NCBI RefSeq assembly: GCF_964355755.1
Contig: NC_092677.1
Span: 19,924,101 to 19,988,100, forward strand
Reading direction: 5' to 3'
DNA: 64,000 bases
Source of the DNA: Antedon mediterranea
Lineage: Eukaryota > Animalia > Echinodermata
In this document: positions 1 through 64,000 of the stretch, one piece after another
How the letters are laid out: each line of letters opens with the position of its first letter
Position numbering within the stretch: position 1 is the first letter of the stretch
Position numbers and translations under genes: made by a program
Notes under the pieces: model-generated
What the model was told of the DNA's origin: nothing
What the model saw: the letters and a program-made list of their open reading frames with translations, nothing else
Database searches by the model: none

Positions 1-575
1 AGTAACTATTGGAAACTTTAAAGAATCAGTTTGTGTCGATCGTAAATTTAATAAAGATAACATTTTAGTAGTTAGTATTTACCTTAGCCCAAACAGCAAG
101 GATAACAATACACTATTAAGAGAAATGCTCTTAAAAGCAGATAAATTGTCAAGAGACAACACAATTGTTATAGGAGATTTCAACTTTGGTAATAACGATT
201 GGGAAAACTCTATAAATTTAGGTCGAGAACAACAAGAGAGTGCGCTATTTTTGGAAACTGTGGAAGACATATTTTGGACTCAATGTAAGAGAACCTACAA
301 GAGTTCGTATAAATCAAGAAGCCATATTAGATTTAGTGTATCAAAGACTGAGAACGTAATTGATGATCTGGAAATATCCCCTCCTATTCGTAAAAGCGAC
401 CATGTTGTTATTGTATTTAAATTGAGGATTAATGAGGGTATAAAGGAACATGAAATACCATGTATGAAGAATTATTATAAAGCCAATTACGATAAAATAA
501 GGGAAGAGTTTTCAAATTTTAATATCAAAGAGGAATGTCTTGACGCAATGGGTGAAGAGATATCTCAAAAGATTG

Positions 576-1206
576 AACAAGCACGAATGTGCGATACTCA
601 GGGTACAGCAAAAGAAGCTGTAATGACGTCATAAGACCGGATCTAACGTCACATACACATCAATAACCTTTTTTTAAAAAAAACGTTTAATCCATTTAAA
701 TTACAAATAAATATGGTAATAAGCACAAAGCAAAATAAACATGTGTAAAAGTGATAATTACTGATTACACAAAATAAGTATTTAAAAAAATAATAAAAAC
801 AAGATATACTGTATATCATATTGCGTATACAGTACTTTTCACCATAAAGTTTAAGAAAAAAAAGGTTTCGCCCGGGCTCGAACCGGGGACCTTCTACGTG
901 TACTGTTAAGCAGACGTGATAACCACTACGCCAAGAAGCCGCATATAACAACATAACGCTGTGGTGTGTGTCACATTGTGGCGTCCTAATTAAATAAATT
1001 AATTAACAAAAAAGCAAATTAAAAAATCCGGCTCTATAGCTTTGAGGACATGTCCCTGTAGTATATTCATGCCAAATCCCAGCTCAATACTACAACGAAT
1101 AAGGGAGGAGTAGTAGTTCATAAATCGCACTTTTTACTCAATAGTGTCCAGATGGAAGAAGAAGAGGAGAAGATGAATAAGTCCTAGACTCGGGTACCCC
1201 GAGTAA
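576..1206 (-). mobile_element. Non-autonomous Helentron-type (HINE/DINE-1-like) element carrying a tRNA-Val-like sequence
   Basis: Reverse-complement homologue of 51864-53008. It has the ACTCGGGGTACCCGAGT hairpin end, a sub-terminal GTACCC(C/T)GAGTAT, a GCAC-ATTC-GTGC stem-loop and T-run flanks, with no TSD. Confidence 0.7.
864..939 (-). pseudogene. tRNA-Val(AAC)-like pseudogene
   Basis: TGGCGTAGTGGTTATCACG...TAAC...GGTCCCCGGTTCGAGCCCGGGCGAAACC. A and B boxes are present, but the anticodon arm has extra bases and the acceptor stem is imperfect. Confidence 0.75.
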
Positions 1207-1621
1207 AAAGCTATCAATATATATGTTGAGAAATATGTGCCATTACGAAAAAAAAAGACTATAAATAGGAAGGAGTGGGTAAATATCGAGCTGAAAAAGG
1301 CGCTCAATCTAAAACATAAATTGTGGAACCGATTTAAAAAAAATGCAAGATGAAAATACATGAATAATTATGCTAAACAACAAAATTTTGTTACATGGTT
1401 AGTGAAGCAAGAAAAAAAGAGTTATGAAACTAAAATTGCCAAAGAAATATAAGTGAACCCTAAGAACTTTTGGAAATATGTACAAAGCAAAACGAAATCA
1501 AGACTAGATATTGCGTGTGTGAAGAATAATCTAGGTGAGATGGTGTCAGATGATTATGGGAAAGCAAAAGTGTTCAATAAAGCCTTTGCTTTGTTGTTTT
1601 TACGTTAGAGGACGTTCTTAA

Positions 1622-2746
1622 CCCTTTCACTGCGGAGCATTATTCCCACTTCTGTGCGTAATGTATATTTAAGAAAAACATATGGTATTTTAATAAATTG
1701 CAAAAAAATACTAATTGAGATAATTGTGTAATTATTTTTGTGGTGTGTGATGGGCAAAGGGTTAGTCTACAGTTAGGTATAAAAAAAAAAGTAATTTGCA
1801 TATTGATGACGTCATGTGACGTCATTACAGGTATTTTGGATTTCGTGTTTTTTATCGAATCAATGATAAAAACTATATTTTCTATAAGAAATTCTTATGG
1901 AATACGTTTTTCCAACTGGATATTGATGAAGATACGTATAACAAATAAAAATTTAAAAAAAATTGAATTATTTTTATTGTTTTATAAAAATTATGCACAA
2001 ATCAAAGTTTTGGGGCAAAATCGTGAAAATAATGACATTTTCCAAAAATTCACTATAGTACAAAACTAACTATTGTTTCAGAATTTTTTTTTTTTTGCGT
2101 GTTGTGATAAACACAATGTTGCCCTATTGGGGCTGGTAAATTTTGGTTACTTTCAAAATGGCCGCCATTACGCTACTCAAAACAACTTTCCAAGATAGAA
2201 TACTATTATATACACTATACTATATATAACTATAACTATAGAGGGCGCTTGATTTTCAAGACAATAATACAGCTATAGAGGGCCGTTTTTTTTGCTGGAA
2301 AATTTTTTTAATGACTTGCAAAAATATTCAAGTTCATCGAACAAATATAGAGGGTGCTATATATTATAGGCAAATACGATTAAATCATTGTTTTGCCCAT
2401 ACCCGGTTACCCTGGTTACTTTCAAAATGGCCGCCATTACGCTACTCAAAACAACTTTCCAAGATAGAATACTATTATATACACTATACTATATATAACT
2501 ATAACTATAGAGGGCGCTTGATTTTCAAGACAATAATACAGCTATAGAGGGCCGTTTTTTTTGCTGGAAAAATTTTTTAATGACTTGCAAAAATATTCAA
2601 GTTCATCGAACAAATATAGAGGGTGCTATATATTATAGGCAAATACGATTAAATCATTGTTTTGCCCATACCCGGTATTACCGGGTATACGCACTTCAAC
2701 GACGTTTGTTTATACCCGGTAGTACCGGGTATACGCAGTGAAAGGG
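1622..2746. mobile_element. piggyBac-type MITE with an internal ~270-bp tandem duplication
   Basis: TTAA|CCCTTTCACTGCG ... CGCAGTGAAAGGG|TTAA. A second family member lies inverted at 43010-46266. Confidence 0.88.
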
Positions 2747-2750
2747 TTAA

Positions 2751-3266
2751 TAGGGAGGTTTCGCAATCTTACGAATACGATAACCAAAACGGATACGTCA
2801 CGCACACGTATTCGTTTTTCGTAAGCCAGTAAAAATCTGTTTCGCATGGCAACAAAATATTGAGGGCGCCGTCCGAAATATGAGTGCGGTAAATTTGAGC
2901 GAAGCGCAGGTACGTGTTGCTTGGTGCTTGGCTGCCGGCCTAGGCCTAGCGTAACATCAAAGCGAGTGAGGACTTTAAAAACTGCTATTTATCAAAATTG
3001 ACCTGGCATTTTAATAAATTAGTTTAGTAAATTACTTTCAATAAAAGTATAATTATATTATAATCATGAATCATTTCTGATTCAAATGCAAAATGTGCAA
3101 AATAGATCAAAAACTATACTCGTTTTGTAGTTACGAATATGACTGGTGATATTCGTCAACACGAATACGCTTTACGAATATGAAATGGGGATCAGCTCAA
3201 AAGTTTCACAAATGTGTGACGTATCCGTTTTCGTTATCGTATTCGTAAGGTTGCGAAAGCTCCCTA
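2751..3266. mobile_element. MITE with ~35-bp terminal inverted repeats (TIRs); possibly PIF/Harbinger-ISL2EU-like, superfamily uncertain
   Basis: TAGGGAGGTTTCGCAATCTTACGAATACGATAAC ... GTTATCGTATTCGTAAGGTTGCGAAAGCTCCCTA; inserted in the CR1 remnant. Confidence 0.75.
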
Positions 3267-3668
3267 CTATTCCTGACTTATCATCCCGCTTCTCTGGCCC
3301 CGAATTGGTTACTGTGAAATTCTCAACAGATATAAAATCTTATTTACGGCGCCTGGATATCTGCAAGTCTCCGGGACCAGATGGATTACATTCAAGAGTG
3401 CTTAAGGAACTAAGTAGTGAACTTCGCCATATTTTACAAGTTATGTTTTTAAAATTAGTGGAGAATGGAGTATTACCAAATTCGTGGAAACAAGCCAAAG
3501 TAGTGCCAATTTTTAAGAAAGGTAAAAAATCAGACCCCATAAATTACAGACCAGTCAGCCTTACATCTATAATATGCAAGACCATAAAGATGTTTGTTAG
3601 AAATGTCTTGATGAATCACATGGAAGTTAATCACCTTTTTTCCACCCATCAACATGGCTTCACTCCTT

Positions 3669-4962
3669 CAGGGAAAAATTTCATGGCAAAATTTTGAATA
3701 GCAATAATTGCCAATCAATTTGAAAATTGATTAGAAATTTCAATACATTTGTGTAGCATTTTGTTTGTGTATTTAGAAAGTTATTGTATTTTATATAACA
3801 ATTTGGTAATTACTTAAAAAGGTTGAAGTTAAAAATGTCGCACATTATCCAATGTGCAGGCCAGCAGTATACCAGTAGGCCTGATATTCTGCCCGGGCTA
3901 AGCTTAAATGAAATGTGTGTGGTGCGTCAAGGTACCCTAACTACTGTACTGAAACATGGTATGCATCCAACTAGCCTGGCTCTCATTACAGCATTGGTCG
4001 AAACCAACACATATTATTGCTTTTATTACAAGGTTGAACATATAATATGTGCAAAATGTATGTTCATACTACGAAATTTCGTTATGGATTGGAATTTATG
4101 TTTATTTAAGTAACTTGCTTCCTGGGAAAATATAGGTACTGTATGCTCACTGTGTTATGTTATTTCTGTTGGTTACACTTTGGCACACAGCATTGTTTAC
4201 CGTATTGCTTGAAAGGTGATGCATGCCCCATGATGATGGAACGATTTGCACGGCATGCATTTTGCTGCCCTCAATTATTTAAAAGTAAAAACATGCATGT
4301 CGTCGATCTTTAAAAGAATAATTATATCTCTACTACTTTTCGATGAAATAAACCAAACAACGTAAGTGACGGTTCTTGACTAAAATTTGGAGGCTTCAGA
4401 AGAGCCTGCGATGTCTAGACTAGACTATGTAGCCTTACACTAGTTTTTTATTTTTATTTTATTCAATCGAAACCAACAGCAATAATTACCGCCACTAACA
4501 GGTTTGATACAAACAAAGCCAGGACTGTTAAAAGCACCTTGATCGGTCCGAACATTGATCAAGAGCTTCTCTTGTCCAGTGCCCACCTTGACCAGAGGAA
4601 AGTCATAAGCCAATATGATGTATAAAGGCAGATACTAGATGCAGGGGTTGCCAAAAGAGTCAGCAGTGCTGATTTCAAATGCCTAACAGGACCCCAGCTC
4701 CATATAAAGCACCCTATATTCCCAGATGGTGTCCCATCCAAGCTCTAACCAGGCTCAACGTTGCTTAACTCTTAAATCTGACGAGAACCAGTGTTTCAAC
4801 GTGGTAAAGCCGTATTAAGGTACCTAGGCCTAGGTCTGGCCTATAGCTAGCCGTTGTTCATTGTTGTATCACGAAACCATGCGATCCATTTCAGTAATCG
4901 CGTAGCAATTGTTTTATTTTATGTCGCGATTTGTGATGCGATACTGGCGAAATTTTTCCCTG
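3669..4962. mobile_element. hAT-like non-autonomous element
   Basis: TIRs CAGGGAAAAATTTC / GAAATTTTTCCCTG interrupt the CR1 HGF-R codons. The TSD is degenerate. A related end occurs at ~55490-55508. Confidence 0.7.
4444..4814 (-). mobile_element. 5S rRNA-derived SINE (SINE3-like): 5S head at 4709-4814, body, A-rich tail
   Basis: The reverse strand reads TACGGCTTTACCACGTTGAAACACTGGTTCTCGTCAGA...AGTTAAGCAACG...GGTTAGAGCTTGGATGGG...CTGGGAATA, a degenerate 5S. It is followed by ~245 bp of body and AATAAAAATAAAAATAAAAA. Confidence 0.75.
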
Positions 4963-5646
4963 GGCTTTAGATCAGGTTGTTCATGTAGTTTTAGAACAAT
5001 AGACCAAATGGATTGAAGAGGGTGAATGTTTTGATTGCATCTTTCTAGATTTCAAAAAAGCGTTTGACAGTGTACCAAATGAAAGGCGTACGGCATTGGA
5101 GGAAATTTATTAAAATGGATTAGAGCATTTATTTCTTGACGGACACAACAAGTGGTGTTAAATCGAGTTCATTCAGAAAGCCTGAGAGAGTTAGTAGAGG
5201 AGACCCACAGGGCAGCGTGCTTGGTCCTGCACTGTTCAATATATTTATTAATGATCTCCCTAAAAGAGTTTTTTGCAAATGATACCAAAATGTACAACTT
5301 GGTAAACAGTGTGGAAGAATCAAATGGATTACAGGAAGATCTGAATAAATTATTTGCATGGTGAGAGAAATGGCTTCTCCTTTCAACCTAATAAAATGTA
5401 AAATTATGCATTTTGGAAGAAAGAATAGGAAAGTTGTCTATCATATGGGCACTGATCAAAGGAAAATTCCAATTCAATCAGTGGAATCAATAACAGATTT
5501 GGGAATCATACTTGACAACAAATTGTCCTTTGGATTACATGTTGCACAGAAGGCTTCTATGGCAAATAGAAAATTAGGAATGATAAAATGAATGTTTCAT
5601 TATCTCGATAACCATTCTTTCATGCAGCTGTATAATCAATCCCTTT

Positions 5647-6065
5647 AATTAGCGACCATTATATTATTTGGTATGAGTAAAAGACAAGAATAATAAAGTT
5701 TTTAATTATGTGACAAAAAATGAGTAACTGTACTGGTACTGCTGGTCCTCTTCCAATTAAAGATCACTATACTTAAAGACACCTCCAATTAGCGAACATA
5801 ATATTATTTGGTATGAGTAAAGACAAGAATAATAAAGTTTTTAATTATGTGACAAAAAACAAGTAACTGTACTGGTCCTCTTCCAACTAAAGATCACTTT
5901 ACTTTAAGACACTTCCAATTAGCGACCATTATATTATTTGGTATGAGCAAAGACGAGAATAATAAATAGTTTTTAACTGTGAAAAAAAAAAAAGAACTTT
6001 ACTGGTCCTCTTCAAATTAAAGATCACTATACTTAAAGACTCAAATTAGTGACCATTATACTTTT
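5647..6065. repeat. Tandem repeat, ~130-140-bp unit, ~3 copies
   Basis: Recurring ATTAGCGACCATTATATTATTTGGTATGAG...ACTGGTCCTCTTCCAATTAAAGATCAC. Confidence 0.85.
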
Positions 6066-6399
6066 TGTTATGTCCATTCACTTCAATTGATATGGCTGAA
6101 CTCTGGTCTGTGAAACAACAGGTTTTATTGTAATTTGATAGACTAGGCCTATTTCTCCTCATATAAACAATAATAATAATATTTATTTGGATCGACATGT
6201 TTTGCGATTCAAGTTGATATTCTAAGGAATTATAAATACCCTAAATGGGAGTTGAATGTCCAGTGGCCTAATTGTTACAGGATAAAGGTGATTGTGACAG
6301 TCGAGGGACCTATTTTGTTACCGATGAAAACTTCCCGGGTGGTTGCAACCATTTTCAACAGCTGGTGTTATACTATTCAATGCTGAAAATTGTCTGGTA

Positions 6400-7812
6400 A
6401 AAAATTGCGCGCCCGTAGGAATTTTTGACATGCTCAAAATGACAAGAAACGCATAAAAAGTTGATTAGAAATTAATTTTGCGCATTTTGAAATTTTAAAT
6501 GCGCGTGCGCGCGTAACTTCTTGTGAAACATGCCATTTTTAATCCGTAGAAAGTTTGCCCCTGATATGACTTAAATTTTGTCAAAGTGTCAATACTAAAT
6601 GACTTTTGGTTTTTAATCTATGATCAATCATTGAAATTCATAAAATTGCGCGTAAGTCACGTTGCGCAACTATGACGTCATTCAAAAAAAGGAGGTGCAC
6701 AACTTCACGTAAATGCCCATATGTTGTCAAAGTTATGAAATGTTATGTTTACACATTTTAGAGAAACGCGATCCACAAAAAGGAAGGATGGAAAGAAGAA
6801 CTAGACATGAAACTCGTCACTTTGACGAGTTAGTTATCCGCTCGACAAACGCCACGTGCACGTCATACGTTGGAATGTTGCACACAGAAAAAGATTATGG
6901 CATTATGACCTGAACTGAAGAATATGATATGTTGTTAGTGCTAAATTCTGTCTATTTTGTGTCATTTAGTACACAGTATAATCTGTATACACGTAATTTA
7001 AATTTTTAGGCATGAAGATGTCATAAAAATGAAATATCTTTAACTCATGTATAAGATAGTTGATTGACCTAGACAATATTAAAATCTCGGAGAAAAAGGA
7101 ATACAGATAAGCGTGATGCGCTCCATTTAATGTGATGAGCAATAAAGGAAAGAGACAAAAATCATACATTTACATTCGTGTGGCCATACGATGATGTCAC
7201 AATGTCCGGTTAGGCATATTGATTAATGATCCGATATCTACAACTCATCACCTACCAGAATATGTAAGTAAAAAAAAGTTTACCTCGTAGTTTAGAATCT
7301 ATGATTGTTTAAAAAAAGGCATAATTTTTACGAATTTTTGAATTTTTTCATTAAAAACACGCACAAATTGTACAATTCGACATGCTCGTATGACGTAATT
7401 TTAAGTCTAAATTGTTTTAAAATTTGATAAAATTACTATAAAAGGCTGGAAAAACATAATTCACGCAAAAAAGATGTTTTTAGCGCTACGTGCGGACCAC
7501 GCGCGTAAGATTGTTCGCGCGCGTGGGAATTTTTGACATGCTCAAAATGTCATGATCAGCGTAGAAAGTTGATTAGAAATTAATTTTGCGCATTTTAAAT
7601 TTTAAATGGGCGTGCGCGCGTAACTTCGTGTAAAACATGCCATTTTTAGTGCACAAAAAGTTAGCGCAAGATATAAATTAAACTTTTGCTAAGTTTCAAC
7701 TTAAATTGTTATATGGTTTTCAATCTATGTTAAATACGGGAAATTCATAAAATCACGCGTAAGTCACGTTACGCATTTCTAACGTCATTCACAACTTCAC
7801 GTGAATGCCCAT
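6400..7812 (+). repeat. Dispersed repeat family (copies at ~6400-6835 and ~7500-7812, a further piece at ~9550-9770), probably Helitron/Helentron-like; a second repeat at ~6930-7265 matches ~56680-57270
   Basis: Shared GGAATTTTTGACATGCTCAAAATG...GCGTGCGCGCGTAAC...CACAACTTCACGT. Terminal hairpins AACTCGTCA-CTT-TGACGAGTT and AGTTATCCGCT-ACTA-AGCGGATAACT. Confidence 0.55.
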
Positions 7813-9898
7813 ACAGTACAGGACAGAATTATTGCAAAAATCCCAACGCATTCAACACGTTGTCGTTGCGTTGTGTTTGCGTTGCGTTGAACGGCTTTCA
7901 ACGTTTAGTTGTTTATTCAACGAAAGTCATTATCAGCATGTCAAGTAAACAATGAGTTATTTCAACGCTAGCTGCTGCAGCACTAGACTGGCCGATTGCA
8001 CGCCTGAACGATCAGTAACAACAACAGGCAAAATACCTATCGGCAGTCACTACCAGATATTTTAATATAAATAAAATATATATGAAGCTTAGATATATTT
8101 TAAAGTATTGAACGGACAGTTACCAAATAAAACACACAGTGATATTTCCCAGTGTTTAGTGAAGGAAAACATCGAATAATAAGGTCGATGCCAAGTCTAA
8201 CAGTTAACACTGTACTGTAGGCCTTCCGGGGGAAAACACGATCTCACGTCGTAAAATCAAACAACGTGGAAATTACTGACATCAACACACGAGGCCGCCA
8301 CCCCGGTTTCCTCAAGAAAAACACCACGTGTGTTATGACGTATTTAACGATAGTTAATGACGACGAAGTAATTAATTTTATTTAGGCCTACATTTTTTAG
8401 CTGTTCGAGATTCAAGAGATAAAGTTAAAATATTGTTTCTCTATTTTGGTTTTTATTTTATAATTGTCCCATTGTTTGTTGTAATGTAATTTGAAAGAAC
8501 TAAAAAATTTGACATGTCCGACACCCATGAACCAAATCTTTATAAATCGAACAACATTACATTTTAAAGTACAACAAGCGTTTTGAATACGTTAACAATA
8601 GAGCGTGTTGAATGTGTTGAACCCGTTGACCGTTCATTGAAGACGTTAAACAATTGAATTCCATAGCGTTGAACGCGTTGAAAACTTTGCGCGTTTTGAA
8701 AAGCATCACACTGTAACTGTTTAAAATGTTGGCTGTTCGCTCGCATATTCTCGCAACTCCCATCCATTCATACAGTTTCAGGAGGAGGCCAATATAATTA
8801 TACAGTATTAAGAAACAATAGTATGTTAAAGAGAAAACGCCTAAACCTCGCCTATAATAATATATTGTCTTGCATCAGAATAATGTGGTTCTTTATTCTG
8901 AATTGTTTGGTTATTCAAATATTTGTGGGTTACACCTAGGCGTGAATAATATGGTATGGCACAGGTTTTGATTTTAAAGAAAACGCCTAACATTGCCTAT
9001 TGTCATCAGATTGGTCATTCCTATTTCTTGGTTATATTTAACGCTTTTCTCTACATGGGTTACGTTAGGCATCACAATAATTAATTTATAATATAATACA
9101 TGATAATGATATATTTATGGATAATAATAAAACTAAACGATTTTTTCCCTTTTAATTACGCGTTATTTCATAATGAATGAACTCTTCACCTTTCGATCAG
9201 TTCGTCCCTCACGTCACGAAAAGCATGCGTGAAAAAGACGACGACCATGCTGGATCGTGACGTTATGTTGGTGGTGTATTGTTGCCTTCCACGGCGGCGG
9301 GTGTAGGCTACGTTGTTTTTATAAATAATCGAGAAAAATGTAGTACAGTTCTGCGAAGTTTTTAGTTTGGAAATAATTAATTACGATGTGACCTAGCCTC
9401 CAAGATTCACCGCCGCCTTAACTTTGGTATTTAATACTCCAGTTAATATAGGCACACAGTAATTGAGGACATGACCACTACTTTAACTGCGATGGCAGAC
9501 GCGGCTCATATACACACATGGCCTATAAGCGAGACACAAAAATAGAGGAGAAATGCGCGTGCGCGCGTAACGTCTTGTAAAACATGGCATTTTTAAAGCT
9601 GCACAACTTCACGTAAATGCCCATATGTTGACAAAGTTATGAAATGTTATGTTTACAAGTTTTTGAGATACGTGAGACACAAAAATGGAGGAGAAAGAAA
9701 TAAGATAAAAAAAAAAAAAGTAACAGGACGATTACAAGGAGTTATCCGCTACTAAGCGGATAACTAATAATACAGAAAAAAACTGTTTATCTCATACAAT
9801 AACAAGCGGATAACTAAATATGTACTTAAAAAATACTACCACCACTGTGATAAAATGTAAATCTATCACTGAAATTAAAATGGAATATTTTTACTCAC

Positions 9899-9957
9899 CA
9901 ATTTCAGTTGTCAAACAATTGACTTTTGTATACTGTAATTAAAGTTTGTAAAAATAC
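9899..9957 (-). other. Putative small exon of an unidentified minus-strand gene
   Basis: Acceptor CTGTTTTCAG and donor G|GTGAGT bracket 59 nt of non-repeat sequence. Confidence 0.3.
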
Positions 9958-11369
9958 CTGAAAACAGTTTAATCCATTAGAAATTGCTTGATCATGTGAC
10001 CTGCAAATGCATGAATGGGCCAATCAGCAGCCAAATAAATGACGTCATGTGATATTCATTCTAAACTATTTAAGCGTCGGATTTTCAGATATTAGAAATC
10101 CACTCAAACACGCCTATAAATATGTTTATAATTTGTAATTAAAACTACACAAAATTATCTTATGTTTTGAATATTCAAACGCATATCGTTAATTAAACAC
10201 TAAAAATATTGCCGTTACATTACTGTTACGAAAGCCGGTTTCGATTATGCCAATAAGCCTACCGCCGTCAGATATCAGTATTATAGGCAGGGCTGCAAAT
10301 TAAGGGGTATTTGGTAATTTTTCTGTTTGCGACTAAAGAAACAGAATAGGTCGCGCATAGCGCGACAAGATCGTCTGCTTGTGCGAGTTGTTTCAAATTG
10401 AAGTCAGGTGTGTTTTCCCTATTTCAAACACTGTGTAATTTAATCTCTCTACTACGGAAGGCTCAGGAGTTTCCACTAGTCACCACCGCCGCAAAGGAGT
10501 CAGGTTCATTCAAGCGTACAAAGCCCCTAAACATTTTACACTCGTTGTGATTGGAAGTTCGTCCATTTATTGCATGCTGCCTTACCCAATCACACAAAAG
10601 GACACCAAACACACAGCACTAATGACGCGCGGACAACACAAACCTCGTGGAAAATCACCTCTGTTTTAAAGAAGGAATATAAAAACAATTGTACCGCCCA
10701 TAGTTGCCATTTCTGGCATTATTATGCTTTTTGGCATTATTTAGAGGCCCACGGCGTCTGGCATAATGCCGCGGCATTATTTAGCCGTTTTTAGCATAAT
10801 CTGGCATAATTTTGTGTTTTTTGAACAACCAAAAAAATAATACACCACAGAACAAAAATAAAATATTTTGTTTAATCTTGCAATTTAATACATATCACCT
10901 TACACAATATCATATCGTACAAAACAGATCTGTTCGGGTTTTCCGTACAATAGTTCTTCCATCCTTTTGTTTGGGACTTAAATAGACTCTTCGGATAGGA
11001 AGGCTGCTCGAAAACTACCGTGTGTGCGATATAGGCAGCACAACAAATCTAGCTATGGCTAGCTATGTTGCTCTATTTCAGAGACCATGCAGGTTATTGG
11101 ATCCCCAGATATAGAGACAATTGAACGAAAACATTATGAAAGGGGTTTTGTTGTTTCAGTTCATAATTATAAGTGGCCGCACCCCTACCCCAACCCTTGA
11201 AATGGCAATTTCCAGTAACTAATTAGAAGCTCTAATTTTAAAAAGAATTTCTTCTAGGAGAATTTGTTTTCCATATTTCAAATTATGTTCCATTTGCATC
11301 GTCGTAGCAACCCTATTTTTCCAAATGTTCTTCACCTCTCAGCCCCAGTAGTGACCATGTGGGCGAGGT

Positions 11370-12063
11370 AATTTTTATTTAAAATTAAGTGCCATTTCCG
11401 CCCATCGAGCAGCTCTATTTTTCCATTTTTTTTTTTACCTCAGCCCCAACCATGGTGGGGCTGAGGTCATGGAGACACTTAATATATATTTTTATTTCCT
11501 ATTTTAAATTATAATTGCCATTTTCAAAACTATGATGGGCTAAGATCCTGGAGGTACTAATAAATATATTTTTATTTCATATTTGAAATTAAGTGCCATT
11601 TCCGCCCATTGAGCAGCTCTATTTTCCCAAATTTTCTTACCTCAGCACCAGCCATGGTGGAGCTGAGGTCCTGGAGACACTTATATATTTTTATTTCCTA
11701 TTTTAAATTATAATTGCCATTTTCGAACTATGGTGGGCTAAGATCCTGGAGGTACTAATAAATATATTTTTATTTCATATCTGAAATTAAGTGCCATTTC
11801 AGGCCGTCGAGCAGCTCTATTTTCCAAATGTTTGTACCTCAGTCCCAACCATGGTGGGGCTGAGGTCCTGGAGACACTTAATATATATTTTGATTTCCTA
11901 TTTTCAATGATAATTGCCATTTTCGAACTATGGTGGGCTAAGATCCTTGAGACACTAATAAATATATTTTTATTTCATATTTTAAATTAAGTAACATTTC
12001 CGGCCATCAGCATTTTTCAAAATTTTCTTATCAACCATGGTGGGGCTGAGGTCCTGGAGACAC
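11370..12063. repeat. Tandem repeat, ~200-bp unit, ~3.5 copies (continues after 12799)
   Basis: Recurring AAATTAAGTGCCATTTCCG...CCATGGTGGGGCTGAGGTCCTGGAGACACTT...GGGCTAAGATCC. Confidence 0.85.
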
Positions 12064-12067
12064 TTAA

Positions 12068-12795
12068 CACTTTCACCGCCAGGCATTCAACAAAGGAAGT
12101 ACCCCTCACCGCCAGCCATTTTAGATAAATTTACCTGTTTTTCAAAGCTCATAGCAAAGGTGTTTGTAATCAGAATAACAAGCAATATACACTCAAATAA
12201 TGAGATAGAAATAAACTTTCCAATGGTACCAAACACTTTATTGAAATAAAACTGTAATATCACATAATTGTACAAAGAACTTGGCTCACTTTTAGCACTT
12301 TAGGTTCAATCGGAGAACAAAGCAGAGATAATGAGGTTTTTAGCCTGGCTGCACCGTCTGTCAGTGTCACGTTTCTCAACCTATTCTACAAACTAGTCTA
12401 AGCCAGGCTAGCTAAATTATCTCCAAATATTTATTACATTTTATAAACCAGATTTAGGTACAAATATACCTTCATCATCTGGGGATAATAAATACTCATT
12501 TTCAGAGTCAGAGTCGGCAAATATTTCTGCAATTGCTTCGTCTGCAGTAAGCACATTATGTTGTTTACGGATAGGACGCGATGTAGGCCAGCTGGGTCAT
12601 TGGCACTAGGGGTTAATAAAGTATCAAAATATTTGCGGTCCAGGTCGATTTGGATGTTGAAATTTTTATATGCGGTCCATATATACATGATCTAACAAAT
12701 TGTGCAATAAAAAGCCAAAGACGGAAATTTCCGTCTTTGGCGGTCTGGCGCTGGGCATCGAAAGACGGAGATTTCCGTCTTTGGCGGTGAAAGTG
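12068..12795. mobile_element. piggyBac-type MITE
   Basis: TTAA|CACTTTCACCGCCA ... TGGCGGTGAAAGTG|TTAA. Confidence 0.88.
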
Positions 12796-15592
12796 TTAAT
12801 ATATATTTTTATTTCCTATTTTAAATTATAATTGCCATTTTCTAATTATGGTGGGCTAAGATCCTTTCATATTTGAAATTAAGTGCAAAGATCGAGCAGC
12901 TCTCATATTTCAGCTCAAAAATTCTAAATTTCCATGGCTGTAACAGGTTTTTTTTGGGGGTGGGGGGGGGGGGGGGAGAAGGGTTCGTGGGTTCGTGTTT
13001 GTGTCATTTGCAATTACCATTTCACCCCAGATATTTTTAGAATTATTAGTTATTACTCACAAAACTAAAAATACAATTTTTGAACGACATAGGGATACAA
13101 TTTAGGCCCTATTTTGTGTCAGTTGGGGTTTTACAAACGTTTATTAGACATACAACCGTTGGTGGCGCTGTTTAGGGCCACATTTTGGGGATCTGGCATT
13201 ATTTTTCCCAATCTGGCATTATTTGAGACAGGATACGGCATAATTTAAATTTTATCGCTGGCAACGCTGGTACCGCCGTACACAGAAGTTAGCCAGGGCG
13301 GGCGCGGTAGATACAAAGGATTGTCGTCGCGCAGTCATCAGCATTTTTTAGGCAGTATAAATGGTTACATCATGATTAATAAATAATGTAATTTATTAAT
13401 GATATACATAATAATATCTATTCATTATATAGATTAAACAGCAGTATTGTTTATCAGTAAATTTAATACTTTATTCCAGATTCTGATTATCGAAAATTAT
13501 ATATCAGAGAAAATACCGCAACTTTTCCTACGAAGTAGCTTCGTAGATAAAACAGGCTACGTTGTTGGCTTTGTAGGTTGTACATTGTTTGGCTTCGTTA
13601 GTAACCTCAATAAACAACCTCACGATGTTCTTAGTAAGTAACACTAACAAGGTGTGAAAATTATTATTTAATGTGTTATTTTTGACTGGCGGAGGAGGAC
13701 CAATTTGTACATTACTAAGAAATATATAATATAATAGTTTTTATTCGTAAACGTTTCATTCGTGTGTGTTTTTTTACTCTCAACGGCGAATATAAATTTC
13801 CCACAATGTAAACGTAGAGACACGATCCAACACAATGAACTATGCCAACTAATAAAAATAATATAGCGAACGTCCAGTCGATCCAGAAACATGCAAACAA
13901 AAAGATCGTAAACAATTCATTCGCTCAAAAAGACTGCCGACAGAGAAGACCGTAATTAATACAGACCTAGTTTTTTGGTCACATGTCATGAAACGCGATA
14001 CTCTGTTTTACCACCACCACAAACCTCTCGCATGTTTTTTTTACTCGGTACGAGGGGGATGGCTACAAAACAGTGTACCTGAATTTTGCGTCACATGAAA
14101 CGTAATACAGCTCTAAACTGTTCCCACGGTTCGCATGTTTTCCCCTCCAAATTCTGGTCGGGTCTTTTGTCGTAATAATAATTTACAAAGGCCTATGTTA
14201 AATCTTAACATGGAATATATATTTATTTTGCATAAATTTTGTTGGTGTCCTAGCCAAGGTGTTGTTGTTTTTATAATTCGCTAAACCAAGGTAGGATTGA
14301 ATCATGTAGGCCGCCGAAACTCTCTCTGCGTGAGCTGAGGGCCTCGGGCCCGATTTCGTCTCGTCGGCGGATGTCCTGCCAAATTAGGACAACCGATGTG
14401 TAGGGCGGCTACAAAAATTAACGTCTAGGATTTTAATTAGCCAACAATACATGTTTGTTTCCATTGTTTATGCTCCTAACTAAAGGCGATGACATTGGTG
14501 TTTACAAATTACTAACCCTACGAACCACCCTACGATCGACGCGTAGATATTATCATAAAATCGTAGGCATGGCAACGAACAATACTTTGGAAATTACAGG
14601 ATATGTTTAGCGAACAATGACCTACGATCTATTAACGCGTAGGCTATGAAAGGTTACGCGTATATACAAAGCAGTCATTTCTTTCTGTACCGTAAAAATA
14701 ATAGATCTTGCGTGAATATAAGTGGCGCATCAGGACCATTGCCTAAATGTGCATAACCCAAATTAATTGAATTCTTCAGTGGTGAATTTTTATGTGCTCA
14801 GAAATCGATTGAAACAACCTATAATTACTAAAAAATCCCCCCCCCCCCCAAGCGGGGCCATTGGCGGCCCTCTGACCACCCAGCCTAAGGTTGTACTGTA
14901 TTTCATTTTTATACACCCCCACCCCCCCCCCCCCACCCAATAAACTAAAAACGGATCTGCGCGGATGGGTTTGAGGGAAGGGGGTTAGTTGTCGATGAAA
15001 AGGTGCTACTAAAAAAATTGGTGGTGCTACCAAAAATTATTATGAGCCATCATACAAATTTGATAGTGCTACCAAGTAAAAAAGTTAATTTGCAGCCCTG
15101 ATAGGGTAATGCGTTTAAGAGCTTCGGCTCATTGCATACCCGTTTTGTATCAAATATATATATATTTTGTTGATACAAATAAATGGTACGTATAAGTACC
15201 GGGAATGATGAAGATGGAGTACGGCGATCGATCACATTCCATCGCGAATTATCTAATTACATTCATATTTGGCAGAAATATACCTAAATACATGAAGTAC
15301 CGTTAACAAGCATAATTGAATTTATTACTTACGCTATGCTCACAAATACAACTTTTATTCGACTCAAATGTTCAAAACGCTGCCAAAAAATTTAACGATC
15401 ACTGTTTGAAAAAAAAAAGTTACCTGACCCGAGATTGAACTTTAAATGACCTGTCTGACATCAAACCGCTTGAATTAGCCAATGACAACTGATTTAAAAA
15501 CGTAAATTCCCAAGGGCTTGTATTTTGGGATAAAAAAAAACAGAACCGAATTTAAGTGAGTGACGTCATGGATTGACTCGTACCTACCTATA

Positions 15593-18154
15593 GGGGCGCA
15601 GGTCAACTCGGCCCTAAACCGTCTAGGCCAAAGTCAAGTCGGCCCCACGGCAAGTCGGCCCCAAGTCAATTCGGCCTCAAGTAAACTCGGCCTCAAGTAA
15701 ACTCGGCCTCAAGTCAACTCGGCCTCACGTCAACTCGGCCTCACGTCAACGCGGCCTCAAGTCAACTCGGCCAAAAACTAATCTGTCAACTCGGCCTCTA
15801 AAAAGTATGGAACGCAAAAAGTGCTAATATAGTAATTCATTTATTACAATGGCAGGATATAGTACGGTATGCCTACATAGACGAAATAAAACCGAAATGT
15901 CAATGTAAATTGTTTAAATGTTTGTTAGATCTATTTTTTGATACAAGGATGTTCCCAGAAAGAATCGAAATATTCTTAGAAGGCCCATTATATTATTATA
16001 GATATTATTAGATTAATAGAAATACAGTAAAATAATTTTTTTTTTTTTGTGTATATATCCTCTCTCAAATTATTAGCAATATGTTACGGTCAAAGTGAAT
16101 AACTATGTGACATTAAAATGGTATATTACAGTAACAAAATCTTTCACACATTTATATTTTCGGGGGTACAATGACGATGTCAATAAAACTGAAGAGATTA
16201 TGGAAACAAATTCGGAATGTTCTGTCATGTTAAAGTTCTATTGCAATTGTGCGCTATTCAAATTGTTTTTATTACTTTTGTGATTTGATTATATTGGAAT
16301 ACATCTTATGTATGGGAAATTAATCTAAAACACACTGAAGAAATCGTATTTTTATTTTGTCAAGCAAAAACTAAAAAAACATCTTGTTTGAGTCCTAAAC
16401 AGCGGAATTCCTAAACAACATACTATGCATTCTCATCTGTTTTTTTAACACCCACCGCGCCCTGTATTGTTCAATAAAATTGATCACCTAAAGGGGCATT
16501 CCCACAGTACCTGTTCCGTTTCGCGGAACGAAAGACGGCGCCGTTTTTTTCAACGTGACGAGCGCCGCTCTCCGTTCTGTTGTAAACACTCACACCTGTT
16601 CCGTTTTGTGACGTATTCCGTGACATAAAATGGCAGCCGTTTCTGGATGGTCATCGGATGATAGTGAGGAAGAAATTATTCTTTCCGCTATAATTTTAGC
16701 CAAAAGAAGGAAAAGAAAATGGGTAAACGAGGTCTGTTCCGAAAGAAAGAAGTTTGGTAAATTTGAAAAATTGGTAAAACGTAACTGGCGACCAATGAAG
16801 ACGAATTCTTCAATTATTTTAGAATGACGCTTCACCAATACGGTCAGTTCAATTAAAGATGATATTACAAAACGGGGCACAAGATTCCCGATGATAGTAA
16901 CAACACACACCATGACAAATTCCATGAATCCATAATTTAATACATTAAAATCACAATCACATCCCCTCGTGATCAGATGTCTTCCAATTCCCGCCGCACT
17001 TTTTTAACTTCATGACCCTTGACATAATAAACTAAAAATTATGAGCGATCTGTGAATTCTGTTTTTCACCGGCCGTTCATTTTTCACGGAACAGATTTGG
17101 TGTAAACGCTGCTATTGTTTTAACGCTTTTCGATTTTCTAACAAAACGGTGCCGTTCTCTGTTCCGTGAAACGGAACAGGTGTGAATGCCCCTTTAGTCA
17201 TGAGAATATACAGTTATTTAGCCAAATAACAGTTAATACAAACGTCAGTATCATGTGATACTTTGTTTGAAAGAACAATACCTTAAAATTAAGAGAAATA
17301 ACAACATGGACTGTCATAGAAGCAAATTTCTCTCTTCCCATGGTGTACCATATTAATTATGAATAATTATGAAGTAGAAACGAAATGAAAATAAAAATGT
17401 CATACAAAAAAAAACCGTAAGGCGTGCCTATTTGAAAATAATGCACATTCATGTTTGGGTGTGTGTGCATGTAACCTATACCCATAATGCTTATACAATT
17501 TGTATTCTTGCCTTTTGATTTGTTATGATTTTAATGTTATTTTATTCTTTTTATATTGATGTACTGTAACAGTTGTAGACCGATAGGTATATTGTTTAAA
17601 TATTATTCATTAAAATGTATTCTTCGACAGTTATTTCTGTATACAAAATGTGAAGAAATATTTATTTATTTATTTCAAACAATATAAATAAATACTACCT
17701 ATCAAAAACGAAAAACGATCAGGCCCAGTGTGTTATAATTTATATTGAATTTGTCGTTTTATTTCGTCTATTATGTAGGTCTATTATGAACATCTTTAAG
17801 TCTAGACTTGACAACTATTTTCGGCTAGAAATGGAATCTAATAGGCACTAGCCTAAACTATTTCCATCAAACATTAAGTGTAAGTGTAAGTGTCCTAGTC
17901 CTAACCGTACTGTGATGTTTATCTTGCCATTATAATATTAACTACTATATAGGCACTTTTTTTGTTCCATAGTTTTTAGAGGCCGAGTTGACGGATTAGT
18001 TTTTGGCCGAGTTGACATGAGGCCGAGTTGACGTGAGGCCGAGTTGACTCGATGCCGAGTTGACGTGGGGCCGAGTTGACTTGGGGCCGAGTTGACTTGG
18101 GGCCGAGTTGACTTTGGCCGAGACGGTTTAGGGCCGAGTTGGATCGAATTCACC
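15593..18154. mobile_element. Fold-back non-autonomous DNA transposon with ~17-bp subterminal arrays (GTCAACTCGGCC...) at both ends
   Basis: The array at 15601-15800 is mirrored at 17975-18140, and the inverted homology extends ~250 bp. GG...CC ends are flanked by TA. Confidence 0.75.
16492..17193 (+). mobile_element. PIF/Harbinger deletion derivative retaining the transposase N-terminus
   Basis: TAA|AGGGGCATTC ... GAATGCCCCT|TTA. ORF 16630-16827 (RRKRKWVNEV...FGKFEKLV, then frameshifted DEFFNYFRMT) resembles the N-terminus of HARBI1-type transposases. Confidence 0.82.
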
Positions 18155-18497
18155 TATTTTATAGCCTAGCCTAGACCTAGTTATATTATAAGTGAGACGG
18201 ATCCGCCAACTTATAAAATAGGCCTAGCTAGGGCCTAGGAGGCTATATTTATCGGCTTTGACATGCATTTTATAAGCATAAATAAGCTTTTTTTTCCTTT
18301 ATTTTCAGGCAGAAGAATGGGGTAGGCTTCCCTGGCCTACCTAGGCTAGGCCTACTAGCTAGGCCTAGGTTAGTACAGTGTCAGCAGGGCCGAATCGTCC
18401 CGATACCGGAGCCTGGTCCTGGCTGGAGGGGAGCGAGGCTAGCCTAGGCCTAGCCTAGCTAGGTTAGGCTAGGTCTAAATCTAAATGTAAAACTTAC

Positions 18498-18800
18498 ATG
18501 CTGAAGAATGAGAACTGTTATAATGATTAATTCTAAACATTTTGGATACAGAGACACTCATAAGAAGGCGATGTAGGCCTAGGCCTATCGGTCGTTTAAG
18601 CAGCAGGCACATGCTTCTTCCTCCCTAGCAAAGATACTATAGCGCCACGAAGTGGCTCTCTTAGCTTTGCTCCCTCCTCTAGGCTCAGAGCCATATAAAG
18701 AGTTACGACATTGAAGATTAGAAGCCATGTTTGTGTCAAAGAATTCGCACGCTGAGGGCGCGCGCGTCTTAGTTGTATGCGTTTTCCTGTAGTTCATGCA
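18498..18800 (-). promoter_or_regulatory. Putative promoter and first exon of an unidentified minus-strand gene
   Basis: A GC/CpG-richer patch (GCGCGCGCCCTCAGCGTGCG), an ACTACA motif, an ATG at 18728 in AACATGG context, and a strong donor AT|GTAAGT at 18497. A TAGGCCTA-rich tract follows, as it does after DYNC1LI exon 1. Confidence 0.4.
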
Positions 18801-19139
18801 TTATTTTTAGATTTTTTTGTCTATGAAATAACGCTTATATTCCGTTTTTATTTTAGTAATTAATTTTATTAATGGTATTAATTTTGTAACATATATATAT
18901 TGTGTCTATAATAACAAAAGAATAAATGCTAGGGCCTACATGCAAGTCAGGATACATCAAAGCATGAACCAATACAAATTCACCCCTCTTTTTATACAGC
19001 AGTATATGCTCTCCGTTAGACTTGCCCCAAGTCTGTATTGTTTTTTTTTTTATTTATTTGTTTTTATTTCGACCGCGATTTTTGTCTGAAAATTACGAAA
19101 GCCTATTAGGGCCAAAAAAAAAATTATATTGCTTTCACA

Positions 19140-19677
19140 AATTCGAAATAACGAATTATTAATTCGTTTTTTCGAATTATTAATTCGTTATTTCGAATTT
19201 ATTTAAGTAATTTGAAATTTCGAATTAATAATTCGAAATTTCGAATTATTAATTCGAAATTTCGAATTATTTATTCGAAATTTCAAATTATTAATTCGAA
19301 ATTTCGAATTATTAATTCGAAATTTCGAATTATTAATTCGAAATTTCGAATTAGTAATTCGTTATTTCGAATTAATAATTCGAAATTTCGAATTAGTAAT
19401 TCGAAATTTCGAATTAGTAATTCGTTATTTCGAATTAATAATTCGAAATTTCGAATTAGTAATTCGTTATTTCGAATTAATAATTCGAAATTTCAAATTA
19501 GTAATTCGTTATTTCGAATTAATAATTCGAAATTTCAAATTAGTAATTCGTTATTTCGAATTAATAATTCGAAATTTCAAATTAGTAATTCGAAATTTCA
19601 AATTAGTAATTCGTTAATTCAAATTTTTAATTCGTTATTTCGAATTAATAATTCGAAATTTCGAATTAATAATTCGA
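19140..19677. repeat. Subterminal array of 21-bp units with palindromic core AATTCGAAATTTCGAATT (~25 units)
   Basis: Directly visible; variants include AATTCGTTATTTCGAATT and AATTCGAAATTTCAAATT. Confidence 0.95.
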
Positions 19678-19742
19678 CCTCTGCCCTTTCTAATGACATC
19701 CCAACCATCCCGGATTACTTTAGCTAATGCAATCTGGTCACC

Positions 19743-21104
19743 ATGCGTCCTGAAAACCATTGGATTAGATTATATTTCAATCGTAGCTTAAATTATCAAG
19801 AGATTATTGAAATGTTAGCAGAAGATCATGATATTTTGATAAGTAAACGGACATTAAAGCGAAGGCTGAAAAAAATGTGCCTTAGTCGAAGAAAACGGCA
19901 TTCTGACGAACTGGAAGTCGCTGCGTTCATTGAAAGCCAATTACAGACGTCAGGGATGCTACATGGGTACAGGTGGATGCACATTCGTTGCACACAAAAT
20001 GGGTTAAACATAGATAAAGAGACGGTCAGAATAATTTTAAACCTTCTTGACCCAGAGGGTGTCGAAGCAAGAAGGAGACGACGACTACACAGAAGAATTT
20101 ATCATGTACCTGGCCCAAACTATATCTGGCATATCGACTCGTACGACAAACTTAAGCCATACGGCATTTGTATAAATGGCTGTATAGACGGATACTCTAG
20201 ACACATAATATGGCTAGAAGCTTACTTTACTAGCAGCAATCCAAAAGTTATAGCCGGCTATTACGTAAATTCTGTTCGCCAAAAAATGGGTTGTCCAAAG
20301 TCTATTAGAACAGATTTCGGAACTGAAAATTCTATTGTTGGTCCAATGCAACAATTTCTTTGTAATGAGAACAGCAGTTTTATACAAGGAACAAGTCAGC
20401 ATAATCAACGAATTGAGAGTTGGTGGGGCATTCTCAGAAAACACTTTACTCAGTGTTGGATGGACGTCTTTAAACAACAAAAGAATGACGGTAGATATGA
20501 TGGAGGTCTTATAGACAAATCTTTATTACAATTTTGTTTTATGAAAATTATCCAGGTAAGCAGTACAGCAATTACATTGTGTGCTATGCATTATAGTCCC
20601 CAAGTACGACAATTATAATAATAATTTGGACTTTCGCAACAATTTGAAAAGCAAACAATATTAGCCTAGAATTAAATCACTCCTCTTTTATTTACGATAT
20701 TGTTTTTTTTTTCACGGTCTAAACTGTCATTAACTATTTGTTTTTACTGTACTGTATTATATTTGCCTTTTTTAAAGGATGAACTGGACACGGTTGCAAA
20801 TGAGTGGAATGCCCATCGCATCTCAAAATCGAGAAATAGCCATGGTCCGTTTGGACGCCCGACATTGATGTACAATGTACCATACTTATTCGGGGGACAA
20901 GAGTGTATTATTCCCGTTGATGTGGCTAAAGTTGAAGTTTGTGAAAGTGAATCCATCTTCAAAAGCCAGATTCCATGCGATAAGGACGTGTTCGACTTAT
21001 GTTCCATATTCTTGGAAGAAAAGCAGCTATCGATGCCGAAAACATGTGATGAAGGTTTGCAGTTATACAGCAGTCTTAGAAATATGTTTCTTGACGTCAT
21101 CTGA
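19743..21104 (+). CDS. IS3EU-type DDE transposase (integrase-core family), 379 aa; exons 19743-20555 and 20778-21104
   Basis: N-terminal HTH-like region (YQEIIEML...ISKRTLKRRL) and HGYRWMH. Catalytic motifs WHIDSYDKL (D), RTDFGTEN (D) and NQRIESWW (E). A phase-0 intron CAG|GTAAG ... TTTAAAG|GAT joins to DELDTVANEWNAHRI...GRP. No stops or frameshifts. Confidence 0.9.
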
Positions 21105-21427
21105 TCAAATGCCACAGCAAGCATGTGATATCACATTATCATGTTATAAATCGTTTTTTTATTAATTAATTGTCGCTGTGATATTATTTCCAATACAAAG
21201 TTAGAATTGCAACGAACACAATGTAATGAATACAATATAAACAATTATATTTATAGTATTATGTTCAGTTGGTGATGATCAGACAGAATTGTGTTATGTA
21301 GCTGTACAATACAGTAAAACAGATGTAATTTAACAACAACATTTTGTTTATTGAAATTTTAATAACAGTATTTTATTTCTGAAACAATTACAAAACTGTT
21401 GGCTACTAAAATTTGATCATAATTTAA

Positions 21428-21774
21428 AGATATATTGTCCCCCTGAAAAAATATTTTTTTAAATTGTTTTGTTGAATATGTTATTTTAATGTCACATAAT
21501 AGTTATTCACTTTCACAAAAAAATGGGTTTGAAAAAAAATTATTTACCTAAGAAAACTGTAATTTAAAGCAAATAAATGGTCAAATTGGCTGGAAGACAA
21601 TGAGTTTTGGGGTAATTTAACTGTTTAACTGTTTTGTCTTTCTATAGGTGAAATAATTTTTTTTTCTCGTTTTTTTTTCTTATGGAAACAACTTCATTAA
21701 AACTGCAAAATGGCCTATTCAAAGTCCGATTTAAAAAATCTTTATTCTTCATGATTTTGGGGGACAATACATCT
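21428..21774. mobile_element. Kolobok-type MITE inserted at the TTAA overlapping the HECT gene stop codon
   Basis: TTAA|AGATATATTGTCCCC ... GGGGACAATACATCT|TTAA. Confidence 0.82.
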
Positions 21775-24487
21775 TTAAAGTTTTCCAAAACCCTTGCCAT
21801 TTATGATGGCTTCCTCCATTAGAGTTGTGAATTCCAATGGATCGTCATATCCACGGGGGAGGTGTAAATCCAACCCACATGTACTGGCTGTCGGGTAACC
21901 TCTCATCTTTCGCTCCTTACTAAAAAAAATTATATGTATCTGGTTGCTAAAACCAAGAGGGGGAATTGAGTCAGCACCAGTAACAAATGTTAGGAAGTCT
22001 CCAAGGGATGTCTTGGTCTTTTTATCTAAAATGCATAAAAATAAAAATGTTAAACATTATGAAATAAAAAATGTATACTTTTTTTTTACCATTTACCCTT
22101 TCACCGCTCTTATTAGCATACTTTCGTTTTGGTACAAGGAATTACAAATAGGGTAGGCCTATAGCGGTATAGTTCTTCAAGGTAAAGTTTGTTCGTGAAT
22201 ACACACAACCTTGTTTCTCTCTCGAAGGGCTATATTATATAACTGTAAGGAAATACGGTATTGTATCGTTTCGTTTCGAGCCCTGGGGGTACCTAATTTT
22301 ACTTTGGATATTCATTCTCAGCCCGAAGGATGGGGGGGGGGGGGTATCTCAACACCCCTCCCTCCCCCCTGCATGTAACGCCCCATCTAGAGTTTACTTT
22401 AGTTTACATTAAAATAAAGATATAAATACTGTATACAATACCTTCCGACTCTTGTAAGAAAACCTCCAGACAATACACTGTGTCTTCCTCTTGACTTCGT
22501 AAATTGGAGCCTGCCTCTGAATATTCAACTGTCATTAGTGTCTTTAGTACTTGCCGTGTCAGTCTTTTCCCCTCCAGAGTGAAAAGTGGGACAAATTGGT
22601 TTGGGTAATCTCTTACGTTTTCCCAAAGTACTCCCAATCCTTCAGTGAACTGTCGGATTTCACTATGTGTTCTAGATTAGGAGAAAATGAATGCACCATG
22701 TAAATTATAATCACAATTAGCAAATAAAATGTGTTCACATTCATACGACCTGTACAATAATTCCAAGCCTTGATTTAAAGTTCAGCAATTTTACAGAAGA
22801 ATCACCCAGAGCAGCCGTCAACCGACAAATAAAAACCAAAGGAGAATTTCATTTGGATGGATTTCGATGGATTTTCCTTCACGATGATTTTAAATCCTAA
22901 TGCCAAAATGTTTCTCCTGTCCTGAACTAGACTTAACCCCTTGTGATTTTCCTTAAGGAAATATGCATAATGATACCGTACTATTTCTTGGATTAAAAAG
23001 GGCTAGTAACTAATTGTTTACATACATACATATCTATATCTAGTTTACCCGCGTCTAACACTGAATAACCATGTGCTTAAAATATATTATCATTATTAGG
23101 CCTGTTACGTTACCTGTAAAACAAAAAATGCTTTAACAGACTTGACACGACTTGTTGTTTTTGATTGAAATCCGAGTTATACAACGTCATGACTCCTTGA
23201 TCTGCCGCCCAATCCGATAATTCATGTGAAATAGTACGGTACTCATCCGTCGTTTGGCAATCTGGATAAAAAGATACTGTAATCAAATTCTTTACAAATA
23301 TACAAAAATTAAATACAAATTAATTGTAAGCCTATCAGGCCTACACGTGTGATAAAAGACAATGTAGGTCTACACGTTTTGCCGCGTGTATTATAGGCCT
23401 ATTAGGTTTGGGTTAAATAAGTTGATTGTGGTTACTGTAGGCCTACGTGTTTTAAAAAATAATCAGACCGTAAATAACAAAATTTATGTTTAAAAAAATG
23501 TAAAAAAAAAATTGTATTAATTTAACTTTTGCTATTTTAATAGTAAAAGTTAAATTAATAACATTTCTTGTCCCATTTAAAAATGTTATAAATAAAAAGT
23601 CCGATAGGTAACGTATAGAATATTTTAACATAACACATATTCCCATGAGTTATTTGATGCCTTGTTAGAATGGTAAACGAAAATCACTTGCCTTTGCTAT
23701 CTTGCCTCGGACATCTATGTCACACACACTATTAACGTCCGAAAATCCATTTGACTTTAACCCACACATTAGCTTGAAAAGCTTTGGTTGCGAAGTTGGT
23801 AAGCCCGGACCTCCATGCAATAGACTCCATGCAACGAAACTACCAGCCCTAGCATATTTGCGTTGCTCTAATAGCTCTATGTTATGGGTAAAATTTTGTT
23901 TCCCCACTTCTCCTTCCAGCACTCCCAACTGTTCGCAAACTGCTTTCATTAGTAGTCTATATAAATCAAAGTGCACAATAAGAATTATCAGAAAAGCGCA
24001 ACCAGTATACATTGTTTAAAATAAATATTGCTCAAAATGTTACTGTAACAATAAAATACACACATACATACATACGTGCGTATACACTGGGCATACGAAA
24101 CCAAAGATACAAAAAAATACAAAAAGTAACCAACAACGTCCAAACCAAAAAGTATGAGGGATACGCCTTTGTCATTAACTAGATTTTTTGTCTACAATTG
24201 CATTCCGGCCAGTACCCCAGCCAAGTGCGAAGGCTTGTTTCGCACGGTTCAACATCCGTCAGGGGGTATCTGGAACCCGCCGTATCTGGAACCCGCCCCC
24301 GCCTGTTACGCCACTGTATATAGTGTTAATTATAGGGAGTTTTATAAAAAAAATTATACAAATAGCACTATAGTACATTGCAAGAATAATCACCAAGTAC
24401 TAACAATATAAGACAATGTTTAGTTGAGCATGCACATAGATATCAGTAATGTGTCCAATACAGGTCCAAACCTGAACATTTCTCTTG

Positions 24488-27400
24488 TAGACAGGTTCCA
24501 TTTCTCAAAAAACGGCCTAGAAAACGAATCAAGAAGCATTTTTGGGTAGAAGCTGGGATCCACTTGATTTAGGATATTTCGACCTCGCTGATTACGAATA
24601 TGGCGGATCCCAAGCGAAATTCGGCAATCTAAGCCCTTAATTTGCATAATTAAAAATGGCGGCCATTTTTTATAATTAACCTATATCTCGAGAACCACTA
24701 GTCACAGATAATTAATTTTGGTGTCAAAATGTTTTAAATATATGTTTTTATATTCACTTTAATGACACATTTTCTCAAAAAATGGATGCAAGTCTTATTT
24801 CTGACATTTTGACCTTTGAACTTGATTTTTCGTATCTCAGTAACCAATAATCGGAGAGACACGAAATAGGGCTCAAACTGTTCAGAAACTATACATTCTT
24901 ATTTATTATAATGAAATGTTTTTACAAAAAATGGCCGATTCTACAACTATTGACCTTTGAACTATTAGTCAAATATAATAATATAAAAATAATATAACTT
25001 TGAAAATTGTGGTCTTATGAATTTTTTTTTCTTTTTAAATTGTTTAAAACATGTGTGTTTCTATCCAGTCTAATGGCATATTTTGTACAAGAATGGCCGA
25101 TAGTATGGTTATTGACCTTTTAACTACAGCATAGGCCATTGTATACTAAATATAATATAATTTCATAACTATGAAATTATTTATACACAATAATAATTAG
25201 TAAAATTATAAAATTCACTGCCATCAAATATGATGTGTTATGATTTATATAGATTAAAAAAAAAATTTGAATACGCAAGTTACATTTGTTGAAATTTGAA
25301 ATTACCTGCCATCAATATGATGGAGTATGATTATAGATTTTCTAAAATGTGAACATGTCAGCTACATTTGGAAATTACCTGCCATCAATATGATGGATTA
25401 TGATTATAGATTTAAAAAAGAATTTGAACACGTAAGCTACATTTGAAAATTACCTGCCATCAATATAATGGATTATGATTATAGATTTAAAAAAGAATTT
25501 GAACACGTCAGCTACATTTGGAAATTACCTGCCATCAATATGATGGATTATGAAAAATAATTTGAACACGTAAGCTACATTTGAAAATTACCTGCCATCA
25601 ATATGATGGATTATGATTGTATAGATTTAAAAGAAAATGTGAACACGTAAGCTACATTTGGAATGAACATGTTAAGGGCATCAGTTAAGATCATTCATGC
25701 AAAGGTTTCCGTCATCTTTAGCGTTGTTACAGCGGCATAAAGCTGTACATGGTAGTTTTGACTTCTTGCACCTACATCTATTGGTTATGCATCGTGTCTT
25801 GCATCCACAATAAATCATCTCTAACGAAGCAGTAGGAATAGCTTCATTTTTCAGAAGCACTGGTTGAAGTTTACCATTAGATAGCTCCCAACCAAAATAT
25901 GTTGGTGATGGCAAGTGCTGGATTGGCGATACAGCTTTTTTCCATACGAGTGCTTGGAAGTGTGCTCTTTTTATATGTTGGTGCACGGCATCGCTTGTGG
26001 AGGTAATGCCTCTGGTTTTTTTTGGTTAAAAGCCTAACTTCATTGGTACTTTTAACTTGACCAACACCGTAAACGTAGCAAATGAATCTTTCCGATTTCA
26101 TAATAACTTGGTCACTGATAGGTTTTCTCCCAGGTCTTTAATTTGTTCATACTTTATTTTTAATACTTCCCATGCCGATGCCTTTGAGTGACCACTTAGA
26201 TATGAGCAGTGAAGATTTAAATTACTGTATGTATGTATTAATGTAATTTAACTCTTCCCTGGATATGAGTAGTATCGCATCCACTAATAGTGTGGAATGG
26301 AATCAGTGCTTTTGTAGAACCCTCGGGCAAGGCTTGAAAAATGTCTTTTATAGATACTTTCTTTTTTTGGATGTCCCTGTCATCATCCATTTGGATACCA
26401 TGCTTTGGTAGTGAGACACTAGAATCACTAGTACGTCTGTATCCCTAGAAGCAACTACAACTGTGTCGTATCGGACATTGGCAGCATGACAAGTCTCGTG
26501 TCCGATTCTTCATGGTCTGCGACCAGAGACAACGTATTCGTGTAGACTTTTGATGATTTAACAACTGATTCTTTCATAAATCCACCAGCTGTGACAATTT
26601 CTTTGTCTATAGGAGCTTGACGAATCAACTCCTATGATAGAAATCGTGTCAGATCTGCATTATTATCTTGTAATGCCAAAAAGTTTGACCAGCAATTTGG
26701 CAGCGGTATTTCACCACTTTCTATAATTCGACGAATTGGTCTCTGTGTTTTGGTTCATCTTTGTCTGGTGGTGTCCTTTATCGACAGTTTTAAGTTAGGC
26801 ATGCCATGTTTAAAAAAAACCAGAGCCATTACCTCCAACAAGCGATGCAGTGCACCAGCATATAAAAAGAGAACACTTCCAAGCACTCGTATTGAAAAAA
26901 GCTGTATCGCCAATCCAGCATTTGCCATCACCAACAGATTTTGGGTGGGAGCTATCTAATGGTAAACTTCAACCAGTGCTTCTGAAAAAATGAAGCTATT
27001 CCTACTGCTTCGTTTTAGATGATTTATTGTGGATGCAAGACACGATGCATAACCATATAGATGTAGGTGCAAAAAGTCAAAACTACCATGTACAGCTTTA
27101 TGCTACTGTAACAACGCTACAGATGACGACGGAAACCTTAGCATGGGATGATCAAAACTGATGCCCTTAACATGTTCATTCCAAATGTAGCTTAGGTGTT
27201 CACTTTTCTTTCAAACCTATAGGCCTACAATCATAATCCATCATATTGATGGCAGGTAATTTCCAAATTTCCAAATGTAGCTGACGTGTTCAAATTGTTT
27301 TTTAATTCTATAATCATAATCAATCATATTGATGGCAGGTACTATACAATCATAATCCATCATATTGATGGCATTTAATTTCCAAATTTCCAAATGTAGC

Positions 27401-28412
27401 TGACGTGTTCAAATTCTTTTTAAAATCTATACTCATAATCCATCATATTGATGGCAGGTAATTTTCAAATGTAGCTTATGTGTTCAATTTCTTTTTTAAA
27501 TCTATAATCATAATCCATCATATTGATGGCAGGTAATTTCCAAATGTAGCTGACATGTTCACATTTAAAAAAATCTATAATCATACTCCATTATATTGAT
27601 GGCAGGTAATTTCAAATTTCAACAAATGTAACTTGCGTGTTCAATTTTTTTTTTATCTATATAAATCATAACACATCATATTTGATGGCAGTGAATTTTA
27701 TAATTTTACTAATTATTATTGTGTATAAATAATTTCATAGTTATGCAATTATATTATATTCAGTATACAGTAGGCCTATGCTGTAGTTTAAAGGTCAATA
27801 ACCATACTATCGGCCATTCTTGTACAAAATGTGCCATTAGACTGGATAGAAACACACATGTTTTAAACAATTTAAAAAGAAAAAAAAATTCATAAGACCA
27901 CAATTTTCAAAGTTATATTATTATTATATTATTATATTTGACTAATAGTTCAAAGGTCAATAGTTGTAGAATTGGCCATTTTTTGTAAAAACATTTCATT
28001 ATAATAAATAAGAATGTATAGTTTCTGAACAATTTGAGCCCTATTTCGTGTCTCTCCGATTATTGGTTACTGAGATACGATAAATCAAGGTCAAAGGTCA
28101 AAATGTCAGAAAAAAGATTTGCATCCATTTTTTGAGAAAATGTGTCATTAAAGTGAATATAAAAACATATATTTAAAACATTTTGACACCAAAATTAATT
28201 ATCTGTGACTGGTGGTTCTCGAGATATAGGGTAATTATAAAAAATGGCCGCCATTTTTAATTATGCAAATTAAGGGCTTAGATGGCCGAATTTCGCTTGG
28301 GATCCGCCATATTCGTAATCAGCGAGGTCGAAATATCCTAAATCAAGTGGATCCCAGCTTCTACCCAAAAATGCTTCTTACATCATATTTCAGAGGAAAT
28401 AGAACTTGTCTA
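24488..28412 (-). mobile_element. Academ (XPG-nuclease type) internally deleted fold-back element
   Basis: TTG|TAGACAGGTTCCATTTC ... GAAATAGAACTTGTCTA|TTG (3-bp TSD, TAG..CTA ends). Removing it restores the HECT motif GGPT-REMFR. Inverted arms are ~24531-26022 and ~26812-28379, with ~70-bp internal tandem repeats. Confidence 0.82.
25681..26800 (-). pseudogene. Academ protein C-terminal remnant (XPG/FEN-like nuclease plus Cys-rich CXC zinc finger); inverted partial copy at ~26812-27160 (+)
   Basis: Frameshifted motifs DHEESDTRL and VVASRDTDVLVIL, then HQHIKRAHFQALVW...FGW...CGCKTRCITNRCRCKKSKLPCTALCRC. Confidence 0.8.
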
Positions 28413-31293
28413 TTGTAGGTCCTCCGGTATCCATAGCTTCTTCTCCAACAAATTCGCATTGTACCTTTTTTCGGCAGTTAAAACCATCTTGCCCGTACGC
28501 GTATAGGATCGAACGTAAAAACCGTTTTCTGTGGCAAATAACCTTCTGATATTCATCAACTTGATGATGTCTCTGGTAATTGGCGAGGATGTCCTTAATT
28601 GTTATATCTACTTGATCTTCGCACCTAAAATGATATTATCAACCGTTAGTGTTGACGATAAATCATTAATGTCTTATTTGAACTGTTAAAACCATTTGGT
28701 GGGGGTAGGGTTTTGTTACCAGATAAGTTACCATCATTCACAAATTAATCAGTCGAGTCTCGTACGTAGGTGTAGTATAATGACTACAACATTCAGCCAA
28801 TTTAGGGTTTAACAGGGGGTGGGGTGGTGGAAGGTGGTGGGGGGGGGGGGGGGGGGGTTGTTCGGACACAAAACCGAACCATGAACCCCCTTGGCTACAG
28901 GCCTGTTTAAGCGTCTCCTGAAACATTTGGTACACAAACCTTGTTTCCTGGGATTCCACTAAACTATTTTTAATAGCTTGTTGTAGTTGTAAGTCTTCTT
29001 CATCGTCTGTATCGTCAGAGTCTGAACATAAATTCACATATGATGTATATGCTGACCTGTAAACAAAAATAAAATTAAAATTAAAAATCCTTAAAAGAAA
29101 GTTTATATGCATAACAGAATACTTCTCATACAAACGATCACGGGTAATGTTCGGAAAATTTTAATCGTTGTTCGTCAATCACACCTTACACAGCATTGTG
29201 GCATATTTCGAATAATAAGTTTAACTCACTCATTTTTCGATTGAGTGGATGTTGAAGGCATATGCGATTGACTTGTCGAGGCTAAATTCATCATTGAGTC
29301 AGTAGGTCTATCAGGTACCTGTAAATGGAGCAATTCATTATAATGCTGGAGTTTACTTTATGAATATTGTATTATAAGTGCACGATGAGTTATTTCACCT
29401 TTCTGAACAAGGTTATTTACTACCAGAAAAGATGGACTCGGTCTTCTGTTAATTAACAAAAATGAATCACACTAGTATATCATTGAGTTGTACCACAATT
29501 ATACAATGTATAACTTACGGGTTCCAATTACAATTTTAAATATTACCTACCTTAAACGATACGGTTGGTGTGTCGGGCTGTACAAGTGGGCGTGTTGGAT
29601 GGTCTATTTCTACCAACGGTACATCATTATCCCCGTCGTCGTCATCAGATGACTCGCCACTTCTCTTTCGTTTTACGGCTTCATCTTTTCTGCCAACTGG
29701 AGTGGTTTGAAGGTAGAACCTTAGAACTGCCATTTTGCATTCAGCATACAGCTCCCCAACGCTCATGTCTTTTTTCAAGGGATGTTGTCGAAAATCACAT
29801 AGCTTGCAGTTGAATTCGCTTAGCTTTCCTTTAAATGACAGTCCATCCTTAAAAAACAAGTTAGTGGCAATTTCTAACAGTTCATTATAATTTGTGGACT
29901 TTGGCACTATTAGCTGTCTTGTTCCTCCTCCTTTTTGTTTGCGAACTTGTTTGAAGCATTTTGATTCAGCGTCGTAGTCCAACCACCCTATATCGATTTT
30001 CCGATTTGTTTTTTGGGCATTTTTGTTCCCTAACAGCGTGCTTGAGCGCGTATCCCAAAGATTTCCGTCCTCTTCCACGTCCTCTTCATCGTCCCTTCTC
30101 TTGTTCAATTTTTGTTTGAGTTTTTGTAGAACTGTTTCTTTTTTACTTTGCGTCTTTTGTCTTTGCAAAATTCGCGTACAGCAATTCTGTCCCCAAGGAG
30201 AGGAATAAATTTCGAAAGGTCTTCGTCAGTCATGGCTACTATAACTACTGAATCAATCTGCAAAAACAAAAGTTGATTAACATCATGCATTACCGGTACA
30301 TAGTCACATTAAGGGGTCGAGTGAACGTTTCAATATATTTGATTAGGCATACCAATGATTGATCTAAACATTAAACCTTTTAAAATGTGTGCGTACTGTG
30401 TAAAACATCGTGGCATGCAAGCGACCCGTATGTGCTACGTTAAATTATGAATTAACAGATTAGGATAAATCATGTATATGTACATATATCAATGTATAAT
30501 ATGTACATAAAATTATATCAATTTTAATATTGATTAGACAAACACTACAACTATAAGGGAAACAGTTTAGAAAACTTCAATATTTGGGAAAATTACAGAT
30601 TTCACAGTACAAACCCCCTTTTTACGCCGCTTATTAGGGGGTTCACAAAAACCCTAAACATTCCCCCTCTCCCTGGATTCGCAACTAGGCGTCAACCTCA
30701 TACAACAAAGATGCAGAATAGGACTATAGGCCTATATTAATCTTATAGAGGATACAATATTTAATGACAAATATAATTACAGTATAATATTTAGTATTCC
30801 CATGATTTAAGCATCATAGACATTGTTTTTTTTACCTTTTCATCCCTCATTCTCTGTATGTACTCCTCTTCAATTCCTCGTTCCTCCATGTATTCATATA
30901 ACTTATCCATCGCCGTATCTTTCGTGAATTTAATGTAGGGCCTATGGTTTTATTCCCCAGTAGAGCTTCTTGTACCGCCAACCGAATTAAGCCCTGATGA
31001 TTGCACAAACAGACTTTGGTAAGCGAATGGCTACTTTTTTGCGTAAAAGTTGGAGGCTTCCCCACTATATTATCATGGGGTAATTCAAGTGTATAGCTAT
31101 AGCGACTTTAGCCTAGTATAAAAGTACAGTTATTGGTTAGTAATATAACATTAATGTATTCTATTTTTTAAAAACTTATTAAGATTAAATTAAGGTATGA
31201 TTAAGTGTTAATGTTAATAGCTATCCGTAATGTGTGTACTCTCCAGTAAAAAAACGGAATACACAGGGATGTGCCCTCGCTATTGAAATTTAC

Positions 31294-31546
31294 TGGGTGC
31301 TCAAAACAGAGACCTCGAAAACAAAGATCAGAAACACGAGACCCATGGGTCTCTGTTTTGGAGATTTTAAAACCAGAGACCCCCCACCCCCACCAAAAAA
31401 AAAACTTCTCGATATTACATTATTTAAGGGGTATCTGTTTTCCAGAAAATTTCGAAAACAATCGAGAAAATCTCGAAAACAGATACCCCCCTATATAACG
31501 TAATATCAAGAAGTTTTAGTGGGGGTCTCTGTTTTCGAGACACCCG
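31294..31546. mobile_element. Small MITE with an imperfect ~8-bp TSD (MULE-like)
   Basis: AAATTTAC|TGGGTGCTCAAAACAGAGACC ... GGTCTCTGTTTTCGAGACACCCG|GAATTTAC. Confidence 0.6.
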
Positions 31547-34037
31547 GAATTTACCATAACACTTGATTGTTTTTGCAATTAAATTCACGTTTTGTTTTAT
31601 ATGTATTGTTTCCCAATTACTTATACTTCTAACAGTTATGAAATGACACTGTCAAATGTAGCAAATCTGTCAAATAAAAACTTGATTTCCGACGAGATAA
31701 CACACATTTACGTGATGCGATGTATGAAATAATATGAAGCTTTCATGCCTAGTTATTTATAATCCGACAATTATTAGTGGAGATAATTTTAAAAACCGTT
31801 TAAAAACAGTGATTTTAAACAAGGTCGCGTTTCGGGATGCACAACGCGCGTGTCGCTTATTTACGGAATACAATTGATATGTGCCCCATTTGCACTCATT
31901 TAATATCCTTCATTGAAATGGGACATACCGTAACTTACATAAGGTTTCGATACTATAACTAACTAACTAAGTTTTATTATGATAAAAGAAATATAGGCCT
32001 AACTTAATATCGGTATGCACGCACATGGTTGACGTTGAGTTGTGCTAAATTACGAATAATATTATAGTATTGGAATTGATATTATCGAATGAAATTATTA
32101 AGACTAATTCATTTAAATACGTAAAATTAATCAAAGTAATATTTATTTTGAAGGATAAATATGTATACATATATTCTTTCTATTAAAGTTAATGTTAAAA
32201 CTGGTCATACAGTTATTAATTGCTGACTATTTGCCATAGTCCTACAGCGAAGCCTAAAACTTTAAACATTCAACTAAAATAATATGTTAATTCATTTTCG
32301 ATGATTGAGTTGAGTTCAACAAAAACAAAAGATAAAACGTACTTACTGAAATATAAAATATGCTGGAATTTCACTGGAACCGTAGGATAAAACAAACTAT
32401 TTATTTTGTAAGTTTGTATGAAGCAGCAATGGTGATGGAAATTAATCTTACGTATTTATAGTTTTAATAAGTAATTGCTTAACCAATCAAATTGTCGGAA
32501 AATGATGTAAACCTAACATCAATCAAATAAGACAGTGAATTGGTTTTTATCAACCCGGCACTTTTTTGGGCATGATTCATGGTTTCCCTTCCATTCCATA
32601 TTTACATTCCTCGTGGTTTATATCATGTCCCTTATATCCTTGTCTTCATTTTCCACATCCTCTAATCCATCATATGCCTATGTTTACATTCCAAAAAATG
32701 ACACTCATGGAATCACTCTAAACTTATGAGTTGATCACTTCTTGTAATGAAATAGATGCGATTTGTAATTATATAATAATAAAATAACATCAGTACGTAT
32801 ATTGTTCGTTTTACTATACTAAATCTTCAATTTTAAACTATTGTACAATTCTTGATTTAAACTGTTTTGTTTTTACTTAGATGGTCTGTGATTAGTTTTT
32901 TTTGTGTTTAAACTACACCGTACTTTATCATCTAGGAGCGTATCCGGTGGGTTGGGTGGGGGGGGGGGGGATGCTGTCGTTCCCCCTTCTTTTTTCAATA
33001 AAACAAATTGAAATTGAAATTGAAATTGAAACGGTCGGCGAATCAAAATTTCACAAACTCACATTAAGGTTGACACCCCCACCCCTCTTTATATTCATTG
33101 TTGGCTAATCTATCATCCCTTGTCATTAATTTAGAATGTTTACACTCTTATGTTTGACAATAAGGTTGAAAGTTAAGAAAGTATTGTCATATTGATTCGA
33201 ATATCAATACAGTATCAAGGGCGGGTCTACTACCTTGTCATCTGCCATTTGGCAAGTCCATGAGGGGGCGGGTCAAAGAATTTAAAATAGAAGGGGAGAG
33301 GGAGCAGAGGTAATGTTTCTCAATATGACATGTTCATTTCAACTGAGAAGCAAACAAAAAAGAGGAAGGTAAAATTTCCCGGCTATAAGATTTCAATTTC
33401 CAACAACATTTGTCATTTGGCGTCTCGGACGTAAATTGAATCCGCCCCTGAGTATTGTACGTTTTGTATACCATTTGTTTGAAAAAAGAATCCGTGTACT
33501 ATAGTAGGCCTACAGGAATTTTTTTGAAAATGGCCAAAATATCACCTTTTTACAAATACAATTATTATGCGATAATATTGCCATATGCGTATATTGTGTT
33601 ATCAACATGTTATAGAGCTATAGTTGCATTCCTCTATAATATTTTTAAATAACTGGTGCAAGACATAATCTGTCAGTCCATGGCAGTATTTTAAATATTA
33701 AATGTATCATATTATTTTCATTGACAGAATATCGTAATCCCATAAACTCGTTATGATCGATGAAATCAACGGCTAAGCTGCAACGACTTGTTGCTATTGT
33801 AATGTATCAGAGTTATATACAATTCCAATATTTAACGTTACCACACACCAACTGAGTTCAAAAATTTGCCCCACAAAAGTCCAGTAAGAAACTGACCAGA
33901 TGTTTTTCATGAATACTACTAACCAATTAGCTCTCTAAAATAACAGTTTTAGAGAACTTTCCCATCGTAAAACAATTCAAGAATGACAGTTTTTAAGTAG
34001 AGAATTGACAACGATATCCATCATTGAGATATACAAT

Positions 34038-34640
34038 TTTTCACGCTGCTGCTCTAGCCCGCTACGTCCCATTAGGACTACTCAATCAGAAGCTAAAGCA
34101 AGCAGCAGTTATAGTTCTAAGGACAGACAGTTTTGTGAAAATGGAAACTCCACTATAATTTATTGATTCCAGCTGCTACAGTAGACCCAAAAAACGTCTG
34201 GGAAAGAGTCTATTAGGACATGTCATGCTAAAATTACAAATCCCTAAGCATTTCTGGTATATTCACTGTCAGATATTCATTGAATTATTATCGAAACAGT
34301 CCATTAAAGTTTGTGTTTGTAATAGGATACTTCACAATTGAAATATCTAGGGTGATGAAGTGACCCCCAGATTTGACCTTAGCAATAAAATTAACTAAAG
34401 TGACAGAAATTGAGTATTCACTTCTGTAACAAAAAAATAATATTTATTCACATATAAAAAAAGAAAAGAAACACAAAAACCATTGTCTGACAGACAATTT
34501 AAGTATTTGTTGCTTTAAATTACATTTTTTTCAGGTAAAATAACTATTATGTGACAATAAAATGACACATTCAAAAACATTTGAAATAAAAAATATTTTT
34601 CAATATGCGAGCAGCGTTTTTTGTAAGAAATATTTCTTGT
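34038..34640 (+). repeat. Dispersed ~600-bp repeat with a near-identical inverted copy at ~61560-62157
   Basis: TTCACGCTGCTGCTCTAGCCCGCTACGTCCCATTAGGACTACTC ... GTAAGAAATATTTCTTGTT matches the reverse complement in DYNC1LI intron 6. Confidence 0.85.
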
Positions 34641-35085
34641 TCAAACTACTTTGTCTTGCCTATACCTAGATCGTGGATCAACTAGGACCAATTTTATATC
34701 TAAGCTCAAAGACGATTAATGATGACATATGCAATGAACAGAGAAGCCGATATACCCCCAGTCTCAACAGAGCCCAGAGACACCTCACTGAGCCACTTCA
34801 TCATAGGCACACCTACAGAGACACACCTCATTCACAACATCATCATCTATCATCACCGATCGACTGATACCCTGTAGTAGTATTTATCGTATCGTATCGT
34901 ATATACGAACTCAATTGCAACCAAGCGAGTAAAGTCTCAATACCGGGCTCATCAGTCTAAAACGTCTCCAATTATATTACACTATATTTAAAATTGATCC
35001 ATATGAATTTAAAAACAAATGTATGTAAAGAGGCCCTTAATCTTACTCTGGCGGACACTTTAGTTAAATACGATATTAATAATAA

Positions 35086-35737
35086 TTTTCTGAGAATGCC
35101 CCAACAACTCTCAATTCGTTGATTATGCTGACTTGTTCCTTGTATAAAACTGCTGTTCTCATTACAAAGAAATTGTTGCATTGGACCAACAATAGAATTT
35201 TCAGTTCCGAAATCTGTTCTAATAGACTTTGGACAACCCCCGGGACAACCCATTTTTTTGGCGAACAGAATTTACGTAATAGCCGGCTATAACTTTGGGA
35301 CTAGCCATATTATGTGTCTAGAGAATCCGTCATTTATACAAATGCCGTATGGCTTAAGTTTGCCGTACGAGTCGATATGCCAGATATAGTTTGGGCCAGG
35401 TACATGATAAATTCTTCTGTGTAGTCGTCGTCTCCTTCTTGCTTCGACACCCTCTGGGTCAAGAAGGCTTAAAATTATTCTGACCGTCTCTTTATCTATG
35501 TTTAACCCATTTTGTGTGCAACGAATGTGCATCCACCTGTACCCATGTAGCATCCTTGACGTCTGTAATTGGCTTCCAGTTCGTCAGACTTCGACTAAGG
35601 CACATTTTTTTCAGCCTTCGCTTTAATGTCCGTTTACTTATCAAATTATCATGATCTTCTGCTAACATTTCAATAATCTCTTGATAATTTAAGCTACGAT
35701 TGAAATATAATCTAATCCAATGGTTTTCAGGACGCAT
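35086..35737 (-). pseudogene. Inverted, truncated, frameshifted copy of the first ~700 bp of the IS3EU transposase (right arm)
   Basis: ORF fragments 35492-35737, 35287-35553 and 34972-35253 nearly match the protein from 19743 onward, with several short deletions and a 10-bp duplication. Confidence 0.92.
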
Positions 35738-35802
35738 GATGACCAGATTGCATTAGCTAAAGTCATCCGGGATGGTTGGGATGTCATTAGAAAGGGCAGA
35801 GG

Positions 35803-36257
35803 TCGAATTATTAATTCGAAATAACGAATTAAAAATTTGAATTAACGAATTACTAATTTGAAATTTCGAATTACTAATTTGAAATATCGAATTATTAATT
35901 CGAAATAACGAATTACTAATTCGAAATTTCGAATTATTAATTCGAAATTTCGAATTATTAATTCGAAATAACGAATTACTAATTCGAAATTTCGAATTAT
36001 TAATTCGAAATAACGAATTACTAATTCGAAATTTCGAATTATTAATTCGAAATTTCGAATTATTAATTCGAAATAACGAATTACTAATTCGAAATTTCGA
36101 ATTAATAATTTGAAATAACGAATAAATAATTCGAAATTTCGAATTAATAATTCGAAATTTCGAATTATTAATTCGAAATTTCAAATTACTTAAATAAATT
36201 CGAAATAACGAATTAATAATTCGAAAAAACGAATTAATAATTCGTTATTTCGAATTT
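35803..36257. repeat. Right-arm copy of the 21-bp palindromic array (~21 units)
   Basis: Mirror of 19140-19677 with a different unit number and order. Confidence 0.95.
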
Positions 36258-36381
36258 GTGAAGGCAATATTATTTTTTTGTTGGCCCTAATAGGCTTTCG
36301 TAGAAAATACATCCAAACTCAAGTAATACATACACGTATGAAACGCCATATGTGCAAAAATATTTATATTTTTACTAATAC

Positions 36382-36790
36382 CAAAGAACTTATAACACAA
36401 GAATCTCCTGTTCGTCCGAAGCGCGTAACAATTTCGAAAGGCATTGTGGGATAGAATAGAGCTATGGGTGGCGCCATTGTGAGCCATGGAGTAGGGCGCC
36501 CGCATCAAATTAGAAAGTCAAAATCATAGAGGGGATCTGCTAATGCTCTAGGGGGGATAGAGTAATTGACTGAGGAGTAGGGCGCCCGCATTAAATTAGA
36601 AAGTCAAAATCATAGAGGGGATCTGCTAATACTCTAGGGGGGTAGAGTAATTGACTTCCTAGTTTGGAGGGGGCGCTGCTCCATGCTGTGAAATGGCGTC
36701 GCCCAGTTTGACCTTTTAACCCTGTACTTCCGATACTGTGTTTTGAATGCAAATTGAAGAACAGGAGATTCTTGTGTTATAAGTTCTTTG
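36382..36790. mobile_element. P-element-like MITE
   Basis: CTAATAC|CAAAGAACTTATAACACAAGAATCTCCTGTTC ... GAACAGGAGATTCTTGTGTTATAAGTTCTTTG|CTAATAC; 32-bp TIR, 7-bp TSD and an internal ~82-bp duplication. Confidence 0.8.
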
Positions 36791-37424
36791 CTAATACAGT
36801 ATTAAGAAAAAACTCCGTCTGGAGCCCAGACTAGCTCTCCGTGTGTTTTTGATACAAACTTTCCGAGACTCGTTCATCATTTCATTTGTTACAATTTGCC
36901 TTTATTATTTTAATATTGTTCATACCTATTCAATATATTAACATATATATCCACGACACTTTATTATTTTATTTAGTCATCAAAGCATGCATTATGAATT
37001 GAAAATATTACATAATTGTTATTAATAGGACGTAGTTATGGGATGTTTCGTTCCAAAATTAATCAATCGAACTTTATAATGTACTACCGCACGCGCGCGC
37101 AATATTCTTTGCCGCGAGTACTTCTGTACGCTGTGCACATCGATATTTCACCGTAAAATGTGCAATTAAATTTTTTTTAAATATAAGAAAAAGTTTAAAG
37201 TATTTTCTTGCTCCTATACTTTACATGAATTAACGGAGACAAGTTTGACACAAATTGATCTGCATATCACGTGACTATAATCCAATATATATATGGCTCT
37301 GGCTGCCTAGGCTAGGCTCTCAGAGCGTCATTCTGACGACGAGCATTCTCTACTTCTCTACGGAGCGCCATTTATGCCTTTATTTACATCTGAAATAGAA
37401 ATAGTACTACGGTAACTGGTCCAG

Positions 37425-37760
37425 TGGATCAAATTTTGCACCGGTGGAGCACAGTGATATAGAATAGAAATAAGTCACTAATTTAAATATATTTCGTATG
37501 TTAATATTTTGCTCAAGTGGACCCAATTTGGCACAAGGGGAGCACAGTGATATAAAATAGAAATAAGTCACTGCATTTTAATATCTTTTCGTATGTTAAT
37601 AAACTGTGCTCAAAAGTGGACCCAAATTGGTGCTAGTGGAGCACAGTGATATAAAATAAAAATAATATTTTAATATTTTTTCGTATGTTAATACACGGTG
37701 CTCAAGTGGACACAATTTGGCGCCAGTGGAGCACAGTGATATAAAATACAAATTAATAAA
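37425..37760. repeat. Tandem repeat, ~95-bp unit, ~3.5 copies
   Basis: Recurring GGAGCACAGTGATATAAAATAGAAATAAGTCAC...CGTATGTTAATA...CTCAAGTGGAC. Confidence 0.8.
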
Positions 37761-39214
37761 GTCACAAAATTGTAATAAATTTAAGAAACAATATTCTTTG
37801 TGTTCTCTTTTTAGCAGAGTAAATCTTTAAAAAAAAAAACAATTTTCATTATTTTCCATTAAAAAAAAATATCCGTAGATGTTCGAACCCAAGCTGACAG
37901 CACAAACCTGAACATTACCCGTTAAGCCACAAAGTAGTACATGACTGAACAGCTGATAATAGTCTATTTATACGTGTATTATGTTACGTAATTCATCATT
38001 ACGTCATAATATATTAACCTTGTTAAAACCAAAATGGGTTTGATTCCAATGCTGGTCGGTAGAATAGAGTTAAAGGTATGCGACTAACTTTATTTGAGGT
38101 TCACGGAATTATACGTCCCCCTTTCCACCACACATCATGATGCGACAACATCAATAATCCATCTGGTGATGTGCTGCTGGAAACGACGCCAAAAGGCTGT
38201 GGCAGGGCCTTAGTGCCGAGGCAGGGAGAGCACATTTAACATATTTTTTTTTATTTAATTGTTTTTTCAACCTGTATTCGATCTCGTAAATTTTATGTTT
38301 GCCGTCTTCAATTTTAAAAGAAATTGAATTTATTATTTTCATCGCAGGTGTACGAAACAGTTTGGTATGCTGTGCGTTGTTATGCAATGGTTGTGCAGGT
38401 GTAGTGGGAAAGACGCCACACTGTTAAATGTTGATTTTGTTAATCAATGTTGCTACATTGGTAGCGAAATGTCCGATGCATGCAAGATATTGTATTGTAA
38501 TATGTTATGAAACACGTTTATGGTAGTTGGTGTGTATGGCCGCACCGTCCCAGAATAAACATGTTTTAAACAGATAGTTTGTCTCCGATGGTTTTTGTAT
38601 GAGTTTAATGGAGAGTGAAATAAGATAAATAGAACATTTTGCAAAGATGCCGATTTCTAGACCAATTTCGAAGCTTAGACTAATTCTGCCGCCGGGCTAG
38701 GCCTTAAGCATATACGAAGTCGAGTTTTAAAGTAGAAACCCCCACCTAAATTGTTGAAGTCGCATCTGGATAGTTGACATTTTAACATTATCATAATTAT
38801 CATAGGTGATTATGTATAGTAATAAGTATAAGTGCAATTCTGGGCTCTATTTTCATTAATAGCTCTGCCCCAACCGTGGGCTAGTACTGAAGACTTAATA
38901 TTTAATTTTATATTTCAATGAATAGGTGCACTTTCCGGGGACAAGCTCTATTGTCCTGGTGTGAGTCTTACATAGTTTGTTTCATATAATTTCAAATCAT
39001 GTAAATTGCCATTTTTTTCGGCCGGGAACCTATGCAGCTATATTTTTCAAACTTGTCTTTGCTCAGCCCTAAGCATGATGGTGGGGTACAGTTGTTTGAA
39101 AAAATAATAGATGTCCAGGGACCTTGTAACAGTTTGGTATGCCGTGCGTTGTTATGCAAATGAGTTTGTGCAGGTGTATTATGGGGTGGGGGGGGGGGGG
39201 AAGATGGTATTGCT

Positions 39215-39822
39215 AGTGACCCCTATTTTTAAAGAAGGTGACAAATCTGATGTAAATAATTACCGCCCAATTTCTGTCTTACCAATTGTATCTAAGATTA
39301 TTGCACGATCAAGTATTCCTATAAGTTTTTAACAAATAATAATATTTTAAACCCATCACAATCTGGTTTTAGAAAGAAATAAATACAACACTTTTAGATG
39401 TATCTGACTATATTCTAAATAATTATAATGATGGTAATGTAACTGCTGCAATATTTTTAGATTTAAAAAAAGATTTTGATACTGTTAATCACAAGTTACT
39501 TATTGCTAAACTTAAGGAAATTGGTATATGTAATGATGCCCATACAGAGCAACATGTAATGATGCCCATACAGAGCAACATGTAATGATGCCCTAAATTG
39601 GTTTACTTCATATCTAAGTTATAGATCACAAGTTGTAAATGTAAATAGTTCAATTTCTGATTTAAGAGAAATTGAAATTGGAATTCCACAGGGCTCTATT
39701 TTAGGTCCTTTGTTATTTATTATATATGTAAATTCTCTTCCTGATGCTGTTGATTGTAAATGTGTTATGTACGCTGATGATACCATTCTATTATGTAGCT
39801 CCTCAAATCCTATAACTCTGCA
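39215..39822 (+). mobile_element. L2/CR1-group LINE reverse transcriptase fragment
   Basis: VTPIFKEGDKSDVNNYRPISVLP, FLDLKKDFDTVNH, GIPQGSILGPLLFIIYVN and YADDT, with frameshifts. Confidence 0.85.
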
Positions 39823-40270
39823 AAACAGCAACCCAGCAGCTCTCGAAAAGAACTCCAGGTGGAAAAGAAGCCCACCAATGAGTACTAAAAATGAAGGAGC
39901 ACATGGGCTTCTTTTCGAGGCTTTATGGAAGTCTATTTAATGAAAAATAATGCCATGCAACTTTGTTTCTGTATTTTAAAAAGGTCCACTTGTTTAGACC
40001 TGACATTTACAACCCTGAAAATATCTCTCTTTCAAAATCAAAGAAATACAATATTTATTTTCAATTATAAAAAAAAAATAAAATATCCGTAGAGGTTCGA
40101 ACCCAGTCTACTAGAGCTGAGAGCACCCAAACCTGAGCATTACCCGTTACGCCACAAAGTAGTACATGACTGAACAGCTGATAATAGTCTATTTATTCGT
40201 GGAATTAACTCTATTCCACCGATATTAAAATCACTGATATGGCTTGAAACTAATTTTTCTTTTGCATTAA

Positions 40271-40789
40271 AGATGTATTGTCCATTGAAACACAAAAAAT
40301 GACAGTCAAAATATTCTAAATTTAAATTGGCCATATCAAAGTAATATTAAAGTTATTCACTTTAAGTCGAAAATTCGAGGCAAAAGCAACAAGTTTACGT
40401 AATTAACAGTTAAATTAATTTGATTACATTTCATCTGGAAAATCTCACAAGCGAAAGTAAACAAAGATTTCAAACCACGAGTATGCATTATGCATGATGC
40501 TAATTAGGATTGTTTACAACTCGTCTCGGTTGAGAAGGTGTTTTCACACAGATCGCGAGGAAGTTTTATGATTATGCATTATGAATATGTTTTGATCGAA
40601 AACTTTGACTGGAAGTCAAAGTTATTTTTTGAACCAAAAAACGTCCGTATTTCGGTTAAATTATTATTTTTTTTCGACTAATTTTTGGTGAAAGTTAATA
40701 ACTATCATAATACTTCAAAATGACCCACTTTTTTTAGAAATATTAAAAAAAAATTTTTTTTTTGAATTACTCAAAGGGACAATACATCT
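40271..40789. mobile_element. Kolobok-type MITE (same TIR family as 21428-21774)
   Basis: TTAA|AGATGTATTGTCC ... GGACAATACATCT; the right TSD is damaged. Confidence 0.72.
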
Positions 40790-40809
40790 TGGAGTAACCG
40801 ATATTTAAC

Positions 40810-41286
40810 ATATGATAACATATAACGTTGATATCCGACGTTGACATAACGTCATAAAGATGATGTCGATTCACCTTTCAAATCCAACTAAAATCCAATG
40901 TATCACCGACGTCGTGGATGGACGTCAATTTGACGTTGATTTCCGACGTTGACATAACGTCACAACGAAGACGTCGATTCACCTTTCAAATCCAACTACT
41001 CCAACGTATCGTCGACGTCGTGGCTGGACGTCGATGCAACGTTGATTTCCGACGTTGACATAACGTCACAAAGAAGACATCGATTCACCTTTCACATCCA
41101 ACTATACAATTCAACGTTGTATTGACTTTGTAATTGGACGTCATGTAACGTTGATATCCGACGTTGATACAACATTGGCATAATGACGTCGATCCACCTT
41201 TCATATCCCAGCGTCTTTTCAACGGTGTGTCGACGTCAGGGTTCAACGTTGATCCAACGTCAATCCAACGTATTTTGCCCGCTGGG
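40810..41286. mobile_element. End fragment of an EnSpm/CACTA-like element with GACGTTGA-rich ~110-bp tandem subrepeats
   Basis: Repeated ACGTTGATTTCCGACGTTGACATAACGTC...GATTCACCTTTC, ending in TTTTGCCCGCTGGG. Confidence 0.6.
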
Positions 41287-41542
41287 GAATGTACACTAGT
41301 TTGTTATTTCATAAAATGTTTTATATTTGCAAAATATATTAATTATCATAATTCTATGTATTGTGACATGTATAATATCTATTATATCGATAAATCCAGA
41401 GAGTTGTAATGGTGTGGCCTATTGTTAAATAATTTTTATTTTACTTACTCTGGACGCACCTTCATTCAAGAAGTGTGCCACTGTTTTTCAAGTGTAGCTT
41501 CCAAATAAATTATTATTACAAAGATCTTATATTATTATATAG

Positions 41543-41570
41543 GGGGCGCCATATCGGGATTGGATTGGAT
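41543..41570 (+). promoter_or_regulatory. Putative DYNC1LI proximal promoter (GGCGCCAT plus tandem inverted CCAAT boxes)
   Basis: GGGGGCGCCATATCGGGATTGGATTGG, 60-85 bp upstream of the ATG. Confidence 0.4.
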
Positions 41571-41628
41571 TTACGACTGATCGACTAGGCGTGAGGCTAG
41601 GCAGCCAGTTCGTATGAGAAATATCAAT

Positions 41629-41690
41629 ATGGCACCCATTAGTGAGAAGATGGGAAGTGAAAATGGAGAAAAAGAAGAACAAAACCTGTG
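41629..41690 (+). CDS. DYNC1LI2: Cytoplasmic dynein 1 light intermediate chain (probable co-orthologue of DYNC1LI1/2), exon 1
   Basis: MAPISEKMGSENGEKEEQNLW, donor TG|GTATGA; resembles the vertebrate MAP...EEGQSLW N-terminus and splices in frame to exon 2. Confidence 0.85.
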
Positions 41691-43170
41691 GTATGAAAAA
41701 CTGTTTTATTAGTATTTGTAAAAAAAGCAAACAGCCTTTTAAACAGATAGGATCTAGGCCTATCCAAAAGATGCTTGCTACCAAACAAGGCCTACTAGGC
41801 CTAGGCCTATTCCTAGGGCCTAACCAAGTATTAATAGGCCTAGTACTAGCCTAGGCCTAGCTAGGCCTAGCCTACTAACTTGTAGGCCTAGCCTAGGACT
41901 AGCTAGGCCTAGTACTGTAGGCCTAGACTAGAGGCCAAGAGTATAGGCCTAGGCCTACTAGGCCTTGGCTAGAGGGCCCTAGCCTAGTAGGCCCATAGGC
42001 TAGGCCTAGAGAGAGGGGTGTGTCGAAAGCGAAGACCTTACGAAATGGTAGTGTGCACAAAATCCGACCAAAATCAAACAAAATCGTGATAACACCTTGA
42101 ATTTACAGATTCTAAAAAAAGATTTCGATTTTAATCGTTATGTTTAGGTACGTGTGATAAAACTTAAAACTTGTCAAAACTGAATAAATTATACATTTAA
42201 TAATTCAGGAAAAAGTTGGCAATTTAAAAAAAAAATCATAAACATTGATCAATGCGTTGAATTTATATAATTTTTTACGTTAATTTTTTTTACAAGATTT
42301 TAAGAATAGGCATTTCAGTGGTGTTAATTAAGAGTGAAAATTGTGCTTTTAACTTGAGAAGTTATTTGTTTCTTTAACAAGGTAAATCTCCGAAGAAATA
42401 TTCAGGACCAACACTTCCACAGTCTCCATCCCTAAATATTCAACATACCCTCCCCACTCCCATCCTCCCCACCCCCGGGGGAATGATGTCCTTTATCTGC
42501 ACCCATTGTCCAGCATGTCATTTTAAAGCTTTTTAAGTAAAAAATACAATTCTCTTTATTTTGCAGAAATCAGCAAGATTTATTATACAATCTGAATAGA
42601 AACCAAGACAATACTATACTACTACAGTATTATATTACTTGATACTTTACCATTACTAATACAGTAATTTTATTTGTACATGAATCGTTTATAAAAAAAA
42701 TAAAATCAAAAATGTTATACAGTACTCTTAAATGGTTCATCTTCCTATTGCGTTACATTTTTGGGTTACATTACTTTTTTAATATTTTAATTGATCTAGA
42801 TCCTCTTTATTGTGTCTTTTAAATAATCAAATCCCCATAAATAAAATCTATAATCAACAGCCAATTGATAAGGTGATATTTTGAAATCCTTGCCATATTC
42901 TTCATTAGTCTGTCTATACTGCCATTACAAAAGGCTTAAAAAAAAAAGAATAAAATTTACTTAAATCAACTCGAAAACAATGCGAAATATAAAACTGAAA
43001 ACATTTGAACCCTTTCACTGCGTATACCCGGTACTACTGTACCGGGTATAAACAGACGTCGTTGAAATACGTATACACTGTAATACCGTGTATGGGCAAA
43101 ACAATATGCTTTAATCGTATTTTCCTATATAAAGCACTCTCTATATTTCTTCGATGAACTTGAATATTTT

Positions 43171-44482
43171 TACTTTCCCAATACCGGACTCTCCCAAAAC
43201 CGGAATTCACGGAAAACCGGACTTTTTTGGAGGGCCCAATTTGTCCCTATTCTAAATGTACTGTAATTTATTATGAAAACCGGAATACCCAATTCCGGAA
43301 TCCGGACAAATTATGAAGTACAAAACACGAAAATTAGCGTCAGAAAACCGGAATGACAGTTAAAAAACACCAAATATTTACGAAAACAACGTAACATCGT
43401 CGTCGCTGACTTGGATTCAATATAACATTCACAATGTACAAAAGCTTTTAACCATACCCTGACCGGACCATGCATGAAGTGCGCGACGTTTCGCGGTACG
43501 ATCAAATAATGTTGCCATGGAGCGCTACACTGTGATTGACAGGTCAGTTAATTGTTAACCCACGAAGCGGCAATTGCTTTGTTGTGTATCGAACTGCGGT
43601 AAAGCGCTATGTCTTAATGTCTATTGTTTTTAGCAGGGAGTTGTTAACAGGGAGTTGTTGACAACTCCCTGTTTTTTAGCATATGAATTGTTTTTTTAAT
43701 AAAGTTCAATTTTACATTCCACTTTGTGTCTTTGTTATGTTTAAATTATTGTTAAATTCACAATTGCAATAGAACTTTAAAAAGGAATGTTTCACTAAAA
43801 ATGTGCATCATTATAAATTTGGAAATCATTATGGCAAAACGTAAACGGAATGAACTTGACTTAACTAGTGTTAATAAACTTTGAAATGTCACCAATTAAT
43901 TATTGTGTCATTATTGCTTGGCTCGTTTATTGCTATCAAATTACGTCAAAATAAAGGAGCTTAAAAAACATGTGGTCTAAGTGTGGGTGTTTTTATTTGA
44001 TAATGACACCTCTGCACATGCGCATCAATCAAAGCCCCGCTCTGCTATTTTTATCACCCATGCTGCTGCTAGCTCGCGATAAACAATAAACGACCAAAAT
44101 TATGTTCACCGTACGTACGTCATAGGCCTAGCCTGGGCCTTTTTGCCGCTAAAAAAACACATTGAGAAACAATAATTTACTACTGTAACATGTTTTATTG
44201 GTACAGTAAATGTAATTTTTAAAAAAGGTAAATTGAATTAGCTTAATATTAATAAAGTAGGCCTAGGCCTATCAGTATTATTTAATTAAAACTAGCTTGA
44301 CACAATCATAGCCTAGGCCTTCCCTACGCTAGACCGTACCGGGCAGCATTCGGACCGGTGATTCAAAGCATTTTCAATGACAACGTGATGACTTTAAAAA
44401 TATGTTTTCAGGAAACTGGACTTTCGAAAAACCGGAAAATATATGCCCGCCCAAGGGTGTCCGGTATTGGGAGAGTTGACTG
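43171..44482. mobile_element. Tc1/mariner-pogo-like MITE with a truncated left TIR
   Basis: Right end GTCCGGTATTGGGAGAGTTGACTG|TA; left end CCCAATACCGGAC. Confidence 0.7.
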
Positions 44483-44878
44483 TACTGTACCGGGTATAAA
44501 CAGACGTTGAAATACGTATACACTGTAATACCGTGTATGGGCAAAACAATGATTTAATCGTATTTGCCTATAATATAAGCACTCTATATTTTTTCGATGA
44601 ACTTGAATATTTTTGCAAGTCATTAAACATTTTTTCCAGCCAAAAAAAAACGGCCCTCAGTCTATAGTTGTATTATCGTCTTGAAAATAATGCACCCTCT
44701 ATAGTTAATTAATTAATTATATTAGTATAGTATATATAATAGTATTTCTATCTTGGAAAGTTGTTTTGAATAGCGTAATGGTGGCCATTTTGAAAGTAAC
44801 AAAAATTTACCAGCCCCAATAGGGCAACATCGTGTTTATCACAACATGCAAAAAAAAAAAATTATGAAACAATAGTTA

Positions 44879-45804
44879 TGCCCGTATTCTTAAACCGAAC
44901 TTTAGTCGTAGTTCGAGCTAAAACTAAAAAAATTACGTCATTTTAATTCATAAACCGAACTTCAACTAAATCACCGACTAAATCAGGCCAACCTCGACTA
45001 AATCGAGACGGATTTTGATCGATTTTTTTAGTCCTGGAGGGGGCAGACTAAATGGTCGACTAAATGGTTTTTAAACAATGTTTATAAAAAACGTAACAGT
45101 CATTGAGTTGTTATATTGGCCAGATATTGACGAATGAAATATCTATATTTATATTAGCTTAATTAAATATACATTGGTATATGTTATAATAATGAAAATC
45201 ATCTTTATTTACAACTGTATACAAATTACATAATTTTCTTCGCGCAAGTCCGACTTCAACTACGTAACGCCATAGCGACAATGGCAGATGCGGAAATTCA
45301 CCACGCGATGGAATGTTTAGTGGGCCTAGCGCTTTCTTGTCACGCTATGAAGTGCGTGGTTCGTCGCGATCATACTTTGTTGGGGGCCTAGAAAATATAA
45401 AAGTTACCGTACCGCCATGGTTCCTAAATATATTTTGAAGATTTTGTTTGTTGTTAATCAAAAGTACTTCACTGTTAAATTAATACTGATCTTGTTCTAA
45501 TAATTAACGATGAAAATTATTTTTCATGTATAGTCCTGATGCGTAAAAAGTGTTGTAAGAAAATGGAAAGTGATATCAATGCGCAAAATTTCGTCTGCTC
45601 CTCAAATACTCTCTTGTCATTGGCCAATGTATAGCCTTTGTTACCCAGACGTGTGCAACTCGACTAAAAGCTCGACTTCATTAAGTCGAACTGCAAACTT
45701 CGACTACTTTGTTTTTGAATCGAATTTGAAGTAATAGCTCGAACTACGACTTTTCCAAGTCGAACTTCGAACTATGACTAAAGTCCGGTTTAAGAATACG
45801 GGCG
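44879..45804. mobile_element. PIF/Harbinger-type MITE
   Basis: TTA|TGCCCGTATTCTTAAACCGAACTTTAGTC ... GACTAAAGTCCGGTTTAAGAATACGGGCG|TAA. The empty site is seen in the 1622-2746 copy. Confidence 0.85.
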
Positions 45805-48711
45805 TAAGTATTTGTACTATAGTGAATTTTTGGAAACTGTCATTATTTTCACGATTTTGCCCCAAAACTTTGATTTGTGCATAATTTTTATAAAACAATA
45901 AAAATAATTCAATTTTCTTTTATATTTTTATTTGTTATACGTATCTTCATCAATATCCAGTTGGAAAAACGTATTCCATAAGAATTTCTAATAGAAAATA
46001 TAGTTTTTATCATTGATTTGATTAAAAACACGAAATCCAAAATACCTGTAATGACGTCACATGACGTCATCAATATGCAAATTACTTTTTTTTTTATACC
46101 TAACTGTAGACTAACCCTTTGCCCATCACACGCCACAAAAATAATTACACAATTATCTCAATTACGGTAGTATTTTTTTGCAATTTATTAAAATATCATA
46201 TAAATTATGTTTTTCTTAAATATATATTACGCACAGAGGTGGGAACAATGCTCCGCAGTGAAAGGGTTAAGTACATTACAAAGATAAACACTATTTGTAG
46301 GAAATGGTTTAAAAAATACATGATTGAATTATCTACCAGCTAGGCTGAGAGGACAAGCGTGTCACCTGATTGGTCAAACTATAAAATGACTCCTCAGCTT
46401 ACAAAATAATAATTGTTATTAATTAGGGATGATGACTTCACATACACATGTCGTATTGAAACACATCCAAACAATGGACAGAAATCCCTAATCATTACAA
46501 TGCAATTTGACATTGGTGACCCAGGCCTAAAAACCTGCTAAATGCTCCACAAATAAAAAAACACTTTCGCAGGCATGGATTTTGATTAAACTTCGTCAAA
46601 TGACACATTTTAGTCTAAATATTATGGACCTTTTAAAAAAATAATGGACCCACTTTTTGTTCTTCCTCTTTTTACGTTTTTTTGCAACCACAAAATTAAA
46701 ACACTTGCCACACCAGCCTGTCATAGATGGATTTTCGATGTGAAAAAAATCCCGGGCCAAATTTGACATTTCGTCCCAATAGCTTACTGTGAACTAACAG
46801 AACTTTATTTTATATCTTATTATTATTGTCAAAATCAATAATAATACTGTATTAAAATTATGATTTGACAAAAGGCTAATACTGTAGAACGAACGATAGG
46901 CATCACAATATTCTGAAAATTTTGCTCGATCGTTAACCCGTTATAATAGTATATAATTCTGTTAGATTTGTTTGTGTAGTGTCAATTCTATATTTAAATG
47001 GTCATTACACCACCGGTAACCAGTTTCTTCAATTTTTTAAAATTTTTATTTTCTTTTGACAATCTTTTGAAAATCGGGAGACTGTTGGAATAGTCGTCTC
47101 ATCCACAAGCCTGTGAGATAGACGGTTGGGGGTTAGAGTGGTTAAGCCCGATAAAAATTCACCATCACTTAATAAAGATTTATCTCTTTTTGTATTCACC
47201 ACGGGCAATGCTTGAAAAAAACAAAAGTCATTTTTTTTTAACTTTGATGATGAGGGCAATTGTGGTTGGCGGAACTGGAACTTCTTTTAACAGTGTCGTT
47301 AAATGTAATACCAATATGAATAAACAGGTTAAGATAAACATTCTGTGAAGTTTTCATCACATTTTAAATATTGCTTTTCAAAATACAGTTCACAAAAGTC
47401 TTCAAACGCTGGAATTGCCCATGTATTGATTTTTATATAGTTTTGAATTTAAAAAGATTCAGATTTACCGATCATAGACATTTAGAAAAACCGTACATCA
47501 AAATTCTGTGAAAATTTACTAAATAAAATGCCATTTTCCAATTAAAAAAAACCCAGTAATTTACCTAAAACTAGCATTTTAAAATGATTTTTTTGTAGTT
47601 AAAAGGTTAAAAGGTCAGAAGTGGTACCTCTGATAATTATTTGATTAAACTTGTCATTAAGATAAATATAAATATGTATATTACGAACAATTTGAGACCA
47701 TAATTGAGTTTCTAGAGTAAGCGGTTGTCGAGATATATGATATAGATGGCCATTTTGAAAAAGCGCCCCCACACAGTGGAAAACGCATCTAAAAGTTGAA
47801 CACCAAGTTGAAATTTGTTTCTTATGATATTATTGACCACATGAAAGTGAAAAATCAAACTTGGCCAAATTGCATAAAGTAACTTACAAATGCTGCCTGA
47901 CTATAAGTTGCAAGTTGTCTTTCCATTTTAGTTCTGACAATACTGAACCACATTTATCCAGCAAGCTGCCTGGTAATTCAAAGTAGTCCTTCTACAATTA
48001 AACTTGTTAACACGCTAAAGAACATACAGTAGGTTACTAAAAACGCCTTCACAGCAAACCACAGGCTATATACCGTTGTTCACCTGTGTGTGCAATTGTT
48101 ATTTAAATTAGGAGATCATTCAAGAATACAGTTATGGATACGTAAACACATACGAATCATTATAAGGATTCTTACAGTATTTAACAATGTTAATATATGT
48201 TTTGGTATTGGAAAATGTCATAGTTTCGATGCATTAAATACACTAATTTTGATAGCTAAAAGATTTATATTCAACTGTAACATTTTAGAGGACCCACTGT
48301 ATTTTAACAAATTCAAAGTCATTGTTAAAAGAAATAATGAAATAGAAAAATATATTGCTTTTGAAAATGATAATATGCATGCATATAACCTAAAATGGAC
48401 CAATTTAAGAGTATAGTCTGCCATTTAAATACCTCATGATTTGTATAAATTGTTACTTGATTTTTTTTTTTATCTTGTTGAGAACCATTTTTTGTTTGTT
48501 TTGTCTTGTTGCCACAGCTGGTGGTGCGTTGTGTTTTTGGAAATGAAATAATAAAAAAAAAAAAGCATATGTTGATATAACGTATGCGGTACACAATGTA
48601 TATTTATTTATATAAATATACTATACTATATAGTACTATACTATATTAATATAAAAAAATATAAGATTTCTATACATAAGAAACATTCAAATACATTTTT
48701 TATTTTTACAG

Positions 48712-48785
48712 GTACTCTATTTTAGGAGAAGTTTCAAGTCATTCAAGCTCAAAGCTACCAACAAACAAATCCATAATTGTCTTGG
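48712..48785 (+). CDS. DYNC1LI2: Dynein light intermediate chain, exon 2
   Basis: YSILGEVSSHSSSKLPTNKSIIVLG; TTTACAG| ... G|GTAAG. Confidence 0.9.
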
Positions 48786-48851
48786 GTAAGTTTTTTTTAT
48801 GTAACAAGTCAAATTATTTACAGCAAAAAGACAGGTTATAGTTTGTTATTA

Positions 48852-49515
48852 CCGTACTGACGCGGGTATAAGCCCACCCCCCTTGAACATGAAATCATGT
48901 CAAGTTTGGGGGGTGGGCTTATACCCGAGGATCCAAAAATGCAGATCGTCAAAAACAGCACATGTACACTGTGTGTATTATTCCACCATGCGAGCGAGCG
49001 CCCTCACGTGTACGACGTTGCCTCTAAATACGAGGTGTAGAGTGTCGGAAAATTAAGCTTATAGTTCGTGTAATTTATCGTAGAATATCTTATTTTAAAC
49101 ATCAATTGAACAAGAATTTATCAAGCAGAAAAGCAAGTATACAATGTTCGTTAAATAGAAATGTACCAAAGAAATTTAATAAGCTTGTTTATGGCAGCCG
49201 ATACCAAATAGTGGTTTTCTGTTTTGGCGACTTGTAGCGTCGTGTATGAAGCGATCTTCGACCGCGATGGAGTGTAAACAAAACAGGACCGCTAGGCCTC
49301 ATATGGCCTAGCGTATATTAGCCTAGCTTGGTTATGATCAAAGGTATTCGGTGTATGGACGTCGCCAAATACAAAATAATGTATTACGACACACACTATA
49401 GATCTTCGAATTAATGGGTGGGCTTATACCCGAGTGCCTAATTTTTCATGAAAATTAGTCAAAAGTCGGGGGTGGGCTTATACCTGAGTATGGGCTTATA
49501 CCCGCGTCAGTACGG
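48852..49515. mobile_element. pogo/Tigger-like MITE
   Basis: TA|CCGTACTGACGCGGGTATAAGCCCA ... TGGGCTTATACCCGCGTCAGTACGG|TA. Confidence 0.88.
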
Positions 49516-50241
49516 TATATGTTTGTTGGCAAATTGCAGTTAAATTTGGAAGCATTCACTTTTACAATAACGAGTTTAAAGTTATGATTTTTGTCAAACG
49601 AATTAAATCTATGATATCACAGAATTGTACAAACAAAATTTTTTATGAAAGTTAGTTTTTAAGATTGGTCAACAAAGTTGGTCCAATGGTAATTTGCACA
49701 CATTTGGTCTGGCGTTAAAAAAGTCTGGTTGGTAAAAAAGTAGCCATTAAGTTGTCTTTTTAACTAACTATACTAATTATAATAGTACAGTATATACACA
49801 ATATTCTATTTGTAGTAGAATTCATTGATACCTATTCTGAAATTTAAGTGTTTTGATACAATATTTACAGTATTTTATCATTTCTCAATATTAATTATGT
49901 TGAGTTTTCCATATCTAGGGGGTATTTATTTGATTATATTGTACATGTTACCATATTACACCCAAAAAAATAAACGCCTCCCTAAAAATAAAAGCCTACT
50001 GAACAATAAACACCCTGGGGCGGTACAGTATGAGAGAAATTTAGTCTGAAAAAGGCAATGAGTTTTAGTTATGAATTCATCAAAAACTCTCTTTGGCAGA
50101 CAAATAACTGCATATTAGGCCTATCTTTATTGTAAAACAACTGCATTCCTCTGCTAGTTTTAAACGGACATTCCAATAAAGGTACGATAACTGGGGTGTA
50201 GGCAAGACATAATCTGTCACAGTCTGGCAGTATCACATTAA

Positions 50242-50647
50242 AGCAGAACTTGGCCGAGGACAATATTTTTACAACGTATTAGGGATGTACTGTACATATG
50301 ATTTCAGAACAATGTGCTTGCCATATAGCTGTCGCCGTAAATTGCTGTGACGTCACAGGTGCATCGCAAAATCTGAGTCCAGATAAGCAAAAGAAACAAT
50401 AAAAAAAGAAACATTTATCTTTTTACGATTTATGTGTGTGTGTGTTTACTAGAAATTTTCGCGATTTGCCAGACTTTGCCAGAAAACTCATTACATAAAT
50501 GTTGCGATGTACCTGTAACGTCACAGCAATTTACGGCGATGGCTGTACGGCGAGCGCGTGTGGCGATATCTTTAATTTCGCGATGGTTCTGAAATCATGT
50601 ACATCCCTAATACATTGTTAAAATATGGTCCTCGGTCAAGTTTTCCT
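50242..50647. mobile_element. Kolobok-type palindromic MITE
   Basis: TTAA|AGCAGAACTTGGCCGAGGAC ... GTCCTCGGTCAAGTTTTCCT|TTAA, with long imperfect inverted arms. Confidence 0.8.
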
Positions 50648-51069
50648 TTAAAACAAATTAAATGTATATCATTATTTTCAGTGGCCTATCTTCACCGTTA
50701 TAACAAATATTGGCAGGTTATGAGCGATGAAATCAACGGCTTATCTGATGTTTAGATCCAATCCAACAATAACAATAATTAAATTTAATAATTCAATAGT
50801 TCAAAGGTTATAGATTTTTTTTTGGACATCCAGAAAAAATGTTGGCAAAATTTGTTGTGATAAACTTTAGGATCAATAGTGTCTTTAATTGATTTGTGAA
50901 ACTCTGTGATATACTGTAGGTTTACTAAAATTAATACACTTACCCTTTAAAAATTCTTCTAACTATAACTGCATTTTTCAACCCAAAATTTGAGTGATTT
51001 TAATTATAATTTTAAGAATTGACACCAAAAGATAAGATTGCATTAAATCTTCTGATTTCTATTTGATAG

Positions 51070-51186
51070 GTGATGATGAGTCTGGTAAGACATCTATGGC
51101 TGCTCGTCTTGAAGGTAATGAAGACCCCAAAAAAGGATCAGGATTAGAATATACATACATTGATGTGAGAGATGAGGACCGAGATG
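51070..51186 (+). CDS. DYNC1LI2: Dynein light intermediate chain, exon 3 (P-loop)
   Basis: GDDESGKTSMAARLEGNEDPKKGSGLEYTYIDVRDEDRD; canonical splice sites. Confidence 0.93.
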
Positions 51187-52256
51187 GTAAGTTAACAAAC
51201 ACAAAGCCTGCAAATTAAGTGTGGAAAAATGTTAAGTTATTGAGCTTGGCATTCTCAAAAGTGTCGCCAGAAGGGGTTATAATGCCCCCCCCCAGAAATG
51301 TTTTCTTGCTGCACCTTTAGGTAGTTATAGTCAAGAGAATGGAATCATAGAAAAGTTACCATGCAGTAGCTTATTGTTTACTACGACTCAAATAAAAATG
51401 GCCTGCAGCACTCAATCTGCGGTGTCTTATTTTAAAGGTGACTTGAAGTGTCGCCATACAGCTCTGTGTTTGGTATTTTGTCCATCCAACTGATATTTAG
51501 TGTAGCTCTGAGTAATCTGGTGTAGCATCCGTCCAAACTTTTTTCCAATTGTTTTGTCAATGTTTAATATACAGTATATTTGACAGAATAATTAGTGACC
51601 AACATTCATTCCATCATGGTTCGCTTAACAGCAGCAGGGAATATAGTACAGGTCAACCAGTACCCATGCCAACTCGTAGCCAAATAATTAGGTACGAGTT
51701 TGCATCGGTACGGGTTGGTTCCCATAACAAAAAGTCTTAGTAGATATAGCTCTATATCTATTAGCCTTTAAGGCTAATAGATATAGAGCTATATAGATAT
51801 AAATAAGTTATCGCCTTAATAGATATAGCTCTATACCTATTAATCACCTACTAATAAGTATTTTTACTCGGGGTACCCGAGTCTAGGACTTACTCATTTT
51901 CTCCTCCGATTTTTAAAGTACTACTCCTCCCTTATTAGTTGTACTGTAGTATTGAGCTGGGATTTGGCATGAATATACTACAGGCACATGTCCTCAAAGC
52001 TATAGAGCCGGATTTTTTATTTTCAAACCGGATGCAGCAATATGACTTCTCGAAGATGGTACCATATAGCCGTATTTGGTAGGTTATGGATGTGTAGTAT
52101 GTGACGTCACATCCCGTCTTATGACGTCATTACAGCTTCATTTTGCTGTACCACCCTGAGTATTGCACATTTGTGCTTTTTGGTTTGTTAATTAATTTGT
52201 TTAATTAAGAACCCACAATTTGTGACACACACCACAGCGTCATGTAGTTATATGCG

Positions 52257-52327
52257 GAATCTTGGCGTAGTGGTTATCACGTTTGCTTAACACGCATAAG
52301 GTACCCGGTTCGAGCCCGGGTGAAACC
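52257..52327 (+). pseudogene. tRNA-Val(AAC)-like pseudogene
   Basis: TGGCGTAGTGGTTATCACGTTTGCTTAACACGCATAAGGTACCCGGTTCGAGCCCGGGTGAAACC followed by a T run; the acceptor stem is mispaired. Confidence 0.75.
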
Positions 52328-52539
52328 TTTTTTTTTAAACTTTACGGTGAAAAGTACTGTATACGCAATATGATATACACAGTATATCTTATTTTTATTA
52401 TTTTTTTACATACTTATTTTGTGTAATCGGTAATTATAAATTTTACACATGTTTATTTTGCTTTGTGCTTATTACCATATTTATTTGTAATTTAAATGGA
52501 TTAAAAAACTTTGTGTAACCAACATTTTTCGTGTAAGAG

Positions 52540-52610
52540 GTTTCGTAGTGTGGTGGTTATCAAGCCTGTTTAACACGCAGAAGGTTCCTGGTATGAGCCC
52601 TGGGGAAACC
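52540..52610 (+). pseudogene. tRNA-Val(AAC)-like pseudogene
   Basis: GTTTCGTAGTGTGGTGGTTATCAAGCCTGTTTAACACGCAGAAGGTTCCTGGTATGAGCCCTGGGGAAACC; the B box is degenerate. Confidence 0.7.
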
Positions 52611-55600
52611 TATTTTTCTTAAACTTTATGGTAAAATATACTGTATACGTAATATGATATAGAGTATATCTCGTTTTATTACTAGGACTCTCTCATCTTT
52701 TCCTCTTCTTCTTCCATCCGGACACTATTGAGTAAAAAGTGCAATTTATAAAGTACTACAGTACTCCTCCCATTCGTTGTAGTATTGAGCTGGGATTTGG
52801 CATAAATATACAGCGACATGTCCTCAAAGCTATAGAGACGGATTTTAAAATTTCAAACCGGATGCAGCTATTTCACGTCTCGAAGATGGTACCGTATAGC
52901 CGTATTTGGTAGCGAGGTTATTGATGTGTATGTGACATTACATCCGGTCTTATGACGTCATTACAGCTTCTTTTTCTGTACCCCGAGTATCGCACATTCG
53001 TGCTTGTTTAGGTAGATTTTAGATATTTTTTACCTCATTAGCATAATTCAAAACCCCCACTAATAGTATTAGTGTAGATAGATTTTTCACTATTTTTAAT
53101 CTGTGAGTAACACACTTGTTTGTATACATCTATCTATTGTCTAGTTTTACAATAGGCTACCAGCAACATATTAATACTAGACATAAACAAACTGATAATA
53201 GCCAGTAACTGTTAATAAACTATCTATTTTAAATACAATAGATAGATGGACTACCAGATAGCTATTAGAAATCTATGAGTGTCATCTACTGTCTACTTAT
53301 TATAGCTATACAAGGGCTACCAATAACCTATCAATCGACTAATAACAAATAATTAATAGCCAGTTAAATATTAATCAACTATCTATTTTATATAGCTGGG
53401 ATGTAGTCATTCCATCGTTGACTCATAGAGTTAAAATCCTTAGTAGGCGAGATAAAAAGGTCTATTAAAAAAATATTAGGGCTACTAAAAATAGAGCTAT
53501 TTCTACTTAAGCCTACTTAAATCTACTAAATTTTTTTGCTATGGGTTTGGATATGGGTTAGCCAAAGTGGGTACGATTCCATTCCATCAAAATATATTCA
53601 TAACAAAATCAACACTTTTTTTAACATTGTCTTTAGTAATGATTTCAAAAGATAATCTGAGTATGTTGATACCAATATCTTGTCAACAATAGACCTTAGG
53701 GTTTTGGAGATATGGCCATTTGGTCACCATTTTGAAGTTGGGGCTGAAAATTTGTTACCTAGCATTTTTGGTATCCTAGCACCAAGTTAAATCAAGTGAA
53801 ATATCATATTGGGCATTAAAATCCTCACAATCCCTATTTTCATACATGAGGAACCTTGACTACAAACAGTACAATAAATACTGTATTCCATGTTTATCAT
53901 TTTACGTTGGGCTTTAAGTTTTAGACAACGTATCAAGTCTAACAATTATTGATTTTTTGTAATACGTATTTAGGTATAGTTTACAGTAGTAATAATATTG
54001 TTGATGATTGATAAATTATTGTATATACTGTAATGTAAAACAATTTAGTACAGTTTTTATGTGTTTTCCTGTTTATTGAATGTTCCAATTTTGTCAAATT
54101 GTTCTTTTTTTGCTGGTAGACATTGTTTATTAATCTAAATCAAGTTCTTGTCTACATACTAATTGATGCTAATTAAGTGTTAATGGGAAATGATTGTGAG
54201 TTGAATTGGCTCAATTTTTGGCGAAATTTTGTAACCTGAATTTTGCATTTAATTTTTGTATCAGTACAGTTTACTTTATATTGAATATAGGCCTATTTTA
54301 AGTTAAAATGTTGAATTTAATTTTTGTAGTAATTGCATGGGAATTGTCTGAATATTACTATAAACAATAGATTTACATGTAATGCATGCACAGTAAATTT
54401 GCGACGTCAAGACCTGGTTTAGGAAACTAAACAATCAAGCCTCGGACCTGTCATTTGTTTGGCAGATGTATTGTTGCTCAAAGATGTAAACAGACTTGAA
54501 TCGGTAAAGAGGTTCTCCTGATACAGCAAAACAATTATTTTTTAGATAATGACTATTTGCTTTATTACTTTTTAACTTTAAAACAATGTGGATACTATTT
54601 TCTGACATTGAAATCATTGCACTCTTTGTTGTAAATGTTAGCGAAAAAGAAAGAAATCACGAATAGAGTTAAAAAAAGGGGAAAATGAATGCTGAAATTA
54701 TTAATGAAATAAAATTATATAATTGGAAACAGTATAAAATTATATCGGGCGGTACAAATCTGTCACTAGGGTTTTACTACAACATTCGTGGCTGCAACTA
54801 GAAAGTTGATAATTGATTTTCGAACCGGCTAAAAATAAGAATTAAGCCCGTGCTTATGATGTGTTTGATTCCATTTCGAGCGCTGGACCGGGCGTAGACT
54901 CGGCCGCGCCTACAAGTTAAGTTATAAGCCTAAAGTCTAATGCTAAATTCTGCCTAAGAAATATCAGGAAGAAAGCAGACAAATTTAAATTTAACTAAGT
55001 AATTACCTCAATAGTATAATGTTAATATGTTTAATTTTATTTCCTTTTCGATTGTTCTAACCGTAAGGTGCCCTTTAAATTGAAATAGGGAATCAAGTTT
55101 AGGCCAAGAAACGGCAACCCTGAACGTTTCGGGCGCCTACATACAATGGGTTACGGCTGCTGCATAGCACATTTAAAGCTTCTTAAATTTCTTTGGTACA
55201 TTTTTTTCTAACATGCAGTAGTTGCTTATAGTAGCTTGATAAATACTCCACTTATTAAATAATTTAATAAATCAGTACAATTGACGTGTCGAAGGAAATA
55301 TTCCATGAGAAGCGACATTTTTGTGTGCAGGGTCAGAGAAAAATTTCATTTTAAAATTTTGTTTAGCAATATTGCGAATCAAACTGATTTTTTAGTCGAG
55401 AATCATAGTTTTCTATCGTATTTTTTGCTACACAATTGTAGAAATGTGTAGCAAGAAGGTTGTTTTGTATAGCTTTTTGCTATGCTACACTGGCGAAATT
55501 ATTCCCTGAGGGTAGACTAGTTCCGAAAATGGAACAATCCACTGCGGGGTTATCCAATCATAATTCAACACGCTAATACATGCATGCCATGCACATTTAG

Positions 55601-56349
55601 TAATAAGCTGAGAACTGAACCTCCCTTTAAGGAAAATGGTAAACACTTTTATTTTCGGTAGTCAAAGTCAAATAAAATAATTTGGTTTATCAAAAAAAAA
55701 TATAAATTGGCTTCAATTCAATACTAAATTTGCCAGATTTTGATAATAAGAAAGACTAAAGAAATTAATTTTATCGGAAAAACATTGACATTGACATTTG
55801 AGGCGGATGTGCATAATAATAATAACCGATTTATATATCAAAATAAAGAGTATTATAAAGCCTGATAACACGCAACAAAAATTACTCCCACCTGTTATGG
55901 CAGGTGGGCGATCGTGTTTTGAAAATGGGTAGGTGTTTTCTAAAGTTATTTTTAGTGCGTGGATTTCTACTTGCCGGCTTTTGTATTGAAGGATGTAATA
56001 TACTATATGATTTGCAGCATGCTCCAAAGAACATCATAAAGTTGTTTATTTTTGAAAATCAAACATCACAACATGGCCTATTATAGGTTGTTTTGATAAT
56101 ATGGGAGCAATTTAGTCTATGAATGTTAATATGGTGACCTATGTTTTTACTTGGTAGATAACTGTTGAGTGAAGATGTGCATTGACATTTTGTAGTATGT
56201 CGTTTTTGTATTCTAAAACCTAGTTTATGGGGAAGAAAAATAATGCTGTTTTCTTGTGATTTTTGTTCCACAAAAATGAAACCCACTAATTATTTGTTGA
56301 AGCCTAAGATGAACATCAAAATGATGATTATTTTGATTTTTTTTTACAG

Positions 56350-56580
56350 ATATTACAAGATGTGGTGTGTGGCTTCTTGATGGTGATGATGACCACTCTC
56401 GTATGCTTCAATTTGCACTCACTGATGAAAATATAGAAGATGTATTGGTTATTCTGGTGGTAGATATGTCACAGCCATGGAATGTGAAAGCATCCATAGA
56501 AAAATGGTCACAGGCACTAAGTTCGCACATGGATCAATTAAAAATTACACCGCAAAAAATGAAAAATTTAAAACAAAAAT
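56350..56580 (+). CDS. DYNC1LI2: Dynein light intermediate chain, exon 4
   Basis: DITRCGVWLLDGDDDHSRMLQFAL...VILVVDMSQPWNVKASIEKW...; phase-1 boundaries are consistent. Confidence 0.93.
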
Positions 56581-58286
56581 GTAAGAGTTTAATCCTTAAC
56601 ATACTATTCTTTCAAACTACAAATTTAACTCCCACATTCATGCTTATTAGGTTATATTACACATAATACACAATATGTGAATGTGATTGGTTGACACTGC
56701 GAGGATCGTAAATCATATAATGTCCTCGAGTACGATGATATTGACTGAGTAATTTTCGCGTGATTATCTTATCCCTGTATTTAAATATATCAAATCCAGC
56801 AAATTCTCGGAGTTTGATAATGACTGATTGACTTTTATAATTCAACTGGCCATATGATGACGTCACAACATCCGATGCGCAAAATTTGTACATGAATTCG
56901 TATCTACAATTCAACAGCTTCCAGAAAACGTTTTAATCATGAGTATCACTTTTCATTCTTAACATTAAAATTTACTGTGATGATGAAATTAAGTGACCCC
57001 AAGTGTTTCACGCTTTTGATCATTATGACATCATTAACAATTTTAAAAATAGTAAATCATGCGAAAGATAATTGATTGACCTAGACAATAATATGTGGGA
57101 AAATGAAATACGGATAAGTGGAGATGCGCTCTATTAAATGTGATGAGCTATGACGAAAGAGACAAAAATCCTATATTTTATATTCGAGTGGCCATATGAT
57201 GACATCACAATGTCCGGGTAGCCATATTGATGCATGATCCGATATCTACAACTCATCTACTTCCAGAATAGCTAATAAAATTTGGATTTGTTTGGGGTCC
57301 CGCCGCTACGGCAGGATTAGGATAGGCGAGATTTGGTGTCCCCATCATTGGCTAAGCATGAATTTATTTAGCTATATCATGGCTGGATTTGATCCCATCC
57401 AAAATGATCAAACAAGCCGTGCATCCTTTTTTACAATAGGCCCTAGTATTAATTCTAAAGACAGTTGTAGACATTTACTTTATGTACCACGCATTTTGCT
57501 GCGCCGCCACAGCTACTTTGATCGTTATAGTTAATCACATTATTATATCATTATATTTAACACCTCATCTTCAGTAATACTAACAAGTTGATTTCTTATT
57601 GTATTATTATCATCACACTTACCTTATATTTTACTTTACTACATAAATACGATATACATATAATAAAATATAATGTAATTGAAAAATTAGTACTAAGTAC
57701 TAAGTACTAATGAAATTGGACAGATATTGTTAAAACTGTATTCAGAATTAAAAAAAGCTATCTAACGATACCAAACAATATAGTATTTGGTAAAATTTCA
57801 TGTTGACCCTTTGACATTTATTGGTCACTTGACTTGTTTTATTGCTAAATAACTGTAACTATGACTTTTGTATATGGGTGCAATGGAATGATCAGTATTA
57901 ATTTCTCTTTCCAATGACACCATGGATGACCATGTTTAGTGTGGATTGTTTTCAGCCATTTTGAAACCCAAAATGTTGGGTAACCCTTCCATTTTTATGT
58001 TTTTGATATACCAATGAATAACTGTGCTAAGTTTTAGAATGTTATCACAATTTGAAGGATTTGCATCAAATAAGCACCTTCACACGCCTACTATAACATA
58101 TATTGCCTTTTATATCGGTAAAATATCATTTCCCTCAAGCAAAATATCATTCCCTCTGGGATGTCATATCTTAAATTTCACCTCTAAGCAGGCAATATCT
58201 GTATAATATTACACATGTAAATATGTGAATGTGATTGATTGAAACTTAAGTAGTGTTATTTTCATGTATTGTTCATGTCCCCGTCG

Positions 58287-59460
58287 TTAGACTTACTTAG
58301 ACTTAGAACATTGGGCAGCAACATCTGATCTCCATCTCAATCGGTTTGGCAGTTGTGCCTTTGCATTCTCCCAGTTGAGGCCCATGTTACCAGATTTTTC
58401 GCCACTGTTCTCTTCCATGTAGTATCTGGTCTTCCTGGTTTCCTCTTACCACCATCTGGTATCCAATCAAGAGAGGTCTTTGGATGTCTGCCATCTTCTA
58501 TTCTAAGGGTGTGGCCTAACAAACTTCAGACAATGGTGCTGAGTTGCCTCTGGTCTGTCCAGGTGATACCAAGCAGTTTTCTCTGGTGGAAGACATAGTT
58601 TGCGTGCTAAGTTTTCAGTAATCTTCCAAGTTTCACTCGTATATATAGCTACTGGTATAACTAGGGAGCTATAAAGGCCAATTTTGCTCTTTGGATTGAT
58701 ATTTTTTGTTGACCAGATTTTGTGCAGTCTTCGGAAAACACTATTTGCTTTCCTAGTCTATTTGTAATGTCAATTTGTGTATCTCCTTTGCTTGAGATGT
58801 TACTGCCTATGTAAGTAAAGCTTTGGACTTCTTTAGCGACTTGCATGTTGACTTCCACGGCGAGCGGTTGCTCTTTTACAGACATAACTTTGGTTTTTTT
58901 AGAACTAATCCGGAGGCCCAACAGGTCAGTCAACCGGGCAAAGTTCCTCTTGATTCCATAGGATGTATTTATGTACCGTATTTATTTACGCAATGGTAAG
59001 GAGAAATAATAAAGGTGAGAGTATGCAATCCTGGCGTACGGCTGAGACAATGTCAAAGAACTCTGTATGTCCAGTGCCTGTTTTAACGCATCAGCATGAA
59101 TCTAGGTACAAGCTCTTAAAAATGTTGATGAATCTCTGTGGTATTCCATACAATTTGGCAATTGCCCAGACTGTTTCTCTATGTATGCTGTCGTCAAACT
59201 TAATGTATAGTTTTTGATTGAATTCCATATTCTGCGCGATAATGTTTCTGAGGGTCAGGATTTGTTCGCTGCATCATCTTCCACTACGAAATCCTGCTGG
59301 TTCCTCTCTTAACTGTGTATCCAGGGCATCGCTAAGTCTGTTTAGCAGGACAGCGCAGAATATTTTGCCTGGGACAGAAAGCAGTTTTATACCTCTTTAG
59401 TTATTGCAATTACTCTGGTCCCCCTTTTTAGGGAGTTTCTCCATCATCCCTTTGCATTGT
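58287..59460 (-). mobile_element. RTE-clade LINE 3' fragment with a (CTAAGT)n tail
   Basis: GLRISSKKTKVM...FTYIGSNIS and GHTLRIEDGRHPKTSLDWIP.GKRKPGRP.TTW; short tandem-repeat tail. Confidence 0.85.
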
Positions 59461-59615
59461 TTCTTGAAAGCTAATAGATATTCAGATGATAGATTCTTTA
59501 CCCATTTGCATTCAAGAATGCGACACAATCATAATTTTATGAAGAACAATATTTAAAACTTACTTCAAAAAGTAGAGTGGCATTTTTTGTAAAAAATATT
59601 TCTTGTTTTATGTAG

Positions 59616-59782
59616 TAATTCGACAGTTTCAGATGTATGTAGAACCAGATAACACTCCAGATGCATCAAGCAAAAAGATAACAGTAGCTACACCTAATGA
59701 TGAGGAGCAAGTTCTACTTCCACTTGGAGAGACCACATTAACATCTAATTTAGGATTGCCTATTATTGTAGTATGCACCAAG
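59616..59782 (+). CDS. DYNC1LI2: Dynein light intermediate chain, exon 5
   Basis: IRQFQMYVEP...VLLPLGETTLTSNLGLPIIVVCTK|GTAAGT. Confidence 0.93.
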
Positions 59783-60444
59783 GTAAGTCAAGATGAAGTT
59801 GCAATTAATTCTAATTTTTAACACACAAAATGACTGAAGACTGACAAAGTAAAAAAATATTTTGAAATTGTCCTGTCGCAATACGAGAGCCGCAACTGAT
59901 GATGAGATGAAAGTAAATACAAACTTTACTTAATGATCTTGGAGTGTAAAAGTCTTGAAATAAATATACTATTCATCTTAATTCTGATCAATGATAACAA
60001 CAGATTAGAAGTATACTCTACAATAATTAAAAACAATTGTCACAAATTAATAGTTTATTAACAAACCAACTGAAAACAACATTAACAACTTCATTGTTTA
60101 CTACCAGCATATCATGTAAAATGATATGAATGACGGTCAAACGCATTGCCCAAGTTACCACAGGAAATGCATGTCAGAATAACTGCTTAAATCTTTACAA
60201 ATGTCCCAGACCTCTTACTTTAGTAGGTTAAGGTCATTTGAAAAGGCCTGAATGGTAAAGTTGTGTGTTCTGCAAAACCAAAAATCCAACTTGGAATAAA
60301 AACAAAAACTCTTTATGAAAAAACCTTTTTGAAATAAAATATTACAATTTTTTCTGTCTGCCCTATATACAGTAATAGTGTAACTGATAGTTGATAATAG
60401 GATGATAATAACATTGTGTAAGCATTTTATTTATTTATTTTTAG

Positions 60445-60538
60445 TCTGATGCAGTGTCAAGTCTAGAGAAAGAATTTGATTACAAAATTGAACATTTTGA
60501 TTACATTCAGCAGTTCATCAGAAAGTTCTGTCTATGTT
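60445..60538 (+). CDS. DYNC1LI2: Dynein light intermediate chain, exon 6
   Basis: SDAVSSLEKEFDYKIEHFDYIQQFIRKFCLC, followed by a U12-type donor. Confidence 0.92.
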
Positions 60539-63042
60539 GTATCCTTTTTGGTTCATATGTAAAATAAGAACTTCTCAGTCAAGAATAATGTATTTGCATG
60601 TTTTATGGAATTATAGTTTGAGCCTATTTTACACTATAAATGGATGTATTTTTTTTGGTATAATTTTATATAATATCCAAAGATTTTTTTCGGCACATAG
60701 TTTTATTTGTTGGCTTTGGTATTTTATAAATAAAAAATGAGAAATATAGAAAAGAAAGACTAGTGTTGCACGAAAGTTCTACATTGTTTTATTTTGCTTA
60801 TGTGACTTTCGATCCTTTGTGAAGGAAAAAGAAAAAAAAAACAATAACTTTTTAGAGAAAATACCAAGTCTTCCCCAATTTTGAATGGATTCTTAGACTT
60901 CTTCTTTTAAGATTTGAGGCCATTTAAAACTTGACCTTTGACCTGATATAATATCCGATTCTTCAGAACTCGTAAACCGTACATCCTAGAAACATGATAC
61001 TGTAATAGTGTCAAATACAAAAGTACTACTTTCTATTCATGTTTAATAGAAACATATGCATTTAACTCAATACTATAGGAGTAACTGGTTGTATCTTAAT
61101 TCAACATTATAATACTTGGATCAGATTATAAACCAACCCTCCAGTAATGGTATGTTGCTCTTTGGTGAATCTAGCGCCATCCACTTTGTCGTATACACAA
61201 AATATGAAATATTCAATCTGGTGCCGGTCTGCCTATGATCAAGCTGGTTGTTTTTGGGCCAATGTCCTAATCAATTGCCTAAACATTCCAAGACCATCTG
61301 TTGAAGTCCATTAAAACATTGTTCTAATTATTCACGCATACCCCCCCCCCCCCTCATTTATTTTTTTGGGGATCGTCCCCTTATTTTCAATGCAAAACCC
61401 CATAATGTTTCATATGTATTTGCTGTACTATTGATTATGAGTATCTGCAGAAAAATGCGTGGAGATAGTAGATGGATAGGTAGATAAAATTGTATTCGTC
61501 ATAAAATAAATTAAATTACATTATGAAAATTGTCTTCCTTGGCAAGAATATAAATATAACAAGAAATATTTCTTACAAAAAACTCTGCTCGCTTATTGAA
61601 AAATATTTTTTATTTCAAATGTTTTTGAATGTGTCATTTTATTGTCACATAATAGATAGTTATTTTACCTGAAAAAATGTAATTTAAAGCAACAAATACT
61701 TAAATTGTCTGTCAGACAATGGTTTTTGGGTTTCTTTTCATTTTTTATATGTGAATAAATATTACTTTTTTGTTACAGAAGTGAATACTCAATTTCTGTC
61801 ACTTTAGTTAATTTTATTGCTAAGGTCAAATCTGGGGGTCACTTCATCACCCTCGATATTTCAATTGTGAAGTATCCTATTACAAACACAAACTTTAATG
61901 GACTGTTTCGATAATAATTCAATGAATATCTGACACTGACAGTGAATATAGGGATTTGTAATGTTAGCATGACATGTCCTAATAGACTCTTTCCCAGCCG
62001 TTTTTTGGGTCTACTGTAGCAGCTGGAATCAATAAATCATAGTGGAGTTTCCATTTTCACAAAACTGTCTGTCCTTAGAACTATAACTGCTGCTTGCTTT
62101 AGCTTCTGATTGAGTAGTCCTAATGGGACGTAGCGGGCTAGAGCAGCAGCGTGAAAAGACCATATATAAAATTTATTTAAAATACTTATAAAACAAATTA
62201 CACAAAAATATTTATAAATACTGCACAGGTATGAATATTAAAGCCATCGGTATTACAAATCGTGAATTAACAATATGAATAGCATTTGGAACAAAAGATA
62301 TAGTCTAAATCGTGAATTATTTGATCGTGGTGGTCTAACTCTCCCTGATCTATTTACAGTAAATTCATTTTGTAATGAGTGAGAACTGTTTCCCATAATT
62401 TTTGTGACTTTACTCAACGTTTGTTTTTCATAAACACCATCAACATCTTTAACAATTGAACCAATTATTCTAGAAGCTGTTTTGCACACTCTCCTTAGTC
62501 TAGTCTTATTCTTCTCTGTTAGATTCACAAACCATGCATACATGTTAAAACTAAAATAGATTGGATGACCGTTTCATAAAACAACTTAAGTGTGACATTA
62601 CTAACTTTAAAAGTATTAAGTTTTCTTAACCAGTACAGCCTTTGATTCCCTTTTTTAACAATCTCATCAGTATTCTTATCAAATTTCAATATATCATCTA
62701 TGAACGTGCCAAGATATTTATATTCATGGACACGTTCAATAACGTTCCCGTCAAGTTTTAAGCATCCCTTATCATTTTTTTTTCCTGAAATATTTATCTT
62801 AAAGTAATTTTCATCGCACCATGTAGTTAGCCTATCAAATTCATTATTATACACATGTTCAGTATTATCCCTCAAAAGACCAATCAATGCCATGTCATCT
62901 GCATATTTTACTATATGGCAGTTTGAATTAGCAGGGAGACAATCACTTGTGGTGCACCTGTATAATTATGCTCCAAATTGCTCTAAACAATTTAATATTA
63001 CACTATGTATGGTAGTAAATATTTCCTTAAACAAAATAACAG
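60539..63042 (+). other. U12-type (minor spliceosome) GT-AG intron
   Basis: 5' splice site GTATCCTTT; branch-point-like TTCCTTAA at 63023-63030, ~10 nt before AACAG; no polypyrimidine tract. Confidence 0.88.
62160..62955 (-). mobile_element. Rex1/Babar-like LINE 3' fragment
   Basis: [12 protein letters not shown]...[10 protein letters not shown]...VHEYKYLGTFIDD...KGNQRLYWLRKL...FYETVIQS. Confidence 0.82.
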
Positions 63043-63178
63043 ACGGTGCTGCATTATTTTACATATCTGTAAAAGAAGAAAAGAATTGTGAATTACTCAA
63101 GAAATACCTTTTGCACAGAATATATGATTTTCCATTCAACACACCACCCTTAGTTGTTGAGAAGGAAGCCATTTTTAT
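63043..63178 (+). CDS. DYNC1LI2: Dynein light intermediate chain, exon 7 (gene continues beyond the window)
   Basis: [45 protein letters not shown]; AT|GTAATT donor. Confidence 0.92.
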
Positions 63179-64000
63179 GTAATTCACAAGCATTGATAAC
63201 CTATTCTGTTATAAGCTTATATTCCATGTTACAAAAGTAAATTGTATCTCAGAAATTGAAAACTATATATATTTATAAATAAATCTTCATTAGCTTATTT
63301 GTATGGTATGCAAATAGAAGAGAAACAGAAAAAAAAATATTAGTAAATTCCAAATTCCAAATAAGAGTTATGTTTACTGTAAATAATTAATAGAAAAATA
63401 ATGCTTAAAAAAGAAAGATGTTTCGACTCCACTGGGTCATTCTCAAATACAATGAACAGAGAATTCTTTCCTGAATTTTAAGGATAAACACTAAAAAAGG
63501 GCAACAAACAACAGTAATGTGACGTGTCAGCGACCATGTTATGTCACTGTATAAACTATGCAACCTCCTCTGTTGTGTACCGCCATGGCCGGATCTACAA
63601 ATACCATGTTGGGCCGCCAAATTAAAACAGGGTTTAGTCTCGGCAGGCAGTCAACCGTATCGAATGATCGCGTCGTTAAGTTTGAATTGAAAATACACCT
63701 ATCCTTTGAACAGAATGATTTTTGTAAATCACGGTTTGGCTCAGTGAGTAAAACTCTGTGACAATTGATATCAATGCTTATAGTTGTTCGAGTTCGAATC
63801 CGTGATATGTGTAAATAATAAGTATCACCGCTTAAAGCAAAAAATCAAAACTAGACCACAAAACTATCAAAAAAGATACCAAACCTCACACACAAAATTG
63901 CAAAGTATAAAAAAAACCATTTAAATAAAAAAAAATGTAAATATATGAATAAACACACAAAACGATTCCAATATTGAACATAAAACTTAACAATTCGATT

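What the first reader, a model, noticed from the sequence alone, without database searches (positions are those of the whole stretch)
19094..36302. 17-kb IS3-like eukaryotic transposon that carries its own multi-exon HECT E3 ubiquitin ligase
Seen: a perfect 6-bp TSD (GAAAAT) and TAC...GTA termini bound the whole unit. Inside are an intact spliced 379-aa DDE transposase (+) and a convergent ~9-exon gene (-) whose C-terminus is a HECT domain (GEEAMDTGGP-RE, FVTG...PPLGF, PTASTC, terminal GFGKL). Known: TAY..RTA ends, 6-bp TSDs and a second convergent gene characterise IS3EU elements, and as far as I recall that second gene is poorly characterised. Inference: the partner gene is a mobile ubiquitin ligase, giving a two-gene transposase + E3 module. 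It might degrade host silencing factors or regulate the transpososome. Some 'G2E3-like' gene expansions in animal annotations could be such transposon cargo.
Basis: partly seen in the sequence, partly recalled or inferred. Interest (0 to 1): 0.92.

Follow-up and report, generated by a model that had tools for sequence, protein, structure and literature searches.

The report
IS3EU transposon with own ubiquitin ligase
This 17-kb jumping gene, probably from a feather star, carries a ubiquitin-ligase gene facing its transposase gene; the ligase gene is broken in this copy, sits in the same place in many related elements, and likely tags the element's own transposase for removal.

Summary
The element is real: 6-bp target duplication, TAC..GTA ends, an intact 379-aa IS3EU transposase and a convergent 9-exon HECT gene. 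Corrections: the HECT gene is broken here by a frameshift and a 3.9-kb nested transposon inside exon 5. Contigs of another sample lack both lesions. The terminal repeats run about 1.3 kb and include an inverted piece of the transposase gene.

The pairing is a family trait. A HECT gene lies downstream on the opposite strand in 24 of 80 related loci, 22 of 36 with at least 2 kb to look in, and in no other arrangement. All 23 aligned copies keep the catalytic cysteine. The partner protein is SAM-like, ubiquitin-like, UIM or UBX, then HECT.

Likely mechanism (inferred): the ligase turns over or dismantles its own transposase. A complex prediction gave only weak support. Degrading host silencing factors is the main rival.

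I found no paper on the pairing, but could not see Repbase entries. This scan noted the same pairing before on other DNA (8 notes).

The parts
19088..19093 (+). left copy of the 6-bp target-site duplication GAAAAT
19094..20441 (+). left arm of the long terminal inverted repeat: 47-bp terminus starting TAC, 21-bp tandem array (19140-19677, about 25 copies), then the 5' region of the transposase gene
19743..21104 (+). intact DDE transposase gene, exons 19743-20555 and 20778-21104, 379 aa, triad D132-D191-E225; identical to RefSeq XP_071959525.1 of Antedon mediterranea
21775..22025 (-). HECT gene exon 9: C-lobe with catalytic Cys (PTASTC) and Phe at -4
22442..22671 (-). HECT gene exon 8
   Evidence: spliced joints in run X5
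23114..23261 (-). HECT gene exon 7 (its start differs by small indels from the spliced contig of run X5; boundary uncertain)
23688..23956 (-). HECT gene exon 6 (the spliced contig leaves at 23692, which fits a GC donor)
24472..24484 (-). 3' remainder of HECT gene exon 5, beyond the nested insertion
24488..28412 (.). nested 3,925-bp non-autonomous DNA transposon (TAGAC..GTCTA ends, 3-bp duplication, about 1.5-kb inverted arms, decayed Cys-rich ORF); Academ-like by recalled features only; breaks exon 5
   Evidence: absent from contigs of runs X1 and X5
28413..28624 (-). 5' part of HECT gene exon 5 (start of the HECT N-lobe, GEEAMDTGGP motif)
28940..29056 (-). HECT gene exon 4, with a UIM-like acidic helix (by inspection; no Pfam hit)
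   Evidence: one spliced joint over intron 4
29230..29318 (-). HECT gene exon 3 (low-complexity linker; predicted from splice sites and phase only)
29551..30257 (-). HECT gene exon 2: end of the SAM-like domain and a ubiquitin-like beta-grasp domain; frameshifted in this copy near 30150-30160
30836..30910 (-). HECT gene exon 1 (start of the SAM-like domain)
35086..36302 (-). right arm of the terminal inverted repeat: decayed inverted copy of the 5' transposase region (10 mismatches in 708 aligned bases, four deletions, one insertion), 21-bp array 35803-36256, terminus ending GTA
36303..36308 (+). right copy of the target-site duplication GAAAAT

Best explanation
This is an IS3EU cut-and-paste transposon whose second gene, a HECT ubiquitin ligase, is a standing part of the element family, and the ligase likely acts on the element's own transposase. 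Shown: ends, duplication, both genes, the two lesions in this copy, the recurrence of the convergent pair, and the conserved cysteine. Predicted: the ligase's N-terminal domain has a ubiquitin-like fold and may dock on the transposase. Inferred: HECT then ubiquitylates the bound transposase, and the UIM (this subfamily) or UBX (others) hands it to p97 or the proteasome, which clears the stable complex left after integration or caps the transposase level. This copy supplies only transposase; intact sister copies would supply the ligase in trans. The confidence given is for the transposase-as-target step; that the ligase belongs to the family I put at about 0.95.
For: HECT C-lobe downstream on the opposite strand in 24 of 80 loci (22 of 69 clusters at 90% transposase identity), 22 of 36 with at least 2 kb downstream, 10 of 12 with at least 5 kb, 0 in other arrangements. 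Pfam PF00632 independently hit 23 loci, 19 above its cut-off. Cys kept in 23 of 23 aligned. dN/dS 0.05 and 0.07 in the two unsaturated HECT pairs of 9 (101 and 53 codons). Inverted tandem arrays enclose both genes in L016, L028, L047 and L058; TAC-type termini like the window's in L016, L028, L047, L079. HECT type follows the transposase tree: 3 changes against 7.5 shuffled, 0 of 500 shuffles as low. Spliced joints over three HECT introns in run X5. Beta-grasp fold at pLDDT about 96; UBX in L046 and L047, weaker in L049. Complex of transposase with that domain: weak support, score 0.56, best of 3 controls 0.00, contacts agree at least 74%, partner pLDDT at least 73; the mark was reached by 51 of 78 solved and 2 of 108 mismatched pairs, but at 0.60 or under by only 5 of 78 solved and all 4 passing mismatches of 180; on eukaryotes 39 of 65 solved and 2 of 126 unrelated pairs.
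Against: No substrate or ligase activity was measured. A pass at 0.56 is, by the tool's own counts, more often wrong than right unless the guess was likely beforehand, and no interface was given. 14 of 36 loci with at least 2 kb downstream, and 2 of 12 with at least 5 kb (L035, L053), showed no HECT. Fungal IS3EU are reported with an alpha-kinase and TET/JBP gene instead (PMC12730594, passages), so HECT is not universal and the second gene may be counter-silencing cargo. L016 and L028 carry the HECT type of the other transposase clade, so the catalytic half can be swapped. The tree clustering is partly kinship; starred branches force only 1 change. No second locus had both ends, so no second target duplication was seen.
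Confidence: 0.42

Rival explanations
1. The ligase is a counter-silencing effector: SAM-like and ubiquitin-like domains bind a host chromatin or small-RNA silencing protein (for example a Polycomb PRC1 subunit), which the HECT domain marks for destruction, so the element stays expressed.
For: Fungal IS3EU carry TET/JBP genes proposed to counter methylation silencing (PMC12730594, abstract and passages). The top fold matches of the N-terminal domain include Polycomb ubiquitin-like domains (5fr6 Z 9.3, rmsd 2.3, 80 aligned; 3gs2 Z 8.5, rmsd 2.9, 90 aligned), and SAM domains also occur in PRC1 (recalled). Spliced HECT joints exist in run X5 while a contig crosses the transposase intron unspliced, which fits a ligase made apart from the transposase; contigs cannot rank expression.
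Against: The Polycomb matches tie within 1 Z unit with ATG5, USP11 and ATG8, at 10-14% identity, so only the beta-grasp fold is shown. The same N-terminal domain is kept across echinoderms, molluscs and fish rather than tracking one host's silencing machinery. Weak predicted binding to the transposase.
Confidence: 0.3
2. The protein is a scaffold or ubiquitin-binding adaptor with little or no ligase activity, as reported for the HECT domain of mammalian G2E3.
For: Human and mouse G2E3 HECT is described as non-functional, and its 'GL-Metazoa' relatives as extremely divergent (PMC3673628, passages). The window's exons 5, 6 and 8 had no Pfam hit alone; identity to solved HECTs is 11-17% for a relative's model.
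Against: Cys kept in 23 of 23 C-lobes of two divergent types; a full bilobed HECT fold in relative P0123 (Foldseek E 1e-10 to UBR5 and HUWE1); purifying selection on the C-lobe.
Confidence: 0.1
3. The ligase is kept because it helps the host (for example in immunity or stress), and the transposon merely spreads it; the abundant spliced transcript comes from a domesticated copy.
For: The spliced contigs of run X5 match exons 7-9 at depths of 369-647, whereas exons 1-6 are covered by contigs at depths of 2-15, mostly unspliced, so the spliced message comes from another locus that shares only the 3' exons. Many relatives are annotated as full-length genes.
Against: Fixed tail-to-tail position beside a transposase in 24 of 24 hits; multiple near-identical copies per genome on different contigs; dN/dS like that of the transposase in the same pair (0.05 and 0.08).
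Confidence: 0.12
4. One-off capture of a host HECT gene by this copy (Pack-type transduplication).
For: GingerRoot elements often carry host gene fragments (22 of 77; PMC6839031, passages). The gene is broken in this copy.
Against: Same pair, same orientation, in 22 transposase clusters (median pairwise identity of all 80 transposases 46%); lesions absent from other copies.
Confidence: 0.02

Closest known systems
IS3EU / GingerRoot superfamily of DNA transposons (Repbase; Kojima and Bao 2023, PMC10045372; Cerbin et al. 2019, PMC6839031)
   Same: TA..TA termini, 6-bp duplication, integrase-like DDE core with the same motifs as IS3EU-1_DR1p and IS3EU-1_CGi_2p, two encoded proteins (PMC10853768 legend).
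   Different: The second protein is here identified as SAM-like + ubiquitin-like + UIM/UBX + HECT; the passages and supplements I searched do not mention HECT. Inverted arms of 1.2-1.35 kb that include part of the transposase gene, against 100-150 bp in GingerRoot. Repbase entries themselves were not visible and may already name the domain.
TET-carrying IS3EU of rust fungi and truffle (Kojima 2025, PMC12730594)
   Same: Same superfamily; a second enzyme gene in the orientation opposite to the transposase.
   Different: Their partner is an alpha-kinase plus TET/JBP dioxygenase, not a HECT ligase.
RAG1 / Chapaev RING-bearing transposases (Kapitonov and Koonin 2015, PMC4411706)
   Same: A ubiquitin ligase tied to a DDE transposase; RAG1 autoubiquitylation is cited there.
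   Different: RING fused to the transposase; here a separate convergent gene with a HECT domain.
Class IV divergent HECTs: G2E3 and 'GL-Metazoa' (Grau-Bove et al. 2013, PMC3673628)
   Same: Highly divergent animal HECT domains with varied N-termini.
   Different: No PHD/RING fingers here; that paper's main text has no word beginning 'transpos'. Whether GL-Metazoa are these transposon genes was not tested.
ClpX remodelling of the MuA transpososome (recalled, no call)
   Same: Functional model: an unfoldase pathway removes transposase after strand transfer.
   Different: ClpX is a host protein that reads a tag on MuA; here the element would encode its own tagging enzyme. Analogy only.

Membership tests
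IS3EU/GingerRoot | TA..TA termini with inverted repeats | tested here: met
   TAC..GTA, 44 of 47 terminal bases complementary; definition from PMC10045372
IS3EU/GingerRoot | 6-bp target-site duplication | tested here: met
   GAAAAT on both sides
IS3EU/GingerRoot | DDE core like that of Repbase IS3EU transposases | tested here: met
   Motifs around all three acidic residues match IS3EU-1_DR1p and IS3EU-1_CGi_2p as printed from the paper's supplement (compared by eye); PF24764
IS3EU/GingerRoot | No HHCC zinc motif before the core | tested here: met
   No conserved HHCC in alignment A1; weak helix-turn-helix-type hits at residues 9-52
IS3EU/GingerRoot | Falls in the IS3EU/GingerRoot clade in a tree with reference sequences | not tested
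   Reference sequences were seen only as paper text; my tree holds no references
HECT E3 ligases (PF00632) | C-terminal C-lobe with catalytic Cys and Phe near -4 | tested here: met
   PF00632 46.2 bits against cut-off 23.9; Cys aligns with HERC6 and AREL1; ends GFGKL
HECT E3 ligases (PF00632) | Complete N-lobe, about 350-residue bilobed domain | tested here: inconclusive
   Shown by fold for relative P0123 of the other HECT type; for the window only by length (314 aa from the N-lobe motif to the end) and motif; exons 5, 6, 8 alone had no Pfam hit
HECT E3 ligases (PF00632) | Forms a ubiquitin thioester and transfers ubiquitin | not testable with these tools
   needs a bench assay
G2E3 family | N-terminal PHD/RING-like zinc fingers | tested here: not met
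   Gene model has SAM-like, beta-grasp and UIM-like parts, no such fingers
G2E3 family | HECT groups with G2E3 in a tree | not tested
   No G2E3 sequence was available; for P0121, structural likeness to G2E3 (TM 0.43) is no higher than to HERC3 (0.41)
Academ (nested element) | 3-4-bp duplication, TAG-type termini, Cys-rich transposase C-terminus (features recalled, not from a call) | tested here: inconclusive
   3-bp duplication and TAGAC ends seen; PF03638 CXC only at E 0.036; no comparison with a reference Academ

The most novel reading that the evidence does not exclude
Animal IS3EU transposons are two-gene machines that encode their own transpososome-disassembly enzyme: a HECT ligase that docks on the transposase through a ubiquitin-like domain and, through UIM or UBX modules, feeds it to p97, a self-encoded eukaryotic counterpart of ClpX in Mu transposition. 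Many multi-copy 'HECT domain-containing' and 'G2E3-like' genes in aquatic animal annotations would then be transposon genes.
Probability: 0.25. Interest if true: 0.85.

Novelty: new variant of a known kind. Interest (0 to 1): 0.6.

Why it matters
It names the second gene of animal IS3EU elements, a group described in 2025 as largely unexplored in structure and function (PMC11934779, passage). It offers a two-protein system in which to ask how eukaryotic DDE transposases are removed after integration, or how a transposon disarms host silencing with ubiquitin. It also warns that HECT gene counts in fish, mollusc and echinoderm annotations may include transposon cargo.

Tried and rejected
No whole genome was held, so copy number, an empty insertion site and pairing at other loci of this genome were not measured. 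Viral contigs: 25 pattern matches, 0 relatives. The search for named relatives of the window's own HECT type never ran, so the 'G2E3-like' claim rests on one Atlas cluster at score 0.76, a lead only. No RNA holder was listed; X5 is a guess. Runs X6 and X7 (organism B) cover the transposase region but not the HECT exons at 85-90% likeness; a gap in contigs proves nothing. Contig depths were not used as copy numbers or expression ranks. No locus held both termini, so no second duplication; a terminal-motif pattern hit 1 of 80 loci. Locus-tag adjacency of transposase and HECT in annotated genomes could not be shown, since the two protein searches gave different species or unlinked tags. 7 of 9 HECT pairs were saturated for dS. 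The apparent inverted repeat of L039 is a 229-bp inverted duplicate at the contig end and was not counted. Exon 7 indels against the X5 contig could not be resolved because the tables were cut. Kojima's 2019 review was not held. Polycomb-specific identity of the N-terminal domain was rejected as a tie.
Full report
OBSERVATION. The unit runs from 19094 to 36302 (17,209 bp). GAAAAT lies directly outside both ends, which read TAC...GTA; that 6-mer has a chance of 6.6e-4 at a fixed place, and 44 of the first 47 bases are complementary. Each arm holds a 21-bp tandem array and about 700 bases of the 5' transposase region; the right-hand copy differs at 10 of 708 aligned bases but has four deletions and one insertion. 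Contigs of runs X1 and X5 both break at 20422, near the inner end of this arm, which suggests that the long arm is shared by other copies.

TRANSPOSASE. Two exons splice GT-AG to 379 aa, with an integrase core (PF24764, E 1.5e-35) and invariant D132, D191 and E225 in 28 aligned sequences. The protein is identical to RefSeq XP_071959525.1 of the feather star Antedon mediterranea, so the window very likely comes from that species. Two more annotated copies at 96% and 98% lie on other contigs. 1,749 of 1,892 candidates were relatives; named ones come from echinoderms, molluscs, fish and a beetle. The core motifs match Repbase IS3EU-1_DR1p and IS3EU-1_CGi_2p as printed in the supplement of PMC10045372 (by eye).

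SECOND GENE. Nine minus-strand exons with canonical splice sites and consistent phases give about 700 aa. The last exon is a HECT C-lobe (PF00632, E 6e-12) whose cysteine aligns with those of HERC6 and AREL1. The gene is broken twice in this copy: a frameshift in exon 2, and a 3,925-bp nested element with a 3-bp duplication inside exon 5, which stops the frame after GGPT. A contig of run X1 (depth 142 of 142 at that place) has 7 more bases at the frameshift, and contigs of X1 and X5 run from exon 5 straight into its 3' remainder without the insert (loose letters and mismatches checked). Both lesions therefore look specific to this copy. Run X5, guessed to be RNA, has joints over introns 6, 7 and 8 that the listed rows show at depth 0 in the three other runs (230 further rows not shown) and one joint over intron 4 at depth 2.9. 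These spliced contigs match exons 7-9 but differ by substitutions and small indels, and exons 1-6 are covered only by low-depth, mostly unspliced contigs. So a related copy is spliced; which one is unknown, and contigs cannot rank expression.

DOMAINS. Exons 1-2 match a SAM-like start (PF18016 only at E 0.02-0.03 in relatives; SAM-named Atlas clusters). The next 110 residues fold confidently (pLDDT 93-98) as a ubiquitin-like beta-grasp: best Z 9.3 to a Polycomb ubiquitin-like domain (rmsd 2.3, 80 aligned), tied with ATG5, Ring1B and USP11 (Foldseek agrees). Exon 4 has a UIM-like helix by inspection only. The same N-terminal domain heads HECT proteins of a sea star, a scallop and fish, several of them multi-copy within a genome, and partner genes in L016, L028, L041, L046, L047 and L079; L046 and L047 have a UBX domain in the linker. 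A model of relative P0123 matches whole HECT domains (UBR5, HUWE1; E about 1e-10).

IS THE PAIR A FAMILY TRAIT? A metagenome scan (35 of 64 parts read; 594 pattern matches, 424 confirmed, best 80 kept) gave 80 loci in 69 clusters at 90% identity. I sent 139 minus-strand ORFs to Pfam: 135 of the 217 listed (dropping all 21 of L008, a near-duplicate of L007, and others that mostly overlap transposase or already-hit frames) plus 4 added. PF00632 hit 23 loci, 19 above its cut-off. A profile built from those 23 and the window, run over all six frames of all 80 loci, found HECT in 24 of 80, 22 of 36 with at least 2 kb downstream of transposase exon 1, and 10 of 12 with at least 5 kb; all 24 were downstream and on the opposite strand. 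The profile is circular for the 23, but not for orientation. Upstream DNA was scarcer (66 kb against 212 kb). Against: 14 of 36 and 2 of 12 had none; the gap to the last HECT exon ranges from 0.6 to 6.6 kb, so some negatives may be cut short. All 23 aligned C-lobes keep the cysteine. Inverted tandem arrays enclose both genes in L016, L028, L047 and L058, and single termini resemble the window's in L016, L028, L047 and L079; none had both ends. dN/dS was 0.05 (10 synonymous, 2 non-synonymous) and 0.07 (8, 2) in the two usable HECT pairs of 9, and 0.08 for the transposase of the first pair. Two HECT types occur. On a tree of 24 transposases (the 23 plus the window; 57 loci left out), all 9 of the window's type sit in one clade (100/99) with 2 of the other type, and 13 of the other type form the second; 3 changes against 7.5 shuffled. 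Kinship inflates this, so it shows long association with some swaps, not co-evolution.

MECHANISM. Shown: a conserved convergent ligase gene with its catalytic residue. Predicted: transposase and beta-grasp domain gave weak support, 0.56 against a best control of 0.00 (three runs, contacts agree at least 74%, partner pLDDT at least 73). By the tool's counts 51 of 78 solved and 2 of 108 mismatched pairs reach the mark, but at 0.60 or under only 5 of 78 solved pairs and all 4 passing mismatches; on eukaryotes 39 of 65 and 2 of 126. Inferred: the ligase ubiquitylates its transposase, and UIM or UBX links it to p97 or the proteasome, as ClpX clears MuA (recalled). I put this at 0.42, counter-silencing at 0.30, host benefit at 0.12, inactive scaffold at 0.10 and one-off capture at 0.02.

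LITERATURE. Searches: 'IS3EU' (62 papers, 40 listed); 'HECT transposon transposase' (190, 40 listed, none on topic by title); 'IS3EU' with 'HECT' anywhere (2 papers: in PMC3520738 the hit is inside 'trophectoderm'; PMC8965078 seen as a listing only); 'HECT domain' with 'terminal inverted repeats' and 'DNA transposon' (0); also (listings). Passages read: PMC10045372, PMC12730594, PMC11934779, PMC6839031, PMC10853768 (HECT count 0 in each main text), PMC9587614 ('ubiquitin' 0), PMC3673628, PMC2837046, PMC4411706 and PMC3520738. Supplements searched: PMC12730594 and PMC10045372, HECT 0 in both. PMC3520738 reports a 2012 talk on DNA transposons with host-derived proteins that may regulate transposition, so the general idea is in print. 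Repbase entries, subscription papers and Kojima's 2019 review were not visible; Repbase protein names ending 1p and 2p show that a second protein is annotated, and it may already be called HECT there. The scan's notes list 8 similar findings in other genomes and none for this genome or this N-terminal sequence; they are unchecked and are not counted as support.

VERDICT. A real IS3EU element with a dead copy of a family-wide HECT partner gene. Known superfamily, partner identity not found in print, mechanism open and testable. Interest 0.6.

Noticed in passing
window 24488-28412: Nested non-autonomous element with 1.5-kb inverted arms that include internal 75-bp tandem repeats and an inverted piece of its own decayed ORF, the same 'arm swallows the gene' build as the host element; very deep in all runs laid.
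   Followed up: partly
window 35086-35750: The right arm holds an inward-pointing, decayed copy of the 5' transposase region on the same strand as the HECT gene; it could supply the HECT promoter or let read-through RNA fold back.
   Followed up: partly
window 34038-34641 and 61558-62157: A 600-bp repeat (96% identical, inverted) lies once inside the element and once outside; probably another nested mobile element.
   Followed up: no
window 21775-23261, run X5: Spliced contigs match only exons 7-9, so copies with the same HECT C-terminal half and a different 5' half may exist in this species.
   Followed up: partly
L046:3225-4889, L047:5939-7261, L049:5360-5920: Partner genes carry an acidic helix followed by a UBX domain between the ubiquitin-like domain and HECT.
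   Followed up: partly
protein cluster of P0127: 23 members at about 90% identity span several cyprinodontiform genera and Menidia, with several loci per genome; either strong conservation or horizontal transfer.
   Followed up: no
window 62808-63182 (+): Exon of a dynein light intermediate chain gene (PF05783, E 4e-18); the only host-gene exon among the long ORFs scanned.
   Followed up: no
window 3143-3697, 39563-39940, 62525-62965: Reverse transcriptase fragments of decayed retroelements.
   Followed up: no
L010:2893-3485: Mariner-type transposase fragments downstream of the IS3EU transposase.
   Followed up: no

Follow-up and report, generated by a model that had tools for sequence, protein, structure and literature searches.

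A broken HECT ubiquitin ligase gene with a predicted SAM and ubiquitin-like head inside an IS3EU transposon of Antedon mediterranea

The stretch examined here is the 5' half of a broken HECT ligase gene, and this gene belongs to an IS3EU DNA transposon contained in the window (the whole analysed stretch of 64,000 nucleotides). As to function, the reading that we tentatively favour, granting it slightly under an even chance, is that the ligase is the transposon's own host-directed, ubiquitin-reading E3, with a predicted SAM plus ubiquitin-like (Ubl) head. The first-pass annotation of this DNA had proposed a SUMO-targeted ligase instead. The anatomy on which it built that proposal is real and largely verified, while the SUMO interpretation itself over-reached.

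The transposon and its ligase gene

The element is a 17.2-kb DNA transposon of IS3EU/GingerRoot type with TA..TA termini (19094..36302). Its limits are set by a 20-nt terminal repeat, found in the window at 19094 (+) and 36302 (-) only (chance expectation 0), and by flanking copies of the 6-bp TSD GAAAAT (19088..19093, + strand, and 36303-36308). The long left inverted arm (19094..20441, +) comprises the terminal repeat, a 21-bp tandem array and the 5' part of the transposase gene, and the right one (35086..36302, -) holds a broken, deleted copy of that same 5' part. When 19094-20441 is aligned with 36302-35086, 86% of 1361 columns match, about 1.3 kb in all.

The transposase is encoded on the + strand (19743..21104) by two exons, 19743-20555 and 20778-21104, recognized by Pfam rva_4 (E 1.1e-29) and splice sites, and its catalytic D, D and E motifs are all found in the alignment. 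Motif by motif its core resembles the IS3EU rows in the PMC10045372 supplement, namely IS3EU-1_CGi, IS3EU-1_DR, IS3EU-1_TC and IS3EU-2_SK (see also PMC6839031), the IS3EU assignment coming from Pfam and by-eye motif comparison. By the definition in PMC10045372, an IS3EU element has TA..TA at its termini and, in most cases, a TSD of 6 bp; both features are displayed here together with a DDE transposase of IS3EU lineage. The arms differ from those of GingerRoot elements, being about 1.2-1.35 kb long with part of the transposase included, as against 100-150 bp (PMC10045372 and PMC6839031). A scan for the TAYGG terminus gave 198 matches versus 214 expected.

Tail-to-tail with the transposase, and inside the same 17.2-kb element, lies the ligase gene, with nine exons on the minus strand. 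The peptides from which the first-pass annotation had argued are indeed encoded on that strand at their annotated places, within exons 1-4. Exon 1 (30836..30910) encodes the first half of the SAM, and exon 2 (29551..30257) the rest of it, a basic helix and the Ubl (beta-grasp) domain (29695..30009; residues 111-215 of P0003), which has no Pfam family. Exon 3 (29230..29318) is Ser/Thr-rich and predicted to be disordered. Exon 4 (28940..29056; 117 nt), with AG..GT borders and, once the frameshift in exon 2 is allowed for, symmetric phase 2-2, is a frame-neutral exon that encodes Y-x-x-Y-V-x-L, an acidic tract and a UIM-like helix. Within it, the Tyr-pair motif with the SIM-like core and acidic tail occupies 29011..29049, and the UIM-like motif (acidic, L-x-x-A-I-x-x-S-L) 28960..29004. 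Exons 5-9 (21775..28624, minus strand, stop at 21775) encode the HECT domain (Pfam HECT, E 6e-12): exon 5 runs from 28624 to 28413 and continues at 24487-24472, followed by exon 6 (23956-23692), exon 7 (about 23262-23114), exon 8 (22671-22442) and exon 9 (22025-21775). The Pfam HECT match is above cut-off, N- and C-lobe are both present, and the column of the catalytic Cys in the C-lobe (codon 21877-21879) is at least 90% conserved among relatives, the best solved relative being AREL1 (E 2.3e-5). A HECT ligase carried as transposon cargo, as had been proposed at first pass, is thereby borne out, with an IS3EU element as the carrier.

The joint of exons 4 and 5 is seen in one contig of run X5, which connects position 28622 with position 28938 over a CT..AC gap, with 26 letters on its short side and in a run taken as RNA only by guess. 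X5 contigs also join the last four HECT exons, with substitutions and small indels relative to the window, and therefore derive from a sister copy. Near-identical proteins of A. mediterranea at NCBI (P0003 and P0005-P0010) form a cluster of seven, one member of which is a 688-aa model running from mid-SAM through the end of the HECT domain.

The window copy of the ligase is dead. It carries three lesions, two 7-nt deletions and a nested TAG..CTA insertion. The first deletion, in exon 2, shifts the frame and is placed by reads behind 30145, so that the position near 30165 given at first pass is discarded; the seven letters missing there are present in runs X1, X6 and X7, and X5 does not show them. 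The nested element (24488..28412, with a 3-bp TTG duplication; the putative Academ of the first-pass annotation) splits exon 5, and its empty site is seen in one 632-nt X1 contig that matches both flanks. The third lesion, a 7-nt deletion near 23256, falls at the acceptor of exon 7. Run X1 contains contigs free of all three lesions, X6 and X7 also being free of the first. Sister copies or alleles of this kind would produce the ligase protein.

The pairing of the two genes recurs. Among 43 metagenome loci, a HECT gene lies tail-to-tail with a related transposase in six (L004, L012, L017, L019, L023 and L024; 5 of the 28 groups at 90% DNA identity), and is present in four of the six loci whose sequence extends 4 kb or more beyond the transposase. 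Most of the 37 loci where none is visible are too short, L028 and L038 excepted. As HECT recurs on the opposite strand downstream of related transposases, the ligase is a regular gene of this transposase lineage. In L012, SAM, Ubl and HECT stand within a single 678-aa frame adjoining the transposase, and this locus is an independent match to a head profile made from other proteins. A pattern scan of metagenome contigs for the head domains gave 230 matches with 0 confirmed, and no match was returned by a transposase scan of viral contigs.

Thirteen relatives were found in total, and a profile search for further ones returned none beyond these; they and the metagenome loci are the source of the conservation counts given below. 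Eleven of them, plus L012, have the SAM-Ubl head, and conservation of its residues extends over records from echinoderms, insects and fish. Most of the thirteen are seen without genomic context, and their multi-copy NCBI records suggest mobility. Some carry the NCBI name 'G2E3-like'. Host G2E3 has a head of N-terminal PHD/RING fingers. The window ligase differs in its predicted SAM and Ubl, no PHD/RING Pfam family being found in P0003 or P0005, and in being transposon-borne, its relatives being multi-copy. Many multi-copy animal HECT genes named 'G2E3-like' or 'uncharacterized' are probably transposon genes.

Predicted folds of the head and its combination with HECT clades

The first-pass annotation had described a SAM-like N-terminus and a globular domain of ~100 aa, and had asked for an AlphaFold/Foldseek check. 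An AF2 model built on a 14-row alignment (pLDDT about 90-95, with block values of 85-94 at residues 1-60 and of 91-96 at residues 111-210) yields a SAM fold and a ubiquitin-like fold at these two places, whereas the single-sequence model of P0003 reaches a pLDDT of only 40.6. The five helices of a SAM are modelled at residues 2-61, and residues 1-62 superpose on tankyrase SAM with a VIA-align Z of 8.0 (rmsd 2.5, 61 aligned). The SAM-fold matches, tankyrase, BICC1 (Z 7.9) and ASK3, range over Z 7.3-8.0 and cover 61-67 residues. A Z near 8 is a middling value for a helical domain. Pfam SAM_3 is matched in 1 of 14 head sequences (E 0.03), and two relatives of the cluster bear the UniRef label 'SAM domain-containing'. 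The four window peptides match no Pfam SAM, ubiquitin or UIM family at E<=10.

For the second domain, residues 109-216 superpose on the BMI1 ULD (VIA-align Z 9.4, rmsd 2.3, 80 aligned), tied with the Ubl of USP4/USP15, UFM1 and an archaeal ubiquitin (Z 8.8-9.0), and SUMO1 follows at Z 8.0. Ubiquitin-like folds make up most of the best 50 rows, over residues 104-219, and the best Foldseek match is the N-terminal domain of SATB1 (E 2.6e-4). Both the SAM and the beta-grasp fold classes are solid predictions, the Ubl subfamily being tied among several. In the ESM Atlas, the Ubl part resembles only unnamed eukaryotic clusters (cosine 0.94-0.90).

A likeness to PRC1, with its BMI1/RING1B RAWUL domains and SAM polymers, is suggested by the top BMI1 match, by RING1B at Z 8.4-8.6, and by a SAM in the same chain. 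It is, however, a likeness of predicted fold only, at 14% identity and tied within 1 Z with the non-Polycomb folds above, and a specific RAWUL/Polycomb assignment of the Ubl domain was rejected on these tied scores (9.4, 9.0, 8.9, 8.8).

Head and catalytic domain seem to have separate histories. A tree of 16 HECT domains resolves a clade A (P0005, P0011, P0012 and P0013) from a clade B of 12 rows with support 100/100; the fragmentary L004, L017, L023 and L024 were left out of it, and L004 was put in clade A by profile score. The HECT of the window ligase is sister to that of P0011 (96/97; 53% identity), a protein with a different head. On the contrary, its head is closest to that of P0014 (48% over 181 aa), which has a clade-B HECT barely alignable with that of the window ligase; a tree of the Ubl domain agrees on the P0014 pairing, on a weaker branch (83/91). 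The SAM-Ubl head is thus found with both distant HECT clades and, since the nearest relatives of head and HECT disagree, heads and catalytic domains have probably been exchanged. Two ligase parts that carried no annotation are defined in this way, the SAM plus Ubl head, and the Tyr/acidic/UIM exon, which is frame-neutral and goes with a single HECT clade.

Exon 4 and the SUMO-targeted reading

That exon contains the motifs which the first-pass annotation had named UIM-like and SIM-like. The former stands on the firmer ground. The UIM consensus (acidic stretch, hydrophobic-x-x-Ala-x-x-x-Ser) is present in the window, in P0011 and in L004. When the linker is shuffled, a UIM pattern arises in 2 of 1000 trials, or in 1.5% with a looser pattern, both patterns having been composed after the motif was seen. 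P0011 shows Y-x-x-Y-V-x-L, an acidic run and L-x-x-A-I-x-x-S-L directly before its HECT domain, and L004 has a matching layout, in which the motif is likewise followed by a phase-2 intron and by an exon that ends where its counterpart in the window ligase does. The Pfam UIM profile gave no match at E<=10, a search in which HMMER filters lose weak matches of short motifs, and no usable match was retrieved from the ESM Atlas for the exon-4 region. In leave-one-out profiles with uncorrected composition the held-out Tyr/acidic/UIM segment was the best non-training match in 2 of 3 cases (E 0.004 and 0.014), and with composition correction in 1 of 3 (E 0.07), a weak recovery by which homology of the segment leans partly on position and intron phase.

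Conservation of these motifs, on which the first-pass annotation had staked its reading, holds within HECT clade A and is missing from clade B. Three of the five clade-A sequences that could be tested contain the UIM pattern, and none of 11 clade-B linkers does, P0012 retaining the Tyr pair and acid without the UIM and P0013 retaining neither; being absent from these two clade-A and all eleven clade-B proteins, the UIM is not essential. Only 1 of the 13 ligases with a SAM-Ubl head, the window family, has it.

As for the SIM-like core, the text is there, but its YVNL is non-canonical and fails both the strict pattern (three or four V/I/L core residues and an acid flank) and the ELM-like ones. 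A relaxed, post hoc pattern that admits Tyr is matched by 196 of 1000 shuffles and another loose one by 11.5%; for most proteins, SIM-like matches arise in 10-43% of shuffles of the acidic linker. One loose pattern is enriched, with 7 of 15 linkers containing it where 2.38 would be expected (P 0.0035, uncorrected), clade-B proteins included, although seven patterns were tried, this one was adjusted once the sequences had been seen, and the count is over related proteins. Two ELM-like patterns display no enrichment (10 against 8.2 and 1 against 1.4 expected), and a strict SIM occurs in P0012, elsewhere in the linker. Conservation within exon 4 is instead highest at two Tyr spaced three residues apart, a pair that is no requirement of a SIM. 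The post hoc pattern YxxY[VIL] is found in 4 of 15 linkers against 0.04 expected, as well as in the L004 exon; one of the four, P0015, belongs to clade B and may be a chance match.

SUMOylation is the basis of KAP1- and Panoramix-dependent transposon silencing, and a SUMO-targeted or hybrid-chain ligase would bind SUMO through the hydrophobic core and acid and ubiquitin through the UIM, its HECT domain then destroying SUMOylated silencing complexes. We regard this as improbable, at something like one chance in five. In its favour, P0005, P0011 and L004 all retain a hydrophobic core, then an acidic tract, then a UIM, and the enrichment of the loose pattern makes a SUMO reading possible. The known STUbLs RNF4, RNF111 and TOPORS are RING ligases. 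Resemblance to them and to RAP80, a known tandem SIM-UIM reader, lies in a hydrophobic/acidic motif that adjoins a UIM in the disordered arm of a protein from the ubiquitin system (PMC12751084). Nonetheless, the window ligase is a HECT protein with a single candidate SIM at this site, the position being kept only in HECT clade A, against four SIMs in RNF4 and tandem ones in RNF111 (PMC12751084). The combination of SIM and UIM is absent from 12 of the 13 ligases with the same head, and the Tyr pair is left unexplained; a SUMO-targeted ligase does not, therefore, follow from the architecture as a whole.

Proposed function and competing readings

The host-directed, ubiquitin-reading E3 that we favour would combine these parts as follows. 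The SAM would oligomerise the enzyme, and the Ubl domain would serve as an exchangeable substrate-binding part. The UIM would hold ubiquitin in cis with the HECT domain, for processivity, for chain extension or for sensing targets already ubiquitinated; in other HECTs ubiquitin is held by an exosite (PMC6063350), and UIM biology is treated in PMC7226360. Its targets would be proteins with which the host silences or repairs, and which thereby restrain the element, and not SUMO chains in themselves. This substrate class is suggested by two observations, head swapping, since heads exchanged on a conserved catalytic core are a pattern that one may expect of host-directed effectors, and the precedent of counter-silencing cargo in fungal IS3EU elements, their TET/JBP genes (PMC12730594). 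Should the substrates of such ligases be silencing or repair factors of the host, DNA transposons of animals would own a ubiquitin-based counter-defence.

Of comparably low probability to the SUMO reading is that the ligase targets the element's own transposase, stripping the transpososome from DNA after integration or capping the level of transposase. The recurrence of both genes in a fixed tail-to-tail layout is what such a role would lead one to expect, but elements with transposases at 39-54% identity to that of the window differ in head and in HECT clade, which appears a poorer fit. In addition, the SUMO consensus is absent from exon 1 of the window transposase and occurs in 4 of 19 rows, in different columns each; with sites so scattered, a SUMO-dependent version of this alternative is unsupported.

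Less probable still, though not by much, is a Polycomb-like SAM plus RAWUL-type head joined to HECT, with the adjoining exon reading SUMO-ubiquitin hybrid chains, which would make the protein a transposon HECT-type STUbL. Were it true, SUMOylated or Polycomb silencing complexes would be stripped from chromatin, and animal IS3EU elements would amount to a shuffled-ligase kit.

We consider it quite unlikely that exon 4 is an internal regulator, in which the Tyr-pair helix would fold on the HECT domain, or a Y-x-x-L core would dock on a ubiquitin fold, either of ATG8 type or that of the ligase itself, while the UIM would sense auto-ubiquitination. The exon-4 segment does co-vary with the HECT clade rather than with the head, its most conserved feature is the YxxY-hydrophobic motif, and NEDD4-family HECTs (ITCH, WWP2 and NEDD4) are autoinhibited by Tyr-containing helical linkers (PMC6063350). 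The core also fits the LIR pattern in P0005, P0011 and L004, but LIR cores occur in the linkers at chance (10 against 9.75), and a LIR was dropped as a finding; in no model is the segment seen packed against the HECT domain. Such regulation is, moreover, compatible with the host-directed E3 reading and names no substrate.

Finally, a gene captured from the host, or a passenger without function, whose motifs arose by chance in a disordered, acidic linker, would agree with a window copy broken three times and with the ease with which acidic linkers yield SIM-like matches, yet it is very improbable, as the gene pair recurs across unrelated sources, Cys and head residues are conserved in echinoderm, insect and fish records, a lesion-free form exists in X1, X5 has spliced contigs from a sister copy, and no PHD/RING head of host G2E3 type was seen.

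In the main texts of PMC10045372, PMC6839031, PMC12730594 and bioRxiv 2021.09.26.461848, 'HECT' and 'ubiquitin' have 0 occurrences, and a literature search, whose coverage left Repbase Reports and most subscription journals outside, returned no paper on IS3EU with HECT. The closest parallel is with fungal TET-bearing IS3EU elements with an alpha-kinase, which likewise carry accessory enzyme genes, one of them opposite to the transposase, with silencing escape proposed as their role (PMC12730594); in the window element, the cargo is a HECT E3, and the host is an animal. Repbase names such as IS3EU-1_CGi_2p also suggest a second protein in IS3EU elements.

Spliced contigs and 3' end of the ligase gene

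The last four HECT exons of the minus-strand ligase gene (window 21750-23692) are matched by spliced contigs from X5, a sequencing run whose RNA status is only guessed, and these contigs, differing by small indels, originate from a diverged sister copy. Their joint at 23259-23692 supports a GC-AG intron 3' of ligase exon 6, starting with GC (window 23691-23686). Three protein models from Antedon mediterranea in NCBI (P0007, P0009 and P0010) consist of the C-lobe only, with 114 aa each, and a truncated C-terminal ligase transcript is possible. The ligase stop codon is adjoined by one end of a MITE-like element of high copy number (window 21424-21778), which lies between the converging transposase and ligase genes.

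Inverted right end and nested element

The right end of the IS3EU element (window 35086-36302) is an inverted copy of its left 1.35 kb, including the 5' part of the transposase, and may be the product of a replacement of the right end by a copy of the left one. The TIRs described for GingerRoot measure 100-150 bp, whereas the inverted ends of the present element are much longer. The nested element splitting ligase exon 5 (window 24488-28412) appears to be non-autonomous: it exhibits inverted arms of ~1.5 kb, 75-bp tandem arrays inside, and frameshifted ORF pieces with a CXC-like Cys cluster at their end (Pfam TCR, E 0.036).

Related ligases outside the window

The metagenome locus L012 (3056-5089) encodes, in a single open frame of 678 aa, a ligase with SAM, Ubl and clade-B HECT domains that faces an IS3EU transposase, making it a convenient candidate for assays. 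Other, unannotated head domains accompany clade-A HECTs in two further relatives (P0011, residues 1-140; P0012, residues 100-205).

Other repeats and genes

A further element (window 15599-18140) displays 16-bp units in inverted arrays, with short ORF remnants within. Two inverted copies of a 600-bp repeat, 96% identical, occur at 34038-34641, within the IS3EU element, and at 61558-62157. LINE reverse-transcriptase remnants appear at 3143, 39563 and 62525, and a gene for a dynein light intermediate chain has an exon at 56337-56666 (Pfam DLIC, E 6.9e-26).
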